DNA of 64,000 nucleotides from a virus. Taxonomy: Duplodnaviria > Caudoviricetes. The stretch is from IMG/VR virus record IMGVR_UViG_2788499822_000003, positions 3,818 to 67,817 of that record. The stretch is one strand, 5' to 3'. Below the pieces are notes generated by a model that made no database searches, had not been told where the DNA came from, and saw only the letters and a program-made list of their open reading frames with translations. The position numbers were made by a program, and so were the translations under genes. Of this stretch, positions 1-64,000 are shown piece after piece; positions within the stretch are counted from its first letter, which is position 1, and every line of letters begins with the position of its first letter.

Positions 1-161
1 TTATCATTTGTGAGATATTTAGCGCCTGAGGGATAATCAGCGTGGCCGTAATTGCCCATAGTGATGACGACGTGACCGAGAATTGTGTAATGCTGTGCCA
101 CAATTTCGAACGCGTCTTTAAACCGGCTGGATCCGCAGAGTGTAATTATCGTAGCCATCAT
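1..161 (-). CDS. Partial (runs off left edge) Rossmann-like protein, nucleoside 2-deoxyribosyltransferase/DUF4406-like
   Basis: Manual translation MMATIITLCGSSRFKDAFEIVAQHYTILGHVVITMG...; ITLCGSxRF start typical of this family; ATGA overlap with upstream gene. Confidence 0.45.
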   Translation of the reverse strand, partial: MMATIITLCGSSRFKDAFEIVAQHYTILGHVVITMGNYGHADYPSGAKYLTND

Positions 162-898
162 TTCCCCTCCGCGCTGGTGGATGATGGGGCGGCGCCGAGC
201 ATAGCTTCGTAAATAACAGATGGACTATTACCTCCTGTTTCCTCCATGTAGCGACGTGCTGCTGTGCCGCCTGCCTTAATCATTGACCGCGTTGCGGTTG
301 TCGGCATTAATTTCCACCCATCCGGCACCAGGCTTGCTACGGGCGGGATAATTCGTTTTAGCGCTTCCCGGAACTGTTCAACATATTGCTCCGTAGTCGA
401 TCCCCAACAGTTAACCAGGCATTCTTCGTCCGGTTCTTCGTCCGGATAATCTTCGTCCGGCTCACCGGGAACCATGAAAAATTCTCGCTCAATTGCATGC
501 AGGTATTCAGCGAAACGTCGTGTATTTTCCACATTGCAAATGAGAGCCGCCGGCGTGCGGGCGCGTTTGCCGATGCCAAATAAATCATAAAGTCTGGTTA
601 GCGTCTCATATGCTGGGGGCTGGCTTGCTGCGGGCGGACCGAACACTGGAAACATTCTTACAAAGTTCACTTTTGAATAGGGAAACATTGCATCATAGGG
701 ATATTTTTCCGGTAGCTCATCCTCATGAATCCAGCCAAGAGGCTCATCCGTCAGCGCGGCAAGGGCTGCTCTGGCAATCTCGCGATTTAAAATAAACCCC
801 TCTATCAGCTCGCGATTCATTGAGATATTTATTTTTTCCAAATCATCAATGGATTTAATCATGTGCTGGCACTGTTCAATCAGCTTTTGCCTATCCAT
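158..898 (-). CDS. Ead/Ea22-like modular phage accessory protein
   Basis: Start moved to MDRQKLIE; N-terminal KLIE...ALAALT motif shared with the two upstream genes. Confidence 0.6.
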   Translation of the reverse strand: MDRQKLIEQCQHMIKSIDDLEKINISMNRELIEGFILNREIARAALAALTDEPLGWIHEDELPEKYPYDAMFPYSKVNFVRMFPVFGPPAASQPPAYETLTRLYDLFGIGKRARTPAALICNVENTRRFAEYLHAIEREFFMVPGEPDEDYPDEEPDEECLVNCWGSTTEQYVEQFREALKRIIPPVASLVPDGWKLMPTTATRSMIKAGGTAARRYMEETGGNSPSVIYEAMLGAAPSSTSAEGK

Positions 899-2321
899 TA
901 TTTTTGTCCTCCGCGCGGTCAAGACGTTCGATTTCGGCGATGATAAGCGCGCCGGCTTTGATTAAGTCTCGGCGCGGATTGGTCGGTTTCCACCAACTTT
1001 CTTCCCAAGGCCAGAAGTTCAGATGTGGGTTGTCTGTATATTCGATGTCTTCATCCCACGGCGCTAAAGCGGCATGTAGGGCATACTCGCCAGCGGCAGC
1101 GGCCAGTTCTCCATTTTCGTGCCTATCATCATGCTCCGGCGTCCAGCCCTCGGCGGTAATCTGGCGCTGACGCTCAGCTATGACGTCACGGATTGCGGCG
1201 CTGTCTGGCACCGCGATAACAGGCTGCTTGGCGAGCATGGAAGCGCGGCAGGCGTTCCAGGCTCCGAGAGCTAACTGGCGTCGCGCGATATATGCATGCC
1301 ATTCATCAGATAAATATCGTGGTTCGGTAAAATTGCCATCCTCATCGGATTCGATACCTATAAACCAACTCTCAAAATTATCCGGCATGGCTGGCGTTGT
1401 CGGCGTCCAGCGCGCTGCCTTCAGCTCTTTTAATTGCCCATCGAGATTTTCGCAGCGGTAACGCAGCCGTTGAGCTTTCCCCACCAGTTTCTTATGCTCG
1501 TCGTGCAGTTCTCGGTAGAAGCGCATAAGAGCGTCATATGGTGTTATCGGCTGGACGTCCGACAGTTTTCGCAGCCACACTGCAGAGGGGCCTTCTTCGG
1601 TATCGTGGACAGAGACCAGAAACCAGCCGTCGCCTTCGGGCGGTTGAGGGTTCCAGACGCTGCAATCACAGTCCAGGCTTTCCCAAGCTACGGCCTCCGG
1701 GCTACCTGGCTCCAAATCGTCTTCCATGAGCCGAGCGACGCATTCGACGCCGTTGACCTCAAGCCACACATCGAATTCGACACGCAGCGCGTCTTCTTCC
1801 AAATCCGGGATATAATCAGGATGCGACCACCAACCGTTTTCATCGCGCTGCGGCTCCATTGGCTCGATACGCTGGTTGGTGAGTGTTGCCTGCGTCACGC
1901 TGGCGGGTGACGGGGCGGCGGCGAGCAGAGCTTTAACGCGACGCATCATGTCTCTGTGCTTCGCCGAGGCGATGCTGTATTCGTTTGAGTCAATATCCAT
2001 TTCATATTGATGCATTGCATCAACCATTTCGCATAGAATGGAACGCCACTCATCCGGCACCAGGCTTGCTGCGGGCGGGGTAAGGTAAAAATCATGATCG
2101 CCTGGCGAAACGTGATGATTAAGCGCAGATGCGGTTATCGTTTTGCCAGTGCTCCGAACGAAGCCGTCTGCCTCAGCGGTAAGCGCGGCCAGGGCGGTCC
2201 GGTAAACGGCAATTTTATTGCTATTTTGCTCCGTCAGTCCGATCCATTGCATTTTGTCTGCGATTACCACCATTCCTTCGAGCATGGAGCGGGTATATTC
2301 AATCAGCTTTTGCTTACCCAC
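891..2321 (-). CDS. Multi-domain Ead/Ea22-like phage accessory protein (476 aa)
   Basis: Long ORF with overlapping neighbours; contains common phage modules PQRDENGWWSHPDY and ERQRQITAEGWTPEHDD. Confidence 0.65.
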   Translation of the reverse strand: MGKQKLIEYTRSMLEGMVVIADKMQWIGLTEQNSNKIAVYRTALAALTAEADGFVRSTGKTITASALNHHVSPGDHDFYLTPPAASLVPDEWRSILCEMVDAMHQYEMDIDSNEYSIASAKHRDMMRRVKALLAAAPSPASVTQATLTNQRIEPMEPQRDENGWWSHPDYIPDLEEDALRVEFDVWLEVNGVECVARLMEDDLEPGSPEAVAWESLDCDCSVWNPQPPEGDGWFLVSVHDTEEGPSAVWLRKLSDVQPITPYDALMRFYRELHDEHKKLVGKAQRLRYRCENLDGQLKELKAARWTPTTPAMPDNFESWFIGIESDEDGNFTEPRYLSDEWHAYIARRQLALGAWNACRASMLAKQPVIAVPDSAAIRDVIAERQRQITAEGWTPEHDDRHENGELAAAAGEYALHAALAPWDEDIEYTDNPHLNFWPWEESWWKPTNPRRDLIKAGALIIAEIERLDRAEDKNNG

Positions 2322-2976
2322 GATCCACCCCCTGCGCCGCTCTCAACGAAGTGAGAATTCGGGCTGCTATTCTGTCTAACATATCTGCGCCGTCAGCAGT
2401 GAACATGACATCTTCGGCGGTTTCGCGCGCCATCTGTTCTAACCGGCTGGTGGCTGACTTTGAAGGCTGAATGGCGGAAGATATAGCGACGCGGCAGGAT
2501 TCCGGCGGAGTGATTCCGTTTATCTGATCGCCCTCAGTAACCAGGCGAATAAGCATAGCCAGGAGCTGCGTTATTTCATCTTCTACGTTCTGCCATGGCA
2601 TTCTGTTTTCGGCGTAATGGACGCCAGCCTGGACAACCTCCCCAGCTTCCTCCGCCACTTTAAGTAGCACATAGTTAGGCTGCGGGTATTTACGCATAGC
2701 CTTGTCTGCTGAAACGCGCGCTCGGCTTACCAAAGATGCAAAGTAATCATCCAGCGCGGCTGGTGGATGTTCTGGACATGGCCAGCGCAAAGAGCCATCC
2801 CCTGACGGGCAAGTACAAGTTGGGTTCTCGACCGGCGTGGCAGTCAGAGCATCCAGTGCAATACGGAATAATTTTTCCTGACAAATATCCACTGGCAATC
2901 TTGTGCGCAATTTTTCTTGGTACTGAATATATTTCTCAGCGAATCCAATTAGCCGTTTTTTTTCATACTTATCCAT
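2314..2976 (-). CDS. Phage protein with MazG-like (all-alpha NTP pyrophosphatase) domain
   Basis: LLKVAEEAGEVVQA...VEDEITQLLAM acidic helix pattern; start moved to MDKYEKK. Confidence 0.55.
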   Translation of the reverse strand: MDKYEKKRLIGFAEKYIQYQEKLRTRLPVDICQEKLFRIALDALTATPVENPTCTCPSGDGSLRWPCPEHPPAALDDYFASLVSRARVSADKAMRKYPQPNYVLLKVAEEAGEVVQAGVHYAENRMPWQNVEDEITQLLAMLIRLVTEGDQINGITPPESCRVAISSAIQPSKSATSRLEQMARETAEDVMFTADGADMLDRIAARILTSLRAAQGVDRG

Positions 2977-3259
2977 GATTAGGCACCTCGCATTCGCATA
3001 TTTCACCAAGCGCATAAGCTAAAGGTGAGGGAGCATCAGCCGGGTGCAATTGATCAAAAATGCGCTCAAAGGTTTTATTGCCCGATTTGATACCGGCAAC
3101 TTTATCTTTCACCCATTCAATCTTGCCAATTCTGGTAGTTATCCTAAATGAGTTGACCAATTCCTTTTTTATGGCGAAAACGACATTATCGCCAACGGCA
3201 AAATTATCCTTATTGGGAGTAATAAAGTTGCCGCAAATAATGCACCGGTATTTAGACAT
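2969..3259 (-). CDS. Hypothetical phage protein with Cys pairs
   Basis: Start MSKYRCIIC, overlaps both neighbours, CxxC and CxC motifs. Confidence 0.6.
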   Translation of the reverse strand: MSKYRCIICGNFITPNKDNFAVGDNVVFAIKKELVNSFRITTRIGKIEWVKDKVAGIKSGNKTFERIFDQLHPADAPSPLAYALGEICECEVPNHG

Positions 3260-3869
3260 TGGCCACCGCCTGTCCATTGAGCTGATATGCCACGGCCATC
3301 TGTTCAGCATCGTTCATGGCATCATGTAGTGAATTGTGTTTGACCATTGCAAAACATGGCTGGTGGTCTTTGAGATAGCCCCGGGCGCTGTGGGACATTG
3401 CATCGATATAAGTGCGCACGTCTCGTTTGCCGTTGTAGTTCCATGGGCATTCCATCCCGCACATGCGATAAGCATGTTCCAAGATGATTCCGTCAAAATC
3501 GGTACCTCTGAAAAAAATGCGCGCATCGCGGTGCTGCGCCACCCAACTGCTCAAATTAAGCAGTTGGGTTTCCAGCGTTTCCCTCTCTCCCACAAGTGCA
3601 GCGCGGGCGCCGGCACCCTTTTTGTACCACCATTGCTGTGTTTCACGGCTCACAGAACGGCAGCGCATCAACTGATCGAATGTATCGACAAGACCATAAA
3701 ATGATTGTTCAGAATATTGAGCACTTTCTGAATTCTGCGCGGTCATTATTATTGCCGCCTGGGTTTCAGAGAGGTTTTTAATATCGAATGCAAACGCGCC
3801 GATTGATAAAATAACGGCGGAGGGCTTTGTATCGAATGTCTCAATATCAATCGTGATATTGTTGATCAT
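3252..3869 (-). CDS. DEDDh 3'-5' exonuclease (phage RNase T/Exo VIII N-terminal-like)
   Basis: IDIET, GTDFD and HNSLHD motifs; GGAG RBS before MINNITIDIE. Confidence 0.8.
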   Translation of the reverse strand: MINNITIDIETFDTKPSAVILSIGAFAFDIKNLSETQAAIIMTAQNSESAQYSEQSFYGLVDTFDQLMRCRSVSRETQQWWYKKGAGARAALVGERETLETQLLNLSSWVAQHRDARIFFRGTDFDGIILEHAYRMCGMECPWNYNGKRDVRTYIDAMSHSARGYLKDHQPCFAMVKHNSLHDAMNDAEQMAVAYQLNGQAVANV

Positions 3870-4408
3870 GATTTTTCTCCAACAGCCGATGGACTTTTCA
3901 GTTGTTCCCATCGCTCGAAAAAAGCGCGTTCCGCCTGCATGGGCAATAGTGGGGAAACAACCTGGTCAGAAACCGGAATACCTTCCAGCATTGGCCAGAA
4001 ATTATCGGGGTCGATTTCCAAATCACGCCGCTCTGTGGCCAACATGATTAAGTCCGCGCGTTTAACCTCCGGTGACGCTATGGCCGGCAAGCCGAACCGC
4101 CGGCGGATAACAGCATCAACGCGGGCTTCAAGAGAGCGATAGCTGGGCAGTAGTGCTTTTAATGGACTGGGAATGTCTTTGCAGTACGCTTCAGCCGCAT
4201 CATGTAATAACGCCTCAAGAGCGAACTCTGGTGGCACAATCATGCTGGTGAGAACAGAGTGCTGGGCTACGCTATAGAACTGCGGGCAATGCCCGGCATA
4301 GCGGCATTCATTTGACAGCGCGTGAATGATGTCTTTGATACAGATCGAACTCATATCCGGATTGGCATAATCGAAATGCCGTCCGGTAAATGTGGTTATC
4401 CACGTCAT
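3866..4408 (-). CDS. yfdR: HD-domain 5'-deoxynucleotidase, YfdR/YfbR-like
   Basis: MTWITTFTG start; DIIHALSNECRYAGH, YSVAQHS, LLHDAAEAY motifs. Confidence 0.85.
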   Translation of the reverse strand: MTWITTFTGRHFDYANPDMSSICIKDIIHALSNECRYAGHCPQFYSVAQHSVLTSMIVPPEFALEALLHDAAEAYCKDIPSPLKALLPSYRSLEARVDAVIRRRFGLPAIASPEVKRADLIMLATERRDLEIDPDNFWPMLEGIPVSDQVVSPLLPMQAERAFFERWEQLKSPSAVGEKS

Positions 4409-4501
4409 TATCGTTTTCCTGTATTTTGGCAAAGCAACGCCCTTGCCATGAGGCAATATTTAATTTGTGGTTTAATTTATTGCCCCTGCCGGGGCATCAG
4501 G

Positions 4502-5335
4502 TCATTGCGCTGAAAAATCGCCGATGAACGTTTCAACCCCAGTGCCATTAAATTGCGCGACCAGCAGGTCACGAAATTCGCCGGCGATTTGCTCCATCAC
4601 AGCTTCGAGCTGGACGATACGTAGAACAAGCACCGGGATATCGCCGCCGGTTAAGATGCTGTATCGCAGCTTAATACGTCGTATCGGGAGGCCTTCAAAT
4701 GGCGTGCACTGAAATTCGAATGCCGCTGGCATAACCACTTTGCTTTTTGCCTCGACGCTTTGCATTAACGAGCGTTTGCCGCTGAAATCCTGTTCTTCAT
4801 GATCTTGGCTGGTAACTGACTCGATGGTGATCTGCCTGACACCGGCAACTGCCTTTGTGATGTCCAGTACTTCGCCGTCGGCGGAAAACGCCAGAAGGTA
4901 TTCGTTCCAATCTTCCAGCCATTCTGCCAACTCTTTCTGCGTTTTCTTACGGCCGTCGATATCCAGCAGGGCAGCAAAGGGTGCCGTTTTCTTGAGCTTC
5001 AGCAGCGCGATATTGTCCGCATGGCCAGGAGCTTCAAGAGTGCCGAGGTTAAAAACTGTCGCCGCAGACATTTCATCCGCGTCAATAAAACACCTCACGC
5101 CGGGGGAGGTTGCATATTCTTTGCAGTAGCGGACAAAATCGGGAATGCTGGCGGTTTTTAATTTTCCCCGGAACCGATACCGGCCATCCTTCAGGCTTTC
5201 CAGACTTTGAATACGGATGCCTTCCGGAACGGCGGCGACGGGACAGTCGGCCTTTTCGAGTAATTCCGGCAGGTTTCCTGCCAGCACCAAATCCCGGATT
5301 TGGGTGATAGCGCTCGCGTCAACAGTTTGCGGCAT
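4502..5335 (-). CDS. yfdQ: DUF2303 family protein (YfdQ-like)
   Basis: RYRFRGKL, GHADN, QKELAEWLEDW motifs; synteny with yfdP/yfdR-like genes. Confidence 0.82.
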   Translation of the reverse strand: MPQTVDASAITQIRDLVLAGNLPELLEKADCPVAAVPEGIRIQSLESLKDGRYRFRGKLKTASIPDFVRYCKEYATSPGVRCFIDADEMSAATVFNLGTLEAPGHADNIALLKLKKTAPFAALLDIDGRKKTQKELAEWLEDWNEYLLAFSADGEVLDITKAVAGVRQITIESVTSQDHEEQDFSGKRSLMQSVEAKSKVVMPAAFEFQCTPFEGLPIRRIKLRYSILTGGDIPVLVLRIVQLEAVMEQIAGEFRDLLVAQFNGTGVETFIGDFSAQ

Positions 5336-5371
5336 GTTCTGATCCTTAATTTAATCGGGTTAGGGATATCG

Positions 5372-5722
5372 TTAAATTATTCCGACCGGCTGACCTTTGA
5401 TATCGAATAGCTGACCTTGGTCTTCTGGCAACATTGTGAGTTTGCCACCGCGGTTGACATACATCGGAGTTTCAGTGGTGTCCTCCTCTGACGTTTTTCC
5501 TCGCAGAGTGGGTATAACAAAAGTCAATTTATGCGAAATTTTTACCCGGTTTTCATCCATCGGACTGAAACTGAGCTTGATAGTTACTTCGCCTTTTGCC
5601 CGCGTATTCATGACGCCTTTAGCAACGTCATTAAGCACTGCAGATAATTTGTTTTCGAAAACACCGGCATCCAGTTCACCAAAGAACTCCGGGATATTCG
5701 TTTCGCGACTTGTTTCAGACAT
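5372..5722 (-). CDS. yfdP: YfdP-like phage protein
   Basis: TNIPEFFGELDAGVFE...EEDTTETPMYVNRGGKL motifs; synteny. Confidence 0.7.
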   Translation of the reverse strand: MSETSRETNIPEFFGELDAGVFENKLSAVLNDVAKGVMNTRAKGEVTIKLSFSPMDENRVKISHKLTFVIPTLRGKTSEEDTTETPMYVNRGGKLTMLPEDQGQLFDIKGQPVGII

Positions 5723-5739
5723 GGTTACCTCGCGTTAGC

Positions 5740-7105
5740 GAAAAAGGGCGCCGGCCGCAAACCAGAACATTATCTTCACCCCTTTGAGTTGAAGAATCGG
5801 CGGCGGCGCCAAGGACTTCACACAGCAACTATCACGATCCTAACGTGATGGGTTTGTGGTGGCCGGGACTGATTCCGGCATGACAGTTAGGCCCGTAGCG
5901 TGTGTCGGCATCACTCTGTCAACCGTTCACAAAATTTCATTGGGAGAAGATACCTACGCGACCCTCGCGCATCAGCCTGCGCATTCACCACAATCAAAAA
6001 GAGCGAACTTCCCACTTTATGGCGCCATCATTGGGATTGATGTCTCTAGGCCGGAAGCTTAGCCTTGCGCCAGTCGGATACGGTTTTGCACGCCCGCGCT
6101 CTTTGATTGTGGTGCTGTGGTGAAAGTTGGCGCGCCTACTCGCCAACGCTTGTTTTAAGTAATCAAATACCAGGTAAGCTCCTGACAATTTACCTTTCAC
6201 CACAACGGAAAGAGCACTCCGCCGATTCGCCACGAACGCCCCCGAACGTGCAAACCCACTTGCTTCAATGCTCTTACCTGTTGGGTGCCGGTTACGAGTC
6301 CGGCCAGGCTGTGGCTCAACGCATTGCGTGTGGCTCACCTGCGGTTAAGTTGTGGCGGCCGGGAATTCGCCGACATCGTTTCCCCTTTCGGTTCCCCTTG
6401 TATCCCGGCACATCGGTGCCTGCATTCACCACAACGGTAAGAGCATTGCCGGTGTCCGAATCGAACGGACCTTTTCCCTGCCCATCACCAGATATTAAAT
6501 AATCCTGGCGTCTGGAATTGAACCAGCCTCTATGCCTTGCTCGTCAATGCTCTTACCTGTTGTGTGTCGGCCTTCCACCGACTCGCCAGGGTTACCCCTG
6601 GTTGGCGCTGTGTCTCCGCGATTACTCACCAGATCCCCGCGGTCGTGTCGTGCCTCGTAAAAGCGCTCCGCGTGCTGCTGGTGCCCGAACCGGGAGGCGC
6701 TGTCGCTTAAAAATCTGTGCCGGTTACCCTTCGTCCGGCGCCACGCTCCAATGGTGGCGGGTGGGCCTGATACTTCACGCGACCTTCGGCCAATCGCCGC
6801 GGTACTTCTCGCTCTCACAGGTGTATAGGTTGCCACCTAACCAAGGGTGGCGCGGCACGGTGTGACCGGCGTACATGCACCGGCATGGTTCCCTGGATTT
6901 ATCAGCGTAAGTGCGGCGTCCGCCGCCTATCACTGCCTCACCTGGTTGCCATGCGTTAGCATTCGTGGGCGGCTGGAGTCGAACCAGCTACCGGGAGGGA
7001 TACCCGATAATCCCCTGATCACCACAACAGAATGGGCATTGGTCGGCAAACAACGGGTTGGGATATGAACCGGCCGTCATTTCAATGCCCATGCGGTTGG
7101 GCACT
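5740..7105 (-). ncRNA. Structured non-coding region of the pL transcript with several C4-antisense-like elements
   Basis: Four nested inverted-repeat pairs (5984-6005/6097-6114, 6198-6217/6266-6287, 6427-6448/6545-6566, 7020-7041/7083-7104) on a CACCACAAC..AAGAGCA motif; T-loop hairpins on the minus strand at 6454-6470, 6512-6526, 6972-6988; no credible long ORF. Confidence 0.55.
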
Positions 7106-7209
7106 CAATCCGGCATCGACATTAATAGCGTCGCAATTCCAGAACCGCCGATAACAACGATAATCAGCACGACCCACCACAGCCCATCCCAGTCAGTACC
7201 GCTTTTCAT
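7105..7209 (-). CDS. Small membrane peptide (34 aa)
   Basis: Manual translation MKSGTDWDGLWWVVLIIVVIGGSGIATLLMSMPD; ATGA-coupled to upstream peptide. Confidence 0.5.
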   Translation of the reverse strand: MKSGTDWDGLWWVVLIIVVIGGSGIATLLMSMPD

Positions 7210-7304
7210 TTCACACTCGCTGCCGACCTACACAGCGCTGCAGCAACCAAACCCACGCATGCGCCGACGATTGCACCAATTACAAACGCGATAAATATCG
7301 ACAT
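7206..7304 (-). CDS. Small membrane peptide (32 aa)
   Basis: Manual translation MSIFIAFVIGAIVGACVGLVAAALCRSAASVK; GGAGAAAGGA RBS. Confidence 0.55.
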   Translation of the reverse strand: MSIFIAFVIGAIVGACVGLVAAALCRSAASVK

Positions 7305-7434
7305 TTTCCTTTCTCCAATCGGAAGTAGGATGCCTGGTTACTTCTCCACCTCAGGCGGCAGTGGATCCTGCTATTCCCCAACAACAAGGATTCAGCTAAT
7401 CTGGATATCCCCAACAACAAAAGGAGTTGCTTTT

Positions 7435-7533
7435 ATGTCTAAAGCAGACAGAGAAGACGGCTATGAGGAAAAGCACTTGCCTTTGAAGCAGAGGCCCCCG
7501 GCGCCGCCAAAACCAAAAGATGAAGATGAATGA
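7435..7533 (+). CDS. Small charged, Pro-rich peptide (32 aa)
   Basis: AGGAG RBS then MSKADREDGYEEKHLPLKQRPPAPPKPKDEDE. Confidence 0.5.
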   Translation: MSKADREDGYEEKHLPLKQRPPAPPKPKDEDE

Positions 7534-7541
7534 GGTGATAT

Positions 7542-8030
7542 ATGGACCGGGACGATTTGGAATTTGATGTTAATTATTCTTATTTCCTCGAAAGAATGAA
7601 TCACACACTTCTGACAAGGATTGATAAAGGAATAACTCTTGTTTTAATCGTCATGGGTTTTTCAGTATTTTCACCCTATAGCAATATTTTTATATTTGGC
7701 GTCATTGTGGCTTTTCTCTCCGTGGCTCAACTTGTTTATCAGTTCGGCCAAGAGGCTGGGCTTTCAAAAGAGCAAATGCGTCAATACAAGCGTTTGCTGG
7801 TCGAAATGCCGAGTCTTGATACTGATGAATTGCGGGCGAGATACCTTAAAACCCAAGACGCTGACAGCAATCCATGGAAATCACTGGAAGAAGCTGCGTT
7901 TAAACGCACATGCATAGCCCTTAGCCGAAGTGACGATACTAAGCTTTCATGGAAGCAGGGCGTAATTGCATGGATAGCTGGTGATCTCCCTTTATACAAA
8001 GGAAAAATCGATGGGAAAGCCAGTGGGTGA
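7542..8030 (+). CDS. Two-TM membrane protein, SLATT-like; candidate superinfection exclusion or Abi
   Basis: GAGG RBS; two hydrophobic helices followed by a helical cytoplasmic region; oriented opposite to the pL operon. Confidence 0.6.
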   Translation: MDRDDLEFDVNYSYFLERMNHTLLTRIDKGITLVLIVMGFSVFSPYSNIFIFGVIVAFLSVAQLVYQFGQEAGLSKEQMRQYKRLLVEMPSLDTDELRARYLKTQDADSNPWKSLEEAAFKRTCIALSRSDDTKLSWKQGVIAWIAGDLPLYKGKIDGKASG

Positions 8031-8153
8031 TCATATGCCCCCGAAACCGAGACCACATACACCACACGTACCAAACCATCCTCGTCCACCTGCGCCACAA
8101 AAGCCATAATGTTATAAATTCCTGCCTCACATTGTGGGGTGGGGATATCCAGA

Positions 8154-8166
8154 TTGTTAAAGAGCG
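8154..8166 (-). promoter_or_regulatory. boxA antitermination element (nutL-like)
   Basis: Minus strand CGCTCTTTAACAA matches the boxA consensus, about 110 nt after pL. Confidence 0.7.
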
Positions 8167-8272
8167 AAGCGTCCTGAGGGGCGCTTTTTGTTACCTAGCG
8201 AATCATCCGGTGTTTCGTATGCCGCCGGCAGCTACTGCGTGGGCGTCCTGCCTTTTCGCTGTTGATAGAATT

Positions 8273-8338
8273 AGTATCACCGCTAGTGATTAAATAGTCA
8301 ACACCGCAAGTGATAGTATCATATCATTATGAGTGATA
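8273..8338 (-). promoter_or_regulatory. pL promoter with OL1-OL3 operators
   Basis: TTGACT(8301-8296)-17bp-GATACT(8278-8273); 17-bp lambda-type operators at 8275-8291, 8299-8315, 8322-8338. Confidence 0.85.
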
Positions 8339-8475
8339 TATATGATTAATAAGTGATTTTATTTAAAAAAAAATTTTTGTCTGAAGAGGGTAAGGTGAGA
8401 GTAGTTCAAGGAAAAAAAATGCCCACGGTAGGTGTGGGCTATGAAAATTTAGGTTGTTACCGTTGCCAGGCAATT

Positions 8476-9501
8476 TTAATCTTCAAAAAGGTAATTGTAC
8501 TCGCCCGCAGCCATCAGCTCATCATCATAGGTTATTCCATTACGTTCAACGATTTGCCGTTTTTTGTAAAGGGCATATTCCTGTCTAGCGTGTTCAATGG
8601 CTTCGTCTTTTATGTAATCGGTATAGCCGGGCAGAACATCATAATCGTTAAGAGTTAGGAGCCTATCAAGTTGTTTATGAAGCGACTGCATGGTCATATT
8701 TTTCCCACGAAGTGCAGCTGACTCTGCATACAACAAAAATTGCTCAGAAAGTAAATGAAGTTTATAGATTTCATCTGGCTTAAGGTAATTCTTTCCAATT
8801 ATTATTTCGGACATGGTGGGAAATGTACCTTTCATAGAATACAATCCCATATTATCGGCTGTATGGTCTGCTCGATCTTGAATCAGTTTTGAACTAGTTA
8901 ATCCCGTTATAGCATGGTGGAATTTGTCTTGAAGTAACGCATAAAAAGATCTGACTTCTTGTGCCTTCGGGTCATAGTCAGAGGCGCTAATTTTAAAACA
9001 TTCTCTAACTTTTTCATAAACTTGCTTTTCGCCAGCCCTCAGAGCTCGTACTTGTGCGGCGAGTTCATTTAGTTTTTCTGGAGATTCACGAAGCAAGGTT
9101 TCATTAATGAGATAGCCTTGTTCAAGATATGCTCTGAGTGTTTTATTACCCCACTGACGGAATGCAATTGCTTTCTTAGCATTAACACGAAACCCCACAG
9201 AAATGACAATATCCATATTAAAATGGCTTATTGTTCTGCTAACTGATCTTTTACCCTCATTTTGAACTAGTCGGAATTCCCGACAGGTTGATATTTGTTC
9301 AAGCTCACCATCTTTATAGATATTTGAAATATGCTCGATGATAGTCTGCCGCTCAACTCCATAAAGTGAAGCAATTTCTTTAGTAGTTGCCCAAATTTCT
9401 TCTGATTCTTGATGATATTTGAAATCTATGATCTGATTATCTTGATTGTATTGAACAATACTTAGCGGTCCATTTGATTCATCGTTTTCATCGCCTGCCA
9501 T
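8476..9501 (-). CDS. rhuM: RhuM-family (virulence/DNA-binding) protein in the immunity region
   Basis: IWATTKEIASLYGV, CREFRLVQNEGKRSVSR, FNMDIVISVGFRVN, FRQW, KNYL motifs. Confidence 0.8.
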   Translation of the reverse strand: MAGDENDESNGPLSIVQYNQDNQIIDFKYHQESEEIWATTKEIASLYGVERQTIIEHISNIYKDGELEQISTCREFRLVQNEGKRSVSRTISHFNMDIVISVGFRVNAKKAIAFRQWGNKTLRAYLEQGYLINETLLRESPEKLNELAAQVRALRAGEKQVYEKVRECFKISASDYDPKAQEVRSFYALLQDKFHHAITGLTSSKLIQDRADHTADNMGLYSMKGTFPTMSEIIIGKNYLKPDEIYKLHLLSEQFLLYAESAALRGKNMTMQSLHKQLDRLLTLNDYDVLPGYTDYIKDEAIEHARQEYALYKKRQIVERNGITYDDELMAAGEYNYLFED

Positions 9502-9614
9502 GCCACATTCCCCTTAAAGTAGATGGAGATCTTAACCTGCATTAACGATCAAATAATAATGTCAACACTTCTATTAAAATACCCCCTTCTCGCCTACTAA
9601 GCTGCATCATTGTA

Positions 9615-10346
9615 TCATCCGTCAATATCGCGCTTCGACTCAACGTCATCAGCTGATATGAACCGGGTTGATTTCAAAATACCCGAAACATAATGCACTT
9701 CGTCAACATCACTCACAGCCATGGTGATTGGTGGATGGGCATTGTTTATACTGGTAAATTGATACAGGCCATCACGCGTGTAGTTGAGAATTTTGATCAT
9801 GTTATGACCTTCATGTGTCCTGACAAAGACTTCATCACCTGGGTGGGTCTTCGTGTTCGGCTCAATGACAACGAACTCGCCTGACTGAATTCGTGGCCAC
9901 ATGCTGTCGCCTTTGACACGAACACCGTAAGCATCCACATCTGGGCTGTATATCCGCAACCATCCAGCGTGAAACTCAAGCATGTCAATAGAACCATCCA
10001 TTCCAAGGATTGCCTCGCCTTTAACCGGAATGACGCCTTCCTTGGGAGAACCCATGACTTCAACACTATCTTGTATATTTCCTGATGAGAAGCCTGCCAT
10101 TTCCTTTGCTAAATCAGGGCTAAAATCAGCAACACCAACTTTCAAAATTTTTGCAAACTCCAATGCACGGCTGAGATTTAGAGCGTTTTTGCCTGACAAA
10201 ATCTGTGCCACAGCGCTTTGAACCACGCCTAAATCGTGGGCAATGGATTCTTGTGATAGCCCAAGCTCTTTTTTCTTAGCCTCATAGATCGCTTTTAAAC
10301 GCTTAGCGTCCTCGACCTGGGTGGCTGTTAAAGGTTTCTTTTTCAT
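9615..10346 (-). CDS. cI: CI repressor (HTH plus S24 peptidase)
   Basis: Lambda-like N-terminus MKKKPLT...LSQESIA; GDSM catalytic Ser, IKIL Lys; divergent from cro. Confidence 0.95.
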   Translation of the reverse strand: MKKKPLTATQVEDAKRLKAIYEAKKKELGLSQESIAHDLGVVQSAVAQILSGKNALNLSRALEFAKILKVGVADFSPDLAKEMAGFSSGNIQDSVEVMGSPKEGVIPVKGEAILGMDGSIDMLEFHAGWLRIYSPDVDAYGVRVKGDSMWPRIQSGEFVVIEPNTKTHPGDEVFVRTHEGHNMIKILNYTRDGLYQFTSINNAHPPITMAVSDVDEVHYVSGILKSTRFISADDVESKRDIDG

Positions 10347-10356
10347 ATGCCCACTT

Positions 10357-10422
10357 TATTACCGTTGGGAATATTCAACAATCACTAGCGGTGTTGACAT
10401 ATTCATCACTAGCGGTGATACT
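10357..10422 (+). promoter_or_regulatory. OR3/OR2/OR1 operators and pR promoter
   Basis: Operators 10357-10373, 10380-10396, 10404-10420 (ATCACtAGCGGTG); TTGACA(10394)-17bp-GATACT(10417). Confidence 0.88.
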
Positions 10423-10448
10423 CGCACTTAGAAACTATGGAGAACCCC

Positions 10449-10673
10449 ATGAAGCGAATCAGTTTGGCTGAATATGTCGCTGATTATGGTCAAGTCAATG
10501 CTGCTGCTGCCCTTGGCGTTTATCAAAGCGCTATCAGCAAAGCAATCGCATCTGGCAGGAATGTAACCGTAATTATCAACGACAAAGGCGACGTTTATGC
10601 GGAAGAGCTGAGGCCCTTTCCTAGCCAAAAAAGACTTGAAAACAACACAACCAATTGTTGCGACCGACAGTGA
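10449..10673 (+). CDS. cro: Cro repressor
   Basis: MKRISLAEYVADYGQVNAAAALGVYQSAISKAI matches lambda Cro; GGAG RBS. Confidence 0.9.
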   Translation: MKRISLAEYVADYGQVNAAAALGVYQSAISKAIASGRNVTVIINDKGDVYAEELRPFPSQKRLENNTTNCCDRQ

Positions 10674-10726
10674 AAAGCCTACAGCTTTCTTTATAAAAGA
10701 ATAACCACAGAAACAGGGGGTTAACA

Positions 10727-11299
10727 GTGGGTGTTTTAAAAAGAGCCATAAACAAAGCAAAAGACTGGATCGCTGAAAAACAACCGGACTGGTATGTGAG
10801 GGCTGTCAGAAAAACGATCTCCGAACTTCCTGGGGGTTATGAAGAAGCACCCACATGGCTAGGTAACAAAATAACCAACGATTCCCTTTTCAACAGATTA
10901 CGGACTAATGGTGATCAGCTTTTCCCACTCGGATGGGCAATCGTCCTTCAGAAGGCTGGTGGATCTCACCATGTTGCTGATGCGGTTGCGCGCGCATCAG
11001 GCGGAGTTTTTGTACCTCTTCCGGATGTTGAAAAAGTTGATAACGCTGACATCAACCAACGCTTGCTAGAGGCCATTGAACAGATCACCTCCTACTCACA
11101 GCAAATCAGAGAAGCCGTCGAGGATGGGATCATTGAGCCGCACGAAAGGGCAATTATTGATGACGAACTCTATCGGGTGATAGCGAAGTTACAGGAGCAC
11201 TTAACCCTGGTGTACCTCGTTTTTTGCCCTGCTGAAAAAGTTGACGCCCCGGGATTGCAGCCCAGGGCGTCGGCGTCTGCAAATCGTGGAGATAACTAA
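10727..11299 (+). CDS. YmfL-family/CII-like regulatory protein
   Basis: Position after cro; LFNRLRTNGDQLFP, VARASGGVFVPLP, DGIIEPHE motifs. Confidence 0.75.
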   Translation: MGVLKRAINKAKDWIAEKQPDWYVRAVRKTISELPGGYEEAPTWLGNKITNDSLFNRLRTNGDQLFPLGWAIVLQKAGGSHHVADAVARASGGVFVPLPDVEKVDNADINQRLLEAIEQITSYSQQIREAVEDGIIEPHERAIIDDELYRVIAKLQEHLTLVYLVFCPAEKVDAPGLQPRASASANRGDN

Positions 11300-11302
11300 C
11301 GC

Positions 11303-11497
11303 ATGAACAGTGTAACTAAAAACGCTGGTCTACCGCAAATGCGTTGTAAGTCTGTTGCTGGTGGACAAAACCCCGCGGCCTTTCGCTATGAAGTCATGGT
11401 CATGGGGCTGTGGATCCCAAGCAATTACCAGTTCGCCCGATGGGTAGTGGAAGACGGGCACAAGCTATTGAGAACGGGCGGCCGCCGTCATGAGTAG
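11303..11497 (+). CDS. Hypothetical phage protein
   Basis: Short ORF coupled to the replication gene. Confidence 0.5.
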   Translation: MNSVTKNAGLPQMRCKSVAGGQNPAAFRYEVMVMGLWIPSNYQFARWVVEDGHKLLRTGGRRHE

Positions 11498-12536
11498 GAT
11501 ATTTGATGTTATTAAATCCATGTCAGGGCAGGGGAATAGCATCACGATCCCAGTGCCGTACGTGGATTTTTTCGCCGGCGACCAACAGCCTCATGTCTTA
11601 GGCGCGATTCTTAATCAGCTGGTGTTCTGGTCTGGTAAATCGGATCTGAATGATGGCTGGTTTTACAAAGAGCATGCCGAGCTCGCGAGTGAAATTCATG
11701 GTGTCAGCCCTCATCAAGTTTACCGCCTGGTTAAAAAAATCCGTCATTTGTTACCCGGTGTTATTGAAGTAGAGCAGCGGCAGGTAAATGGCACGAAAAA
11801 GACACATTACCGAATAGATGGAGAAGCATTAATAGGCCTGATCTTCCCGGAATTGCAGGGAATCACGGAATCGCGAAACGGGAATCACGAAATCGTGAAA
11901 CCGGTATCGCGGGATCGTGAAACCCATATCGCGGAATCGCGAGACCCTAATCACGAGATCGTGAAACCTATTCTCTATACAGATCAATACACAGATCTAA
12001 ACAAACAGATCAAAGATCCTTCGTCGGAGAATTCTGGCGAATCCTCCGATGCGTCTTCTGAAAAAGAATTTTTAAAAGTACATCCGGAGGCCGTGGTGTA
12101 TAGCCCCAAAGGCAGCAAATGGGGAAACGAAGAGGATCTGCGCTGCGCGAAATGGATATGGAGTCGGATTATCCGGCTTTATGAGCAGGCGGCGGAAACG
12201 GACGGCGAGCTTGTAAGCCCCAAAGAGCCTAATTGGACAGTCTGGGCGAATGAGGTCCGCATGATGCGGATGCTGGACAACCGGAATCACCGGCATATCT
12301 GCGAATTGTTTGGCCGTGCCAACAAAGACCGGTTCTGGTGCAAAAACATCCTCAGCCCGGCGAAGCTGCGCGAAAAATGGGACGAGCTTGTCCTGAAGCT
12401 TCCCGCTGCAAACACAGGCACATCAGCCCGAAGCATAACCCCTCCCACCGGACAGACACCGCCAGGATTCATGAGTGCGGCGGAATTTGTCGCCCAACAT
12501 CCAATACCTGATGGAGCATTCGATGATGACGACTGA
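11490..12536 (+). CDS. Phage replication initiator (O-like)
   Basis: N-terminal wHTH-like region, internal iterons, C-terminal FWxxNILSPAKLREKWD motif; followed by DnaC-like gene. Confidence 0.85.
   Translation: MSRIFDVIKSMSGQGNSITIPVPYVDFFAGDQQPHVLGAILNQLVFWSGKSDLNDGWFYKEHAELASEIHGVSPHQVYRLVKKIRHLLPGVIEVEQRQVNGTKKTHYRIDGEALIGLIFPELQGITESRNGNHEIVKPVSRDRETHIAESRDPNHEIVKPILYTDQYTDLNKQIKDPSSENSGESSDASSEKEFLKVHPEAVVYSPKGSKWGNEEDLRCAKWIWSRIIRLYEQAAETDGELVSPKEPNWTVWANEVRMMRMLDNRNHRHICELFGRANKDRFWCKNILSPAKLREKWDELVLKLPAANTGTSARSITPPTGQTPPGFMSAAEFVAQHPIPDGAFDDDD
11861..12020 (+). repeat. Phage replication origin: five 22-bp iterons plus an AT-rich ACAGATC repeat tract
   Basis: Units start at 11861, 11883, 11905, 11927, 11949 with a TCRCG-N4-CGYGA palindromic core; three ACAGATC copies follow. 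Confidence 0.8.
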
Positions 12537-13263
12537 CTTGCTCGCTCGCTTTCGCCTGGCTGCCCTTAAGCCAGCCTATATTCAACCGCGGTTCAAGACC
12601 GTCGAAGAACTAATGGAGTGGCACCGGAACGAAGAGTTAAAAACCGCTCGTGCCGTGACGATTCAAAATCGGCAGCGCCGCTTGGAAAAGATCATCGGCC
12701 GATCAGGGATTTGCCCGCTGCACAAGGACTGCACTTTTGCCAACTACACGGTGGAATGCGAGGGGCAGGGCAGAGCGTTGGATGCTGCCCGGACTTACGC
12801 AACGGAATTCGGCAAGACGCATGGCGGTTTTATCTTCTCCGGAAGCGTAGGGACTGGGAAAAATCATCTGGCTACAGCCATCGCTAAGTACCTCATCAAG
12901 CGAAACAAAACGGCCATGATCATCACGGTATCGGAATTACTGACTAATTTCCGGGCCACGTTCGACAAAGGCAGCGCCGTGAAAGAATCGGCCCTGATGA
13001 AAGACATTTGTGGCCTGGATTTGCTGGTGCTCGATGAGGTTGGCCTGCAGAAGGGCAGCGAATGGGAAATCAACCTGCTGACACAAATTGTAGACCGCCG
13101 CCAGCTGCAGCTTAAACCCACCGGGATGCTCACGAACTGCACTGAAGCTGAACTCATGTCCATTTTGCGTGAGCGAATTATGGATCGCCAACTTTCAGGC
13201 GGGGTTTGGGTGGAATTCAACTGGCCCAGCCAACGCAGCAAAACCAGGGGGAAAAAGGCATGA
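12523..13263 (+). CDS. DnaC/IstB-like helicase loader ATPase
   Basis: Walker A GSVGTGKNH, Walker B LLVLDE. Confidence 0.9.
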   Translation: MMTTDLLARFRLAALKPAYIQPRFKTVEELMEWHRNEELKTARAVTIQNRQRRLEKIIGRSGICPLHKDCTFANYTVECEGQGRALDAARTYATEFGKTHGGFIFSGSVGTGKNHLATAIAKYLIKRNKTAMIITVSELLTNFRATFDKGSAVKESALMKDICGLDLLVLDEVGLQKGSEWEINLLTQIVDRRQLQLKPTGMLTNCTEAELMSILRERIMDRQLSGGVWVEFNWPSQRSKTRGKKA

Positions 13264-13607
13264 AACTGTCAATTTACGTTGATGAATTCGAACGGGCAGA
13301 TATTAACGACGGCATCCGCAGCCTGATCCGGTCAGGTTACCTGAAAGAGAATGAATCATCTCAATTCAGCCGCGTTTTGCATGCCGCCGCCGGCCCAACC
13401 TGGCGCACCCTCCGAGATTTGGAATTGCTGGTGCTGCAGATGTATGGCGTCGCCGACACCCAAGCGGCGATCAGCGCCAGGCTGCGGGAGGTAAAGCCAG
13501 AAATCCACGGGCTGAAGAAAGAACGCCGGTACATCAAGGATCCGGAGACCTTAAAAATTGTCCATTTTTACCGGCTGGTGGCCGCAGAAAAGGAGACAGC
13601 AGAATGA
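13260..13607 (+). CDS. Hypothetical phage protein (possible HTH)
   Basis: ATGA-coupled; WRTLRDLE...AISARLRE motif. Confidence 0.6.
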   Translation: MKLSIYVDEFERADINDGIRSLIRSGYLKENESSQFSRVLHAAAGPTWRTLRDLELLVLQMYGVADTQAAISARLREVKPEIHGLKKERRYIKDPETLKIVHFYRLVAAEKETAE

Positions 13608-13798
13608 ATATGCCATTTTACGAAATCGCCGAAAAGGCCCGTAGTTCTGAAATTGCCGGCATGCGTGCTGAAGCCCATCTGTTATGGATTAAGGCCGAGA
13701 AACTGGCTAAAAGCCGGGCCAATGCCGAATGGGCAGCCGCCCGGGCAGATTTTTGCTTTAACTCCCGGTTTGCACCGACGCCGGAGCGTGCAGCATGA
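13604..13798 (+). CDS. PerC/ANR-family small regulator
   Basis: A..AE..G...EA..LW.KA...A...N..WA..RADFC pattern. Confidence 0.7.
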   Translation: MNMPFYEIAEKARSSEIAGMRAEAHLLWIKAEKLAKSRANAEWAAARADFCFNSRFAPTPERAA

Positions 13799-14109
13799 AA
13801 CTGCCGGTTCAAATGCAAACCATCGATATACAGACTGGCACCGTCGAAAAGACGGAAACCGTCGGTTTCCAGATCATGCCTAAACGTGAAGGCACTTGCC
13901 AGGAATGCGGTCGCCAGCATTTAGACGAAGATCCGCACGACGCTCAATCCCTTCACTACCAGTATACGTTTTACGCACGAGAAGGCCGCTGGCCGACATG
14001 GGCTGACGCTTTGGCGCATTGCCCCGTTGATACGCGGAATCTCTGGATTAAAGAACTGGCGAAGCACGGCATCGACGTTGTCGGTACCAAACAAGGGGGT
14101 GCCCAATGA
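13795..14109 (+). CDS. Hypothetical phage protein (Zn-binding)
   Basis: CQECGRQH...PH, WPTWADALAHC motifs; overlapping starts and stops. Confidence 0.6.
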   Translation: MKLPVQMQTIDIQTGTVEKTETVGFQIMPKREGTCQECGRQHLDEDPHDAQSLHYQYTFYAREGRWPTWADALAHCPVDTRNLWIKELAKHGIDVVGTKQGGAQ

Positions 14110-14360
14110 TCGTCGTTCAGAATCCTCACCGCGCGGGCAAAACATCGATGCTGCTCTATAACGTTTGCCAGTTTGTAGAGATTTATCACGATGCCTACCG
14201 AGAAGCCCAGGCCCACATAGCCGAGTTGGAGCGGCAGCTCCGAAAACGCGACCGCGATGACTTCGTACATGGTGTGACGAATATAGCCGCCGGTTACACC
14301 ACCTGGGAAGCCCAGGAAGCGATTGCCGCATACGACAAAATGCATGGGGGGACGTTGTGA
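14106..14360 (+). CDS. Hypothetical phage protein
   Basis: Coupled ORF in the nin-like operon. Confidence 0.5.
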   Translation: MIVVQNPHRAGKTSMLLYNVCQFVEIYHDAYREAQAHIAELERQLRKRDRDDFVHGVTNIAAGYTTWEAQEAIAAYDKMHGGTL

Positions 14361-14683
14361 AGCAATCCCTAACCAAAAAACAAACCGAATTATATGAGTT
14401 CATCAAGGCGTTCATTGAGGTTCGTGGCTTCCCGCCGACCGTTACTGAAATGGCCGCCCATTTCGAATGCTTTCCCAATTCGTCAGCGGATCAATTGAAA
14501 GCCCTGGTTCGGAAAGGGTGGATAAAAATCACTCCGCGCACATCCCGAGGTCTCTCGTTAATAGATCCAGTTAAAACCATAGATGAACGAGCCCTGGAAG
14601 AATCGGTAGCCCTTTTGAATGTGGTCATGGAAGCCTATGAGGATGCACGTGTCCGCATAGCTGAACTGGAAACAGGAGAATAA
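14357..14683 (+). CDS. LexA-type DNA-binding domain protein
   Basis: LTKKQTELYEFIKAFIEVRGFPPTVTEMA...LKALVRKGWI matches the LexA wHTH. Confidence 0.8.
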   Translation: MKQSLTKKQTELYEFIKAFIEVRGFPPTVTEMAAHFECFPNSSADQLKALVRKGWIKITPRTSRGLSLIDPVKTIDERALEESVALLNVVMEAYEDARVRIAELETGE

Positions 14684-14684
14684 C

Positions 14685-15476
14685 ATGGCAAAAAATTCTG
14701 TAGACGTCTATGGCGCCAGCGGTAAAACCAACGTCTTAAAATTTGCGCCGGAAGCTTTGCATTTGGTTGATGATCCAACGCACCCGCTCTATGACGAACG
14801 TATCCATCTGCCGCTGGACGAGGCTATGGTCCTGAACATCATGAACCAGGGTGTCATTGAGCCGATCGTTGTCTGGAAGGACAAGGAAACCGGTCAGGTC
14901 TGCGTTGTTGATGGCCGGCAGCGCGTTAAGCACGCCAAGGAAGCCAATGTACGCCTGCAACGTGCCGGAGAGTCACCGCTGTTTGTCCCTGGGGTTGTGC
15001 GGGACGGTTCCGCTCGGCGCATGCAGGAAGCCATGGTAAGTGCTAACGAAATACGCAGACCGGATACTCCTCTCGGGCGTGCAAAAAAAATGGCTGACAT
15101 GTTATCGCGTGGCAATGATGAAGCTGACCTGGCTTTGTTTTTCGGCATCGGCATTCAGACCGTCCAGGCAACAATTTCCCTCTTACATTGCACTCAAGCG
15201 GTTCAGGATGCTGTCGAGTCTGGACAGATTACCGTTGGCCACGCTCGTCAATTGGCAGAACTCCCGCCGGAAGTACAGCGCGAAAAAGCCCAAGAGCTCG
15301 TTTCTGTTGCCCAGGAGACAAAAGGGCATGAAAAGGCACGGCGCCAGCGTGCTGTACTTGGAGAAGTTCGCCCGCGTATAAAGTCCCGTAAAGAAATCAC
15401 CACCGCACTTGCTTTAGCTACAGGCGAATATGCTGCCGCCCTACAATGGGTACTTGGGGAAGGGGATGCGGCATGA
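14685..15476 (+). CDS. ParB-like nuclease/HTH domain protein
   Basis: GVIEPIVV, VVDGRQRV ParB motif followed by an HTH. Confidence 0.8.
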   Translation: MAKNSVDVYGASGKTNVLKFAPEALHLVDDPTHPLYDERIHLPLDEAMVLNIMNQGVIEPIVVWKDKETGQVCVVDGRQRVKHAKEANVRLQRAGESPLFVPGVVRDGSARRMQEAMVSANEIRRPDTPLGRAKKMADMLSRGNDEADLALFFGIGIQTVQATISLLHCTQAVQDAVESGQITVGHARQLAELPPEVQREKAQELVSVAQETKGHEKARRQRAVLGEVRPRIKSRKEITTALALATGEYAAALQWVLGEGDAA

Positions 15477-15697
15477 AAGAAATTAATTTCCCTTGCGAAA
15501 CGGCCGTTATTTTCCGCGACACAATTTTCCTCATCAGACTCCAGGGTAAATCTGATTTGTGCCAGCAGATGGAAATGGCTACAGGCTGGTTTAAGCGCTG
15601 GTTCTCCGCGCCAGAAGATGAAGTGAAAGCCGCGTTGTTTGTGAGTTTTGGAGGTTTGTATCTCGACTATAAGCAGACGATGGAGCGTGCCGCATGA
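15473..15697 (+). CDS. Hypothetical phage protein
   Basis: ATGA-coupled on both sides. Confidence 0.5.
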   Translation: MKEINFPCETAVIFRDTIFLIRLQGKSDLCQQMEMATGWFKRWFSAPEDEVKAALFVSFGGLYLDYKQTMERAA

Positions 15698-16752
15698 GCT
15701 ATCAACTGTTTGTCGGCGACTGCATCGACTCAATGCGCGCCCTGCAGGAACAGTCCGTGAACTGCTGTGTGACCAGCCCGCCATATTACGGCCTGCGCGA
15801 TTACGGCGTTGAAGGCCAGATTGGCTTGGAGCAAACGCCAGATGATTACATTGCCCGGCTGGTGGCTGTGTTCCGTGAAGTCCGGCGCGTGCTGCGCGAT
15901 GACGGCACGCTGTGGGTGAACATGGGGGACAGTTACGCCACCACTTCAACTTACAACGCTCCCAGAACGTCCGCTGGCACTTTTGGCAGGGTCGCCGGTT
16001 CCCGCCAGCCGGCCCCCAAAATTCCTGCCGGGATTAAGGCAAAAGACATGCTGGGTATCCCCTGGATGCTGGCGTTTGCCCTTCGCGCCGACGGCTGGTA
16101 TCTCCGCCAGGACATCATCTGGCACAAGCCAAACCCCATGCCGGAGAGCGTCCGTGACCGCTGCACAAAGGCGCATGAATACATTTTCCTCCTGAGCAAA
16201 TCGCCGCGGTATTTTTTCGATCATGAAGCCATGAAAGAGCCAGTGCAGTCGGATAAGGGCAACGCCAACAGCTTCAGGGGGGGGGCGTACGTGAATAATT
16301 CCACCTTTGATAATTCAACAGGCGGGAACCGCACGGTCACCGGCAACACCCGGTCCCGCCGCGATTCCTTCAAACGCGACGGCAGCAAGCGCGAGCAAGT
16401 CTTCCCCGGCCAGACCGCGGGCACACATCGCCCCGGTAGGGACGAATCGGCGTGGGATATCGGCATGCGCAACCGTCGCGACGTCTGGAGTGTCGCAACA
16501 CGGGGGTATCCTGGCGCGCATTTCGCCACTTTCCCGCCGGCGCTGATTGAGCCCTGCATCCTGGCCGGCTGCCCGGCGGGAGGAACAGTACTGGACCCCT
16601 TTGGCGGCAGCGGTACAACCGCCGGGGTGACGCTGGCCCACGGACGCAAAGCCATTTTGTGCGAACTGAACCCCGAATATGCCGCGCTGGTGCCGGAACG
16701 CATCGATCAGATTGTTGGCGCAGGCATTAAGCGTAAGGATTGTGCAGCATGA
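15694..16752 (+). CDS. DNA amino-methyltransferase, beta class (likely N4-cytosine)
   Basis: Motif IV TSPPY precedes motif I DPFGGSGTT. Confidence 0.9.
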   Translation: MSYQLFVGDCIDSMRALQEQSVNCCVTSPPYYGLRDYGVEGQIGLEQTPDDYIARLVAVFREVRRVLRDDGTLWVNMGDSYATTSTYNAPRTSAGTFGRVAGSRQPAPKIPAGIKAKDMLGIPWMLAFALRADGWYLRQDIIWHKPNPMPESVRDRCTKAHEYIFLLSKSPRYFFDHEAMKEPVQSDKGNANSFRGGAYVNNSTFDNSTGGNRTVTGNTRSRRDSFKRDGSKREQVFPGQTAGTHRPGRDESAWDIGMRNRRDVWSVATRGYPGAHFATFPPALIEPCILAGCPAGGTVLDPFGGSGTTAGVTLAHGRKAILCELNPEYAALVPERIDQIVGAGIKRKDCAA

Positions 16753-17615
16753 ACCATTATTGCGAAGCACTGGAACAGCTCCGGCGCAAGTCCGCCCATA
16801 AGCTCAAGGAAATAGGCGACCAGTGGCGCACACCTGACCCGCTGTTCTGGGGAATTAACGCCATGTTCGGCCCGCTGGTGCTTGACCTGTTCGCCGACGA
16901 GAGCAACGCAAAATGCGAAGCCTACTACACCGCCGAGGATAACGCGCTGGTGCATGACTGGTCTGAGCGTCTGGCTGACCTAGGTGGCGCCGCTTTCGGT
17001 AATCCGCCGTATTCCCGCGCCAGTCAGCATGAGGAGCAATACATTACCGGCATGGTTCACATCATGGAACATACCATGGCGATGCGGGAACGTGGAGGCC
17101 GGTACGTGGTACTCATCAAAGCAGCCACGTCGGAAACATGGTGGCCGGAGCACGCCGACCACATTGCATTCATCCGGGGCCGCATTGGTTTTGATGTTCC
17201 CACCTGGTTTAAACCGGCGGATGCGCAGCAGGTACCGACCGGAGCTTTCTTTGCCGGGGCGATCGCCGTCTTCGATAAAACATGGACCGGTCCGGCAATT
17301 GGGTACGTCAATCGAGATGACCTGATAGCCCGCGGCGAAACTGCTCTGGCGCAGATGCGCTGGATGGCGCCCCGTTTCGTTCAATCACATATCCAGGCTC
17401 CTGAATTTGACCCAATACCGGAAATGGCCAACCGAGTATGGCCGGCCGAGGTCCATTTTCTGTTCGACCAGGTCCCAGCCGCCGGCAGTCTTCCGGCCGA
17501 GCTGCAAAACAAAATCCGCAGCCACATAAACCGCATGAAACTCGACGGTATAGCTACTGACGCCATTATCCAGCAGACCATTAAATTAACCACAGCCATG
17601 GGAGCAACAGCATGA
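16749..17615 (+). CDS. Phage N6-adenine DNA methyltransferase (Dam-like)
   Basis: WRTP, LDLFA and NPPY motifs. Confidence 0.88.
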   Translation: MNHYCEALEQLRRKSAHKLKEIGDQWRTPDPLFWGINAMFGPLVLDLFADESNAKCEAYYTAEDNALVHDWSERLADLGGAAFGNPPYSRASQHEEQYITGMVHIMEHTMAMRERGGRYVVLIKAATSETWWPEHADHIAFIRGRIGFDVPTWFKPADAQQVPTGAFFAGAIAVFDKTWTGPAIGYVNRDDLIARGETALAQMRWMAPRFVQSHIQAPEFDPIPEMANRVWPAEVHFLFDQVPAAGSLPAELQNKIRSHINRMKLDGIATDAIIQQTIKLTTAMGATA

Positions 17616-19978
17616 GGGAAATCATCGTTGATAATTTTGCCGGTGGCGGTGGCGCATCGACGGGCATTGAAATGGCGACCGGCCGCAGTGTGGATATTGC
17701 GATTAACCACGACCAAAACGCGATCGATATGCATATGACAAACCACCCCGACACGTTGCATTACTGCGAAAACGTGTTTGACGTTAATCCCGTTGTTGCC
17801 TGCGGCGGCCGGCGGCCTGCCCTGGTCTGGTTCTCGCCTGATTGCCGCCATTTCAGTAAAGCCAAGGGCGCCATGCCTGTGAAAAAGGAAATTAGAGGGT
17901 TGGCCTGGGTCTCTATTCGCTGGGCACTTGATACCCGTTTTCGTGTTGGTGTACTCGAAAACGTTAAAGAATTCAGAACCTGGGGGCCACTTTTGACCAT
18001 GGCTGACGGCACACATAGACCAGACCCGGCCCGGGCGGGCGAAACGTTTGCCGCATTCGTGGCGATGCTGACTACCGGCATCGCGGCAGATCATCCGGCT
18101 CTGGACGAATGTTGTGAGGTTTTGGGTATCGCATCGGATAGCGACGACCGGCTCCGGCTCATTGCTGGCCTGGGTTATAACGTCGAATTTAGGGAATTAC
18201 GCGCCAGTAAACTGGGAACGCCGACAATTCGGGAAAGATTCTTCATGGTGATGCGCTGCGACGGTCGCCCGATTGCGTGGCCGAAACAAACGCATGGTGA
18301 CAGAAAATCGCCAGAAGTACGAAGCGGCAAATTAAAGCCCTTCCGTACCGCGGCGGAGATCATTGACTGGAATATCCCAAGCAAGAGCATATTCGAGCGC
18401 AAAAAATCTCTCGCCGACAATACCCTGCGTCGGGTTGCAAAAGGACTATGGCGCCATGTCCTGACCAATGCCGAACCGTTCATTGTCGGCGTGGGCGGAC
18501 GCATGGGTCAATCACCTGAACGAAGCGTACTGGAACCGATGCAGACCGTCACCAGTAAAGCGGATTCCTGCCTGGCGCAACCGGTGTTTGCTCCTTTCAC
18601 CGCGGGTGCTGGTGGGCCTGAATATAGTGGTAAACCGGCCGCAGTCGATCAGCCGTTCGGAACGCTTACCACCGAAAATCACCGGGCTGTTGTAGGGCCT
18701 GTGCTGGCGCCGTTTCTAAATGAACATGCCAATGCCAGTAATCAGCGAACTATGCCGGTTGACGAGCCCATGCGCACACTCTGTGCCCAGGTTAAAGGCG
18801 GGCATTTCTCAGTTGTCGCGCCATCGTTGGTTTCCCTTCACGGCACCAGTGATGCTCATTTGGTCGGCCACGATATAGATCAACCGCTCTCAACAATTAC
18901 CGCCGGTGGCGGACATCATGCTCTTGTTGGGGCCGAATTAGTGACAGCACACATCCAGCGTGACATGGGAAATAGCGTAGGGCATGGCGCCGATGAACCA
19001 TTGGCTACAATCACTGCGGGCGGCGGCGGAAAAGCTGCACTGGTTGGTGCCCACCTGATAACAATTGGCTATGGAGAACGCGAAGGCCAGCAGGCGCGTG
19101 CCCAGGACATCAATGCGCCGCTGGGGACGGTTGTTGCTGCGAACAAACATGCTCTGGTGGCCGCACATCTGGCCCACTTAACGCACCACGGCGACCGGCC
19201 CGGTACCACTCCGGCAGATCCGCTGCCAACGGTAACGGCTGCGCACCGAGGCGAACAGGCGCTGATATGCGCCAATCTGGTAGACATGGGGCACGGTGAG
19301 CAGTGCGGTACTGGCGCCAAGCGCTGGAGTGATGGCGCCCGCTCTCTGGATACGCCACTTAACACGGTAACCGCCAGTAGCGTGCCGAGCGCGTTAACAT
19401 CTGCATTTTTTGAACAGGCTAACGGCGGGTTTTACGATGGCGATGGCCACGCGGCCGACGCTCCGATGTCTACGATCACGTCGGCCGGTAGCAATCAACG
19501 GCTGGTAACAGCCTACGTTGTCAAATATTACAGTTGCGGAGGACAGTCTCAGGGCGTCGATGAACCAGTGCATACTCTCACGGCCAAAGCCCGGATGGGC
19601 CTAGTGCAAGTTATCAAAGTGCCGATCGATTGTTTGTCCCAAGAACATCGTGAAAAAGCGCGCCAATGCGCGCAGTTGCTACATAAATACCTGCCCGAGC
19701 ATTTCCCCGAACCGGCTGACATGGTTTTGATGAGCTATCGCGGCATCTGGTGGGCCCTAGTTGATATTACGCTGCGTATGCTGCAACCGCCTGAACTCTA
19801 CGGCGCCAATGGTTTCCCATCGTGGTACGTCATCGATATGGACTACAAGGGCAAGAAATATTCAAAAGAGCAGCAGGTGGCCCGCTGTGGCAACGCCGTA
19901 CCGCCGCAATTCGCCGAAGCCCTGGTGCGGGCCAATCTACCTGAGTTGTGTGTGGTGCGAGAAGAGGTGGCAGCATGA
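17612..19978 (+). CDS. C5-cytosine DNA methyltransferase with long repeated insertion
   Basis: FAGGGG (I), SPDC (IV), ENV (VI), RERF (VIII), GNAV (X); multiple PLxTIT repeats. Confidence 0.9.
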   Translation: MREIIVDNFAGGGGASTGIEMATGRSVDIAINHDQNAIDMHMTNHPDTLHYCENVFDVNPVVACGGRRPALVWFSPDCRHFSKAKGAMPVKKEIRGLAWVSIRWALDTRFRVGVLENVKEFRTWGPLLTMADGTHRPDPARAGETFAAFVAMLTTGIAADHPALDECCEVLGIASDSDDRLRLIAGLGYNVEFRELRASKLGTPTIRERFFMVMRCDGRPIAWPKQTHGDRKSPEVRSGKLKPFRTAAEIIDWNIPSKSIFERKKSLADNTLRRVAKGLWRHVLTNAEPFIVGVGGRMGQSPERSVLEPMQTVTSKADSCLAQPVFAPFTAGAGGPEYSGKPAAVDQPFGTLTTENHRAVVGPVLAPFLNEHANASNQRTMPVDEPMRTLCAQVKGGHFSVVAPSLVSLHGTSDAHLVGHDIDQPLSTITAGGGHHALVGAELVTAHIQRDMGNSVGHGADEPLATITAGGGGKAALVGAHLITIGYGEREGQQARAQDINAPLGTVVAANKHALVAAHLAHLTHHGDRPGTTPADPLPTVTAAHRGEQALICANLVDMGHGEQCGTGAKRWSDGARSLDTPLNTVTASSVPSALTSAFFEQANGGFYDGDGHAADAPMSTITSAGSNQRLVTAYVVKYYSCGGQSQGVDEPVHTLTAKARMGLVQVIKVPIDCLSQEHREKARQCAQLLHKYLPEHFPEPADMVLMSYRGIWWALVDITLRMLQPPELYGANGFPSWYVIDMDYKGKKYSKEQQVARCGNAVPPQFAEALVRANLPELCVVREEVAA

Positions 19979-20733
19979 TGATCCATTATCACGGTGGACC
20001 AATAACCCCTGATACATGTGCGATTAAAGCCTGGAGAGCGCGCCACGCTTTCATCTCATTCGTTAACGCTGGTCAACTCGGCCTAGCGGCTGAAATTTGT
20101 CAGTCATTTGCAATTGATAACGGCGCATTCAGCGCATGGAAACGGGCTGGAAAAAACAAAATAGAGTGGGCTGATTATTATGCGTTCGTTGAGCGCTGGA
20201 AAAACCATCCTGGTTTTGATTTTGCCATTATCCCTGACGTTATTGACGGCGGCGCTGTGGAGAATGATGCGCTGCTTGAAGAGTGGCCACACGGTAAATT
20301 TTTCGGCGTGCCTGTCTGGCATATGAATGAATCAGACGACCGTTTTATCCGGCTCTGCCATGAGTATCCGCGAGTGGCTATCGGGAGTTGCGGTGAATAT
20401 GATGTGCGCCGACCGATGCTGGCAGTCACACGAATGAAAGACATCATCCGACACATTGTAGATGTCCACGGCCAACCGATCACGAAGTTGCATGGACTCC
20501 GCATGCTAAACCCTGAGATTTTCACAAAATTGCCGCTGTCTTCAGCGGATAGCACAAACGTCGCGCAGAACATAGGGAAAGACTGCAATTGGAAGGGCAC
20601 CTACCAGCCACAATCGAAAGAAACCCGTGCCAGCATTCTGGTAGAGCGCATTGAGTCAGCGAACAGCACTGGCGCCTTGATTTACTGCGAGCAACGGGAT
20701 CGGTTTAGCATCCAGTTGCCGCTGGAGGTATGA
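19975..20733 (+). CDS. TGT/DpdA-like TIM-barrel protein, candidate base-exchange enzyme
   Basis: IDNGAFS, IPDVI, PVWH, KLHGL and SADST occur in the order of the conserved motifs of TGT/DpdA-like proteins. Confidence 0.55.
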   Translation: MMIHYHGGPITPDTCAIKAWRARHAFISFVNAGQLGLAAEICQSFAIDNGAFSAWKRAGKNKIEWADYYAFVERWKNHPGFDFAIIPDVIDGGAVENDALLEEWPHGKFFGVPVWHMNESDDRFIRLCHEYPRVAIGSCGEYDVRRPMLAVTRMKDIIRHIVDVHGQPITKLHGLRMLNPEIFTKLPLSSADSTNVAQNIGKDCNWKGTYQPQSKETRASILVERIESANSTGALIYCEQRDRFSIQLPLEV

Positions 20734-21209
20734 ACTTGAGTGACGAATCCGATTTGCCACCTGATGACAGTGATAATGTGCTGGTATTCACCAGGCGGTT
20801 TGACGCTAATGCTGACATTACAGAAATGCGAAATTTCGTGAAGGCACCGGACGCAAAAAGCAAAAATCGGTGGTGTACCCACGCCAAAATTTTGGTTGAT
20901 GATCATCTTCGCCAATTAACCTGCCGGCTATGCGGAAAAGTCATTGATCCATTTGACTGGATAAACTCTGTCACGGATGGAGAGACGAAAGTTGACTGGG
21001 AGCTGCAAACGTTACGCCGAGAGATTACCGATCACCGCAGCGGGTTGGAGAAGATTAAACGAGAAGAGCTTAACTGCAGGGAGAGGGTTAAAACCCTGCA
21101 GTTCAAACTCAGCGACCTTAACGCGGAAATCTATAAGGCCAATAAAGAATTGGCATTTTTGACTGAACGGATTGGACAAGTTAAGGCATTAAGGGGGAAA
21201 AACTCATGA
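20730..21209 (+). CDS. Hypothetical Zn-ribbon plus coiled-coil protein
   Basis: CTH...CRLC motif, C-terminal heptads. Confidence 0.6.
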   Translation: MNLSDESDLPPDDSDNVLVFTRRFDANADITEMRNFVKAPDAKSKNRWCTHAKILVDDHLRQLTCRLCGKVIDPFDWINSVTDGETKVDWELQTLRREITDHRSGLEKIKREELNCRERVKTLQFKLSDLNAEIYKANKELAFLTERIGQVKALRGKNS

Positions 21210-22216
21210 GGGCATTGTTAACCCCATTAATTCAACGTGAACTCAACTTAGTGCTATTTCGCCCGGGCACTGAACTGCTGCCGCTGTTTATGTCCGGCCG
21301 CGTGTTGATCAGTAACGAACCGAATTTTATGAAATCACTGCCCGCCGGCGCGCTGGTGGATGCGCAACAGACATTAGCCGAGGATCCGACATTGACCGGA
21401 TTTTTCACTGATGAGCGCGTCATTGCTGCTGCAGGTCAAGTAGATCGATTGGAGTCCTGGCTGCAGCAGCGTGATGCCGGGTGCCAGTGGCCAGATAAAG
21501 ATTTCCATATGACCGAAATGACGTCGCTGCGCTATGGTAAAGGTGCGGTCCGGCTATGTTGGCATCACGATCATAAATTTCGTGGTCTGGCGATGGACAG
21601 GTTGGGCGAGATTGCGCGACAGAATCTCGCAGAATGGATTCTTGATACCGTGCGCATCGCTTTCCAATTCCCCGAGCATCATCAAATTACCCTGCCGGAG
21701 CTCTGCTGGTGGGCTGCGCAGGAAGACCTGATCCAGGCTATTCCACAAGGCTCGGCCCGGCGGGTACTCAAATGGCGTCCACTGGAAACACCGTCCGGCG
21801 TCATGCACGAATCAGATATCGAGCCAATATATTCAGCCACGGATGTGCTTGTGGAGCAGGCTAAGCCTGTGCTCGCGCTGGCAATAGACCCTGAGCCGCC
21901 TGAGTCGTTCATGCTCCGGCCGAAACCGCGCCGTTGGGTGAATGAAAATTATACCCGGTGGGTAAAAACACAAATTTGCGCCGGGTGTGGAAACCAAGCC
22001 GATGATCCGCACCATATCACCGGTTACGGCCTTGGAGGAATGGGTACAAAACCACATGATTTTTTTGTTATACCGCTGTGCCGGCAATGCCACAACGAAT
22101 TACACAGAGATACCCATGCATTTGAGGAACGGCATGGTAGTCAGTTAGAAATGCTGGTGCGCACTCAGGACCGGGCCCTGTCGCTTGGTGTGATCAGTAC
22201 AGGCAAATTAAAATAA
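21206..22216 (+). CDS. DUF968 (YdfU-like) protein with C-terminal HNH-like Zn domain
   Basis: LCWHHD, TLPELCWWA, CAGC..DDPHH, PLCRQCH motifs; typical position before Q. Confidence 0.82.
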   Translation: MRALLTPLIQRELNLVLFRPGTELLPLFMSGRVLISNEPNFMKSLPAGALVDAQQTLAEDPTLTGFFTDERVIAAAGQVDRLESWLQQRDAGCQWPDKDFHMTEMTSLRYGKGAVRLCWHHDHKFRGLAMDRLGEIARQNLAEWILDTVRIAFQFPEHHQITLPELCWWAAQEDLIQAIPQGSARRVLKWRPLETPSGVMHESDIEPIYSATDVLVEQAKPVLALAIDPEPPESFMLRPKPRRWVNENYTRWVKTQICAGCGNQADDPHHITGYGLGGMGTKPHDFFVIPLCRQCHNELHRDTHAFEERHGSQLEMLVRTQDRALSLGVISTGKLK

Positions 22217-22226
22217 GGGGAAACCG

Positions 22227-22664
22227 ATGCGCGACATTCAAACGGTCCTGGAGTGGTGGGGAGGATGGGCAGCTCAAAATAATGATAGCGTCGATTATTC
22301 GCCTATAGCCGCCGGGTTTAAAGGGTTGCTGCCGGCAACAAAACGAAGCCGCCCCTCATGCAGTGATGATGATGGTCTAATAATGAATTCAGTCATGGTG
22401 AAACTAAAACAGAGCAATCCATATTTCCACCAACTTATCATCGCCTACTATGTTCTGCGGCTCCCGCTACGCACTTTGGGTAACAAACAGGGAATTTCAC
22501 ATAACCAAGTACTTAAGCGTTTGCAGTCTGCTGAGGGCTTTATTGACGGATGCCTAGCAATGGCTGAAATAACTTTGGAAATGGACAGGTATTGCCAAAA
22601 AGAAAATGTTTATGAGCCGGTAAAAAAACGTTGTGTAATTACAAAAAGCAATTTATTGTGTTAA
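22227..22664 (+). CDS. Q: Late antiterminator Q
   Basis: MRDIQTVLEWWGGWA...IAAGFKGLLP...CSDDDGL...AEGFIDGCL. Confidence 0.88.
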   Translation: MRDIQTVLEWWGGWAAQNNDSVDYSPIAAGFKGLLPATKRSRPSCSDDDGLIMNSVMVKLKQSNPYFHQLIIAYYVLRLPLRTLGNKQGISHNQVLKRLQSAEGFIDGCLAMAEITLEMDRYCQKENVYEPVKKRCVITKSNLLC

Positions 22665-22696
22665 GACTTAGTGCTTTGTCACATAGCTTATCATTG

Positions 22697-22726
22697 AAAC
22701 CCTGCCAAATTGGTGGGGTTTTGTTT
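22697..22726 (+). terminator. Intrinsic terminator after the late promoter region (tR'-like)
   Basis: AAACCCTGCC-AAATT-GGTGGGGTTT hairpin followed by a T-rich tail. Confidence 0.6.
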
Positions 22727-22763
22727 GTATATGCAAGTTGTTTTTTAGCATTAATAAGTGGTG

Positions 22764-22870
22764 CTATCCAGGTAAACGCGGCGGCGTCTGGAATAGTGAT
22801 CCCGCCGAGTTGGTCAAAGCACATGCCTGTGTGCCTACTCCAACCTCGTCGGCTGAGAGGTCGGCATTAA
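22764..22870 (-). ncRNA. Structured RNA immediately 3' of the DUF3800 gene
   Basis: Stems 22764-71/22788-96, 22804-13/22840-53, 22817-22/22831-36; possible pseudoknot 22779-84/22802-07; DUF3800 genes are known to associate with RNA motifs. Confidence 0.55.
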
Positions 22871-22874
22871 AGAA

Positions 22875-23675
22875 TCACTTTTTGTTTGGGGGTGGCAATT
22901 TATATTTTAAATTGACGGCCTTAGTTACAATTTCTCTTGGACCTTTAGTTGGGTCATAGAAATACCAGATGTTAAATTTTCTCTCACTATGCCAGGTATC
23001 GTGTTGTAAAGTCTTCCAGCCTAAATGTTCGGCAATCTTATCAGCTATGGCTTGTTTCGCTGGGGAAGCAACTTTTTGTTGGAAGGCGCTCATTACGGCA
23101 CCCAGAAAAAAATCAGCAATCTGAATATTTTCCGAATTTTTCGAATCTTTCGTTACAACTGATTGAATAAGCTCATTTTTACCTGTTTTCAGTTGAAGCA
23201 TATTATTTGCTATTACGTGAAATGCTTCATCTGCCTTGTCATAACGGGATGCGATAGGATCGACTTCTACTCGGAATTCACAGTCTCTTCCGGGATGGGC
23301 TTTCATTACACTTAGAACTTTATTTGCTATCAAATGAGTAAAATGTTTTCTCATTGCAAGGTCATAATCTCCCCCATGCAATTCTTTGTTAACATGAGCT
23401 TTTTGAATTACGATGCAATGAAAAGCAAGCCATTGATGCTTGAAAAAAAGTTCAACTAGGTCAGAGTAAAAATTCGCATAACGTTTAGAATTAGTCTTTT
23501 GCCACTTTATTTCATCGGTACAACCATGTTTTTCTCTGAGATCTCTTATAATCCTTACGAAGTCACCGCGACGTTGATACTTCATCCATAGGCTACCGAA
23601 ACCATAGAACCTTTGCCCATCAGTACCAGACTCATCGCAAGCGACATGCCACCTAAGCTTCCCAGGGTTGTCCAT
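22875..23675 (-). CDS. DUF3800 family (RNase H-like fold) protein
   Basis: N-terminal ACDESG and C-terminal IQIADFFLG motifs; start moved to MDNPG; AT-rich moron opposite to late transcription. Confidence 0.8.
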   Translation of the reverse strand: MDNPGKLRWHVACDESGTDGQRFYGFGSLWMKYQRRGDFVRIIRDLREKHGCTDEIKWQKTNSKRYANFYSDLVELFFKHQWLAFHCIVIQKAHVNKELHGGDYDLAMRKHFTHLIANKVLSVMKAHPGRDCEFRVEVDPIASRYDKADEAFHVIANNMLQLKTGKNELIQSVVTKDSKNSENIQIADFFLGAVMSAFQQKVASPAKQAIADKIAEHLGWKTLQHDTWHSERKFNIWYFYDPTKGPREIVTKAVNLKYKLPPPNKK

Positions 23676-23882
23676 CTCACACCTTCGCTTTAGGAAAAGA
23701 TATTTCATAATATTTAACGAAATCTTATAAGTCATTGAAATTGATCAAAATAGGAATTTGTTGACGCAAAATATGAATTAAATATCGTATAATCATATTG
23801 TTACGTTAGTAATTCGACATTGTTAAGCATCCATGTCGTAGAGGTGTCTGAATTTAATTAACTTCAATTTCTCTCCGAAATG

Positions 23883-23909
23883 AGGCTGCCGAATCTGGTG
23901 GCCTTTTTT
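23883..23909 (+). terminator. Intrinsic terminator
   Basis: AGGCTGCC-GAATCT-GGTGGCCT plus T run. Confidence 0.65.
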
Positions 23910-23938
23910 ATTACTGCGCCACGCTCGGCGTATTTCAA

Positions 23939-24038
23939 CCACAGAGCCTTTCAGGGGTGAGCCATAGGGACAGTCAGTGTGACTTCTCTGTGGGCTGACC
24001 GCTCCTGAGCGCTGGCTCACCACCTGAAGGAAAGTCAC
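23939..24038 (+). promoter_or_regulatory. Structured 5' leader occluding the RBS of the TAXI gene
   Basis: GGTGAGCC/GGCTCACC and CCT(T)TCAGG/CCTGAAGG pair over AAGGAAAG; alternative pairs CCACAGAG/CTCTGTGG and GTGACTT/AAGTCAC. Confidence 0.55.
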
Positions 24039-24884
24039 ATGTTGAAGAACGTCCTGGCCGCCTGCATGGCGGCTTTTGTGTTTCTGAGTGCCAGTGCTTC
24101 GGCAACAGAGGTCGTTATTACCACCGGCCAGCAAGGTCTGACATATAACTCGGTGTACGGAGTAAACCTCGCCAGCGCATTGGCTGAATATGGTTATCAG
24201 ACGACGGTTATTCCCAGCAAGGGATCGCTGGACAACCTGGACAAGGTCGCGGCTAACGCGGCACAAATCGGCTTTACCCAAGCAGATGCCTATCAGTACT
24301 GGCGCCAGCACCACAGCAACGAAGCGCAGAAGGTAGACATCATTGGGGAACTGGCCGATGAATGCGTGTTTGTCGCCGTCAAAAAGGACAGCAAGATCAG
24401 TGATGAAAGCGATCTGAAGGAAGGGGTAAAAATCGCAGTTGGCGACCCGACCAGCGGATCCTATGCATCCTGGCAGTATCTGCAAAGCCTCGAAAAAGAC
24501 TATGCGAAGGCGGAAACCTACGCAAAAGGCGGTGTCCGGGCGTTGGCGAAGGTCACCACCGGTGAATATGACGCATTTTTGTGGGTATCAGCCCCTGACC
24601 GTTCTAATAAATTCTTGGACGCAGTTAATCAAGAAGGCAGCGGTTTAGCCGTTATCAATATGAATGGCTGGCATGTTGACGACAAGTTGCCGAACGGTAA
24701 GCCGGTCTATGAATTGAAAAAGGCGGTAACGGCTTCGGGCTGGCTCAGCGATTCAAAGGTCAAAGTACCCTGCACCAAAACGCTGGTGGTGGCCAACACC
24801 GACGCCGGCGACGATATGCTGGAAAACGCCTCTACGGTCTTACTTAAAAACCTCAGCCGCGTTCTTGGTAACAGCGGCAAATAA
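24039..24884 (+). CDS. TAXI-family TRAP solute-binding protein (exported)
   Basis: Signal peptide; TTG..G.TY, SKGSLDNL, IGFTQADA, KIAVG...SGS motifs. Confidence 0.8.
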   Translation: MLKNVLAACMAAFVFLSASASATEVVITTGQQGLTYNSVYGVNLASALAEYGYQTTVIPSKGSLDNLDKVAANAAQIGFTQADAYQYWRQHHSNEAQKVDIIGELADECVFVAVKKDSKISDESDLKEGVKIAVGDPTSGSYASWQYLQSLEKDYAKAETYAKGGVRALAKVTTGEYDAFLWVSAPDRSNKFLDAVNQEGSGLAVINMNGWHVDDKLPNGKPVYELKKAVTASGWLSDSKVKVPCTKTLVVANTDAGDDMLENASTVLLKNLSRVLGNSGK

Positions 24885-24888
24885 CGCC

Positions 24889-25044
24889 ATGAAACTGCGA
24901 ATCATGGCCTTGCCGCTTATCATCGGCACGCTGGCGGTCATCGCTCGTTTGTTTGGTGCATTAATAGATGCCCTGATGTTTATAGCGCTGGTGGCGTTGT
25001 TTATCACCTGGCGGATCAGAGTGTTTTTCCAGTCCCGTCGATAG
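24889..25044 (+). CDS. Small hydrophobic membrane protein (51 aa)
   Basis: Manual translation MKLRIMALPLIIGTLAVIARLFGALIDALMFIALVALFITWRIRVFFQSRR, 4 nt after the TAXI stop. Confidence 0.55.
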   Translation: MKLRIMALPLIIGTLAVIARLFGALIDALMFIALVALFITWRIRVFFQSRR

Positions 25045-25168
25045 TGCTTTGCAAAAGGCGCCACTGACGCCTTTGACATAGCACCATTTTCAGCCTGCCG
25101 TGGATTTCCCCATCATCCTAAGGGTGGCGGCAGGCCCTTTTTATTCACATACATACCGGAGTATCCGG

Positions 25169-25597
25169 ATGAATAACGAGCCTGCTATGGACTGGAACAC
25201 CCTGGTGTCAACAGTATTCTCAAAGGAAACAGCGATAGGCGGGGTTATCTCCGGTTTGTTTGGCATAGGCGGTTATGCCGCTATCGGTCGTCGATTCTGG
25301 TCAAATAACAGCGCTCAGATAGCCAATAACAACAAGTGGTCGGACACCCTGGATAAACAGGCGAATTATATCGACCGGTTAGAAAAAGCGCTGGAAGCTC
25401 GGGATGCAGAGATTGAGAAAAAGGATGAACTAATCCGCAGATATTATGAAGATTTGGCCGCAACAAAGGCCGAGTTGTTGGTAATTCAGGCTTCCCAGAA
25501 ATACCTCACGCAAAAAGTTGATGAACTTACCAGCATCAATCAAACGATGGCAGATGAGCTATCCCGTTTACGTTCAGAGTTGGGGAGGCAGACGTGA
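25169..25597 (+). CDS. Membrane-anchored coiled-coil protein of the lysis cassette (holin/antiholin candidate)
   Basis: GGAG RBS, one Gly-rich TM segment followed by a long coiled coil. Confidence 0.55.
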   Translation: MNNEPAMDWNTLVSTVFSKETAIGGVISGLFGIGGYAAIGRRFWSNNSAQIANNNKWSDTLDKQANYIDRLEKALEARDAEIEKKDELIRRYYEDLAATKAELLVIQASQKYLTQKVDELTSINQTMADELSRLRSELGRQT

Positions 25598-25842
25598 TCC
25601 ACCTCGAATCTAAAGACAGCGAAATTACTGCTACCTGGCGAATATTAATTGTGCTCGCATGCATTGCATTTGGCATTTACCTAGGAGGTGCTATCTCGGG
25701 TTATTACATAGCTCAAGCCCAATATTCACAGCGAGCTGCAGCACGGGATAAAACGGTAGGGGAAATAAAGCAGCAGGTTGCCCAACTTCCGAATAAGACC
25801 GCTGACGCGGTGAAGCAAGCAGTACAGGACGATAGCAAATGA
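25594..25842 (+). CDS. Single-TM lysis-cassette protein
   Basis: TM helix ILIVLACIAFGIYLGGAISGYYI; overlaps the endolysin start. Confidence 0.55.
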   Translation: MIHLESKDSEITATWRILIVLACIAFGIYLGGAISGYYIAQAQYSQRAAARDKTVGEIKQQVAQLPNKTADAVKQAVQDDSK

Positions 25843-26312
25843 GCCAAATAGCAAAAATGCTTCGCGCAGATGAAGGCTTCAGCAGCAAACCTTTTATCGA
25901 CACTCAGGGTTATCCCACCATCGGCACTGGACAGCGTATCGGTCCAAAAGGCGCTGCTATCCAAAATTATACTTTCACTATTTCTCAGGATATTTCGGAC
26001 GCCTGGATGCAGGTTATTGCTGAAAGCTATCGTCCAGAATTGTCAGCGCACAAAACTATTGGCCCAGCATGGATTGCCTGCGATGAGGTAAGAAAGGATG
26101 TCCTGTTGAATATGGCCTACCAGATGGGCAGTTCAGGACTCGCTGCTTTCAGCGCGACACTTTCCTTAATCGCCGCCGGGAAATTCAGGCAGGCCAGCAT
26201 AGAAATGCTCGATAGTGCTTGGTATAGACAGACCCCCCAACGCGCCGCCCGCCTTGCAAATCTCATGTCGAACGGCGATTACAACGCATACAAAGCGTGG
26301 TTCACGGTATGA
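25839..26312 (+). CDS. Endolysin, T4-lysozyme-like (GH24)
   Basis: DEG...DTQGYPTIGTG catalytic E-D-T pattern; MAYQMG, MLDSAWYRQTPQRA. Confidence 0.9.
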   Translation: MSQIAKMLRADEGFSSKPFIDTQGYPTIGTGQRIGPKGAAIQNYTFTISQDISDAWMQVIAESYRPELSAHKTIGPAWIACDEVRKDVLLNMAYQMGSSGLAAFSATLSLIAAGKFRQASIEMLDSAWYRQTPQRAARLANLMSNGDYNAYKAWFTV

Positions 26313-26539
26313 CTCTTATCGATAACTGGAAACAATGCTGGCGCTGGTATTCGATACACGCGCTGGTTATATCGGCCGCCATACCGCCGGCGTGGGATTA
26401 TGCAAAACACACAATTGGCATAGCCAGCCCGAATTGGATTGAATGGGGAGTTGCAGCAGCCGTGGCTATTAGCGGGGTCGTCGGCCGCCTAATCAAACAG
26501 GACAACACAAATGTGGTCAGCAATAGTGACGTTCATTAG
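26309..26539 (+). CDS. Putative holin (2 TM)
   Basis: MTLIDNWKQCWRWYS start typical of small phage holin-like proteins; two hydrophobic segments. Confidence 0.6.
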   Translation: MTLIDNWKQCWRWYSIHALVISAAIPPAWDYAKHTIGIASPNWIEWGVAAAVAISGVVGRLIKQDNTNVVSNSDVH

Positions 26540-26789
26540 CACCATCATCAATTTCTTTTTGAACCGAAAAAAATCTGAACAGCAACAGACTATCGAGACG
26601 GCCAATGAGGCCAGCCGAGCATCTGCTGACATTACCCGCCAGGACGAACAGGCGACCGAACATGACATCACTGAATCAGAAAAACAGACTGATACCGCTA
26701 TTGCTGATCTTCATTGTGCTGATAGCGTGCGCTCCAAAAACCGTATCGCTGCCGAAGCAATCAATCGTGCCAACCGTCCAATGCGGTGA
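26511..26789 (+). CDS. Putative i-spanin (Rz-like)
   Basis: N-terminal TM segment followed by a periplasmic helical region. Confidence 0.6.
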   Translation: MWSAIVTFISTIINFFLNRKKSEQQQTIETANEASRASADITRQDEQATEHDITESEKQTDTAIADLHCADSVRSKNRIAAEAINRANRPMR

Positions 26790-26970
26790 GGATAAACCCG
26801 ATGAAAGTCTCCCGGATTATCCAGTTTTTAACAACGATTTGGCGGCATATAGCGACGCCCAAACAGAATGGGCCATCAAAGCCGCTGGAGTCTTTGAGCG
26901 CAACCGGATCCTCCGCGCCAACACCGCAACCTGTATCCACAGACTCCGTGCCCGCGGACTCATCAATTAA
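26662..26970 (+). CDS. Putative o-spanin lipoprotein (Rz1-like)
   Basis: Overlaps the i-spanin in another frame; lipobox-like LIAC and Pro-rich mature region. Confidence 0.6.
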   Translation: MTSLNQKNRLIPLLLIFIVLIACAPKTVSLPKQSIVPTVQCGEDKPDESLPDYPVFNNDLAAYSDAQTEWAIKAAGVFERNRILRANTATCIHRLRARGLIN

Positions 26971-26986
26971 ACCTGAGGTAAAACAA

Positions 26987-27349
26987 ATGTCTTTTTCTCT
27001 TTCTGCTGTAGCCACAGCGTTGACTACCGTTGCAAGCGCCGTTAAGGCGAGCGAAGTGATTTATGAAGCCGGTGCTCAACTGATTCAAATCGCTGAAAAC
27101 GCCTATTCAAATGCTTCCGGCAGTGGAGCTACGAAAAAGGTCGCCGTGCTAGCCGCTCTCGAAGCGCTTTGCACTGAAATCGGCGAAGACTGGAGCACCA
27201 TAAAGGCCGAGATTAGTGCCTGGATCGATATGGTTATCCAGACATGGAATACTCTGAAATCGTTTGTCACTCCGATGGAAGATCCGACCCCCGTTGCTGA
27301 CGCAAATCCCACTGCTGTTGACGGAACGGCAACCGAGGAAGCTGTCTAA
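26987..27349 (+). CDS. Hypothetical protein (amphipathic helices)
   Basis: GAGG RBS before MSFSLSAV; AENAY...GSGATKK is reminiscent of LL-H holin-like proteins. Confidence 0.55.
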   Translation: MSFSLSAVATALTTVASAVKASEVIYEAGAQLIQIAENAYSNASGSGATKKVAVLAALEALCTEIGEDWSTIKAEISAWIDMVIQTWNTLKSFVTPMEDPTPVADANPTAVDGTATEEAV

Positions 27350-27381
27350 TAATTTCCTGTGAAAAAGCTATAAGGGGAATC

Positions 27382-27708
27382 ATGGAAAACCAACACCGTA
27401 AAATCTCCGGCTATAGGGATTTATTACCGGAAGAAATCGACCTGATGAACCGCATCAAGGTCAAGGGCGTCGAACTGCTTGCGCTTCAGGCTGAGTTGGC
27501 CGGCCGCCTGTCTACAGAAATGGAGCTGAAGATGGTTGCCGCTCGAGCATCTAAGTTGTCGCCGGAAGATGAAGGAAGTGACGAATGCGTCGAATTGCGC
27601 CGCTTCCAACAGGCCGAACCGCAACGCTGGGCCGCTATCGGCAAGACTGATATACAGACCGGCATTATGGCGCTGGTGCGAGCCGTTGCACAGCCGATGA
27701 CCTGTTAA
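27382..27708 (+). CDS. acb2: Anti-CBASS cyclic-oligonucleotide sponge Acb2
   Basis: NQHRKISGYRDL..EEIDLMNRIK and AEPQRWAAIGKTDIQTGIMALVRAVAQP match the conserved ends of Acb2. Confidence 0.85.
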   Translation: MENQHRKISGYRDLLPEEIDLMNRIKVKGVELLALQAELAGRLSTEMELKMVAARASKLSPEDEGSDECVELRRFQQAEPQRWAAIGKTDIQTGIMALVRAVAQPMTC

Positions 27709-27792
27709 CCAGTGCAAAAGTCAACTTCCTTTCCCTAATGGGCTTTGGCAAGAAAGACGCGTTATAATCTCCTGAAATTTCGGGAGGACTTT

Positions 27793-28047
27793 ATGAGTTA
27801 CAATCTGGGAAATCTTTCAAAAGAAGACATGGACAAGGTCAATGTGGAAATTGCTGCATCCGGCGTCGCGTACAAGGAAAGGCTCAACATACCGGTAGTG
27901 GCGCAGCAGGTTGAAGCCCAGCAGCCAGCAGAGATGAGGGCATATTTTCTGGAGAGGCTAGCGCATTATCGCAAGGTAAGCATCGATTTTCCAAAGGGAA
28001 CTGCCCCGGTGTATCAGCAGATGGCCGATGCCAACGGCAAGAAGTGA
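27793..28047 (+). CDS. holE: DNA polymerase III theta subunit homolog (HolE/Hot)
   Basis: NLGNLSKEDMDKVNVEIAASGVAYKERLNIPV...YFLERLAHYR; GGAGG RBS. Confidence 0.9.
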   Translation: MSYNLGNLSKEDMDKVNVEIAASGVAYKERLNIPVVAQQVEAQQPAEMRAYFLERLAHYRKVSIDFPKGTAPVYQQMADANGKK

Positions 28048-28110
28048 TCCCCAAGCCACACCGGCGAAAGACCCACTTTCCTTATGGGCCTGATAGGGAT
28101 TATTAATAAA

Positions 28111-28992
28111 CTACTCGCCGGTTTTTAGTTTTAGATAATTCCATTCCAAACCGCGATTATCATTATATTTATCAGTCATTTCTTTGTGCCTATGCCCTAA
28201 CAGGCGCTGAGTATCAATGCCGCTTTCTCTGTAGATACGCTCGGCGAGCGAACGTTGTTCATGAAATGATGGGGGAAATTCCCAATGCCCACTAGGAAAT
28301 GCGGTATCTCTGGCAAATTTAAAACCGTAGCTCAGGGAAAATGCATGCACCGGTTTATTTCCCAGCAGATAATCGTTACCTGGACACGATTCGATGATAT
28401 CACCCAAGGATATTTCGAGGGCAGGGCATTTTAAAGTCAATGGTAGCGCAAGCAGGTAGCCTGTTTTCTCTTGTTTGACATGTAAATGTTCATCAAAAAC
28501 ATCGGCGCGCCGCATTTTGGCAATATCTCCCCGCCGCTGCGCCGTGCTCAATGCCAGTAGCATGGCATGCGGCATGTATGAGCGAGATAGGTCCTGAGAA
28601 ACAGAGAAAATAGTTCTCCAATCCTGTTCATTGAGCCGGGATCGTTTCACCGGTTCGTGAGGAGATCGTAACGGTAATGCGGGGCTATAGGCAACCCATC
28701 CATCAAGCCATGCTTCGCGAAACAAATCGCTGATTATGTGAAATGCTGTTTTAGCTGCACTCGATTTACTGTTATTCTCATATACAGCAATGAATGTTTG
28801 TAGCATTTTTGGAGTAATGTTTCGGAGTCGTTTACCGCCTAAATCGGCAGTTAACCGGGTGAGGACCGCTGATTTGTTCCGGATAGTTTTTAATTTATAA
28901 TTTCGTTTCTCAATAATGGATTTATAAACGAGTATCCAATCTGCTAAAGTTTTATTTGACCGACGAGTCCATGATGGATATGTGTTTAACAT
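28111..28992 (-). CDS. Tyrosine recombinase, lambda-Int-like, lacking the N-terminal arm-binding domain (copy B)
   Basis: TAQRRGDI (R), EKTG (K), FHEQRS (HxxR), LLGH, KY (Y) all intact; 293 aa. Confidence 0.85.
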   Translation of the reverse strand: MLNTYPSWTRRSNKTLADWILVYKSIIEKRNYKLKTIRNKSAVLTRLTADLGGKRLRNITPKMLQTFIAVYENNSKSSAAKTAFHIISDLFREAWLDGWVAYSPALPLRSPHEPVKRSRLNEQDWRTIFSVSQDLSRSYMPHAMLLALSTAQRRGDIAKMRRADVFDEHLHVKQEKTGYLLALPLTLKCPALEISLGDIIESCPGNDYLLGNKPVHAFSLSYGFKFARDTAFPSGHWEFPPSFHEQRSLAERIYRESGIDTQRLLGHRHKEMTDKYNDNRGLEWNYLKLKTGE

Positions 28993-29062
28993 AATTATGC
29001 CTTAAGAAACCGCTGGATCTAATGTCCAGAATCCCCGCTGGCGCAGGGAACATTTAGAATTA

Positions 29063-29470
29063 CTAAACTGATTTTAAGACCGGTTTTGATACAAATTTGC
29101 AGATTCCATTGATTTTTTCGATGTGAATTTGCACATTAATTGCGGCCCGCCATAGCAACTCAAAATCACTGCCCTGGTCAATATAAATATTAATTAGGTC
29201 TCGAGCATTAAATTTATTATATATATCAATTGGTTTGACGTACTGAGACAGTCCTAACCATGTATTTCGATTCTTTATATGCAATTCCATCTTGTTTGGT
29301 AATTTTGCATGATGGCTATCGTTATTTTTTTCGTCTAGATGCATTTTTAATGCATTGAATGCGCAATGCGTGTTAAATTTTAGTTCATAATAATTTGAGC
29401 ATGAAAATTCATAGGAAAATTGATGCCATTGACTAACTAATCTGAAATAAAAATTGTTATCCATATGCAC
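29063..29470 (-). CDS. Hypothetical AT-rich protein
   Basis: 135-aa ORF starting 1 nt after the HTH gene stop. Confidence 0.55.
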   Translation of the reverse strand: MHMDNNFYFRLVSQWHQFSYEFSCSNYYELKFNTHCAFNALKMHLDEKNNDSHHAKLPNKMELHIKNRNTWLGLSQYVKPIDIYNKFNARDLINIYIDQGSDFELLWRAAINVQIHIEKINGICKFVSKPVLKSV

Positions 29471-29471
29471 C

Positions 29472-29957
29472 TCAGTTTTCTGCTATTTGATTTTCTGGAT
29501 CTTCAATATAGGATTTTTTAGCATAGTAGAGTTGCTCGATTGATACGCCATCTGGCAACAATGCGTTATTTCCAGACATATCGATGACGGTACCGTCACT
29601 ATGAATTGCATAGAGTTTTCCGTCTATATCGAACCATTCGCGCGTTTCCACATCGAGATCAATGCGCATATTGGCGATTTGCATTGATGGCATATAAATT
29701 ATGCGTTCATAACCGTCCTCCGTTACGAATTCCATTGCAATTTCATCAGCAGCGGCGGTTATAGCCCGGATGCGGGCATACATGAAAGACAACATGCCCC
29801 GGATAGCCTCGTCCGGGATTTCGTTTTCACCCGTGGCCCACCTGCGGATGGTTCTGTCGGTTACGCCAAATAATTCAGAGAGTGGCATTTTCCAATGTTT
29901 ACCAAACATGGATTCGGCCATTTCGGTAAAATATTCAATTTTGTCTAATTTGTTCAT
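29472..29957 (-). CDS. HTH protein (Aca-like N-terminus) with additional acidic C-terminal domain
   Basis: GKHWKMPLSELFGVTDRTIRRWATGE HTH. Confidence 0.7.
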   Translation of the reverse strand: MNKLDKIEYFTEMAESMFGKHWKMPLSELFGVTDRTIRRWATGENEIPDEAIRGMLSFMYARIRAITAAADEIAMEFVTEDGYERIIYMPSMQIANMRIDLDVETREWFDIDGKLYAIHSDGTVIDMSGNNALLPDGVSIEQLYYAKKSYIEDPENQIAEN

Positions 29958-29971
29958 AACAGTGGACTCTA

Positions 29972-30325
29972 TTAGTTAGCGTATACATAGCAAACGGATT
30001 GACCGACCCATGAGCGCGGGGCGCGTTGAAAATTGTGCCGTCCGCAGTTATTTTCCTCGCAAATCCAGGATTGGCCGTGTTTGAGGCCATTGCGTTCTGC
30101 GGTCTCAGCCAATTCGATATACCGACCCATTTTTAAAGCATCAGGTTTGTACTCTTCATACAGTTCGAAATCCTGCGCTGCACTCTTCGCCTTTGCCCAA
30201 GACTGGCGAAGAGCGGATGCAAAAATTTTAGAAATTGGTTCTTTGCGACCCTGAGCAACACGTTTGCGAGTCAGTGCCCATGCCTGTTGCATGATGGATT
30301 TTGTGTCGTAGATGAATTTAGTCAT
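29972..30325 (-). CDS. Small unknown protein, first gene of operon B (anti-defence candidate)
   Basis: Start MTKFIYDTKSIMQQAW; directly downstream of a promoter carrying an inverted repeat. Confidence 0.6.
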   Translation of the reverse strand: MTKFIYDTKSIMQQAWALTRKRVAQGRKEPISKIFASALRQSWAKAKSAAQDFELYEEYKPDALKMGRYIELAETAERNGLKHGQSWICEENNCGRHNFQRAPRSWVGQSVCYVYAN

Positions 30326-30376
30326 TTTGGAGCCCTCGGCTGTTGGGAGTTGCTCGAGCCCCTCCCCTTGAAAACA

Positions 30377-30410
30377 ATAATACAACTTGTCCGATTTTCG
30401 GACAAGTTGT
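30377..30410 (-). promoter_or_regulatory. Sigma70 promoter with overlapping 13-bp perfect inverted-repeat operator
   Basis: TTGTCC-17bp-TATTAT on the minus strand; ACAACTTGTCCGA-TTT-TCGGACAAGTTGT at 30382-30410. Confidence 0.75.
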
Positions 30411-30447
30411 TTATTCAATATTTCGTGATATTCCTAGCAACGATTGC

Positions 30448-31338
30448 TCAGATGATTATTTTCCTGAACTCCCGACCCCGGTCATCATCGTACCTGTCGG
30501 TTGTGCGCTGGTATTTATGCCCGAGCAGCCTTTGAGTGTTGATGCCCTGGTCGCGGTATAGCCGCTCCGCGAGAGACCGCTGCTCATGAAACGAGGGCGG
30601 GGTTCCCAACCATTGATCGCGCGGGAATATCGCATCCCTCACTGCCTGGAATCGATGCGATAACGAATGGACCATGATTTGCCGGTGCGACAGCAGGAAA
30701 TCATTGCCGGGACACATATCAATGACTTCTCGTACAGAAATACCCAGAGCATCTAGGCGCAAATCTAGCGGTATGGCAATTTTGGCGCCGGTCTTCAGTT
30801 GCTCGATATGCAGATGGTCATCGAAAATCTGCTCGCGCCGCATAGCTGAAATATCGCTACGCCGTTGTGCGGTGACGAGCGTCAGTAGCATGGCGAGAGG
30901 AAAATAGTCCGGTGATTGGAATTTTGCGGCTAAATAAATCCTTTGCCATTCATCAACCGTCAGCCGATCTCGCTTAACGACATCATCCGGGACTAGGACT
31001 GGCGTGACGGGATTTTTGTTTATCCATCCGCTGAATTCTGCTTCGCGGAAAACGTCTTTAATCAGAAAGTGCGCAATGGCCGCCGATCTCGTTTTTCCCT
31101 GGGCAACGTAGAAATCGAGAAAATATAAGACATGGTGCGGTGTAACGGACCCGATAGGCAATGGCCCAATAAAGCGATTTAGGACCGAAAGCATCATGCG
31201 TTTATGCTGGAGCGTTGTCCTGGCAAAATTTTTGGCCTGCAGGCGTTTCTCATAAACGGTTAACCAGGTTGAAACGCGGCGATATGACGGGTTGGCCCAG
31301 CCGGCGGCAACCGGCAGGATAGCATTCATAATACCCAT
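30448..31338 (-). CDS. Tyrosine recombinase, lambda-Int-like, lacking the arm-binding domain (copy A)
   Basis: TAQRRSDI, LKTG, PPSFHEQRSLAER, LLGH, RYDDDRGREF; 296 aa. Confidence 0.85.
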   Translation of the reverse strand: MGIMNAILPVAAGWANPSYRRVSTWLTVYEKRLQAKNFARTTLQHKRMMLSVLNRFIGPLPIGSVTPHHVLYFLDFYVAQGKTRSAAIAHFLIKDVFREAEFSGWINKNPVTPVLVPDDVVKRDRLTVDEWQRIYLAAKFQSPDYFPLAMLLTLVTAQRRSDISAMRREQIFDDHLHIEQLKTGAKIAIPLDLRLDALGISVREVIDMCPGNDFLLSHRQIMVHSLSHRFQAVRDAIFPRDQWLGTPPSFHEQRSLAERLYRDQGINTQRLLGHKYQRTTDRYDDDRGREFRKIII

Positions 31339-31400
31339 TGAAATTATTCCTCATGACAGTTATGGACCTGCCTGCACGGCAGTAGCCAATGAGGATGATT

Positions 31401-31631
31401 TCAGACGTCCTTTAAGGGCCGCGCTATCAGTTTGTACTCCGGGTGCATATCAGCTAGCAAGAGCAACAATTCGTATTCGCCAATATTCAAAGAGCGTGTG
31501 CCTTTTTTGGCATTCTCTTTTTGCTGCCAGCTTGTGAGTGCGTAACCGAAACGTTCAGCGCACTCCTTAAGCGTCATCCCGGTAGCGATACGTGCCGCGC
31601 GGACTTCATCCGGCGTTGGCTTATTCAACAT
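31401..31631 (-). CDS. Small XRE-type HTH protein (Aca-like)
   Basis: TPDEVRAARIATGMTLKECAERFGYALTSWQQKE; overlaps the upstream small gene. Confidence 0.75.
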   Translation of the reverse strand: MLNKPTPDEVRAARIATGMTLKECAERFGYALTSWQQKENAKKGTRSLNIGEYELLLLLADMHPEYKLIARPLKDV

Positions 31632-31890
31632 CGTTAAAAACCGTAGTGCATCCCATCGAGTTCAAAGCATGAATAGAGAGATTGCGACGGTTTTGTTCGC
31701 AAAAATCTTCATACTCGGCGCGTGAAAGGCTTTTCCCACGAATCTGATTTACGCGTGAGCCATTTGATTCAACGTACAGCATGATGTTGTCGCCATTTTC
31801 ATATGCTGAAACATTCACGTTGTGACCAAGATTTTTTCCGTTGCGGAAAGCGGTAGTAGACGCATTGCCAACAATTTCGATGAATTTCAT
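31621..31890 (-). CDS. Small unknown protein, first gene of operon A (anti-CRISPR/anti-defence candidate)
   Basis: GGAG RBS, 89 aa, lies between an IR-containing promoter and an HTH gene. Confidence 0.65.
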   Translation of the reverse strand: MKFIEIVGNASTTAFRNGKNLGHNVNVSAYENGDNIMLYVESNGSRVNQIRGKSLSRAEYEDFCEQNRRNLSIHALNSMGCTTVFNDVE

Positions 31891-31932
31891 TTTATTCTCC
31901 AGAACAGTAAGTTATCTCGTTTCGATGAGTTA

Positions 31933-31960
31933 ACTATACTCTCAAATGAGAGTAATGCAA
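31933..31960 (-). promoter_or_regulatory. Sigma70 promoter with 8-bp inverted-repeat operator
   Basis: TTGCAT-16bp-TATAGT on the minus strand; TACTCTCA-AA-TGAGAGTA at 31937-31954. Confidence 0.7.
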
Positions 31961-32205
31961 GAAATAAAAACAGGATCTTAATCGCAAGTTTTATCACTCA
32001 TCGCCGTGCTGTCGAAAGAGTGCCCGTTAGCCGTGACGCTGAAACTCTATACAGCAGAGCTCGGGGATTTAAGTAAACGGCGAATGCCGCCCGTTACCGG
32101 CTCATAGTGGCTGCGCAGGCCATGGCAGAAGAATGTGCGCGCGGACAAAGAAAAGCTTTTTGTGAGTGCTATCGTGCTTTTACCGATAACTACTTAAGGA
32201 AAAGC

Positions 32206-32496
32206 ATGTCCATTCAAGAGGTATTTAAGACCGTCCATATTGATAAAGAAGACCAAGATTTTTGGCGATATGAAATATCATGGATTACGCCTGAAGAAAA
32301 AGTATTGGTGAGAGTTTCTAAGTCATTGCCGGATAAGAGTGCTACACAATATAGTTCGGCCATAGATTTTTTTGAATTTGAGATACCCGTAACCAAAACC
32401 CCCCAAGGGAAGGTCATCATGCGTCCTAATGATGTTCTTATTAGTAAACAATTAATTAACAGATGTATAGAACACCGAGAAAGTTTCAATAAGTAA
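32206..32496 (+). CDS. Hypothetical moron protein
   Basis: AAGGA RBS before MSIQEVFK; own terminator. Confidence 0.55.
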   Translation: MSIQEVFKTVHIDKEDQDFWRYEISWITPEEKVLVRVSKSLPDKSATQYSSAIDFFEFEIPVTKTPQGKVIMRPNDVLISKQLINRCIEHRESFNK

Positions 32497-32500
32497 TAAG

Positions 32501-32524
32501 AACCGCCTCCGGGCGGTTTTTTTT
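32501..32524 (+). terminator. Intrinsic terminator
   Basis: AACCGCC-TCCG-GGCGGTT plus T run. Confidence 0.8.
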
Positions 32525-32576
32525 CAATGGAGCGAATATAGCAAATATTGAACTCTCTCAGGCCCAGCTGATACGT

Positions 32577-32798
32577 ATGAATCTGCTTTCCACCCTAAAC
32601 TGCGATACAGCTGCGGCAACCTTGGCGATTGAATTTGTGCAGGATGATCCCCTCAACTATCAGATGTTCATGCAGCAATACGGTCGCGTAACTACCGAAA
32701 GCGAAGTGGTCGCCAGAACGCTCAAAGCGTTCAAGGAATCGCAGGAGGCGCTAGCCTTGTTTTCGATCGAAACAAACACCTCAACAGCAACCAGTTAA
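32577..32798 (+). CDS. Hypothetical phage protein
   Basis: 73-aa ORF in the late region. Confidence 0.45.
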   Translation: MNLLSTLNCDTAAATLAIEFVQDDPLNYQMFMQQYGRVTTESEVVARTLKAFKESQEALALFSIETNTSTATS

Positions 32799-32801
32799 CA
32801 G

Positions 32802-32839
32802 GCATTACAGCAGGCATTTTAGAGTGCCTGTGATAATGC
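32802..32839. other. Imperfect hairpin common in lambdoid lysis-to-terminase regions
   Basis: GCATTACAGCAGGCA-TTTTAGAG-TGCCTGTGATAATGC. Confidence 0.5.
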
Positions 32840-32923
32840 GCAGGCAAAGCTGCCATCAACTCCCTCATGCCCGCCAAGGGCTCGGTTGCTGATGGCTTTT
32901 TTATTTTGTCAGGAGCACATTCT

Positions 32924-34381
32924 ATGCAGGTCACTATCGACGGTGTCCAGTATGTGCCTGTCTGTAATCTGACTCATCGAATTGGCATCGCCATAACCAC
33001 TCATAACCGTCCAGATGTCATTAGCAAATCGCTTGAAAAGCATTTGAAATATTTGCCTACTGGCGCGTTTGTGTTGCTGGTGGATGATGGTTCACTGCCG
33101 CCGGTAGTCGAGCCAGAAGGTGTGTATCTCATACGCCATGATAAATCGCTGGGTATCGTTGCATCTAAAAACGCCAGCCTTTCTGCGTTGATGGATGCCG
33201 GGTGCGATCATCTATTTCTCTGGGACGATGATGCGTATCCGATAGCCGATAACTGGCATTTGCCTTACATCGAATCACCGGAACCACATCTGGCGTATCA
33301 ATTTATCGATCTCGCCGGGCCGCGCAAACTGCACGACATCGCAGAGTTGTACCGCGATGACCGGCATGTGGCATACACCGGACAGCGTGGCGTAATGCTG
33401 TATTACCATCGCAGCGCTATCGAGAAAGTCGGTGGGTTCGATCCGGTCTATGGTCGCGGGATGTACGAGCATTCCGATCTGGCGCTACGTATTCACAATG
33501 CCGGGCTGACATCCTGGGCATTTGCGGACGTGGTTGGTTCCGACAAACTGATCTACTCATTGGATGAGCATGAGCAGGTTGCCCGGTCAGTGCCGCAATC
33601 GAATCGCGAGGAACAGGTTAAACGCAACGTCAAAATCCACAACGAGCGGCGCGACACGGGCTATACCGGTTACGTGGAATATCGGCTTCAACGCAACCTG
33701 TGCATCACCACGTTACTGACCAGCCAGAACGACCCGCAGCGCAACACTAAATTGAAAGCATCACCCGACCTATTGAGCAAATGGGCTGCATCCGTTCGTG
33801 GTTCCGATGCCATTATCTTGGCAGACGAATTAACAGCGGCGCCCGCCGGCGCATCAATCAGTACGGTTCCAGATGTTCGCATGAATGTCTATTTCCGCCG
33901 CTGGTTGCACATCTACCAATATTTGCGCGATCATCCTGAATACCGTCTGGTCTGGTGCACGGATGGGACCGATGTCGAAATGCTCCGAGAACCATGGCAG
34001 GACATGGAGCCGGGTAAAATCTATGTAGGCTCCGAGCCTAAAACCTACGCTGATGCGTGGGCGAGGGAGAAACACCCAGAGCGGGTTTATCAGCAGTTCA
34101 TCGAACAACACCCTAACGAAACTATGCTCAATGCCGGTTTGCTCGGCGGCAACCGCGAAGATGTAATGGCGTTCGCTCATGGCATTGTTCGGTTATATTA
34201 CCGCATCGAAAGCCAGAGATTCTGGAAAACGGAGCAGGCCAGGGCTGCTATTGGCGATATGTTGGCCTTTAGCATCGTGGCAAAGGCGTTAGGTGACCGT
34301 ATTGTAACCGGGCCGCGTGTGCATACCGTGTTCAAATCTGACGGAATCGGGAGGGAGTTTGCATGGTGGATGCATAAGTGA
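32924..34381 (+). CDS. Two-domain glycosyltransferase (GT2 plus a second GT-A domain)
   Basis: IAITTHNR, LVDDGS, LWDDD in the N-terminal domain; WCTDGTDV and LNAGLLGG in the C-terminal domain; AGGAG RBS. Confidence 0.82.
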   Translation: MQVTIDGVQYVPVCNLTHRIGIAITTHNRPDVISKSLEKHLKYLPTGAFVLLVDDGSLPPVVEPEGVYLIRHDKSLGIVASKNASLSALMDAGCDHLFLWDDDAYPIADNWHLPYIESPEPHLAYQFIDLAGPRKLHDIAELYRDDRHVAYTGQRGVMLYYHRSAIEKVGGFDPVYGRGMYEHSDLALRIHNAGLTSWAFADVVGSDKLIYSLDEHEQVARSVPQSNREEQVKRNVKIHNERRDTGYTGYVEYRLQRNLCITTLLTSQNDPQRNTKLKASPDLLSKWAASVRGSDAIILADELTAAPAGASISTVPDVRMNVYFRRWLHIYQYLRDHPEYRLVWCTDGTDVEMLREPWQDMEPGKIYVGSEPKTYADAWAREKHPERVYQQFIEQHPNETMLNAGLLGGNREDVMAFAHGIVRLYYRIESQRFWKTEQARAAIGDMLAFSIVAKALGDRIVTGPRVHTVFKSDGIGREFAWWMHK

Positions 34382-34484
34382 CCAAAACAAAATACAATCA
34401 GCAGTGGCTAGGGTCGCCCCCGAAAAGCGGTTTCGTCACCGCCTGCCCCCTTCCCTTATGACGAGCAACTTAGACGAGGTTGTT

Positions 34485-34760
34485 ATGGGAAAAATCTCTG
34501 GAAGAGAGCTGCATTTCCTCAATCGCATTGTTCAATTTAAGCAGGAGAGAATTTCTGAGGTAGACGTACAAGATGATGAGATTCTGATGGTTGACTCCTT
34601 GGTGCATCAAGGATACTTGGTTGTTAACTTCTTCGATCGTGACAATAACGGCGGATACCATAGCCTGATGCAATATTACTCTCTTACCGACCTTGGCATT
34701 GCTGCCCATAAAAAAGAGTGGAAGTGGAGAGGAATTCCAAATTCAAACAAAGGTCGCTAA
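34485..34760 (+). CDS. Hypothetical moron protein between the glycosyltransferases
   Basis: GAGG RBS before MGKISGRE; hairpin with T tail after the stop. Confidence 0.5.
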   Translation: MGKISGRELHFLNRIVQFKQERISEVDVQDDEILMVDSLVHQGYLVVNFFDRDNNGGYHSLMQYYSLTDLGIAAHKKEWKWRGIPNSNKGR

Positions 34761-34844
34761 GGCGGCTTTTTCTATATCCGAATTTTTACAGCAGGCTGCC
34801 ATCCGGTGGCCTTTTTTTATTGCCTTTTACAAGGTGGCCCTTGC

Positions 34845-35432
34845 ATGGATAATACCAAATTTGTGGTTATTGGCCACTATTCACGCCGGGTAGTTGCCGC
34901 ACAGTTAGCTGAATTACTGGATGCCAATCTGCTGATTGATGAAGGTCAGCACGGCGCCAACTGGAACCACCGGCGCGCCATCGAGTGGGCTGCTGCGCAG
35001 GATTGCCGTGTGGTGATATTGGAGGATGACGCGCTGCCCGTTAAAGGTTTTCAGCAGTTGGTCAGCGAATGGTTGGCACGATTCTCTGACTCGTTGATCA
35101 GTTTTTATCTTGGCACCGGACGACCACCACAGTATCAGATGCAGATAGCAGAGCGTTTGATAGTCGCCGATAAGAACCGGTCCGACTACATCATATTGCC
35201 GCGCCTGATTCATGGCGTTTGCTACAGCGTACCGCCGCAGCATATTGCCCGGGTGTTGTCGCGTTGGAACACGACCAAAGCAGCGGACTATGCAATCGGT
35301 GATGCCTACGGATGTCGGATTGTCTATCCCTGCTATTCGCTGGTTGATCATGCCGATGGCGAGCCAGTAGAGAAGCATCACGATGCGATGCCGCGAACTG
35401 AACGGCGCAGAGCATGGAGGTTATATGGCTAA
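34845..35432 (+). CDS. Glycosyltransferase, GT25-like
   Basis: VVILEDDALP, LIHGVCYSVP, SLVDHAD motifs. Confidence 0.7.
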   Translation: MDNTKFVVIGHYSRRVVAAQLAELLDANLLIDEGQHGANWNHRRAIEWAAAQDCRVVILEDDALPVKGFQQLVSEWLARFSDSLISFYLGTGRPPQYQMQIAERLIVADKNRSDYIILPRLIHGVCYSVPPQHIARVLSRWNTTKAADYAIGDAYGCRIVYPCYSLVDHADGEPVEKHHDAMPRTERRRAWRLYG

Positions 35433-35790
35433 GCTGATCACCCTGCAACCGCGGGTTAAGTCCATCGATACCCGACGCATCAAACCACTAGTCAGCGAAC
35501 AACGTCGCGTGAGTGGCAGTGCCCGGGTAGGCCTGAAGCGCCGCATCTATGTGCGTGACGGTGGACATTGTTGTATGTGTGGCCGAGTCGTTGATCTCTG
35601 TGAAAGCGAGTTGGATCACCGTGTGGCTCTACAGTTCGGTGGCAGTAATGATGAATCGAATCTCTGGACGCTATGCACTGAATGTCATGCGGGTAAGTCA
35701 GCCCGTGAGGTGGCGAACTGCCAGCCTGATGATGAGGCATTGAGGCATGTGATGCCTACGCAAGGGACAGCCGCACCGATAGTGCTGTGA
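35425..35790 (+). CDS. HNH endonuclease (packaging-associated)
   Basis: CCMCG...LDHRV...NDESNLWTLCTECH; directly before terS. Confidence 0.9.
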   Translation: MAKLITLQPRVKSIDTRRIKPLVSEQRRVSGSARVGLKRRIYVRDGGHCCMCGRVVDLCESELDHRVALQFGGSNDESNLWTLCTECHAGKSAREVANCQPDDEALRHVMPTQGTAAPIVL

Positions 35791-35835
35791 TGCTCGGCAG
35801 CATGGCTAACCTTACGAATTGGAGTCATCAACAGT

Positions 35836-35910
35836 ATGGGGGGGAGGGTCGCCTGTAAACGTTGATCGGCTTGGACACCGCGCCCCCTCTCACGCACAGA
35901 AAAAATTCCC
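35836..35910. other. Probable cos/packaging site region
   Basis: GGGGGGAGGG...CCGCGCCCCCTCTCACGCACAGAAAAA between HNH and terS; exact cut site not determinable. Confidence 0.4.
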
Positions 35911-35927
35911 CCTCGGAGGGTATAAAC

Positions 35928-36413
35928 ATGTTAACAGGACAGAAGCGCAAGTTTGCTCTGGCGCTGATGTCCGGCTCGACTCAGACGGCAGCGGCAATCA
36001 CCGCCGGCTATTCTGAGAAATCGGCGCGTTCCAAGGGTTCGCAGCTGGCAAAGGATCCGGATATCATCGCGTTTATGAAGAAAAAACGGGGTGAACCTGG
36101 TGGCAGGCCAGACGAAGAACAGCCAAAAAAGGGGACCCAAAATGTTAATACCCCTCCAGACGTTCCCTCGGTGACTTATTCGGTTATCAATCCGTACGAT
36201 GACCCGCTGGAATTTTTGAAGTCAGTGATGAACAACCTCGATGAAGACATCGATACCCGGAAAGATGCTGCTAAAGCGATGCTGCCTTACATTCATCCCA
36301 AAAAGGGAGAAGGAGGAAAAAAAGTTGCGCAAAATGCCGCGGCAAAGGTTGCAGCGAGCAAATTTAGTGCGATGGCGGCGCCTAAGCTGGTGGTGAACAA
36401 TGAAAAGGGGTAA
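35928..36413 (+). CDS. terS: Terminase small subunit
   Basis: MLTGQKRKFA...AAITAGYSEKSARSKGSQL HTH; position. Confidence 0.9.
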   Translation: MLTGQKRKFALALMSGSTQTAAAITAGYSEKSARSKGSQLAKDPDIIAFMKKKRGEPGGRPDEEQPKKGTQNVNTPPDVPSVTYSVINPYDDPLEFLKSVMNNLDEDIDTRKDAAKAMLPYIHPKKGEGGKKVAQNAAAKVAASKFSAMAAPKLVVNNEKG

Positions 36414-36416
36414 TGC

Positions 36417-38075
36417 ATGGCCCAATGGTCCACGACATGTCTGGATTGGGAGACTCGGCTTATCCAGCATCAGCCAATTATCCCACCGCCTATATTCCCT
36501 GAGTTGGCAGATCAAGCCCTGGCCATTTTCAAAGAATTAAGGGTTTCGGATTTGCCGGGAAAGCCGACATTCGGTGAGTGTTCAGATCAATTTGTTTTTG
36601 ACTTTGTCAGGGTTGTTTTCGGTGGTTACGATGCGGAAACCGGTAATCAACTAATTCGTGAGTATGGGCTTCTAATCAGTAAGAAGAATACCAAATCAAC
36701 TATTGCCGCCGGCATTATGATGACGGCACTCATATTGTGCTGGCGTGAAGATGAAGAACATTTGATTTTGGCTCCGACGAAGGAAATAGCAGATAACAGC
36801 TTCAAGCCGGCCGCCGGAATGATCCGGGCAGACGAAGAATTATCGGATATGTTTCATGTTCAGGACCATATTCGAACCATAACCCATCGCGTCACGCGCA
36901 GCAGTCTAAAAGTAGTGGCGGCTGATACCGATACCGTGTCAGGCAAGAAATCTGGCCGCGTTCTCATTGATGAATTATGGCTCTTTGGCAAACGGCCAAA
37001 CGCTGCGGCGATGTTCATGGAAGCCCTCGGCGGCCAGGTGTCGAGAAATGAAGGATGGGTAATATTTCTTACTACCCAAAGTGATGAACCGCCCGCGGGT
37101 GTTTTCAAGGAACACTTGGATTACTGGCGCGCCGTGCGAGATGGGAAAATTTATGACCCTAAAGTCTTGGGTATCCTCTACGAATTTCCGCAAAGCATGG
37201 TGGAAAGCGAGGCATATCTTGCACCTGAAAATTTCTACATTACGAACCCCAATCTGGGCCGATCAGTCAGCGCGGAGTGGGTGGCTGACGAACTAAGGAA
37301 AAATCAGTCCAAAACTGATGGCACACTGCAGCAATTCTTGGCGAAACATCTGAATATCGAGATTGGACTCAATCTAAGAACTGACCGTTGGGCGGGGGTC
37401 GATTTTTGGCAGCAACAGGCCCAGCCGGTTACTTTCAATGAAATTTTGCAACGGTCGGAGGTCGTCACGGTTGGCATAGATGGCGGCGGCCTGGATGACC
37501 TGCTGGGCCTATCCATCATTGGACGAGACAAAATCACCCGCGAGTGGCTGAGTTGGTCGCACGCGTGGTGCCATAAAATTGCACTGGAACGGCGAAAAAG
37601 CGAAGCATCGAAACTGCATGACTTCCAGGCTGCGGGCGATTTGACCATCGTCGATCTAGTCGGCCAAGACACAGAAGATGTAGCCCTCTACGTCAGCCAG
37701 GTGTTTGAAGCTGAATTGCTCGACAAAATTGGCGTTGACCCGTCAGGCATAGGTCAAATTTTAGATGCACTAATTGAGGCTGAGATTCCAGGTGATCTGG
37801 TGGTGGGCATCAGCCAAGGCTGGCGGCTTGGTGGTGCGATAAAAACAACCGAACGAAAACTGGCGGAAGGAGTGCTTATTCACGGTGGCCAGCCAATGAT
37901 GGCCTGGTGCGTCAGTAACGCCCGTGTCGAACCCAAGGGCAATGCCATTTTGATTACAAAGCAGGCCAGCGGGAAAGGGAAAATCGACCCATTAATGGCC
38001 TTATTCAACGCTGTTTCGCTTATGGCTCTCAATCCGGAGGCGAAAAAGCAGGACGTACAGGTATTCTTCATCTGA
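36417..38075 (+). CDS. terL: Terminase large subunit
   Basis: ISKKNTKST Walker A variant, LIDELW Walker B, GIDGG and KIDPL nuclease motifs. Confidence 0.95.
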   Translation: MAQWSTTCLDWETRLIQHQPIIPPPIFPELADQALAIFKELRVSDLPGKPTFGECSDQFVFDFVRVVFGGYDAETGNQLIREYGLLISKKNTKSTIAAGIMMTALILCWREDEEHLILAPTKEIADNSFKPAAGMIRADEELSDMFHVQDHIRTITHRVTRSSLKVVAADTDTVSGKKSGRVLIDELWLFGKRPNAAAMFMEALGGQVSRNEGWVIFLTTQSDEPPAGVFKEHLDYWRAVRDGKIYDPKVLGILYEFPQSMVESEAYLAPENFYITNPNLGRSVSAEWVADELRKNQSKTDGTLQQFLAKHLNIEIGLNLRTDRWAGVDFWQQQAQPVTFNEILQRSEVVTVGIDGGGLDDLLGLSIIGRDKITREWLSWSHAWCHKIALERRKSEASKLHDFQAAGDLTIVDLVGQDTEDVALYVSQVFEAELLDKIGVDPSGIGQILDALIEAEIPGDLVVGISQGWRLGGAIKTTERKLAEGVLIHGGQPMMAWCVSNARVEPKGNAILITKQASGKGKIDPLMALFNAVSLMALNPEAKKQDVQVFFI

Positions 38076-38104
38076 TTTTCAACTGATAAAGCCATTTCAT
38101 ACTC

Positions 38105-38125
38105 ACCCGCTACGGCGGGTTTTTT
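38105..38125 (+). terminator. Intrinsic terminator
   Basis: ACCCGC-TACG-GCGGGT plus T run; same sequence recurs at 46612. Confidence 0.75.
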
Positions 38126-38144
38126 CATTTCCGGAGCACGGATT

Positions 38145-40085
38145 ATGACGACGAAACGCGCCTACAGCCTCATGACGATAAAAGCCGTCAATGAGGAACG
38201 GCGGGAAATTACCGGGATTGCCAGTACACCTGAACCCGACAGATACGGTGACATTGTAGAACCTAGTGGGGTGAAGGTTTTGCTGCCACTGCCATTTCTT
38301 TGGCAGCACATGTCCGACGAGCCCATTGGCCAGGTTACGGTGGCTAAAGTCACCGATCAGGGTATTGAGATTACGGCTGTATTGGTCAAGCCAACACCCG
38401 ATATGCCCTCTCAATTAGCCGCCAGGCTGGATGAGGCATGGGCATCTATTAAAACCGGCTTAGTACGTGGTCTCTCTATCGGGTTTCGCCCTATTGAATA
38501 TTCATTTATTGACGATGGAGGGGTCCGATTCATGTCGTGGGAGTGGATAGAACTATCCGCGGTCACCGTTCCTGCTAATGCCGGTTGCTCTATCGAAACC
38601 GTTAAATCTATTGACCACCGGTTGCTGGCCGCGTCTGGCCGAAGCAAACCGGTGGTCAACTCAAACCTCGCTGGCGTTTCAGCAACAAAACTTAATGAAA
38701 ACAAAGGAAATACTATGAATATCGCAGAACAGATTAAGAGTTTTGAGGCGAAACGCGCAGCTTTATCCGCATCCCTCGAAGCCATCATGTCCAAAGCAGC
38801 CGATGATGGGCGCACGTTGGACGCAGAGGAAGAAGAGCAGTATGAGCAGGAGTCATCGGAAGTCAAAGCTGTCGATGCGCACCTGAAACGTCTCCATGAC
38901 ATGGAAGCTGCCAAAGCTGCGACGGCGAAGCCGGTATCCAAAGCAGCCGGTAATGGTGAAGTTACCGTTGTCGATGTTCGTGCCCCCGGTATCATCCGTG
39001 TCGAACCGAAACTGGAAAAAGGTATCGGGTTCGCTCGGCTTACCAAAGCGCTTGCGGCAGCGCGCGGTAGTCGTAGTGAAGCGCTGGAAGTTGCAAGGCA
39101 TTTCTACCCAGATGATGCGAAGTTGCAGCATATCATCAAAGCTGCCGTCGCCGCGGGAACCACCACGGATCCAAATTGGGCCGGTGCTTTGGTTGAATAT
39201 CAGGAGTACGCCAACGATTTCGTTGAATTCTTGCGGCCGCAGACTGTTATCGGTCGGTTCGGTCAGGGCAATATCCCTGCACTTCGCCAAGTCCCCTTTA
39301 ACATCCGCATCCCAGCACAGACCTCTGGAGGATCTGCGGGCTGGGTAGGTGAGGGTAAGCCGAAGCCGTTGACGAAAATCAATTTCGATAACATCACCTT
39401 CGCATGGGCGAAAGTGGCAACGATCGCCGTCCTGACTGATGAGCTAATCCGGTTCTCCAACCCTGCGGCGGATGTACTGGTTCGAAATGCGCTGGCCGAG
39501 GCCATCATTGAGCGTCTGGATACCGACTTTGTTGATCCGGGTAAAGCCGAGTCTGCCGGCGTATCTCCAGCCTCCATCACTAACGGTATTGTGGGTATCC
39601 CCTCTACCGGCAGCCCCGATGATGATGCGGCCGCGGCTTTCGATCAGTTCGTCACTGCGAATCTTCAGCCGACAGGCTCCGTCTGGCTGATGTCCAGCAC
39701 TAATGCGCTCGCGCTGTCCATGCGCAAAAACGCACTCGGCCAGAAAGAATATCCGGAAATGACGCTGCTGGGCGGTACATTCCAGGGACTCCCTGTCATT
39801 GTTTCTCAGTATGTCGGTAACCTATTGGTACTGGTTAACGCCCCCGATATCTATCTGGCGGACGATGGTGGAGTGGCGGTCGATGCATCCCGCGAAGCGT
39901 CGCTGGAGATGGTTGATAACCCGACGCAGGATGGGACTACAGGTACGGGTTCACAGTTGGTCTCCATGTTCCAGACCAACAGCGTGGCCATCCGCGCGGA
40001 ACGCTGGATTAACTGGAAGCGCCGGCGTATGGCGGCGGTTGCTGTGATTACGGGCGTGAACTACAGCGCAACCCAGACCAGCTAA
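38145..40085 (+). CDS. Prohead protease-major capsid fusion (HK97 fold); possible internal start at 38715
   Basis: N-terminal protease (FLWQH, GLSIGF, ELSAVTVPAN); C-terminal capsid (AGWVGEGKPKP, AIRAERWINW); AAAGGA RBS before the in-frame ATG at 38715. Confidence 0.9.
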   Translation: MTTKRAYSLMTIKAVNEERREITGIASTPEPDRYGDIVEPSGVKVLLPLPFLWQHMSDEPIGQVTVAKVTDQGIEITAVLVKPTPDMPSQLAARLDEAWASIKTGLVRGLSIGFRPIEYSFIDDGGVRFMSWEWIELSAVTVPANAGCSIETVKSIDHRLLAASGRSKPVVNSNLAGVSATKLNENKGNTMNIAEQIKSFEAKRAALSASLEAIMSKAADDGRTLDAEEEEQYEQESSEVKAVDAHLKRLHDMEAAKAATAKPVSKAAGNGEVTVVDVRAPGIIRVEPKLEKGIGFARLTKALAAARGSRSEALEVARHFYPDDAKLQHIIKAAVAAGTTTDPNWAGALVEYQEYANDFVEFLRPQTVIGRFGQGNIPALRQVPFNIRIPAQTSGGSAGWVGEGKPKPLTKINFDNITFAWAKVATIAVLTDELIRFSNPAADVLVRNALAEAIIERLDTDFVDPGKAESAGVSPASITNGIVGIPSTGSPDDDAAAAFDQFVTANLQPTGSVWLMSSTNALALSMRKNALGQKEYPEMTLLGGTFQGLPVIVSQYVGNLLVLVNAPDIYLADDGGVAVDASREASLEMVDNPTQDGTTGTGSQLVSMFQTNSVAIRAERWINWKRRRMAAVAVITGVNYSATQTS

Positions 40086-40115
40086 CAGGAGGGCGGGGGA
40101 AACCCTGCCATTTGT

Positions 40116-40391
40116 ATGGCAACAGAAAAAATCAGATATCTACGGCGGACGCATGATGCTTCGCCGGGCGATATCCGACCGGTGGAATCCCGATGTGCCA
40201 GCACCTTGGTCCTTTTAGGAATGGCTGAATATTACCGTGAGGTGATCGAGTCGGCCCCTGCTACCGAGGTTATTTTGCCTGAGATGGTTGATGACCGGTT
40301 GGTTATCCATACCCGCGGCCGCACGCGTAATCAGCATAAGATGGAGAATGACCGATGTGGAACCCATTCCGGAGAAAAGAAAAAGCGCTGA
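40116..40391 (+). CDS. Hypothetical head-associated protein
   Basis: Short ORF between capsid and portal. Confidence 0.55.
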   Translation: MATEKIRYLRRTHDASPGDIRPVESRCASTLVLLGMAEYYREVIESAPATEVILPEMVDDRLVIHTRGRTRNQHKMENDRCGTHSGEKKKR

Positions 40392-41710
40392 TGGCGCCGG
40401 CCAATAACTCGGGATGGTTTTCGCTCATACTGGAGCCGTTCTCCGGAGCATGGCAGCGCAATATCAAGGTGGACCGGCGATCAGTGCTGGCTTATCACGC
40501 CGTATTTTCCTGTATTTCGCTCATTGCCAATGATATTGCGAAGATGCCTATCAGGCTCATGAGCAAGGATTCCAATGGGATTTGGAAAGAACGCTCAAGC
40601 AATAGCATATCTGTGCTTAAGAAACCCAATGCCTTTCAAACTCGCATCCAATTTTATGAAAATTGGCTCATTTCGAAATTAGCCTGGGGTAATACCTACA
40701 TTCTCATCATCCGAAATAACTCAGGCCAGATAATAGAATTTCGGGTGTTAGATCCCCAGCGGGTGCAGCCGTTGGTATCGGATGATGGTGACGTTTTTTA
40801 CCAGATCGGTGCTGACAATATGGCTGGTTTGGAAAATGAGATCATTGTACCGGCCCGGGAAATCATTCATGACCGGTTTAACTGCCTCTATCACCCGCTG
40901 GTTGGGCTTTCTCCCATTTATGCTTGTGGCCTGTCGGCCATGCAGGGGTTGCATATTCAGGAAAACTCGGCAGCGTTTTTTAAGAATGGTGGGAAACCAA
41001 GTGGCGTCATCAAATATCCCGGTTCTATTTCTGAAGAAAAAGCAAAGGAAATTAAAGCGGCATGGGATACAGGATATAGTGGTGAAAATTCAGGTAAAAC
41101 CGCCATCCTTTCCGGCGGAGCCGATTATATTCCCGTGTCCATGACGGCGGCCGACGCCCAAACCGTCGAACAACTAAAAATGACTGCGGAAATCGTCTGT
41201 TCGGTCTATCACGTTCCCGCCTATAAAGTCGGGGTCGGTTCGGTACCCACTCAAAGCAACATTGAAGCGCTTGAGTTGCAGTATTACTCCCAGTGCCTGC
41301 AAACGCACATTGAGTCAATAGAAACGCTGATGGATGAGGCGCTGGATCTCGAAGTTAATACGGGTGCTGAGTTCGATATCGATGTTCTGCTGCGTATGGA
41401 TACTCAGGGTCGTTTCGCAACGTATAAAACTGCTGTCGGCAGTGCTGTGATGTCACCCAATGAGGCTCGTCGCAAAGAGAATCTTTCACCGGTACCCGGC
41501 GGGGACAATCCTTATTTGCAACAGCAAAATTACAGCCTAGAAGCCCTGGCCCGCAGGGATGCGCAAGACAATCCTTTTGCCAACGCAACTTCACAGGCAC
41601 AGCCGGCGCAGTCCAACGATGACGATGAGGCTGAAAGTAAAGCACTAACGCATGGCGAAATGTATGCCGCAAAAGCGATGCTGAAAGGAATTTTCCATGA
41701 ACGAGCGTGA
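40355..41710 (+). CDS. Portal protein (HK97 family)
   Basis: AVFSCISLIANDIAK, GNTY, GLSPI, FFKNGGKP, MSPNEARRKENL. Confidence 0.95.
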   Translation: MWNPFRRKEKALMAPANNSGWFSLILEPFSGAWQRNIKVDRRSVLAYHAVFSCISLIANDIAKMPIRLMSKDSNGIWKERSSNSISVLKKPNAFQTRIQFYENWLISKLAWGNTYILIIRNNSGQIIEFRVLDPQRVQPLVSDDGDVFYQIGADNMAGLENEIIVPAREIIHDRFNCLYHPLVGLSPIYACGLSAMQGLHIQENSAAFFKNGGKPSGVIKYPGSISEEKAKEIKAAWDTGYSGENSGKTAILSGGADYIPVSMTAADAQTVEQLKMTAEIVCSVYHVPAYKVGVGSVPTQSNIEALELQYYSQCLQTHIESIETLMDEALDLEVNTGAEFDIDVLLRMDTQGRFATYKTAVGSAVMSPNEARRKENLSPVPGGDNPYLQQQNYSLEALARRDAQDNPFANATSQAQPAQSNDDDEAESKALTHGEMYAAKAMLKGIFHERA

Positions 41711-43025
41711 TCTCTCCCTGATAAAGGTGATTGGCGAAACCGTTAATGAACAGCTCAAGCAGATCGAAAGCCGCTTTAACGAGGCACTGCAGGCACACGA
41801 AAATAAGGTAAAGGGCCTGATAGAGAGCTTGGAACAAAACGTAAACTCAATGGCACCCGAACCGCTGCCTGATGTAAACGCGCTGGTAGAGGAAGCTGTC
41901 GCTGCTATCCCTATGCCTGCTGCCCCTCAGTTGCCGGATATCCTTGCTTTGGTTAAAGAAGCGGTAGCCGAAATACCAGCGCCGGCGGATGGCAAAAGCG
42001 TTTCGCCAGAAGATATCCGTCCGATGCTGGAGAAAATGGTTTCTGATGCAGTGGAAGCGCTGCCGGCGCCCGAAATCCCTGAGATTCCCGACATCGGCTT
42101 GATGGTAGCCGAGGCCGTGGCCGGGATCCCCATGCCACAAGATGGCAAAAGCGTTTCGCCAGAAGATATCCGTCCGATGCTGGAGAAAATGGTTTCTGAT
42201 GCAGTGGAAGCGCTGCCGGCGCCCGAAATCCCTGAGATTCCCGACATCGGCTTGATGGTAGCCGAGGCCGTGGCCGGGATCCCCATGCCACAAGATGGCA
42301 AAAGCGTTTCGCCAGAAGATATCCGTCCGATGCTGGAGAAAATGGTTTCTGATGCAGTGGAAGCGCTGCCGGCGCCCGAAATCCCTGAGATTCCCGACAT
42401 CGGCTTGATGGTAGCCGAGGCCGTGGCCGGCATCCCCGCACCGCAGGACGGCAAAAGCGTTACGCCAGAAGATATTCGCCCGATGCTGCAGGAAATGGTG
42501 GATAAAGCCGTTGCGACAATACCTGATGTGAAAGCACTGGTTGATGAAGCGGTGAAAGCCATTCCGGCATCAGAACCAAATTCGCCTGGTAAACCCGGAA
42601 TCGACGGGCGCGATGCGTTACAACTTGAAATTATCCCGTCTATCGATGAATCGAAAAGCTATCCCCGCGGATCGTATGCTACCCACAATGGCGGCCTATG
42701 GCGGGCCTTTGAGAAAACGCATGGGCTACGCGGTTGGGAGTGCCTCGTTGACGGTTTGGCGGCTATCGATGTTGCCCAGGGGGCTCAACGTAATTTTACC
42801 GTAACAGTCATGCGCTCCAGCGGCGTCAGTGAAAGCAAGGCTTTTGATATTCCGGTGATGATATATCGCGGCGTATTTAAGGCGGGTGAAACCTATCATG
42901 CCGGCGATACGGTTACCTGGGGCGGGTCGCTCTGGCACTGTGATGAGCCGACCGCGGATAAGCCAGGCGAGAACGGCTCTCAAGGCTGGACGCTGGCGGC
43001 CAAACGCGGCCGGGATGCGAGGTGA
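41697..43025 (+). CDS. Pro/Ala/Glu-rich repeat protein with C-terminal carbohydrate-binding-like WxL segments
   Basis: 51-aa repeats; GKPGIDGRD linker; YRGVFKAGETYHAGDTVTWGGSLWHC. Confidence 0.8.
   Translation: MNERDLSLIKVIGETVNEQLKQIESRFNEALQAHENKVKGLIESLEQNVNSMAPEPLPDVNALVEEAVAAIPMPAAPQLPDILALVKEAVAEIPAPADGKSVSPEDIRPMLEKMVSDAVEALPAPEIPEIPDIGLMVAEAVAGIPMPQDGKSVSPEDIRPMLEKMVSDAVEALPAPEIPEIPDIGLMVAEAVAGIPMPQDGKSVSPEDIRPMLEKMVSDAVEALPAPEIPEIPDIGLMVAEAVAGIPAPQDGKSVTPEDIRPMLQEMVDKAVATIPDVKALVDEAVKAIPASEPNSPGKPGIDGRDALQLEIIPSIDESKSYPRGSYATHNGGLWRAFEKTHGLRGWECLVDGLAAIDVAQGAQRNFTVTVMRSSGVSESKAFDIPVMIYRGVFKAGETYHAGDTVTWGGSLWHCDEPTADKPGENGSQGWTLAAKRGRDAR
41988..42500 (+). repeat. 153-bp tandem repeat: three copies plus a partial fourth
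   Basis: Units begin at 41988, 42141, 42294, 42447; essentially nucleotide-identical. Confidence 0.95.
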
Positions 43026-43354
43026 TTATGGTTGCATTGGTAACGTTACAGGAGGCAAAGGACCATTTGCGCATTGACGACAATGCGGGCGATAGCGATT
43101 TGACGCTAAAGATTAACGCAGGTAGCGCTGCGCTACTTTCCTACATCCAGGGGAGCAAGGATAGCGTGATTGATGCTGACGGAAACCCGATTGAAGGGGA
43201 TGCGCTGGACCGTATGAAAACAGCGCTTCTTGTTCTCTTGGGCTATCTGGATCGAAATCGCGGGGGCGAAGAAGAAAGCGCATTACAGCAAGGAGAATTA
43301 CCATTTTCGGTCACGATGCTCGTTTACGATCTGCGTCGTCCGACAATTATCTGA
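43022..43354 (+). CDS. Head-tail connector (gp6-like)
   Basis: LVTLQEAKDHLRID; YLDRNR. Confidence 0.85.
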   Translation: MIMVALVTLQEAKDHLRIDDNAGDSDLTLKINAGSAALLSYIQGSKDSVIDADGNPIEGDALDRMKTALLVLLGYLDRNRGGEEESALQQGELPFSVTMLVYDLRRPTII

Positions 43355-43424
43355 GGAACAAATATGGCATGCGCGGGATGTGAACGTCGAAAGGCATGGC
43401 TTAAAAAGTGGACGAGAATAGCCT

Positions 43425-43625
43425 ATGAACGAGCAACTGGTAAACGAACTAATAGCGGCCCTGAAAGCCGAGACGGAAGCAAAAATAGCTCAAACGGAAG
43501 CGATAAATCGCCTCGCGGAATCCAATGAAGCATTGTGTGGTGTCATTATCGAATCATTGGCAGATGATGCTGACGATGAGAAATCCGGGTCGGCCAATTA
43601 TCTTAGCGGTAAGCCGAGGGGATAA
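43425..43625 (+). CDS. Hypothetical phage protein
   Basis: 66-aa ORF coupled to the head closure gene. Confidence 0.55.
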   Translation: MNEQLVNELIAALKAETEAKIAQTEAINRLAESNEALCGVIIESLADDADDEKSGSANYLSGKPRG

Positions 43626-43627
43626 TT

Positions 43628-43978
43628 ATGCAGTCCGGAAAGTTGCGCCATCGTGTGATACCTCAAAAATTCGTAACAGGACAGGATCCCGAAACGGGTG
43701 GGACCGTAAAAAATTGGGTCAATCTGGTCCAGACCACACCCGATAATGGGATCTGGGCAGAGATCTCTCCGCTTTCAGCCAGGGAATTTATCGCCGCTCA
43801 ATCAACCCAGAATGAAATCACCACGCGTATTACTATCCGCCGGCGCGACGATATTACACCTCAATGCCGTATTTTATTCCGCGGGAAAATTTATAACATA
43901 GAAGGTGTACTCCCTGATCCTGATAGCGGATTGGAGTACCTGACCCTTCCTTGCTCAGAAGGTGTAAATGATGGCTGA
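43628..43978 (+). CDS. Head closure/head-tail adaptor
   Basis: MQSGKLRHRV, WAEISPLSARE, YNIEGVLPD. Confidence 0.85.
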   Translation: MQSGKLRHRVIPQKFVTGQDPETGGTVKNWVNLVQTTPDNGIWAEISPLSAREFIAAQSTQNEITTRITIRRRDDITPQCRILFRGKIYNIEGVLPDPDSGLEYLTLPCSEGVNDG

Positions 43979-44510
43979 CGGTATAGATGTTAATCTTACC
44001 GGACTTGATTCCCTGGTCACTAAAATGTCAGCGGCATCGGATGCAACCCGGAGTCAGGCAGGCAAAAATGCACTGCGAGCGGCGGCAAATATCATTCGTG
44101 ATCGAGCCCGAAGTAATGCTCAGAAGGTAGACAGGCCCCTTACGCCTGAAGCCATTTATAAAAATATCGTGGCCGCCTGGAGCAGTCGAACATTCCGGCA
44201 AACCGGGAATCTGGCGTTTCGTGTCGGTGTCATGGGTGGCGCCAGGCATTATGCGCCGACAAAAGAGAATATCCGCAAAGGGCGTTCCGGCAAGGTATTC
44301 AAAACAAATGGGAGTTCGACCAACCCGGGTGGAGATACGTTTTATTGGCGGTTCCTGGAATTCGGCACGCAACACGCTAAAGCACAGCCCATTTTGCGGC
44401 CGGCCATGAACGGCGCCGACATGGACGTGATAAACGTTTTCGCTACTGAATTCGAGAAAGCCTTGGATGCGGCCATTGCCCAGGGCAACACAGGAGGGAG
44501 TGTGACGTGA
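43968..44510 (+). CDS. HK97 gp10-family tail completion protein
   Basis: FYWRFLEFGT...AQPILRPA. Confidence 0.88.
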   Translation: MMADGIDVNLTGLDSLVTKMSAASDATRSQAGKNALRAAANIIRDRARSNAQKVDRPLTPEAIYKNIVAAWSSRTFRQTGNLAFRVGVMGGARHYAPTKENIRKGRSGKVFKTNGSSTNPGGDTFYWRFLEFGTQHAKAQPILRPAMNGADMDVINVFATEFEKALDAAIAQGNTGGSVT

Positions 44511-44872
44511 TAGCTCCAATCTTCTCTATTTGCGCTGCCAGCGCCGACGTCAGAAGCATTCTGGGAGAATCTCCGATACGGCTGTATCCGTTCGGTCTGC
44601 AGGATGACAATGTCGTTTACCCCTATGCCGTATGGCAAAACATTGATGGCGAGCCAGAAAATTATCTGGCACAGCGGCCCGACGCAGATCATTTTTCCCT
44701 GCAAGTTGATTGTTGGGCTGATTCTGTGGCAACAGCAATATCAGTGGCACGGGCCATTCGCGGTGCCATTGAGGGGAAAGCCTATATTACCCGCTGGGGT
44801 GATCAATCCCGAGACACCGAAACCAAACGCTATCGCTATTCGTTCGACGTTGACTGGATAGTGAAGCGCTAA
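44507..44872 (+). CDS. Tail terminator (DUF3168-like)
   Basis: RLYPFG, PYAVWQ, LQVDCWA. Confidence 0.8.
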   Translation: MIAPIFSICAASADVRSILGESPIRLYPFGLQDDNVVYPYAVWQNIDGEPENYLAQRPDADHFSLQVDCWADSVATAISVARAIRGAIEGKAYITRWGDQSRDTETKRYRYSFDVDWIVKR

Positions 44873-44892
44873 ACCTCCGATTTTTCCATTAC

Positions 44893-44915
44893 ACCGGCCC
44901 TGAGCCGGTTTTTTT
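44893..44915 (+). terminator. Intrinsic terminator
   Basis: ACCGGC-CCTGA-GCCGGT plus T run. Confidence 0.7.
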
Positions 44916-44931
44916 ATGACTGGAGATAACC

Positions 44932-45423
44932 ATGTCTGTACTGACACAAGGCACTCAATTCTTTGTCCTCTCGAACGGCATTGTTCAAGAAGTGGAATGC
45001 ATTACTTCATTCACACCTGGCGGTAACCCGGCAGATCAGATTGAAGATACTTGCTTGAGCGAGCGTAACAGCCGGACCTATAAAAAAGGGCTGCGTACAC
45101 CTGCATCCGCAACGGTAACTCTCAATGCGGATCCGAAAAATGCCAGTCACTTGATGCTTCAACAACTAGCCGAGTCTGACGATGAATTGCTGTTGACTTT
45201 CGCTGTTGGCTGGGCGGATGGCGAATCGATACCTACCGCCGGCGCAGGCGCGGGTAGTATTGACGGGCTTACGCTTCCCTCTGATCGAACCTGGTTTGTG
45301 TTCCAAGGTTATGTTACCGACTTCCCGTTTGATTTTGCGGCCAACGCTGTTGTAGCAACTTCCGCCACTATCCAGCGGTCGGGGCCGAGTGCCTGGGTAC
45401 CAAAGGCGGAACAAACAAGCTGA
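44932..45423 (+). CDS. Major tail tube protein
   Basis: MSVLTQGTQFF, IEDTCL, GLRTP, ATIQRSG. Confidence 0.88.
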   Translation: MSVLTQGTQFFVLSNGIVQEVECITSFTPGGNPADQIEDTCLSERNSRTYKKGLRTPASATVTLNADPKNASHLMLQQLAESDDELLLTFAVGWADGESIPTAGAGAGSIDGLTLPSDRTWFVFQGYVTDFPFDFAANAVVATSATIQRSGPSAWVPKAEQTS

Positions 45424-45465
45424 TCCTCTCTGGTTTTCTCCCTTCCACTATAAGTCAGGCATAAA

Positions 45466-45816
45466 ATGAAATTAACACTCGAAAGTCTCAAAGAAAAAGG
45501 CGCCTTTACTGGGCGCCCGGTAGAAAAGGAAATTACCTGGAAACAGGGTGATGATGAGATCACGGCCACCGTCTTTATTCGTCCGCTGGGATACCACTCC
45601 ACCAAGTCCGATTTGTTGGCTATGGGTGGGAAGATTGATAACGTCGCTGGACGCATCGCGGCATCGGTTTGTGATGAGGAGGGACATCCGGTCTTTACCC
45701 CTGAAGACATTACCGGTGAAGCTGACCCGGAACGAGGCGCCCTTGATGGTGCTCTGACTATCGCTCTGCTGGTGGCCATCAATGAGGTAAACGACCTGGG
45801 AAAAACGAAACACTAA
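45466..45816 (+). CDS. Tail assembly chaperone (gpG-like)
   Basis: Position between tube and tape measure; slippery site at the 3' end. Confidence 0.8.
   Translation: MKLTLESLKEKGAFTGRPVEKEITWKQGDDEITATVFIRPLGYHSTKSDLLAMGGKIDNVAGRIAASVCDEEGHPVFTPEDITGEADPERGALDGALTIALLVAINEVNDLGKTKH
45798..45804 (+). other. -1 programmed frameshift site G GGA AAA
   Basis: XXXYYYZ heptamer in frame; the -1 frame reads NETLTAEDEIWCELVMNGIGG into the next ORF. Confidence 0.8.
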
Positions 45817-45845
45817 CCGCTGAAGATGAGATTTGGTGCGAGTTA

Positions 45846-46115
45846 GTGATGAACGGCATCGGCGGCCGTACAATCGCCGAGGCTCAGGAGCGAATGAGTT
45901 TGCCAGAGTTTAGAATATGGCTTAAGTACCGGCAGAAGTACGGAAATTTGAATCCCATGATGCGCACTGAATGGGCTGCGGCCTTGATTTCATCTGTACT
46001 GGCCAATGTGAACCGGGGGAAGGATAGCCTACCCTTTAAGTTAACAGATTTTGCTCCCCATATAGAGGACTCTGCCACCATTACCCTCGAAGAGGCTATG
46101 CAAGAATGGCGGTAG
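45846..46115 (+). CDS. Tail assembly chaperone extension (gpT-like, expressed as G-T fusion)
   Basis: In the -1 frame of the upstream gene; GIGGRTIAEAQERMS. Confidence 0.78.
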   Translation: MMNGIGGRTIAEAQERMSLPEFRIWLKYRQKYGNLNPMMRTEWAAALISSVLANVNRGKDSLPFKLTDFAPHIEDSATITLEEAMQEWR

Positions 46116-46214
46116 TGTTTAAAAAAAACACACTGCATTCAAATGGCTTTGGCTTCCTATTACCCCTAAGCCGTATTAAGATGTAAGTGTGCCTTATCAT
46201 TGGGGGTATAATTT

Positions 46215-46592
46215 ATGAGGAAAATAACGTTTTATTTATTTTTGATATTAATGTCTTCATCGGTTTTTGCTGCTGGGAAAATAGTATATTTGTCCTGTCC
46301 GAAACTTGACGAAAGGGCGCCGGATCTAAAAATAACTCTAGATCAATCTAACGGAACAGCTTCAGCGCAATCTCCTCTAAGTGGATCTGGATTGAATTTT
46401 ACATCACAGGCATCTTTTGGTCCAGAGCAGGTCACGTGGAGAAGTGATTCACGTGAATTAAAACAAATGTTCTCAATTGATCGTACATCCCTAATGTTAG
46501 AGCGTAAAACTTTTAGCGAAATGACTGGAAATACTTATAGCGAAAAATCAGAATGCAAAATAATTAAAGCTCCAAAATCAGCTAAATTTTAA
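46215..46592 (+). CDS. Exported moron protein
   Basis: Signal peptide ending VFA; AT-rich; own terminator. Confidence 0.65.
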   Translation: MRKITFYLFLILMSSSVFAAGKIVYLSCPKLDERAPDLKITLDQSNGTASAQSPLSGSGLNFTSQASFGPEQVTWRSDSRELKQMFSIDRTSLMLERKTFSEMTGNTYSEKSECKIIKAPKSAKF

Positions 46593-46608
46593 ATCTATTG
46601 TTTCATTA

Positions 46609-46632
46609 AAAACCCGCTACGGCGGGTTTTTT
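46609..46632 (+). terminator. Intrinsic terminator
   Basis: AAAACCCGC-TACG-GCGGGTTTT. Confidence 0.75.
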
Positions 46633-46648
46633 ATTATTTGGAGTTTTT

Positions 46649-49600
46649 ATGGCTAATAGATCACTCGGAACCCTGACAATAGACTTAATTGCTAAAACAG
46701 GCGGTTTTGTTCAAGGGATGGACCAGGCAGAGCGCAAATCTCGTACTTGGCGTACTGCGGTGATAAATGATATTGGCCTGGCTTCGAAGTCACTTGAAAA
46801 TCTGGAATTTGTTACAAAGGATACCGCTAAGGTCCAGGAAACGCTTACTAATGCCACGCAAGGGCAAAAAGCTGCTCTCGCCACGTTAGTGGGAATAGTG
46901 GACAACACCTCTAATTCGTTGGCAGGTTTGGGAGAACGTCAGCGCGCTATTAATACCTTGTTTGGCATGAACGCCATTACGACCCAAGAATATGTAAAGC
47001 TTACCACGGCAACTGATGCTGCAAAAAACAGCCTAGCTGAATATGAAATGCAACAGCAGCAGATGGCTCGGGCTCAGTCGGCGTTGGTGACCCAATTTCA
47101 GGCGTTGCGCAATCAATTGGACCCCACTGCCGTTGCTTTCGAACGAATTGCAGAACAGCAAAATATATTATCTCAAGCTAAAGTATCGGGCCTGGTTTCC
47201 TCAGAGGATTTTGTTGCTTATACAACCAAAATAAACGAAATGCGTGAGGCGCTTGAAAAGACTGCTTATGCGGCGACCGCCGCTGGGCAGGCACAAGCGA
47301 AAGCGGCTAGAGAAGCGGCAGCAGCTGACCAACAAGCGGCAGCAGCTAAATCTTCCCTCATTTCTAAGTTACAAGAGCAGATTAATACTTTTGGTCTGGC
47401 CGGTGATGAGCTTCTTCGATATCAGGCTGCCCAACTTGGCATCTCCAAAACCGCTGCTCCATTAATCGAAAATTTATCGCGATTGCAAGCAGAGCAAAAA
47501 GCGGCTGCAGAAATCGCGGAGATGGAAGCTCAGGCGCAACGGGAAGCAGCAGCAGCGGATAAGGCGTCTGAGGCTGCTAAAGCGTCTTTGATCGCAACAC
47601 TTAAACAACAGGTTGAAACCTATGGCATGAGCCGTGCCGAACTGCTGGAGTATAAAGCGGCTCAATTAGGTATTACCGAAAGCACTGCCCAACTTATTGC
47701 TTCGATGAAAGAGCAAGAAAAGGAGACAGAAGCCAATCGCGTGGCAGCGGCAGAAGTGGCCATGCAACAAAAAATGCTTATGCATGACCAGATGGGTTTC
47801 ACCAAGTCAGTCATCGATCAGGCTGAAGCTATTGGCAAAACCAGATCTGAGTTTCTGGAATGGAAAGCCGCTCAGCTTGGCGTTTCTCAACAGATGGCCC
47901 CTTTTATCGCAAAGCTTCGCGATCAAGAAAAAACCATGGATGAAGGAGGAGTGACTGTAGGGCAATACCGGCAGGCGATGCGGTTATTGCCAATGCAAAT
48001 CACTGATGTGGTTACGTCGCTTGCCTCAGGCATGCCTATCTGGCTAATTGCAATCCAGCAAGGCGGACAAATCCGGGACTCATTTAATGGCATAGGCAAT
48101 GCATTAAAAGGGCTTGTCAGTCTGATTAATCCCATTACACTCGGCCTTGGAACCCTCGCTGTAATAGGGGGCGGTTTAGCAATCGCCTTTAAGGAAGGCG
48201 AAGATGAGATGAAAGCCTATAACCAGGCGATCATCACCACTGGCGAATACGCAGGTGTATCTGCAAACCAGCTAGCCGACATGGCTAAATCTATAAGCTC
48301 CAGCACAGGGACGACAGCGAACGCCGCGAAAGCCTTAACTGCTGCGCTCAATACTGGTGCGTTTGATGGCGGTCAATTAAAACTAGTCGCTCAGGCGGCA
48401 GTAGCAATGGAAAGCGCTACAGGTAAAAGCATTGATAATACAATCGCCGAATTTAAACGCTTGGCACAAGATCCTGTCAAAGCCTCTGAGGATTTGAATG
48501 ATCAATATCATTACCTGACTGCATCCATATATGAACAAATTACAGCGCTCGAACGCCATGGAGATACTCAACAAGCTGCAGCGATTGCTGTAAGTGCCTA
48601 TGCCTCCGCAGAACTTAAAGCGGCTAACGATGTAAAAGGCAACCTTGGTGATCTGCAAACTGCCTGGGATTATGTGGCCAGAGCAGCCAAAGGCGCTTGG
48701 GATGCCATGCTGGATATTGGCAGGACACAAACGCCGGCAGATAGAGTTAAGGAAGCTACTGATAGGGTAAACAACCTCAAGGCTAGTTTGGCCGGATTAG
48801 ACTCTATCGACACATCCCAAGGCGGCATGGCAACCGCTGGGGTAGCTAATGCTCAAGCAAGATTTAGGGAACAATTAGCAGCTGCAGAAAGCGATCTACA
48901 GGGTGCGTTAGTCGATAATCAACGCGATGCACGTAAAGCGGGCGTGGATCAAGCTCAGCAGTATTATAATAATCAAGCTATACAGGCTACAAAAGCTATT
49001 AATTCCATGTATGATGCCGTGGAAACTAACGCCGAGAAACGTCAAAAAGAAATTGATTTATTGAATAAGAAAATAGCACAAGGAGGCCAATTACCAATTG
49101 TCAATGGCAAGCAACTTACTTATGACGATATGGTAAATCAAATAAACGACAAATATAAAGATCCCAAAACACATACTACGAAGCTCGAAAATTCCTTTAC
49201 GGCAACTGAGCGGGAATACAATAAACAAATTGCGTTGATTGATACAACCGGTAAAAAGACCGCTATTGTTACTCAACAGCAAAAACTAGCTTCAGATCTG
49301 GCAACTGGGAAACTTGTTGGGCTAAATGCTGTTCAGAAAAAGCGACTTGAACAATTGGCTGAAGAAGTTGATCGACTTAATGCCATTAGAAGGGCTAGTC
49401 TTGAAAATATTAAGGCTAGTGAGTTTGCTGCTAATCTACAGAAACAAAATGATAATGCTAAACAGACCTTAAATATAGGATTAGTCGGCGCCTATGATGG
49501 GGATCAAGAAAGAGACAGAATGAAGGATGTCTTGGATATTCAGCGGGAGTATTTAGCTAAACAAGATGATCTTCAAAAACAATATCAATCTGGAGATATT

Positions 49601-50398
49601 ACAAAATCCCTTTATGATAAAGAGACTGAAGAACTTAATAAGTCATTGTCTGATAGATTAAAGATTCAGGAAGATCATTATAAAAAGGTTGATGAACTTC
49701 AAAGTAATGGAACTGCCGGATTTATATCTGGTCTTTCTTCACAAATGGAAGCATCAATAGATCTTTATAGTAATATGCAGCATGTTGGGGCTCAAGCATT
49801 TAGCAGTTTGACGGACATGGTTATTCAGTGGGCAGAAACAGGAAAATTGAACGCTAAAGATTTTGCGGGGACTTTTCTCCAATCTGTTGGATCCGCTCTA
49901 TTATCCTATGCTGCGGCACAGGTCGCTATGGCTGGGCTTGAGGCATTTACCTCAATGGTTGGGGTTCCATTTATTGGGCCAACAATAGCGGGTCCAGCAG
50001 CTATCGCAGCAGCAGCCGCAGCTGGTGTCTTGGCATTAGGTGTTGGTTCCGCCCTTAAAGGGCAAGCCCATGACGGTTTAGATTCAGTTCCAGAAACAGG
50101 CACATGGCTGCTTCAGAGGGGGGAGCGAGTGGTTACTTCGCAGACCTCGGCCAAATTGGATGCAACGCTTGAACGTGTTAATAAGGATGCAAACACAGGG
50201 GCAAATATTTACAGCCCGACAATCAATATCCCGATAAATGGCAACCCTTCAGATGCCACCATTGCATTGACACGCAAGGCAGTAGCCGAAGGGGCAAAGC
50301 AGGGTTACCAAAGGGCAGTTAATTCTGTCGTTACAGGTCAAGGTGATTTACACCGGGCTCTCATGGCGAAGACCAATGCAGGGAGGAAGAAGCAATAA
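46649..50398 (+). CDS. Tail tape measure protein (1249 aa)
   Basis: LGTLTIDL start, Ala/Gln-rich helices, QITDVVTSLASG...IQQGGQI, GQAHDG. Confidence 0.93.
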   Translation: MANRSLGTLTIDLIAKTGGFVQGMDQAERKSRTWRTAVINDIGLASKSLENLEFVTKDTAKVQETLTNATQGQKAALATLVGIVDNTSNSLAGLGERQRAINTLFGMNAITTQEYVKLTTATDAAKNSLAEYEMQQQQMARAQSALVTQFQALRNQLDPTAVAFERIAEQQNILSQAKVSGLVSSEDFVAYTTKINEMREALEKTAYAATAAGQAQAKAAREAAAADQQAAAAKSSLISKLQEQINTFGLAGDELLRYQAAQLGISKTAAPLIENLSRLQAEQKAAAEIAEMEAQAQREAAAADKASEAAKASLIATLKQQVETYGMSRAELLEYKAAQLGITESTAQLIASMKEQEKETEANRVAAAEVAMQQKMLMHDQMGFTKSVIDQAEAIGKTRSEFLEWKAAQLGVSQQMAPFIAKLRDQEKTMDEGGVTVGQYRQAMRLLPMQITDVVTSLASGMPIWLIAIQQGGQIRDSFNGIGNALKGLVSLINPITLGLGTLAVIGGGLAIAFKEGEDEMKAYNQAIITTGEYAGVSANQLADMAKSISSSTGTTANAAKALTAALNTGAFDGGQLKLVAQAAVAMESATGKSIDNTIAEFKRLAQDPVKASEDLNDQYHYLTASIYEQITALERHGDTQQAAAIAVSAYASAELKAANDVKGNLGDLQTAWDYVARAAKGAWDAMLDIGRTQTPADRVKEATDRVNNLKASLAGLDSIDTSQGGMATAGVANAQARFREQLAAAESDLQGALVDNQRDARKAGVDQAQQYYNNQAIQATKAINSMYDAVETNAEKRQKEIDLLNKKIAQGGQLPIVNGKQLTYDDMVNQINDKYKDPKTHTTKLENSFTATEREYNKQIALIDTTGKKTAIVTQQQKLASDLATGKLVGLNAVQKKRLEQLAEEVDRLNAIRRASLENIKASEFAANLQKQNDNAKQTLNIGLVGAYDGDQERDRMKDVLDIQREYLAKQDDLQKQYQSGDITKSLYDKETEELNKSLSDRLKIQEDHYKKVDELQSNGTAGFISGLSSQMEASIDLYSNMQHVGAQAFSSLTDMVIQWAETGKLNAKDFAGTFLQSVGSALLSYAAAQVAMAGLEAFTSMVGVPFIGPTIAGPAAIAAAAAAGVLALGVGSALKGQAHDGLDSVPETGTWLLQRGERVVTSQTSAKLDATLERVNKDANTGANIYSPTINIPINGNPSDATIALTRKAVAEGAKQGYQRAVNSVVTGQGDLHRALMAKTNAGRKKQ

Positions 50399-50871
50399 TG
50401 GGCATCACTACCAGTATTGACTTCCCGCATGATTATTTGCCGCTACCGCTTCAGGATGGCTTCGGTTTCAAACCGGTCAGCCCAATGTTGCGCACTCAGC
50501 TAACTTCAGGTCGGGCTCGGCAACGCCGCTTATATACATCGACACCGACACAAGCGAGCGTGTCCTGGTTTTTCTCAGAAGGGGAATCCCAGTTATTCGA
50601 AGCCTGGTATCGGGAAACTATTTCTGACGGTGCGGCCTGGTTCAACATGAAAATAAGGGCACCTACAGGGATCTATGACCGAGTCTGTCGGTTTACGGAT
50701 ATCTATGAAGGTCCGACGCTTACAGGTGGAAAATACTGGCAATACAGCGCCACGCTTGAATTATGGGAGCGGCCTTTAGTTATGCCTGGATATGCTGGTG
50801 CTGCTCCGGGGTTTGTGGCGCAGCAGGATATCTTTGATCTGGCAATGAACAGGGAGTGGCCGAAAGCATGA
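50398..50871 (+). CDS. Distal tail protein
   Basis: LRTQLTSGRARQRRLYTSTP; position after tape measure. Confidence 0.75.
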   Translation: MGITTSIDFPHDYLPLPLQDGFGFKPVSPMLRTQLTSGRARQRRLYTSTPTQASVSWFFSEGESQLFEAWYRETISDGAAWFNMKIRAPTGIYDRVCRFTDIYEGPTLTGGKYWQYSATLELWERPLVMPGYAGAAPGFVAQQDIFDLAMNREWPKA

Positions 50872-51350
50872 CCGTCCTCGATAGGCTTTATGCCAGCAGT
50901 GGATCAGAAGTCATTGTTGAAACCCTGCAGATTTTCGTAGGCAATAATACTTATTGGCTGACAAAAGGTTGGGATGACATTACCGCTAAACTCGAAGGCG
51001 GCACAACTCAGACGTTCACCGCATGTGGTATCGATATTGCACTGCCAGCCAGGAATGCCGATGGTACACAAGACCTGAAATTTGCCATCAGCAATATCGA
51101 TGGGAAAGTTTCAACCGCTATTCGAAACGCTTTGGCAGATCTGAGCACTGCGAAAATTATCTACAGAAATTTTATCTCAACCGACCTTACAGCGCCTGCT
51201 TCCAGGCCTTTTACTCTGACGATCAAATCTGGCTACTGGACGGCAACCGAAGTCCAAATCACCGCTGGGTATATGAATATCCTTGATACGGCCTGGCCGC
51301 GCTATCGCTACACACTACCCGAACATCCAGGCCTGCGTTACATCAGTTGA
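50868..51350 (+). CDS. Minor tail protein (DUF1833-like)
   Basis: LYASSG, LPARNADGTQDL, WPRYRYT. Confidence 0.78.
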   Translation: MTVLDRLYASSGSEVIVETLQIFVGNNTYWLTKGWDDITAKLEGGTTQTFTACGIDIALPARNADGTQDLKFAISNIDGKVSTAIRNALADLSTAKIIYRNFISTDLTAPASRPFTLTIKSGYWTATEVQITAGYMNILDTAWPRYRYTLPEHPGLRYIS

Positions 51351-51359
51351 GGGCTCTCA

Positions 51360-51740
51360 ATGATCAATCCAAATAAATACCTGACTGTCACCTGGCAGAT
51401 GGGGGGCCGAACATACCCCGTTCTTGATTGTTACGGGTTAGTCCATGAAATCCGTCGGGATCTTGAGCTACCTGAATGGCCGGCCTTCGAAGGCATTATC
51501 AAGGAAGGCGAGGCGATGAATCAGGCTTGCAACGATTTTAGACCCAATGTGATCCGCTGCCAGCCTGAAGAAGGCGCCGTTGCCGCCTGCTATAGAGGCA
51601 GGATGATAGATCATCTTGGGATAGTCGTTCTGATTGAAGGGCAGATTTGTGTTGCCGAGTGCAACCCACGAAAAAACGTCACATTTTTACCTCTACAACG
51701 GTTTGAGCGTCAATATTTGAAAGTGGAGTATTACCATTGA
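51360..51740 (+). CDS. NlpC/P60-like tail tip protein
   Basis: GGRTYPVLDCYGLV...HLGIV Cys/His pair. Confidence 0.8.
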   Translation: MINPNKYLTVTWQMGGRTYPVLDCYGLVHEIRRDLELPEWPAFEGIIKEGEAMNQACNDFRPNVIRCQPEEGAVAACYRGRMIDHLGIVVLIEGQICVAECNPRKNVTFLPLQRFERQYLKVEYYH

Positions 51741-54490
51741 CCATTCGCATTTATCCGTCGCGCCTGCCGGGCGAACCGCTGGAAACGCACGAACATAAAT
51801 CGATGAGCCTGGACCAGTGGTTTACTCAGCATGTCCGCAATTATCGTAATGACATGGTTCATCCGGTTGCAGCGGCAGTGAACGGGCGTAATGTACCGCC
51901 GGCTGAATGGCCACTTTGCCATATTGAACCTGATAGTGACGTTCGTTTATATCCAGTACCCGCCGGTGCCGCTGTGCCGGTATGGGCTGTTTGGACCGCT
52001 ATAGCGGTTACTGTCGCTGCGGCTGCGTATTCCATCTACATGATGAACCAAATGAGTACTGGTAGTTATTCTTCCAGTACAGGCTCAACACTGGATCTTA
52101 ACCCGGCGAAAGCAAATTCGGCAAAGCTCGGGGATCCGATTCGTGAAGTATTCGGGCGCCGCAAAATTTACCCTGATTACCTTGTTCAACCTGTAGGACG
52201 TTTCGACCCTAATAACCCGGAGAATTACACGGTTCAAATGCTCCTGAGCCTGGGTGTAGGTAATTTCTCGTTTTCAGCTGGCGATATCAGGGTAGGGGAT
52301 ACGCCGATAAGCTCTCTCGGCGGTGATTTCAGCTATGCCGCCTATGGCCCGGGCGCGTATGTGGCCGGCGACGCGCGCAGCGAAAACTGGTTCACCTCGA
52401 CAGAAGTGGGCGGAACGTCCTCCGGTTCCGGTCTGGATATGGGCACAACCTCACCGGATTCCGATGATATTTTGGCAGACTCCCTATCTGTTGCCGGAGA
52501 TTCGGTGACATTTAACGGGCTGGATGAAGACGATAACGATGATGGCGATCCTGATGACAATAAATTGCCCGGGTCCTGGGTCGCCGGCGCAACCGTAAAT
52601 CTCATTATCCCCGATAATATTTATGTGTCAGTCGAAGGACAATACAACCGGTTCACTGGCGATAATTTGATGGAATTGGCCGCGTCTGTCGGTATGCCAG
52701 TGACGCTTAGCTATAACGGCGTGAATTATGATCTGGTTGTAGCATCGTACATCCCTCATGGCGAAACGACTGATCCTGTTTCCGGGGAGACAACCATCAT
52801 AACTGCCAGTTTGACTTTGGCGTATAACGGTGCCACAGGGACGGCATTTTATGGTGTTCCCGCCGGCAATCAACGCGTGGCCATTTCCTACCGCGGCTAT
52901 GAATACCGGCTTTTAACCGTTGACGGCACGACAGTTACTGTTTCCCGTTTGGTTAATGGTGCTGTTGATGAAACCTGGCCTGGGTTCGCTTCTCGCACCG
53001 CATTGGATTTCTCCGCGACCGGAATCAATGGCAACGATGCCTGGCTGGGCCCGTTCTTGGCGTGTCCCGAAAATGAAACGGTGGATTGTGTCGAAGTTAA
53101 TTTTTCGTTTCCTTCAGGCATCTGTGGTTTCGATGATAGTGGCAGCAAGCGTATACGACACACCGAATGGGAAATTCAGTATCGGGTATATAACTCTGGC
53201 GGGGGCTGGATAAGCAGGACGGGCATATACGCAGAAAAAGACGTGAATGGCCTAGGGTTTACCGAGCGCATTGATTTGGGCTCCCCCGGTGTCGTTGAAG
53301 TGCGCTGTCGTCGGACGAATGAGCAGGGCAGCAATAACGCCCGCGATAATATGTACTGGCAAGCCCTGCGCGGCCGGTTGCCTACCCGCCCGACCTCTTA
53401 TGCGAATATCACCACCATGGCGGTCAGCGTGGTTACTGGAGGAAAGTTGGCTGCACAATCCGATAGGCGCATTAATGTCGTGGCCACCCGCAACTATGAC
53501 GCCGGCGGGGATCGCACTATCAGCGGTGCTTTTTATCACGTTGCACGCAGCCTGGGATTCACCGATAGTCAAATCGATAGGGCTACAATTGACGCACTAG
53601 AATCAAACACCTGGTCACCCCGCGGTGAATATTTTGATTACGCAGCAGAAAGTGACGACACATCAGCTCTGGATGTATTGCAAAAAATCACTAACGCCGG
53701 GATGGGATATTGCCTGCTGTCTGATGGATTGCTATCGGCTGGCCGAGAAGGGGTAAAAGGCTGGGCCGGGGTGATAACTCCGCAGGAAACCACGGAGGAA
53801 ATGCAGACCGCGTTTAAAGCCCCGTCGGAGGATGATTATGACGGGGTTGATGTAACCTATATCAACGGTACGACATGGGCCGAAGAAACCGTCCAATGCC
53901 GTACGACTGGCAACCCGACGCCGCGAAAAATCGAGTCCTATACGCTTGATGGCGTGCTTGATCAGAACCGAGCCTATCGCATCGGCATGCGGAGGCTTAT
54001 GGGTTATCTCTATCAGCGCCTAACACACACGGCAAGCATGGAGTTAGATCCGCTCTGTTATCAGTTCATGGATCGTCTGGTACTCACGGATGATATCCCA
54101 GGTAATCAGACCATCAGTTGTCTCATTGTGGATAGTGAAATTAACGGCAATACCACTACGCTGCATGTCAGTGAGTCCCTCGACTGGTCATTTCCAAATC
54201 CCCGCGCTTTGGTCCGGTGGCAAGATGGTGTGGCAAGCGAATTGCTTGTCCCAACGCGTATCGACGATTACACCCTGACTGTTCCCCAGGCGATGCAGTT
54301 TTATGATGGCGATGATCCTTACATAGAACCACCGCGGTTAATTTTCTGCAGCTCGGCACGAGTTGGTTATGACGGCCTTGCGACGGAAATTGCGCCCTCT
54401 TCTGACGGGACCAGCCAAGTCACCTGCACGCAATATGACGTGCGAAAATATCAATATGACGATGCCGTTTATCCCGGCGACGTAAGTTAA
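51737..54490 (+). CDS. Tail tip/host-specificity hub protein (J-like)
   Basis: 917 aa; LGDPIREVFGRRKIYPD; TTG start coupled to upstream gene. Confidence 0.85.
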   Translation: MTIRIYPSRLPGEPLETHEHKSMSLDQWFTQHVRNYRNDMVHPVAAAVNGRNVPPAEWPLCHIEPDSDVRLYPVPAGAAVPVWAVWTAIAVTVAAAAYSIYMMNQMSTGSYSSSTGSTLDLNPAKANSAKLGDPIREVFGRRKIYPDYLVQPVGRFDPNNPENYTVQMLLSLGVGNFSFSAGDIRVGDTPISSLGGDFSYAAYGPGAYVAGDARSENWFTSTEVGGTSSGSGLDMGTTSPDSDDILADSLSVAGDSVTFNGLDEDDNDDGDPDDNKLPGSWVAGATVNLIIPDNIYVSVEGQYNRFTGDNLMELAASVGMPVTLSYNGVNYDLVVASYIPHGETTDPVSGETTIITASLTLAYNGATGTAFYGVPAGNQRVAISYRGYEYRLLTVDGTTVTVSRLVNGAVDETWPGFASRTALDFSATGINGNDAWLGPFLACPENETVDCVEVNFSFPSGICGFDDSGSKRIRHTEWEIQYRVYNSGGGWISRTGIYAEKDVNGLGFTERIDLGSPGVVEVRCRRTNEQGSNNARDNMYWQALRGRLPTRPTSYANITTMAVSVVTGGKLAAQSDRRINVVATRNYDAGGDRTISGAFYHVARSLGFTDSQIDRATIDALESNTWSPRGEYFDYAAESDDTSALDVLQKITNAGMGYCLLSDGLLSAGREGVKGWAGVITPQETTEEMQTAFKAPSEDDYDGVDVTYINGTTWAEETVQCRTTGNPTPRKIESYTLDGVLDQNRAYRIGMRRLMGYLYQRLTHTASMELDPLCYQFMDRLVLTDDIPGNQTISCLIVDSEINGNTTTLHVSESLDWSFPNPRALVRWQDGVASELLVPTRIDDYTLTVPQAMQFYDGDDPYIEPPRLIFCSSARVGYDGLATEIAPSSDGTSQVTCTQYDVRKYQYDDAVYPGDVS

Positions 54491-54494
54491 CCAG

Positions 54495-54516
54495 ACCCGC
54501 TTCGACGGGTTTTTTT
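54495..54516 (+). terminator. Intrinsic terminator
   Basis: ACCCG-CTTCGA-CGGGT plus T run. Confidence 0.7.
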
Positions 54517-54531
54517 ATTTCCGGAGTATTC

Positions 54532-57500
54532 ATGGCCACTTACAATACCGGCAATCCGCTGGGGTCTACCGATGCGCGTGATTTAAATGATAATGCGCAG
54601 AATTTCGATAAAGCCATCAATTCAACTGATCCTACATTTAACGACAGGTTGGGCAATGAGCAAACAACCTTGGCTGGCTTTGCCCAGAAAATTGACAGCA
54701 TCGAACCAACTGTAACCGGTGCTGTTGCCCAGGTTGCAGAGTTGGTTACACAAGCTGAAAATGCTGCTGATTCCGCATCTGGTTTAGGTAACGTTTATAA
54801 AACGATGGCTCTTGCACAAGCCGCTATTACCGCCGGTACAATACCAAATAATGGGTTATTCTCAACTATTTCAACCGACCCGTTGCGGACCTATGCCATC
54901 TGGCAAAACGTCAACGGCACGCCGACTGCCGTTATCGACCCGTCTACTGGCGCTCAGAAAACTTACCCGAGTGGAGCTGCGGTGGATGCGGTGGCGGAGA
55001 GTGTTGGTAAGAATACTCAAAATATAATAGACGGACCAACAATGGCATTTAATGTATTTCCAACCTCTAGCTTTTCAGTCTCTACCGTTGCTGGATATGC
55101 TATTGGTTTTGTGTCATCTCAACCTGTTATAAATCACATTTCTATTGTTGGTAATAACCATCTTCTTATCGACCATTATAATGTTGATATCTACTCCAGG
55201 ACTGATATGGTGACCGAAATTAATCCTGGTTCTGGAACCGATATTTTATTGTATAGTGGTTCTTTTACAAAAAATTCAGCAGTGGTATTTAATCCTCATA
55301 CTGTCATTGGATCGCAAAGAGTTGATTTTTCAATTCCAGCATTAAGCGTTTCAATGAGCACATTTACTATTGTTGTGATCAGGGCTTATGATGCCTCAAA
55401 TGCATTGTTAAGATTAGGTTGCGGAAATGCCGCTTATCAAAGTTCATTATCGTCTATTCAAAATGGCTATTATTTTTCTACATCTGGTGTATGGTCTAAA
55501 ATTACTGCTAATCAATTAGCAATTGAAGTATCATTTGACTATCAGACGCCTAATATTGCTATTGATTCAAAGGTTAATATAAATGGAATCACAAAGCAAG
55601 TAGACTATGAATCCGCAAGTTCTGATTTTTATGGTAATACATCTGGCGGTACAAGCGACTTTTATGGATGGGCAATTGGTTTTCCTTCAGTAACAGGAAC
55701 AGTCAATGCTATTTCTATTCAACACGCAAACGCACTTTTGTGTGACCACATAACTTATAGAGTTTTTTTGCGTAGAACAGCTGATATATCAAATCAGACC
55801 GGTTTAGGGTTTCTTGCCACGGATGTTAATGTTCACTGCTCAAAAATAATCACATCGAATATAGTCACTTCAAATGATCTTACAGAAATAGTTTATACTT
55901 TCCCATCTATAGTTATACCAGATGGATATTTTATAGCTATAGATGTATTCGGGTTAAACGCAGATGAAACAACCGCCCATCTTGGAGTAGGCGCATATGT
56001 GTATGCTAATTCTAGCGATGTTCCTGTTAATGCAATTCAGCGCGGATTTTATTATCAATATTCAACTGGCGATACGGCCCATTCTATCCTTGCCTCTGCT
56101 TTGAAATCGATAGCCTGTTCGGCAGGAGTAATTTCTATTACTCCATTAAGAAAACAGGTAATGAAATTATCTGCAGATTCCTCAAGAATAACAACTCTTG
56201 AATCAACGGTGGGTACGATTGATTCTTCAATAGTGGATAATGGTATACTTCCCCTTAATTTTTTAGAAATGACATTAACTGGTAAGGTAGATGATGCGCA
56301 AGTTTTAATAGGGCAAAATGGAATTTATTCTACAGGAGCAACATATACTGAATGGTATAAAACAAGGGTTGATTTGACTAATGCTAGTAATATAAAAGGT
56401 CTTTCAACAAGTTATAATCTTAATGGTGTATTTCTCCCGGCTTTAGTAATTTATAATACCAGCGGGGCAGTAGTATATTACATAGATAATACCTTGGCAG
56501 GCTCAACCCAGGTGGATAAAAGTTTTGATATTCCTGTTACTTCTGATATGTCTTATGCAATTGTTCAATATAGAAATACCAGACCTAATTTATACGTTGA
56601 GATAAACTATAGTCAAAACATATTGAAAGGTCTAGGTGAGAGAGTTTCAGATTTAGAAGCAGATTTCTCAATAGCAAATCTGAGTTTGATGGTCCCACAA
56701 AAGATATACACTGTGGCTAACGACATCGATTATAAAGTGTTAGGTCAACTTTACACTGGCGCTAGGGTAGCTTTGAAACGCCTTTTTAATGCATCAATTT
56801 ATCTTGATAACTTTATCCAGTATACCAATGTAGAACATTCAAATTTAAGATTTGATGTTGGAAACACAAGCCAATTGATTACTCCATATTCCCCGGTAAT
56901 TACAGCCGGAGCAATTGAAAATCCAAACCTGAACGGCGGGAATAATACTTTTGAGGAAACCATATCATACGGAATAGTTGGTAATTCTATTTCTATTGAA
57001 AATCATACATTAATTAACAGGTCTGTATTAAATTCTGCGTCAAAGGATAAAACACCTACAATTCTTATCATTGGTGATTCTGTGTCATTTGGTCAAAATG
57101 CATATTTTTCTAATAGCAATGCCAAATGGAATTATACAATGATCTTGAACAAGATGTTCAAGAAGGATAAAACGCAAAATGGCGGAACCGGTTATGGGTT
57201 CAGAACTGTAGGTACAATTAGCTTTACTGATACGGATGGCGATAAAAGCTATAACGAGGCGTATTCAGGGACAACGCTTCAAGGTACTGGATTATTCACT
57301 AATCCTAAATTCTTAGACGGTAGTAATGTGTTTAGCTTTAACAACTGGCTTACTAAATATAGGACTTGTAACGCCAATGGAGACCGTTTGTACTTTAATA
57401 ATTCTGGTGGAACAACGGGAACGGCTGGATCAAGTAACACGGGCTACCTGGCTAATGGTTCTGATTCGGGGCTTTTAATTGGTTCCACTATTACAAATAC

Positions 57501-58008
57501 TCTTTCCATGGATGTATACGAGCCCACACACGTTTTTTGTTTCCATTGCTCTAATGCTGCAATTTCTAAAGCGGATTACGATTTGTTTATTAGTCGAGTT
57601 AGAGCATCATTTCCTAACGCTATTATTGGGCTAGGAACTCCACACGTAGCTGGAACCTATTTCCCAAGTAAATATCCCAATGTAAAAAATTCAGCAATTT
57701 GGGGTTATGATCAAACTTATAATAATCGTCAAGTTAATACGGCTCAGGTATTAATAAATAACTATTGGGATTCTACAACCGAATCCAATAAAATTTTTGT
57801 ACTCCCTACTATGTGGGTAACTCCAGCTGGTGATGCCTTTAGCTGTGCAGAAGTAAACGACCCGTTTACTGATATCACTACGGGAGGAGTCAAGTTAATG
57901 CCTGTAGGGCAAAGATCTGATGTTCATGTTGGGAGTAAAGCTCAAGCCGCTTATGCATATCAGCTATACTCATGGTTAAAATGGACGGCTGCTAATAATT
58001 TATTTTAA
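54532..58008 (+). CDS. Tail spike/receptor-binding protein with C-terminal SGNH esterase
   Basis: Conserved anchor MATYNTGNPLGS; AT-rich body; IIGDSVSFG and DVH catalytic blocks. Confidence 0.82.
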   Translation: MATYNTGNPLGSTDARDLNDNAQNFDKAINSTDPTFNDRLGNEQTTLAGFAQKIDSIEPTVTGAVAQVAELVTQAENAADSASGLGNVYKTMALAQAAITAGTIPNNGLFSTISTDPLRTYAIWQNVNGTPTAVIDPSTGAQKTYPSGAAVDAVAESVGKNTQNIIDGPTMAFNVFPTSSFSVSTVAGYAIGFVSSQPVINHISIVGNNHLLIDHYNVDIYSRTDMVTEINPGSGTDILLYSGSFTKNSAVVFNPHTVIGSQRVDFSIPALSVSMSTFTIVVIRAYDASNALLRLGCGNAAYQSSLSSIQNGYYFSTSGVWSKITANQLAIEVSFDYQTPNIAIDSKVNINGITKQVDYESASSDFYGNTSGGTSDFYGWAIGFPSVTGTVNAISIQHANALLCDHITYRVFLRRTADISNQTGLGFLATDVNVHCSKIITSNIVTSNDLTEIVYTFPSIVIPDGYFIAIDVFGLNADETTAHLGVGAYVYANSSDVPVNAIQRGFYYQYSTGDTAHSILASALKSIACSAGVISITPLRKQVMKLSADSSRITTLESTVGTIDSSIVDNGILPLNFLEMTLTGKVDDAQVLIGQNGIYSTGATYTEWYKTRVDLTNASNIKGLSTSYNLNGVFLPALVIYNTSGAVVYYIDNTLAGSTQVDKSFDIPVTSDMSYAIVQYRNTRPNLYVEINYSQNILKGLGERVSDLEADFSIANLSLMVPQKIYTVANDIDYKVLGQLYTGARVALKRLFNASIYLDNFIQYTNVEHSNLRFDVGNTSQLITPYSPVITAGAIENPNLNGGNNTFEETISYGIVGNSISIENHTLINRSVLNSASKDKTPTILIIGDSVSFGQNAYFSNSNAKWNYTMILNKMFKKDKTQNGGTGYGFRTVGTISFTDTDGDKSYNEAYSGTTLQGTGLFTNPKFLDGSNVFSFNNWLTKYRTCNANGDRLYFNNSGGTTGTAGSSNTGYLANGSDSGLLIGSTITNTLSMDVYEPTHVFCFHCSNAAISKADYDLFISRVRASFPNAIIGLGTPHVAGTYFPSKYPNVKNSAIWGYDQTYNNRQVNTAQVLINNYWDSTTESNKIFVLPTMWVTPAGDAFSCAEVNDPFTDITTGGVKLMPVGQRSDVHVGSKAQAAYAYQLYSWLKWTAANNLF

Positions 58009-58453
58009 TTATTAGATAACCGTCAATTGCACTGAACAGCAATGAATGCAGGTGCAGATTATTAACCTACAAACTGGCTGACAGAGGACTTTAGCCGGGG
58101 GGTATTACAAAGACAACGCTTTGCGGGTCAGATTTGAGAAATCATCCCTCTGATTATGAGATGTCAGTTTACGGCCAAGCACTGGTCAACATATTTATGT
58201 GATAAAAAAACGGGCCAGGGTAGGCCCGAAATGAAGACAATAAAATGGAAACTTCGGGACTGAGATTAATTAGAAATTTCAGGCATATCAACCCTCATTT
58301 TACAATATGCGATATTCTCCGCAAATCTATTAAAATACAATGGTAGATTCTACGATATTATCTTTAGTCACCTGCACTTTAGTTCAGTTCTCGCAAAAAT
58401 ATGAAGTTGATATGCTCCTTAAGGTAATTTGAAATTAACCTAAGGAGAAAATT

Positions 58454-59143
58454 ATGATTGGAAACAAGGTTTCAGAAGTAAAACTATCGAATTCAATGAT
58501 TAGTCTGCTGGACCAATTTACTGATCCGTACGGTATTAAAGATTTAGATTCACGATATGTATATGTAAACATGGCCGCAGTATCATTATTTGGATTGAAA
58601 TCTCAGTCAGACGTAATAGGTAAGCTTGATATTGAAATTAAATCAAGGCTGACTGAAATAGATGACTTGGGACTTGAATTCGTTAGGCAAGATAGGAAAG
58701 TTACTGACCATGAAAGTAAGCTTGCTACCCTTGAAATTCATCCCCTGGCCGTAGATTATCCTTACATCGTAAATAAAATTCCATATTATAACGATGATAA
58801 TGAGTGCGTTGGGCTGTGTTTGTATTCCAAAAATTTGGAGGTTTATTCATTAAATGATTTTGTCAAAGGGCACATGCCGGGCTCATTGCTTTTGAATAAA
58901 CCTGATTATTTCTTTACAGAGCGAAACTGTGAGATTATGTTTTTTCGGTTGCAAGGATTGACAAATAAAGAAACAGCCGAGAGGATAAATCTATCACCAC
59001 GAACAGTTGAGAGTTATATGCAAATGCTATATGAAAAGGTAGGTGTTAATCATTTCGACGACTTCAAGAACTTTTGCATATCGAGAGATTATCATAGATA
59101 TTTACCGAAGCGATTTATCCATACGGACCATTTGGAGTTTTAA
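58454..59143 (+). CDS. PAS-domain LuxR-family transcriptional regulator
   Basis: GIKDLDSRYVYVN PAS; KETAERINLSPRTVESY HTH; AAGGAG RBS. Confidence 0.88.
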   Translation: MIGNKVSEVKLSNSMISLLDQFTDPYGIKDLDSRYVYVNMAAVSLFGLKSQSDVIGKLDIEIKSRLTEIDDLGLEFVRQDRKVTDHESKLATLEIHPLAVDYPYIVNKIPYYNDDNECVGLCLYSKNLEVYSLNDFVKGHMPGSLLLNKPDYFFTERNCEIMFFRLQGLTNKETAERINLSPRTVESYMQMLYEKVGVNHFDDFKNFCISRDYHRYLPKRFIHTDHLEF

Positions 59144-59292
59144 TAGCTAACTACTTATCGTCGGGATCTCAGTAGTTATTTTTATAGCCCGTATTTTGCG
59201 GGCTATTACATATAAAATATTTATTTAAACAATTTACTCGCAGGTTTACCAATTATCTGGCGGTATCTGTTATTTAAGGAATTAACTATAAA

Positions 59293-59556
59293 ATGAAAAA
59301 AGATTGGCATCATGCCGACATCATCGCATCATTACGTAAACAAGGGACTACTCTGGCAGCCGTATCGCGTAAAGCGGGCCTCAGTTCTAGCACATTGGCA
59401 AATACATTAGTTCGCCCTTGGCCAAAAGGAGAGTATATAATAGCAAAAGAATTAAAAGTCCATCCATGTGAAATATGGCCAAGCCGATATTACGATGCTC
59501 ACAAAAATTTAATTGATAGAAAAGTGCTAATTAGAAAAAGCCGATATCAGGATTAA
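59293..59556 (+). CDS. Ner/Nlp (SfsB)-family DNA-binding protein
   Basis: DWHHADIIASLRKQGTTLAAVSRKAGLSSSTLANTL...EIWPSRY. Confidence 0.9.
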   Translation: MKKDWHHADIIASLRKQGTTLAAVSRKAGLSSSTLANTLVRPWPKGEYIIAKELKVHPCEIWPSRYYDAHKNLIDRKVLIRKSRYQD

Positions 59557-59592
59557 AAAATATTTTTTATCGGTAGTAAATAATTAATTTTT

Positions 59593-59621
59593 AAAAAGCC
59601 CGCTCTGGGCGGGCAAAAAAA
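59593..59621 (-). terminator. Intrinsic terminator
   Basis: GCCCGC hairpin flanked by A runs on the plus strand (U tail on the minus strand). Confidence 0.65.
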
Positions 59622-59647
59622 CATCTATAAATATAATTATTTTAATT

Positions 59648-60142
59648 CTATTTTACTTCTTCTTGTTTAATGTTTTGTTTTGCATCATATTTTCCCGAGA
59701 AGCTTTCTATAAAATCATCAACTTTTTTCTCTATCTCAATTTCCTCTTTGGTGAGGACCGTGCTGATTTCTGTATTTGGTTCTTTTGCTATTTTTTGCTC
59801 TTGATGTTCTCTCCAGTCAGCTATCATGTCTTTAGTTACATCAGTGTTATAACACAGCACATCTTTATTTTCTTTTCTACTCCATGCACTGCGAGCCCCA
59901 CACCGAGAATCACCCTTTGCTCTCATATCAGGACACGGACAAGGTCCGCGTTTTGTTACGTGATACGTTAAGTAATCCTTCAGAATGATTTTTCTTATTT
60001 CATCATCTGTCTTTTTGTTCTTAAGAAGAAAATCATTTGAACTGGCTCCTTGAGTTATGTTTTCCGTTTGATTAGCATATATCGCTGGCGTTGCGAACAT
60101 AACGAAAAGAGATAATAAACAGGCTAATTTTGATTTAGTCAT
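59648..60142 (-). CDS. Exported protein with Cys motif
   Basis: Signal peptide; GPCPCP...RCGARSAWSR...LCY. Confidence 0.65.
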   Translation of the reverse strand: MTKSKLACLLSLFVMFATPAIYANQTENITQGASSNDFLLKNKKTDDEIRKIILKDYLTYHVTKRGPCPCPDMRAKGDSRCGARSAWSRKENKDVLCYNTDVTKDMIADWREHQEQKIAKEPNTEISTVLTKEEIEIEKKVDDFIESFSGKYDAKQNIKQEEVK

Positions 60143-60390
60143 AAAAGTCCTTTTAAACATATTTATTAATAAAGTAATTTTTTGCTCTTCTCTTGAGAAG
60201 AAATTAAATTATATAAAGACAGTCCTCAGTTTAAAAGTTATTTATTGAAAATCAACTGTTGACAATATTAAGAATGATAATAAAACTAACGATGTAATGT
60301 TATTCCAAATAACTAAATTATCCTTTATGTCAAAGACCTGCGATTTTCTCCCGCGTCGCTACTTCACAATTCCTCGTTAGCCTGCTTATA

Positions 60391-60406
60391 CTGTATGAAA
60401 CAACAG
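60391..60406 (+). promoter_or_regulatory. LexA (SOS) box upstream of umuD
   Basis: CTGTATGAAACAACAG fits CTG-N10-CAG. Confidence 0.85.
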
Positions 60407-60427
60407 TGTCATTTTGAGTAATTGGCT

Positions 60428-60847
60428 ATGAGATTTATACCTGCTGCTGAGCTTGCCGAAGTTATTCCGCTCCCATTCTTCGCGTCGCGCGTGCCCGCTG
60501 GCTTTCCTAGTCCCGCACAAGATTACATAGAAAATCGTATTGATTTGAATCAGTTATGCATAAATCATCCTGCTGCAACCTATTTTGTTCGTGTTACCGG
60601 CGACTCGATGATCGAGGGATTTATCAACGAAGGGGACATGCTTGTTGTTGATAGCGCCATTACCGCGAAACACGGCCAGATCGTCATTGCCGCTATCGAT
60701 GGCGAATTCACTGTCAAACAGTTGCAGCTCACCCCCACGCCGCGTCTGCTGCCGATGAATCCCGCTTACCAGGCCATTCCCATTCGAGTTGACGACACTG
60801 TCGAAATTTTCGGCGTTGTGACGTTTATCATTCACGCGGCGCCCTGA
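60428..60847 (+). CDS. umuD: DNA polymerase V subunit UmuD
   Basis: VPAGFPSPA cleavage site, GDSM, TVKQL. Confidence 0.95.
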
Positions 60848-60849
60848 CC

Positions 60850-62118
60850 GTGTTTGCCTTGGCGGACGTGAACAGCTTTTACGCCTCCTGCGAAACGGTT
60901 TTTCGTCCGGATCTGACGGGTAAGCCTGTTATCGTTCTGAGCAACAACGATGGATGCGTGATAGCGAGGTCGGCAGAAGCAAAAAAGCTTGGCTTCAAGA
61001 CGGGTAATCCTTTTTTCGAGATCAAGGATGTCGTTCGCAAACACCGCGTGAATGTTTTTTCCAGCAATTATGCCCTGTATGCCGATATGTCCAACCGGGT
61101 CATGACCACGCTAGAAGAAATGGCACCATCGGTGGAAATTTACAGTATTGATGAAGCATTCATGAACCTGACCGGCGTCAGCAATTGCATGAGCCTGGAA
61201 CAGTTCGGGCGAGATATACGGGAACGGGTCAGGCAGCGCACTAAATTGACGGTCGGCGTTGGCATTGCCCCGACCAAGACCCTGGCGAAGTTAGCCAATC
61301 ACGCCGCGAAAAAATGGACGCAGACGGGCGGAGTGGTTGACCTGTCATCACCGGCCCGGCAGCGAAAATTAATGGCCCTGGTGCCGGTAGAGGAGGTTTG
61401 GGGCGTTGGACGGAGGATATCAAAGAAGTTGAATGCCCTGGGTATCTCTACGGCCCTACAGTTGGCCGACAGCCATCCGCCATTTATACGCAAGCATTTT
61501 AGCGTCGTGTTGGAGCGGACCGTTAGAGAACTGTCCGGCGAGTCATGCATCGCAATGGAAGAGTTCGCACCCACAAAGCAGGAGATTATCAGCTCGCGTT
61601 CGTTCGGATATCGCGCTACGGACTATCAGAGCGTCAGAGAGGCCATATGCGCATATGCGGAACGGGCGTCGGAGAAACTTCGCGGAGAGCGGCAATATTG
61701 CAAAAAAATTTCAGTCTTCATCAAAACCAGCCCGTTTGATTTGGATGAACCGTATTATGGCAACCAGGCGACGGGAGGACTCACAATACCCAGTAACGAT
61801 ACACGGGACATTGTTCGTGTCGCCAAGGAGTGCCTGGATAGGATATTTTTGCCTGGGATGCGTTATCAGAAAGCGGGCGTGATGCTGGGCGATTTCTACA
61901 GCGCCGGCGTTGCACAGTTGGCGCTATTCGACGAATATAAACCGCGGGCCAACAGTGAAGCGCTCATGCGGGTTTTGGACGGGATAAACCACTCGGGTAA
62001 AGGCAAGATATGGTTTGCAGGGCAGGGCATCCAGCAAGCTTGGCAGATGAAGCGAGCGCTTCTCTCGCCGGCGTATACGACGCGGTATGCGGATTTGCCG
62101 ATCGTGAAAGCCAAGTGA
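60850..62118 (+). CDS. umuC: DNA polymerase V subunit UmuC (Y family)
   Basis: MFALADVNSFYASCE, YSIDEAF, WQMKRALLSPAYTT. Confidence 0.97.
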   Translation: MFALADVNSFYASCETVFRPDLTGKPVIVLSNNDGCVIARSAEAKKLGFKTGNPFFEIKDVVRKHRVNVFSSNYALYADMSNRVMTTLEEMAPSVEIYSIDEAFMNLTGVSNCMSLEQFGRDIRERVRQRTKLTVGVGIAPTKTLAKLANHAAKKWTQTGGVVDLSSPARQRKLMALVPVEEVWGVGRRISKKLNALGISTALQLADSHPPFIRKHFSVVLERTVRELSGESCIAMEEFAPTKQEIISSRSFGYRATDYQSVREAICAYAERASEKLRGERQYCKKISVFIKTSPFDLDEPYYGNQATGGLTIPSNDTRDIVRVAKECLDRIFLPGMRYQKAGVMLGDFYSAGVAQLALFDEYKPRANSEALMRVLDGINHSGKGKIWFAGQGIQQAWQMKRALLSPAYTTRYADLPIVKAK

Positions 62119-62826
62119 TTACACGACAGGGTTTTCGATCCGCTTAATTATCGACTCGCCATCGTTATGAATGTTGCCGACAGCGCGGCCGACAGGGTGA
62201 AACGTAAACTCATCGGCGCCAATCAAATACTCGTGCGCCAGCTCCTCGGCGCGTTCCGGCGTAGTCTCGGGTGACATCCATTCGAGTGAAGCTTCTCGCG
62301 TCATGACCAGCGGCCGCCTGTCGTGAATATCAACCAGACCCTTATCGCTCGCAGCTGTGACAATCACAAAGCCGTCGTCATCTGGCGCATCCAAGGCATC
62401 GGGATGAAAGCGGCTGATGGCCGCAAAGAAAATCGGCTTCTTGTTTTTGTGATAGATGAAATAGGGCTGTTTAATCTTCACGTTGTCGGGATCTTTCTTC
62501 CATTCATACCAGCCGTCGGCCATGACCAGGGCGCGGCCAGAATTCCATAGCGGTTTGAACATCCGCCCTGTCGCCGCTGTCTCGACGCGGGCATTTATAA
62601 GGGGAGGGCGTCCGCTTTCTTTGGCCCATGCCGGCTGATAACCCCAATGAACGGGATCGAGGTGTAATTTATCCTCGCGCTGGTTCAGCAGCAGAACGCG
62701 GGTGCCGGGCGCAACGTTATATCGACCGATGGGCTCACCATCCAGTGCGCCGGCGAACTCAACGCCAGCGTTCAGGAATTCGAGGTATTCCTCACGCGTT
62801 TCAAACTGAGCAAATCTGCCGCACAT
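62119..62826 (-). CDS. yedK: SOS-response-associated peptidase (SRAP, YedK-like)
   Basis: MCGRF N-terminus, INARVET, GWYEW, IHDRRP. Confidence 0.92.
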   Translation of the reverse strand: MCGRFAQFETREEYLEFLNAGVEFAGALDGEPIGRYNVAPGTRVLLLNQREDKLHLDPVHWGYQPAWAKESGRPPLINARVETAATGRMFKPLWNSGRALVMADGWYEWKKDPDNVKIKQPYFIYHKNKKPIFFAAISRFHPDALDAPDDDGFVIVTAASDKGLVDIHDRRPLVMTREASLEWMSPETTPERAEELAHEYLIGADEFTFHPVGRAVGNIHNDGESIIKRIENPVV

Positions 62827-63277
62827 GATGGTCATCTTCATTACAGAGGAATCTTAAGTATAGAAAAGATTTAGAGGGGAGGACTCTTATCGAGCGGGCA
62901 TCTATTAGGGCACAATCAATGTTGTGGACGTTTGATGAAGCATGGGAACGGTACAATTATGGCCGTTGGGCTGGATGGAGAATAAACGGTGCGCTGATTT
63001 AAAAATTACCCGTAACGCCAGTTGGAGCATCCGGACCTGAGATGGCAGATAAAACCGGTACCAGACAGCTCTATTAACTATGTTCTGGTTGTTGAAGCTT
63101 CGTAGCTTATGCGTTGAACGATATGAGTAACGAGAAGTTTGATGATTGTCCAGAAATATGGGCTTAACAGACTGGTTCATCGGTAAGCTTTATCAAGTAG
63201 ATGAGAAAAAAATCATTGGAAATCAGTGATGGGAAGATTATCGTTGCCTCTGGCATACTTTTCTCAATGAGGTTTAC

Positions 63278-63664
63278 ATGAGATTCCCATTTCCTCTTCT
63301 CCCTGGTGAGTTCGAATTGCCCGATGAATGGCTGGCAGAGTTTGGGTTGACGACATCGATGTTTCCTCTCGCATTTAAAATTTCTTATTCGGGCACTACC
63401 ATATCAATTCCTCTTGCAATCATAGAACCTCCATGGCGGGGTAAAGAATTCCCTTCAGATTGGCGCGGTTTCAATAAAGAAAGGATGAAAAATATATTTA
63501 ATGGTATTATATTAAATGCTTATATGGTACCAGTACAGGTAATGGAACTTCCTTATTTTGATTATCCACCAAACCCCTTCAAATATAGAGTTTACGATGG
63601 ATTCCATAGGTTCTATGCAGCAATTGCATTTGGTTTGAAAGATTTGCCAGTAATTGTTTGCTGA
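63278..63664 (+). CDS. Small ParB/Srx-like domain protein
   Basis: VYDGFHRFYAAIAFGLKDLPV. Confidence 0.6.
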   Translation: MRFPFPLLPGEFELPDEWLAEFGLTTSMFPLAFKISYSGTTISIPLAIIEPPWRGKEFPSDWRGFNKERMKNIFNGIILNAYMVPVQVMELPYFDYPPNPFKYRVYDGFHRFYAAIAFGLKDLPVIVC

Positions 63665-63733
63665 TAAGAGTAATGTTTATTGCTAAGAAGTTTTTTTGTT
63701 TTGTTTAGATCAACATTCATATAAAGGATCCTA

Positions 63734-64000
63734 CTATCGTTCGACGATTTCACTAAACGGTGGCTCGATGCCGGCCTCGATGTAGGCGATGGATTTCTTC
63801 AGTTCAGCGAGTAATCGCTTGGCGTCGCCCAGCTTGATAGTGACGGTTTGCGATGGGAATTCTTCGAGCGGTAAGCCTTTCACGCCAGACAAACTGTCAA
63901 TATATGCGGTCGTTAGGATCACAAACTCACCCATAGCGCTGTGCGTCATGGCAAACTTACTGAGCTGTCGCATATGGCCGACATTGGATTCTCCACACAT
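63734..64000 (-). CDS. Hypothetical protein (5' end may lie beyond the window)
   Basis: Open to the window edge. Confidence 0.4.
   Translation of the reverse strand: MCGESNVGHMRQLSKFAMTHSAMGEFVILTTAYIDSLSGVKGLPLEEFPSQTVTIKLGDAKRLLAELKKSIAYIEAGIEPPFSEIVER

Follow-up and report, generated by a model that had tools for sequence, protein, structure and literature searches.

Known singleton DpdA proteins of phages

Phages that encode a DpdA protein on its own were collected in the survey of Hutinet et al. (2019), where 76 "DpdA-only" phages (group 3) were proposed to use host preQ0, and where such singletons constitute the largest group of DpdA-bearing phages (PMC6884629). The list includes proteins of the Salmonella phages SPN3UB (YP_007011024) and BTP1 (SIU02687) (PMC6884629). 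In the same study the singleton DpdAs cluster apart, and the authors regarded functional divergence of them as possible; nucleoside data exist for a single gammaproteobacterial singleton, Salmonella phage 7-11, which contains dADG (50 per 10^6 nt, 0.02% of G) and not dPreQ0, and no modification was found in the singleton-bearing mycobacteriophage Orion (PMC6884629). Experimental tests of close relatives of the SPN3UB/BTP1 type were not found in the literature searched.

The gene considered here lies in a 64,000-nt window of a provirus record (IMGVR_UViG_2788499822_000003; 67,817 bp, CheckV completeness 100%). Among sequencing runs, a single DNA data set, a fungus metagenome, contained it at a small share (0.12), and no RNA data set did. 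Its product is 78% identical over the full length to the SPN3UB and BTP1 proteins (251-252 aa); all three phages are temperate, lambdoid/P22-like and lack preQ0 genes, and the same published host-preQ0 hypothesis applies. The gene locations differ: in BTP1 the gene is in the ea region beside eaA/DUF550, and in SPN3UB it follows the replication genes, whereas in the present provirus three methyltransferase genes precede it in an ATGA-coupled series. The DpdA of 7-11 (gp032, YP_004782407) is likewise a singleton, retaining D48, D88, H116 and D192 at 33% identity (profile E-value 6.5e-60). It differs in having G at the position of D91 and in belonging to a lytic phage of 90 kb, the dADG of which implies an extra oxidation step. 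The singleton clade occurs in temperate Enterobacterales, Aeromonas and Vibrio phages, and at E <= 0.001 the family amounts to over 6,800 protein clusters.

The dpdA gene and its operon

Replication genes on one side and the antiterminator gene Q on the other flank the gene in the delayed-early right operon, with which it would presumably be expressed (Table 1). Two adjacent start codons are available, ATG 19975 (252 aa) and ATG 19978 (251 aa), with the stop codon TGA at 20731-20733; database homologues use the start equivalent to ATG 19978. The GAGGTG Shine-Dalgarno sequence, placed within the 3' end of the C5 methyltransferase gene, precedes these codons by 5 and 8 nt, respectively.

The stop codon of the C5 methyltransferase gene (19976-19978) overlaps the dpdA start in an ATGA tetranucleotide. 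This coupling, pointed out in an earlier note on the locus, proved to be one link of a longer ATGA chain, in which five junctions are read in the sequence, from the N4/N6 methyltransferase through Dam, the C5 methyltransferase, DpdA and the phrog_1621 protein to DUF968. A further ATGA at the stop codon of the parB-like gene opens a 74-codon ORF (orf74), and the link from orf74 to the N4/N6 methyltransferase is deduced from ORF coordinates only. Judging from these overlaps, dpdA is translationally coupled to three DNA methyltransferase genes.

Table 1. Features of the dpdA locus (positions in the window)
Feature	Position	Strand	Evidence
ParB-like protein, head of the ATGA-coupled chain	14685..15476	+	PF17762 HTH_ParB, E 1.2e-11
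N4/N6 DNA methyltransferase	15694..16752	+	PF01555, E 3.3e-49
Phage Dam-type N6-adenine methyltransferase	16749..17615	+	PF05869, E 1.5e-41; ATGA junction at either side
C5 cytosine DNA methyltransferase, 788 aa	17612..19978	+	PF00145, E 8.8e-13; PHROG DNA methyltransferase families; ATGA junction
GAGGTG Shine-Dalgarno sequence of dpdA	19964..19969	+	read in the sequence
Singleton DpdA-family guanine transglycosylase gene	19975..20733	+	ORF, translation, PHROG 887, family profile, AF2 model, VIA-align
D48 codon (I-D-N-G-A-F), proposed general acid/base	20116..20118	+	55/55; aligns with LDSGAFS of 9g/CAjan DpdA
D88 codon (I-P-D-V-I), proposed base-recognition Asp	20236..20238	+	54/55; aligns with D of Rosebush 'ALDVI' and 7-11 'VPDVI'
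H116 codon (P-V-W-H), proposed base-contacting His	20320..20322	+	54/55; invariant in alignment with 9g, CAjan and 7-11 DpdA
D192 codon (S-A-D-S-T), proposed nucleophile	20548..20550	+	55/55; aligns with S-C-D-S-S (9g/CAjan) and S-V-D-S-S (Rosebush)
phrog_1621 protein, 159 aa, no function assigned, ATGA-coupled 3' of dpdA	20730..21209	+	PHROG 1621, E 4.2e-28
DUF968/HNH-like protein	21206..22216	+	PF06147, E 1e-72
Antiterminator Q, end marker of the delayed-early right operon	22227..22664	+	PF06530, E 6.9e-45

Conserved motifs and candidate catalytic residues

All five motifs named in the earlier note are present in the protein: DNGAFS (residues 48-53), PDVI (87-90), PVWH (113-116), HGL (173-175) and SADS (190-193). 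Their conservation in 55 homologues, which reach down to 33% identity, is beyond chance: five residues never vary (D48, H173, S190, D192 and S193), and at least 90% of the sequences agree at N49, A51, P87, D88, H116, G174 and L175.

In bacterial DpdA (bDpdA), a double-displacement mechanism with three invariant aspartates has been proposed, and the roles of the equivalent residues have been demonstrated by mutagenesis (PMC10164549). By analogy, D48 is proposed to be the general acid/base, the counterpart of D95 in bDpdA and of D89 in E. coli Tgt, and D192 the nucleophile, the counterpart of bDpdA D256 and TGT D280; both align with the corresponding Asp of the 9g, CAjan, Rosebush and 7-11 proteins. 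Similarly, D88 is proposed to recognize the base, as the counterpart of bDpdA D130, with a register relative to 9g and CAjan that is ambiguous by three residues and makes D91 an alternative, and H116 to contact the base, as bDpdA H181. The proposed matching to bDpdA D95, D130 and D256 follows motif and order in the sequence.

Fold and relationship to characterized transglycosylases

Searched with the protein sequence, Pfam gave no match even at E 10, and neither did NCBIfam, PADLOC with its Dpd models, or the PDB sequences. These blanks are uninformative, as the validated DpdAs of 9g and CAjan give the same ones. In particular, the Pfam family PF23859 (DpdA) has no match in the provirus at E <= 10, and the control phages 9g, CAjan, 7-11 and Rosebush fail as well, so this family does not cover phage DpdA. 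PHROG 887, in turn, matches the protein at E 6.8e-94.

A profile of the family (A1), searched against whole phage genomes, detected 7-11, CAjan (E 1.0e-24), 9g (2.8e-20) and Rosebush (3.1e-11), in each case at the annotated dpdA gene, which in CAjan and 9g stands beside FolE/QueD/QueC/QueE; in the same whole-genome search it had no match to the DpdA2 of nt-1. Against PDB sequences it yielded only chance GCN4 matches and no sequence link to Cap10 or bDpdA. The comparison by hhalign of the family with E. coli Tgt or with a 31-sequence TGT profile was not significant either (E 0.095-0.17; 0.14 for the TGT profile); the best Viterbi local alignment to this profile, itself non-significant, pairs DNGAFS with DSGGFQ, and D-x-G-x-F was the sole segment paired as expected.

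The TGT/DpdA-like fold suggested in the earlier note was examined on an AlphaFold2 model (mean pLDDT 92.3, pTM 0.89). Foldseek alone was indecisive, ranking generic TIM barrels first in PDB (tryptophan synthase alpha and PdxJ, E about 1e-3, none at E <= 0.001), and the question was settled by VIA-align, which placed the TGT superfamily on top. Among 48,161 PDB representatives its four best matches were Cap10 (Z 16.0), ArcTGT (15.4), bacterial TGT (14.4) and DpdA 7UI4 (14.3), a margin of only about 2 Z units over generic barrels, which reach Z 13.7. After re-alignment of Foldseek's 1000 matches the top 50 PDB entries all belonged to the TGT superfamily (Z 14.6-16.2), with about 215 residues aligned at an rmsd near 3 A. 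In agreement with this, the structural matches in BFVD are phage 'queuine tRNA-ribosyltransferases' (1e-9 to 1e-6), and the closest named cluster of the ESM Atlas bears the Pfam DpdA label (TM 0.80).

The comparison with individual enzymes shows both common and distinct traits. The DpdA1 proteins of the Queuovirinae phages 9g and CAjan, validated insertases of preQ0 into DNA, have the motifs LD(S/N)GAFS, P-x-(W/F)-H, K-x-H-G and S-x-D-S-(S/T) in common with the protein described here, and post-replicative base exchange would be a further likeness. However, identity is only 17-19%, their proteins are longer (306-317 aa), being extended at both termini, and their genes lie within FolE-QueD-QueE-QueC(-Gat) clusters, with 25-32% of G modified. 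The DpdA of the Dpd restriction-modification island of S. Montevideo (7UI4) has the same TGT-like TIM barrel (rmsd 3.2 A, 215 residues, 16% identity) but comprises 413 aa with DpdA-specific insertions, requires DpdB and ATP, and has no match at the sequence level. TGT, ArcTGT and Cap10 likewise have this fold (Z 14.4-16.2 over 215-233 residues) and a D-x-G-(G/A)-F motif around the general acid/base. Taken as a whole, the protein is a TGT-fold member of the DpdA family with the catalytic aspartates, and we consider it probable that it works as a minimal DNA guanine transglycosylase, a single TIM barrel of 252 aa that uses a host-supplied base.

Gene neighbourhood in related prophages

A survey of 80 related IMG/VR loci revealed no C5 or N4/N6 methyltransferase gene near dpdA (0/80; none at about 100 related loci), and a Dam-type methyltransferase recurs in seven of the 80. 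A conserved methyltransferase-DpdA module was therefore rejected, which leaves the three-methyltransferase coupling as a feature of this prophage alone. As to the suggestion that dpdA forms a fourth DNA-modifying gene of the operon, the coupling to three methyltransferase genes stands, but as a peculiarity of this prophage, not as a conserved four-gene system.

The phrog_1621 protein was considered as a partner of DpdA and rejected, as it has no homologue near dpdA at the 80 loci and does not resemble the gene that follows the Yersinia homologue. DUF968 follows dpdA in 15 of the 80 relatives. The neighbours are often nucleotide hydrolases, PF04447/eaA being within 5 kb of dpdA in 12/80, and in a Serratia prophage a gene for Lar restriction alleviation is located directly upstream.

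Source of the inserted base

The intermediates preQ0 and preQ1 belong to the host queuosine pathway. No Pfam match for QueC, QueD/PTPS, radical-SAM/QueE, FolE, QueF, Vut_1/YhhQ or TGT was found in the whole provirus, so that the absence of preQ0 biosynthesis genes, noted earlier, holds across the complete 67.8 kb. For this reason the DpdA was assigned to the singleton group and not to the deazaguanine-cluster type. Neither QueC nor Vut_1 occurs in 40 related virus records (34 of them at least 90% complete), and QueC is present in all five host genomes of related prophages examined. In one Erwinia prophage, a YhhQ/Vut_1-like gene homologous to the 'preQ0 transporter' of CAjan overlaps the dpdA start.

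With no precursor synthesis encoded by the phage, the base must derive from the host pool. Supply by the host is feasible, as the DpdA of 9g and the DpdA2 proteins of nt-1 and VH7D each inserted host-derived preQ0 or preQ1 when produced on their own in E. coli, and insertion by nt-1 DpdA2 was abolished in a queD mutant (PMC6884629; PMC10516641). The inserted base is thus probably host-made, preQ0 being the most likely candidate and preQ1 a possible one, with the queuosine pathway of the provirus host assumed from its relatives. The proposal of a temperate phage with a host-supplied base agrees with a stand-alone DpdA lacking preQ0 genes, but it is not new, having been published in 2019 (PMC6884629). 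The gene is accordingly a well-supported but ordinary find, which leaves the concept of DpdA-only phages drawing on host preQ0 unchanged.

Alternative functions

Homologues in GenBank, as well as PHROG 887, are named queuine tRNA-ribosyltransferase, and together with the common TGT fold this might indicate an enzyme that modifies tRNA of the host or the phage and thereby adjusts translation. Established TGTs bind zinc through a CxCxxC...H subdomain and carry RNA-binding parts at the C-terminus. The phage protein has neither: only C204 and C237 occur after D192, there is no CxCxxC, and the chain ends at residue 252. Moreover, Pfam TGT (PF01702) is not matched at E <= 10 by the protein or at E <= 1 by the six-frame provirus, no tRNA genes were found in the prophage, DNA is the substrate of the closest relatives for which experiments exist, and the annotation is an inherited name with no test behind it; we regard a role in tRNA modification as very unlikely. 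Still less credible is a generic TIM-barrel enzyme without base exchange, in which the motifs would be coincidental. The Foldseek ranking and the Z-scores attained by generic barrels would fit it, but this reading is disfavoured by the profile matches to four phage DpdAs (E 1e-11 to 1e-60), by the top 50 re-aligned chains being all of the TGT superfamily, and by invariant residues that are exactly the TGT/DpdA catalytic set.

A different possibility, which we consider unlikely, is that the singleton clade has diverged to exchange or remove another base, to act on a non-DNA substrate, as Cap10 does on protein, or to serve counter-defence, in which case virion DNA would contain hardly any 7-deazaguanine or none. 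The separate clustering of the singletons, flagged as possible functional divergence, and the nucleoside data, with only trace dADG in 7-11 and unmodified Orion DNA (PMC6884629), point in this direction, although the Orion result is explained by a host without preQ0. The best structural match is indeed Cap10 of the type IV CBASS complex (Z 16.0-16.2), and the relatives' neighbours are often nucleotide hydrolases and not deazaguanine genes; but HMMER ties the family to the DNA-acting DpdA1 and no sequence tie to Cap10 was found, and Cap9, the QueC-like partner with which Cap10 works alongside a CD-NTase, is absent from the provirus, which has no QueC match. Like the DpdAs that act on DNA, the family retains the complete catalytic set, and in one relative a YhhQ-like preQ0 transporter is fused in register. 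A more elaborate variant is rather improbable in our estimate: the clade would be a distinct enzyme, which either places a rare, motif-specific, host-derived deazaguanine mark (preQ1 or a further-processed base) and forms with the co-translated methyltransferases a multi-layer epigenetic shield, or has a non-DNA target, as Cap10, and disarms host defence.

Proposed mechanism and biological role

For the DNA guanine transglycosylase that we favour, a mechanism can be proposed by analogy with TGT and bacterial DpdA. D192 would attack C1' of the target deoxyguanosine, with D48 as the general acid/base; guanine would be released and a free 7-deazaguanine base inserted, its edge being read by D88 and H116. 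Through the coupling to three methyltransferases, replicating phage DNA might be both methylated and deazaguanine-marked ahead of packaging. The expected outcome would be sequence-specific modification at a low level, giving added protection from some restriction systems without bulk replacement of G. Hypermodification is unproven, as the tested gammaproteobacterial singleton, that of 7-11, had just 0.02% dADG, and low-level, site-specific modification appears more likely.

Co-translation of DpdA with three methyltransferases points to an anti-restriction role, and the locus provides a clean case of such an arrangement. Prophages of Salmonella, E. coli, Yersinia, Serratia and their relatives very commonly carry singleton DpdAs. 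If host preQ0 or preQ1 marks DNA, lysogens and virions would carry a cryptic modification, with possible consequences for restriction, CRISPR and nanopore base-calling; recently discovered defences that sense deazaguanine, e.g. GrwAB and Dag glycosylases, would find a target in it. If the clade were instead a distinct enzyme, a very widespread temperate-phage gene would be a new player in lysogen biology.

Fold and family assignment

The gene under study encodes a singleton DpdA (a phage DpdA encoded without preQ0-synthesis genes) and belongs to a known, already catalogued kind. Hutinet et al. 2019 (PMC6884629) reported 76 phages with DpdA but no preQ0 or G+ genes, noted a singleton cluster specific to gammaproteobacterial phages, and proposed that such phages depend on host preQ0 or uptake. 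Their supplementary table includes the proteins of SPN3UB (YP_007011024) and BTP1 (SIU02687), both 78% identical to the window DpdA. Our literature search turned up no subsequent test of the singleton clade in temperate enterobacterial phages.

The AlphaFold2 model, built from a 55-member alignment, is an alpha/beta barrel of eight strands, predicted with confidence (mean pLDDT 92.3, pTM 0.89). Foldseek against the PDB placed generic TIM barrels first (E about 1e-3), whereas Cap10 came 11th and ArcTGT 24th, a ranking that by itself is not decisive for a TGT fold. An exhaustive VIA-align search of 48,161 PDB representatives returned four TGT-superfamily chains at the top: Cap10 (9NTN, Z 16.0), archaeosine TGT (1IQ8, 15.4), bacterial TGT (3UNT, 14.4) and the DNA preQ0 insertase DpdA (7UI4, 14.3, 16% identity), with generic barrels starting below them at Z 13.7. 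When the best 1000 Foldseek chains were re-aligned, the top 50 were exclusively TGT-superfamily, with Z 14.6-16.2 and about 215 residues aligned at an rmsd of about 3 A. In the ESM Atlas, the closest cluster with a name bears the Pfam name DpdA (TM 0.80). The TGT fold proposed in the earlier note is thus borne out by both modeling and structural alignment, and we regard the fold and family assignment as solid.

The window protein alone has zero matches in Pfam, NCBIfam, PADLOC and PDB sequences. These blanks carry no weight, because the experimentally validated 9g and CAjan DpdAs are equally blank and the Pfam DpdA model PF23859 misses all of these proteins. More informative was a family profile searched against whole phage genomes, whose hits in four phages were precisely their DpdA genes: Salmonella phage 7-11 (6.5e-60), CAjan (1.0e-24), 9g (2.8e-20) and Rosebush (3.1e-11); nt-1 DpdA2 was not matched in its genome. 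PHROG 887 matches the window DpdA at 6.8e-94. In E. coli, 9g DpdA by itself suffices for preQ0 insertion (PMC6884629). Deletion of CAjan dpdA abolishes dPreQ0.

Conserved residues

The family of the window DpdA is large: grouping at 90% identity gives 6,827 clusters (E <= 0.001), and 770 representatives remain at 50%. All five motifs named in the earlier note are present in the translation, at residues 48-53, 87-90, 113-116, 173-175 and 190-193. Among 55 full-length members, with identity down to 33%, D48, H173, S190, D192 and S193 are invariant, and conservation is 90% or more at N49, A51, P87, D88, H116, G174 and L175; the motifs therefore represent a conserved family core rather than chance matches. 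Sequence alignment pairs D48 with the Asp of LDSGAFS in validated phage DpdAs, and H116 and D192 with the His of P-C-F-H and the Asp of S-C-D-S-S in phage DpdAs. D88 aligns with an Asp of Rosebush and 7-11 DpdA, its register against 9g and CAjan being ambiguous by three residues. In the bacterial enzyme bDpdA (7UI4), mutagenesis identified D95 as general acid/base and D256 as nucleophile, while base recognition falls to D130 and H181 (PMC10164549). Judged from motif and order, the catalytic residues of the window DpdA would be equivalent.

Operon structure

Features of the window and of related prophage loci
Feature	Position	Strand	Remark
RhuM-family gene	8476-9501	-	beside CI-like repressor
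CI-like repressor	9615-10346		
Replication genes	11490-13263		
ATGA-chained gene run	14685-22216		
C5 cytosine methyltransferase, 788 aa	17612-19978	+	directly upstream of DpdA
GAGGTG ribosome-binding site of DpdA	19964-19969	+	read in sequence
DpdA-family gene	19975-20733	+	open frame, 252 codons; 251 from second ATG at 19978
phrog_1621 protein, 159 aa, unknown function	20730-21209		ATGA-coupled to DpdA and to DUF968
UmuC-like Y-family polymerase and SRAP (SOS-response-associated peptidase) genes	60850-62841		provirus right end
Vut_1/YhhQ-like membrane protein gene	L024 (Erwinia sp. S63 prophage) 7537-8004		overlaps start of 81%-identical DpdA
PF04447/DUF550 (eaA-type) gene	L017 6504-7001; L001 6770-7735 (related loci)		beside singleton DpdA

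The first ATG of the DpdA gene overlaps the TGA of the C5 methyltransferase gene; database homologues use the second. Five such ATGA overlaps, read directly in the DNA, chain the genes N4/N6 methyltransferase, Dam-type, C5, DpdA, phrog_1621 and DUF968/HNH, and three junctions have the common sequence GCAGCATGA. The stop of the ParB-like gene is also an ATGA, opening an ORF of 74 codons; that this ORF in turn joins the N4/N6 gene is suggested by the ORF coordinates. The CI-like repressor, the replication genes and the antiterminator Q placed after the DUF968/HNH gene at the end of the chain mark this as the delayed-early right operon of a lambdoid prophage; expression timing is predicted from this layout. 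The phrog_1621 gene has no association with DpdA elsewhere; its product carries a C-x2-C motif and a coiled-coil-like segment at the C-terminus.

PF00145 covers only residues 6-122 of the C5 methyltransferase. Its middle part (residues ~300-660) contains nine tandem modules of ~38 aa, starting at 308, 347, 385, 424, 462, 502, 536, 581 and 617. Every module has the pattern D/E-x-P-[LMF]-x-T-[ILV]-[TVC]-[AST] and, after it, a few hydrophobic residues that in most modules read [AL]-[LV]-[VI]. The array resembles a series of target-recognition-domain-like units, presumably similar to the multispecific Bacillus-phage C5 methyltransferases, and the enzyme may be a more unusual find than the DpdA itself.

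Genomic context in related prophages

In relatives the DpdA gene has the character of mobile cargo in the early region. It adjoins eaA/DUF550 in the ea region of BTP1, follows the replication genes in SPN3UB, lies near int in phage Eeyore and a Yersinia prophage, and overlaps the end of a Lar restriction-alleviation gene in a Serratia prophage. Among 80 IMG/VR relatives, none has the C5 or the N4/N6 methyltransferase near DpdA, seven have a Dam-type enzyme within 800 bp, and 15 have DUF968 downstream. The three-methyltransferase arrangement is thus particular to this prophage; it agrees with an anti-restriction theme without amounting to a conserved four-gene system. A PF04447/eaA-like dATP/dGTP pyrophosphohydrolase domain occurs within 5 kb in 12 of the 80, adjacent (<300 bp) in seven; nucleotide-pool hydrolysis may be functionally linked to base exchange, or the genes may merely co-reside in the ea region. 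The PF04447/DUF550 gene lies either up- or downstream of DpdA, and the 12 loci include L066, L067 and L090.

Precursor supply

The 67,817-bp provirus, rated 100% complete in IMG/VR, gave no hit for QueC, QueD/PTPS, radical SAM, GTP cyclohydrolase I, QueF, YhhQ/Vut_1 or Pfam TGT. The missing precursor genes, like the ORF, motifs and ATGA overlap, confirm the earlier note's observation as a whole. Forty related virus records, mostly proviruses and 34 with a completeness of 90% or more, likewise lack QueC and Vut_1. Five host genomes that carry related prophages were examined (Rahnella, Yersinia, Erwinia, Chimaeribacter, Aeromonas), and each encodes QueC. In E. coli, 9g DpdA, nt-1 DpdA2 and VH7D DpdA2, each expressed by itself, place preQ0 or preQ1 in plasmid DNA at levels of about 100-3,700 per 10^6 nucleotides; the nt-1 DpdA2 insertion is abolished in a queD mutant (PMC6884629, PMC10516641); host supply therefore suffices for low-level insertion. 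In the Erwinia sp. S63 prophage, DpdA overlaps a gene for a 155-aa Vut_1/YhhQ-like protein (E 1.1e-9) homologous to gp41 of CAjan, the 'preQ0 transporter' of the dPreQ0 cluster (E 3e-6). Such a two-gene module, combining uptake with insertion, is rare in a temperate phage.

Functional interpretation

The best-supported explanation, which we consider probable, is that the protein acts as a DNA guanine transglycosylase fed by the host and is expressed together with the phage methyltransferases. The host-supplied base of the earlier note agrees with this, but 'hypermodify' overstates what is seen in the nearest tested relative. Only two singletons were analysed: 7-11 DNA contained dADG at 50 per 10^6 nt (0.02% of G), and Orion DNA, from a host without preQ0, contained none (PMC6884629).

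A function or substrate diverged within the DpdA family, a question that Hutinet et al. 2019 (PMC6884629) left open for singletons, seems unlikely; the rare Vut_1/YhhQ-like neighbour in Erwinia is a telling pointer to a 7-deazaguanine substrate. Considerably less probable is a tRNA enzyme, as database annotation has it: the predicted viral structures matched (1e-9 to 1e-6) are phage proteins annotated 'queuine tRNA-ribosyltransferase', but the window protein lacks both the CxCxxC...H zinc site and the C-terminal RNA-binding part, which speaks against this activity. An unrelated TIM barrel, as the Foldseek order might suggest, is very improbable in view of the TGT-superfamily chains leading both structural alignments. 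The interest of this new member of a catalogued kind is modest and lies in the biology that singleton DpdAs may have in lysogens.

What the first reader, a model, noticed from the sequence alone, without database searches (positions are those of the whole stretch)
28111..31960. Tandem duplicated architecture: [IR-operator promoter - small unknown gene - HTH - arm-less lambda-Int-like recombinase] x2
Seen: two consecutive minus-strand operons with the same layout but unrelated cargo. Each ends in a ~295-aa tyrosine recombinase with an intact R-K-H-R-H-Y set, sharing blocks such as PPSFHEQRSLAER and lacking the N-terminal arm-binding domain. They sit between lysis and packaging genes, far from where the prophage integrase is expected. 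Known: promoter IR plus small gene plus HTH is the acr-aca layout, and arm-less recombinases act on simple core sites. Inference: self-mobile anti-defence cassettes, or an integron-like capture/shuffling system for counter-defence genes. I know of no described system with this layout.
Basis: partly seen in the sequence, partly recalled or inferred. Interest (0 to 1): 0.8.

Follow-up and report, generated by a model that had tools for sequence, protein, structure and literature searches.

The report
Anti-CRISPR operons ending in repeat-gated recombinases
Two neighbouring prophage operons look like anti-CRISPR gene sets, and each ends in a copy of a bacterial CRISPR repeat followed by a short DNA recombinase, which suggests (unproven) that the phage may also cut and rearrange the host's CRISPR arrays.

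Summary
Window 31960-28111 (minus strand) carries two operons, each with an inverted-repeat promoter, small unknown genes, an HTH gene and an arm-less lambda-Int-like recombinase (296 and 293 aa, 42% identical, catalytic residues intact). The prophage's real integrase lies elsewhere.

New findings:
- Each recombinase is preceded by a solitary CRISPR-repeat mimic, type I-F before rec2 and type I-E before rec1.
- In six lineages the I-F hairpin sits inside a stem that pairs with the recombinase's ribosome-binding site, using different sequences each time.
- The same recombinase follows validated acrIF8-aca2 in phage ZF40.
- A 99%-identical copy elsewhere follows an AcrIF11 homologue, so the cargo is swapped.

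These are anti-CRISPR operons with Racr-like repeats (known kinds) joined to a conserved recombinase (not described in the papers I searched).

Most likely, with modest confidence, the recombinase acts on CRISPR-repeat DNA. The only two genomes that carry a rec2-type cassette and have I-F arrays of more than three repeats show chimeric repeats in those arrays: three bracketed inversions in one, a single junction in the other. The R'-R form of these chimeras was absent from 300 other sampled genomes and about 5,100 E. coli genomes. Those arrays are orphans, which confounds the link.

Cassette self-mobility and an integron-like mechanism found no support.

The parts
31998..32140 (-). Conserved non-coding block upstream of operon A; the left homology flank of the module
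   Evidence: 82-89% identical to L181-L183, while the cargo between it and rec2 is unrelated.
31933..31960 (-). Promoter A: TTGCAT-16-TATAGT with an 18-bp palindromic operator (31937-31954)
   Evidence: Read directly from the sequence. Same design as the ZF40 acrIF8 promoter with its IR1 site (PMC6765145).
31621..31890 (-). 89-aa candidate anti-CRISPR of unknown family
   Evidence: No Pfam, PHROG, NCBIfam or PDB match. Homologous to the 92-aa gene at the same position in Pectobacterium prophages L090 and L099.
31401..31631 (-). 76-aa HTH protein, Aca-like (nearest solved structure is Aca10)
   Evidence: Best PDB match is 7xi5, which is Aca10, at E = 0.012. Its 70-aa homologue in L138 hits HTH_31 and MqsA below cut-off.
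31368..31384 (-). Solitary type I-F CRISPR-repeat mimic (stem CTGCC/GGCAG, loop GTGCA), in the same sense as rec2
   Evidence: The only exact match to the 16-mer in the window. The same 16-mer recurs at a 60-bp period in the P. polonicum CRISPR array. Conserved next to recombinases in 15 of the loci then held and in L243.
31348..31395 (-). rec2 leader: an outer stem pairs an upstream anti-SD sequence with the rec2 Shine-Dalgarno region and encloses the I-F hairpin
   Evidence: Single-sequence folds of seven leaders give the same architecture with six different outer-stem sequences.
30448..31338 (-). rec2: arm-less lambda-Int-like tyrosine recombinase, 296 aa
30377..30410 (-). 13-bp-arm inverted repeat overlapping promoter B (TTGTCC-17-TATTAT); also terminator-like for operon A
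29972..30325 (-). 117-aa unknown gene, a candidate anti-CRISPR
   Evidence: No family match. Called as 117 aa in L181 and L183.
29472..29957 (-). 161-aa protein with an N-terminal Aca2-like HTH and a C-terminal extension
   Evidence: Pairwise blastp to ZF40 Aca2 gives 2.6e-4 over residues 32-74. Weak MerR-HTH and PHROG hits.
29063..29470 (-). 135-aa low-GC unknown gene
   Evidence: The 500-bp stretch holding most of it is 34% GC. No family match. Conserved in L181 and L183.
29031..29050 (-). Solitary type I-E CRISPR-repeat mimic, in the same sense as rec1
   Evidence: 19 of 20 bases match the I-E repeat core, and the one change keeps a G-U pair. A 39-nt query around it hits annotated CRISPR features in 5,298 of 5,426 E. 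coli genomes.
28111..28992 (-). rec1: arm-less lambda-Int-like tyrosine recombinase, 293 aa
28077..28110 (-). 3' end of the shared module, at a hairpin between the convergent rec1 and theta-like genes
   Evidence: The 97.7%-identity match to L181 ends at 28077.

Best explanation
The region holds two tandem anti-CRISPR operons, one directed at type I-F systems and one at type I-E.

Shown or well supported:
- Each operon has a strong promoter overlapped by an operator for its own HTH repressor (Aca-like).
- Each carries one or two small candidate Acr genes.
- Each has a solitary CRISPR-repeat mimic, transcribed in the crRNA sense 12-16 nt after the last cargo gene, as described for RNA anti-CRISPRs (Racrs).
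- Each ends in a recombinase equivalent to lambda Int residues 75-356, that is, the core-binding and catalytic domains without the arm-binding domain.

Inferred, about 0.6: in rec2-type genes the repeat hairpin lies inside a longer stem that sequesters the recombinase's ribosome-binding site. Cas6f cleavage at the 3' base of the hairpin would separate the anti-SD sequence from the SD, so the recombinase would be made mainly in cells with an active I-F system.

Inferred, about 0.3-0.35: the recombinase's DNA substrate is the palindromic core of the matching CRISPR repeat. By recombining repeats within or between host arrays it would invert or delete spacers, and possibly whatever lies between arrays. 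That would be a heritable, DNA-level counterpart to the protein and RNA inhibitors encoded upstream.
For: Anti-CRISPR identity:
- ZF40 gp28 (56% identical to rec2) follows the validated acrIF8-aca2 operon (PMC6765145).
- L181 and L183 carry rec2 at 99% identity behind an AcrIF11-family gene (NCBIfam 116 bits against a cut-off of 50; PDB 6kyf at 6.7e-13).
- The HTH genes resemble Aca10 and Aca2 weakly.
- An Acb2-like gene lies 400 bp from the module.

Repeat mimics. Racrs lying next to acr genes, one of them 11 nt after acrIC5, are published (PMC10651486).

Link between repeat and recombinase:
- The I-F mimic lies 24-40 nt upstream of the start codon in the rec2 clade and in the distant L138, L162 and L243 recombinases (L243 is 35% identical to rec1).
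- It lies about 10 nt after the stop codon in L179 and L180.
- The two paralogues in the window are paired with different subtypes.

RNA gate: outer stems with six different sequences all pair with the SD region (z about -1.6 to -5.0). The 3' fragment alone is unstructured.

Action on arrays:
- P. fontis and P. polonicum are the only rec2-type cassette carriers I could search whole that have I-F arrays of more than three repeats.
- The P. fontis array has three inverted segments, each bounded by left-left and right-right chimeric repeats, plus one repeat in which only the loop is flipped.
- The P. polonicum array consists of two divergent arms joined at a right-right chimera.
- The right-right (R'-R) chimera was absent from the other 300 genomes of the family sample, 59 of which have I-F repeats. 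In that sample only P. polonicum has both the chimera and a rec2-type gene.
- It was also absent from the 5,165 E. coli genomes with I-F-like matches.
- Two of the three inversions carry junction loops in mixed orientation. That fits staggered strand exchange on either side of the loop, as tyrosine recombinases do (inference).

Precedent: phage AP1.1 integrates into CRISPR repeats (bioRxiv 10.1101/2020.10.09.333658).
Against: - About half of the short-recombinase loci (Salmonella, Pluralibacter, L101, L184, L010-L014) have no detectable repeat mimic.
- 78 of 80 sampled viral I-F-like repeat units have no recombinase nearby, so the mimic works without the recombinase.
- The array evidence rests on two genomes of one genus. 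Both arrays are orphans, with no Cas6f detected, so decay of unselected arrays is a confound.
- Two other carriers have tiny, normal arrays.
- I-E arrays in P. polonicum and in a Pluralibacter carrier of a rec1-clade gene are normal.
- One left-left palindrome occurs at the end of a cas-linked array in a genome with no rec2-type gene.
- A 5-bp stem is short for a core-binding site.
- The rec1 leader has no anti-SD stem.
- The window's host and its CRISPR types are unknown.
- Nothing here shows recombinase activity.
Confidence: 0.4

Rival explanations
1. Racr plus cassette-exchange recombinase. The repeat mimics are ordinary RNA anti-CRISPRs. The recombinase serves the cassette itself, inserting or exchanging anti-defence cassettes between co-infecting phages at a site near its own gene.
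For: A 3.3-kb block (31384-28077) is 97.7% identical between two otherwise unrelated phage backbones, and identity drops abruptly at both ends. Cargo is swapped at a fixed point 46-50 bp upstream of the recombinase start in two lineages. The same cassette sits in Salmonella prophages with different packaging modules. The cassettes always run against the late genes, either between Q and lysis or between lysis and terminase.
Against: No flanking repeats above chance. Only one candidate site per recombinase. No empty site or circle junction was found. The swap boundary equals the edge of a conserved leader, and partly conserved flanks (82-89%) exist, so homologous recombination is sufficient. The model does not explain why different repeat subtypes pair with different paralogues, or why the SD is locked by the repeat hairpin.
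Confidence: 0.25
2. Bystander or other-function recombinase. The arm-less Int is a conserved moron with an unrelated role, for example interfering with the integration or excision of competing lambdoid phages or satellites, or resolving multimers. It sits next to repeat mimics only because both accumulate in the same anti-defence island.
For: Many family members lack a mimic. The island also holds Acb2-like and theta-like genes. In L101 a short recombinase sits beside an excisionase-like gene and a 376-aa arm-type integrase. The proteins are 36-40% identical to true lambdoid integrases, so they could plausibly bind similar core sites.
Against: The mimic lies within tens of nucleotides of the recombinase in at least five diverged lineages, and is structurally coupled to its SD with compensating stem sequences. 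Other positions in the island were available.
Confidence: 0.2
3. Integron-like capture platform, or remnant of a helper-embedded satellite (HE-PICI).
For: The recombinase is arm-less and the neighbouring genes vary. Integrases that target prophage late genes are known (PMC10111431).
Against: No attC-like element follows each gene. The cargo is co-transcribed upstream or downstream of the recombinase, not in a divergent array. The closest structures are lambda Int, not IntI. The units are 1.5-2.3 kb with no AlpA, replication or capsid-redirection genes, and they run against the late genes, whereas HE-PICIs are whole islands co-oriented with, and lying inside, a late gene.
Confidence: 0.05

Closest known systems
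acrIF8-aca2 locus of Pectobacterium phage ZF40 (Birkholz et al. 2019, PMC6765145)
   Same: Same layout and a homologous recombinase: an IR-operator promoter, a small acr gene, an HTH aca gene, then gp28 (296 aa, 56% identical to rec2) with the same I-F repeat mimic and anti-SD leader.
   Different: The published work covers the promoter, AcrIF8 and Aca2 only. The words 'gp28' and 'recombinase' do not occur in that paper. The window has different cargo and a second, I-E-type unit in tandem.
RNA anti-CRISPRs (Racrs) / viral solitary repeat units (Camara-Wilpert et al. 2023, PMC10651486)
   Same: A single CRISPR-repeat-like hairpin without cas genes, in the crRNA sense, a few nucleotides downstream of acr-type genes. 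Co-location with acr genes is a published feature.
   Different: Here the repeat is fused to the 5' leader (or 3' end) of a tyrosine recombinase gene and enclosed by an SD-sequestering stem. That paper mentions neither integrases nor recombinases. Inhibitory activity of these particular units is untested.
Lambda integrase C75 fragment (residues 75-356; PDB 1z19, 1p7d)
   Same: Same two domains and catalytic residues. TM about 0.73 and 36-37% identity.
   Different: These are natural stand-alone genes without the arm-binding domain (PF09003 absent). They are not the prophage's integrase and sit in the late region.
Phage AP1.1 integration into type II-A CRISPR repeats (Varble et al., bioRxiv 10.1101/2020.10.09.333658)
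   Same: A phage-borne repeat-like site and a recombinase used together against CRISPR, with an Acr expressed first. Integration and excision can delete spacers.
   Different: In that case the phage's own integrase inserts the whole prophage into the array. Here the phages integrate elsewhere with a separate integrase, and the proposed action is rearrangement of arrays. This is unproven.
Simple-site tyrosine invertases and resolvases (Cre/loxP, FimB/FimE, shufflon Rci); from established knowledge
   Same: No arm domain, and a short palindromic site with a central overlap. Such enzymes can give inversion or deletion depending on site orientation and overlap symmetry.
   Different: No pair of sites exists inside the phage. 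Sequence and fold are much closer to lambda Int than to Cre.

Membership tests
Tyrosine recombinase (Pfam PF00589) | Catalytic R-K-H-R-H/W-Y residues and the catalytic fold | tested here: met
   PF00589 hits at 4.6e-10 and 5.2e-13. R159, K182, H251, R254, H274 and Y283 are conserved across 31 sequences. The model matches the lambda Int catalytic core.
Lambda-type phage integrase (heterobivalent Int) | N-terminal arm-type DNA-binding domain (PF09003) | tested here: not met
   The proteins start about 20 residues before the core-binding domain. PF09003 is present only in the 375-aa relatives. The structural match is to Int residues 75-356.
Lambda-type phage integrase (heterobivalent Int) | Gene lies at the prophage end next to attP/attL and mediates prophage integration | tested here: not met
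   The genes lie mid-prophage between lysis and terminase. A separate 466-aa integrase sits at the provirus end. ZF40 also has a second integrase.
acr-aca operon | Promoter overlapped by an inverted-repeat operator | tested here: met
   31937-31954 and 30382-30410. Same design as ZF40 IR1.
acr-aca operon | HTH gene belonging to a known Aca family | tested here: inconclusive
   76-aa protein against Aca10 (7xi5), E = 0.012. 161-aa protein against Aca2, pairwise 2.6e-4. No Pfam hit passes its cut-off.
acr-aca operon | Upstream gene is a demonstrated anti-CRISPR or a homologue of one | tested here: not met
   The window's 89-, 117- and 135-aa proteins match no family. The feature is met only in relatives: AcrIF8 in ZF40 and AcrIF11 in L181.
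Racr / solitary repeat unit | Sequence and hairpin similarity to a CRISPR repeat, solitary, with no cas genes | tested here: met
   I-F: the 16-mer is identical to array repeats. I-E: 19 of 20 bases, and hits to annotated CRISPR features in E. coli. There is one copy of each in the window.
Racr / solitary repeat unit | Host carries the matching CRISPR-Cas subtype, and the RNA inhibits it | not testable with these tools
   Only the provirus record is held and the host was not identified. No RNA run is listed.
Integron | IntI-type integrase with attI and cassettes each ending in an attC | tested here: not met
   No repeated folded site follows each gene. The fold is closest to lambda Int; IntI (2a3v) scores only 1.1e-6 at 15% identity.
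Helper-embedded PICI | A whole satellite (int-alpA, replication and late zones) inserted in, and co-oriented with, a helper late gene | tested here: not met
   The units are 1.5-2.3 kb, run against the late genes and lie between genes. The definition is taken from PMC10111431.

The most novel reading that the evidence does not exclude
Arm-less Int-like recombinases in phage anti-CRISPR operons are enzymes that recombine the host's CRISPR repeats themselves. Paralogues are matched to repeat subtypes (rec2 to I-F, rec1 to I-E). The enzyme would be produced only when the host's Cas6 cuts a repeat mimic in its mRNA leader. It would then invert or delete spacers, or DNA between arrays, giving a heritable, DNA-level anti-CRISPR mechanism.
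Probability: 0.3. Interest if true: 0.95.

Novelty: new variant of a known kind. Interest (0 to 1): 0.8.

Why it matters
Anti-CRISPR proteins and RNA anti-CRISPRs are known, but both act transiently on Cas proteins. A recombinase built into anti-CRISPR operons has not been described in the papers I could search. It is conserved from this prophage to the model phage ZF40 and is coupled to a CRISPR-repeat hairpin.

Two ideas follow, both directly testable with existing strains:
- A Cas6-operated translational switch, meaning a phage gene that senses which CRISPR type the host runs.
- Enzymatic scrambling or erasure of CRISPR arrays.

Either would add a new layer to the phage-CRISPR arms race. 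It could also explain oddly rearranged or orphan arrays in genomes.

Even if the recombinase does something else, the repeat-plus-recombinase unit is a useful new marker for finding anti-CRISPR loci. The window offers three unassigned candidate Acr genes, of 89, 117 and 135 aa.

Tried and rejected
- **Close DNA relatives.** Megablast of the region and both flanks against GenBank phages found only one unrelated 87-bp match.
- **Host identity.** The host flank is at most 77% identical to 400 sampled Enterobacterales genomes. Cluster look-ups gave no names.
- **Rfam.** No family matched at E <= 1 over 27000-33000, and nothing relevant matched in five related loci.
- **Repeats bracketing the cassettes.** The repeat finder gave only short, low-identity pairs of the size chance gives.
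- **IMG/VR scan with the recombinase alignment.** It returned mostly ordinary arm-type integrases at provirus ends.
- **The 16-mer as a recombination site.** I first read it that way, then found it is the type I-F CRISPR repeat.
- **Other repeat-like hairpins next to recombinases that lack a mimic.** Only unrelated GC hairpins just 3' of the Salmonella and Pluralibacter genes turned up.
- **Prophage integration into the array.** Rejected. In P. fontis, host genes separate the array from the prophage, and the recombinase cassette lies about 30 kb from the array. In P. polonicum they are about 1 Mb apart.
- **BLAST of the I-F unit against E. coli.** No match, because no exact 11-nt word is shared.
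- **Earlier notes of this scan.** None links CRISPR repeats with recombinases.
- **Column-wise covariation counting on the leader alignment.** Not attempted, because MAFFT does not put the differently placed outer stems in register. Single-sequence folds were used instead.

Full report
**1. What is in the sequence**

On the minus strand between the lysis genes (25100-27349) and the HNH/terminase genes (from 35383) lie seven co-oriented genes that run against the late genes.

- **Operon A.** It starts at a TTGCAT-16-TATAGT promoter whose spacer and -10 box are covered by a perfect 18-bp palindrome (31954-31937). It encodes an 89-aa protein, an overlapping 76-aa HTH protein, and rec2 (296 aa).
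- **Operon B.** It starts at a 13-bp-arm inverted repeat (30410-30382). The repeat overlaps a TTGTCC-17-TATTAT promoter and also looks like a terminator for operon A. It encodes a 117-aa protein, a 161-aa protein with an N-terminal HTH, a 135-aa low-GC protein, and rec1 (293 aa).

rec1 and rec2 are 42% identical.

- Both hit Pfam Phage_integrase. rec2 also passes the Phage_int_M (central domain) cut-off, while rec1 hits it only below cut-off. Neither has the arm-binding domain found in their 375-aa relatives.
- The catalytic Arg, Lys, His, Arg, His and Tyr are conserved across the family.
- An AlphaFold model of rec2 (pLDDT 84) superposes on lambda Int residues 75-356 bound to core DNA (1z19, 1p7d; TM about 0.73, 36-37% identity).
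- The provirus record has one further tyrosine recombinase, a 466-aa integrase at its left end beside a host ferredoxin gene, followed by an excisionase-like gene.

The two short recombinases are therefore extra genes. The one correction is that operon B has an additional gene between the HTH gene and the recombinase.

**2. The family and its neighbours**

The short form is a real family of 286-310-aa proteins in Pectobacterium, Brenneria, Erwinia, Photorhabdus, Salmonella, Pluralibacter and others.

In every prophage context I could read, the gene runs against the late genes. It sits between the Q antiterminator and lysis, or between lysis and terminase, with one to three small same-strand genes upstream and/or downstream.

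The best match in GenBank phages is gp28 of Pectobacterium phage ZF40 (296 aa, 56% identical to rec2).

- gp28 lies directly downstream of gp31-gp30-gp29.
- gp31-gp30 is the acrIF8-aca2 operon, whose Aca2 repressor and IR operator have been characterised experimentally (PMC6765145).
- ZF40 has a second, ordinary integrase elsewhere.

A 6.1-Mb genome (L181) and two metagenome contigs carry the same tandem block.

- It is 97.7% identical from 46 bp upstream of rec2 to 34 bp past rec1 (window 31384-28077), inside a different phage backbone.
- The segment holding the promoter, the 89-aa gene and the 76-aa gene is replaced by an unrelated segment encoding a 152-aa protein and a 57-aa HTH protein.
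- The 152-aa protein is an AcrIF11-family ADP-ribosyltransferase (NCBIfam 116 bits against a cut-off of 50; PDB 6kyf at 6.7e-13).

Other relationships point the same way:

- The 89-aa protein recurs at the same position in Pectobacterium prophages.
- The small 53-57-aa HTH proteins form a recurring family.
- The 76-aa HTH protein's nearest solved structure is Aca10, weakly (E = 0.012).
- The 161-aa protein's HTH resembles Aca2, weakly.

**3.

I aligned the 110 nt upstream of the recombinase genes. This showed an invariant 16-mer, ACTGCCG-NN-CAGGCAG, 24-40 nt before the start codon in the window, L181-L183, ZF40, three Pectobacterium prophages, L138 and L162.

I searched the P. polonicum genome for this motif and found it repeated every 60 bp. 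It is the type I-F CRISPR repeat.

The equivalent position before rec1 (29050-29031) holds TTCCCTGCGCCAGCGGGGAT.

- This matches 19 of 20 bases of the type I-E repeat core. The single change keeps a G-U pair.
- A 39-nt query around it hits annotated CRISPR features in 5,298 of 5,426 complete E. coli genomes.

Both units are in the crRNA sense relative to the operon and lie 12-16 nt after the last cargo gene. Each occurs once in the window.

Solitary repeat units of this kind, often next to acr genes, have been shown to act as RNA anti-CRISPRs (PMC10651486). The two operons are therefore best read as a type I-F-directed and a type I-E-directed anti-CRISPR unit.

**4. Coupling of the repeat to the recombinase**

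The I-F unit is not merely nearby.

- In seven leaders the hairpin is enclosed by a 6-10-bp outer stem, and the 3' arm of that stem covers the recombinase's Shine-Dalgarno region.
- The outer-stem sequences differ between lineages: CCUCAU/AUGAGG in the window, CCUCCUUAGACA/UGUCAUGAGG in L181, CCCUCU/AGAGGG in Pectobacterium, and CCUAUCC/GGAUAGG, GAUCUCC/GGAGAUU and ACUCAUCU/AGAUGAGU in the three distant recombinases.
- The fold z-scores range from -1.6 to -5.0.
- In L181 the cargo swap replaced the 5' arm, yet pairing is kept.

Cas6f is known to cut immediately 3' of this hairpin (established knowledge of type I-F crRNA processing). A cut there would detach the anti-SD arm. The remaining 3' fragment is unstructured. 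The inference is that recombinase translation is switched on by the host's Cas6f.

Further points on the coupling:

- In L179 and L180 the same unit lies about 10 nt after the recombinase stop codon instead.
- In the tree the I-F-linked recombinases form several clades, and rec1 sits in a separate clade found in I-E hosts.
- The coupling is one-way. Only 2 of 80 sampled viral I-F-like units have a recombinase in the same locus, and only one of those is adjacent.
- About half of the short recombinases have no unit.

**5. What does the recombinase do?**

No repeats bracket the cassettes. Cargo-swap boundaries coincide with the edge of the conserved leader. Partly conserved flanks exist. Self-mobility and integron-like capture are therefore not needed to explain the data, although the abrupt ends of the 97.7%-identical block leave some room for them.

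A recombinase without arms acts on simple palindromic core sites, and the CRISPR repeat next to it is such a site. I therefore examined the host arrays in the carriers whose whole genomes I could search.

- **P. polonicum.** The orphan I-F array consists of two divergent arms joined by a chimeric repeat made of two right halves (TTTCTAAGCTGCC-loop-GGCAGCTTAGAAA).
- **P. fontis.** A 14-repeat array has three inverted segments. Each is bounded by a left-left chimera on one side and a right-right chimera on the other. One further repeat has only its loop flipped.
- **Loop orientation.** Two of the three inversions carry junction loops in mixed orientation. A single crossover in a 5-bp stem cannot give this. 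Staggered exchanges on either side of the loop can.

Controls:

- The right-right (R'-R) chimera occurs in none of the other 300 genomes of a family-level sample, 59 of which have I-F repeats (about 1,550 repeats). In that sample P. polonicum is also the only genome with a rec2-type gene.
- It occurs in none of the 5,165 E. coli genomes with I-F-like matches.
- Assembly error is unlikely. The forward and reverse-complement forms of the repeat core share no word longer than 5 nt, and one of the two genomes is a complete chromosome.

**6. Caveats**

- The array evidence rests on two genomes of one genus.
- None of the five carrier genomes has Cas6f, so the arrays are orphans and could be decaying for other reasons.
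- Two carriers have three-repeat arrays that are normal.
- I-E arrays in P. polonicum and in a Pluralibacter carrier of a rec1-clade gene are normal.
- A lone left-left palindrome exists at the end of a cas-linked array in a genome without a rec2-type gene.
- The window's own host is unknown.

My estimates:

| Claim | Probability |
|---|---|
| The operons are anti-CRISPR operons | about 0.85 |
| The repeat mimics are real | about 0.9 |
| The Cas6-gated leader | about 0.6 |
| The recombinase acts on CRISPR-repeat DNA | about 0.3-0.35 |
| Cassette exchange (rival) | about 0.25 |
| Unrelated function (rival) | about 0.2 |

**7. Comparison with what is known, and novelty**

acr-aca operons, Racrs and lambda-type recombinases are each known. 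One phage is known to integrate into CRISPR repeats using its own integrase.

A conserved arm-less recombinase as the terminal gene of anti-CRISPR operons, tied to a repeat mimic through an SD-sequestering stem, is absent from the papers I could search. This includes the ZF40 and Racr papers.

I class it as a new variant of a known kind. The array-recombining reading would be a new mechanism if it proves true.

Noticed in passing
L207 (P. fontis contig C53) 37-840; L215 38-60: A 14-repeat type I-F CRISPR array with three inverted segments bounded by left-left and right-right chimeric repeats, plus one repeat in which only the loop is inverted. A further right-right chimera lies at the start of the contig that carries the prophage.
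   Followed up: yes
L200 10541-10996 (P. polonicum chromosome 3116540-3116995): An orphan I-F array made of two divergent arms joined at a palindromic right-right chimeric repeat. It has no leader and no cas genes nearby. It could be the product of a deletion between two divergent arrays through the palindromic repeat cores.
   Followed up: partly
L099 5695-5922 (also L346 from about 2550): Pectobacterium prophages carry four tandem type I-E-like repeat units at a 50-nt period (the last gap is 99 nt), about 2 kb from the I-F unit and recombinase. This may be a multi-unit Racr or a mini-array with 21-nt spacers.
   Followed up: no
L209 9112-9144 (P. polonicum): A solitary extended palindrome built on the I-E repeat core (GTATT-CCCCGCGCCAGCGGGG-AATAC) lies between two normal I-E arrays. 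It resembles a left-left chimera.
   Followed up: no
L219 1495-1530: A perfect palindrome built from two left halves of the I-F repeat lies at the trailer end of a normal, cas6f-adjacent array, in a genome with no rec2-type gene. This is a background case for the chimera argument.
   Followed up: partly
window 27382-27708 and 27745-28047 (+): An Acb2/Tad1-hairpin protein (anti-CBASS type, Pfam 2e-15) and a DNA polymerase III theta-like protein lie directly beside rec1. In L181 the Acb2-like gene abuts rec1 with no theta-like gene between them.
   Followed up: partly
L101 7474-10633: In Erwinia persicina a 296-aa short recombinase with a 150-aa upstream gene is followed by a 112-aa gene, an excisionase-like gene and a 376-aa arm-type integrase at the contig end. 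Here the cassette sits in the int-xis region, not the late region.
   Followed up: no
L093 7883-7899; L096 7887-7907: Salmonella and Pluralibacter short recombinases, which have no CRISPR-repeat mimic, are followed within 4-17 nt of the stop codon by similar GC-rich hairpins (CCCGG-TAT-type). Their function is unknown.
   Followed up: no
window 31998-32140: A non-coding block of about 145 bp upstream of operon A is conserved (82-89%) in all copies of the module, although the cargo next to it differs. It contains a small terminator-like hairpin at 32079-32091.
   Followed up: partly
L007 1-2089 (provirus left end, outside the window): The true integrase (466 aa) and an excisionase-like gene lie beside a host yfhL-type ferredoxin gene, marking the integration end of the prophage.
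   Followed up: partly
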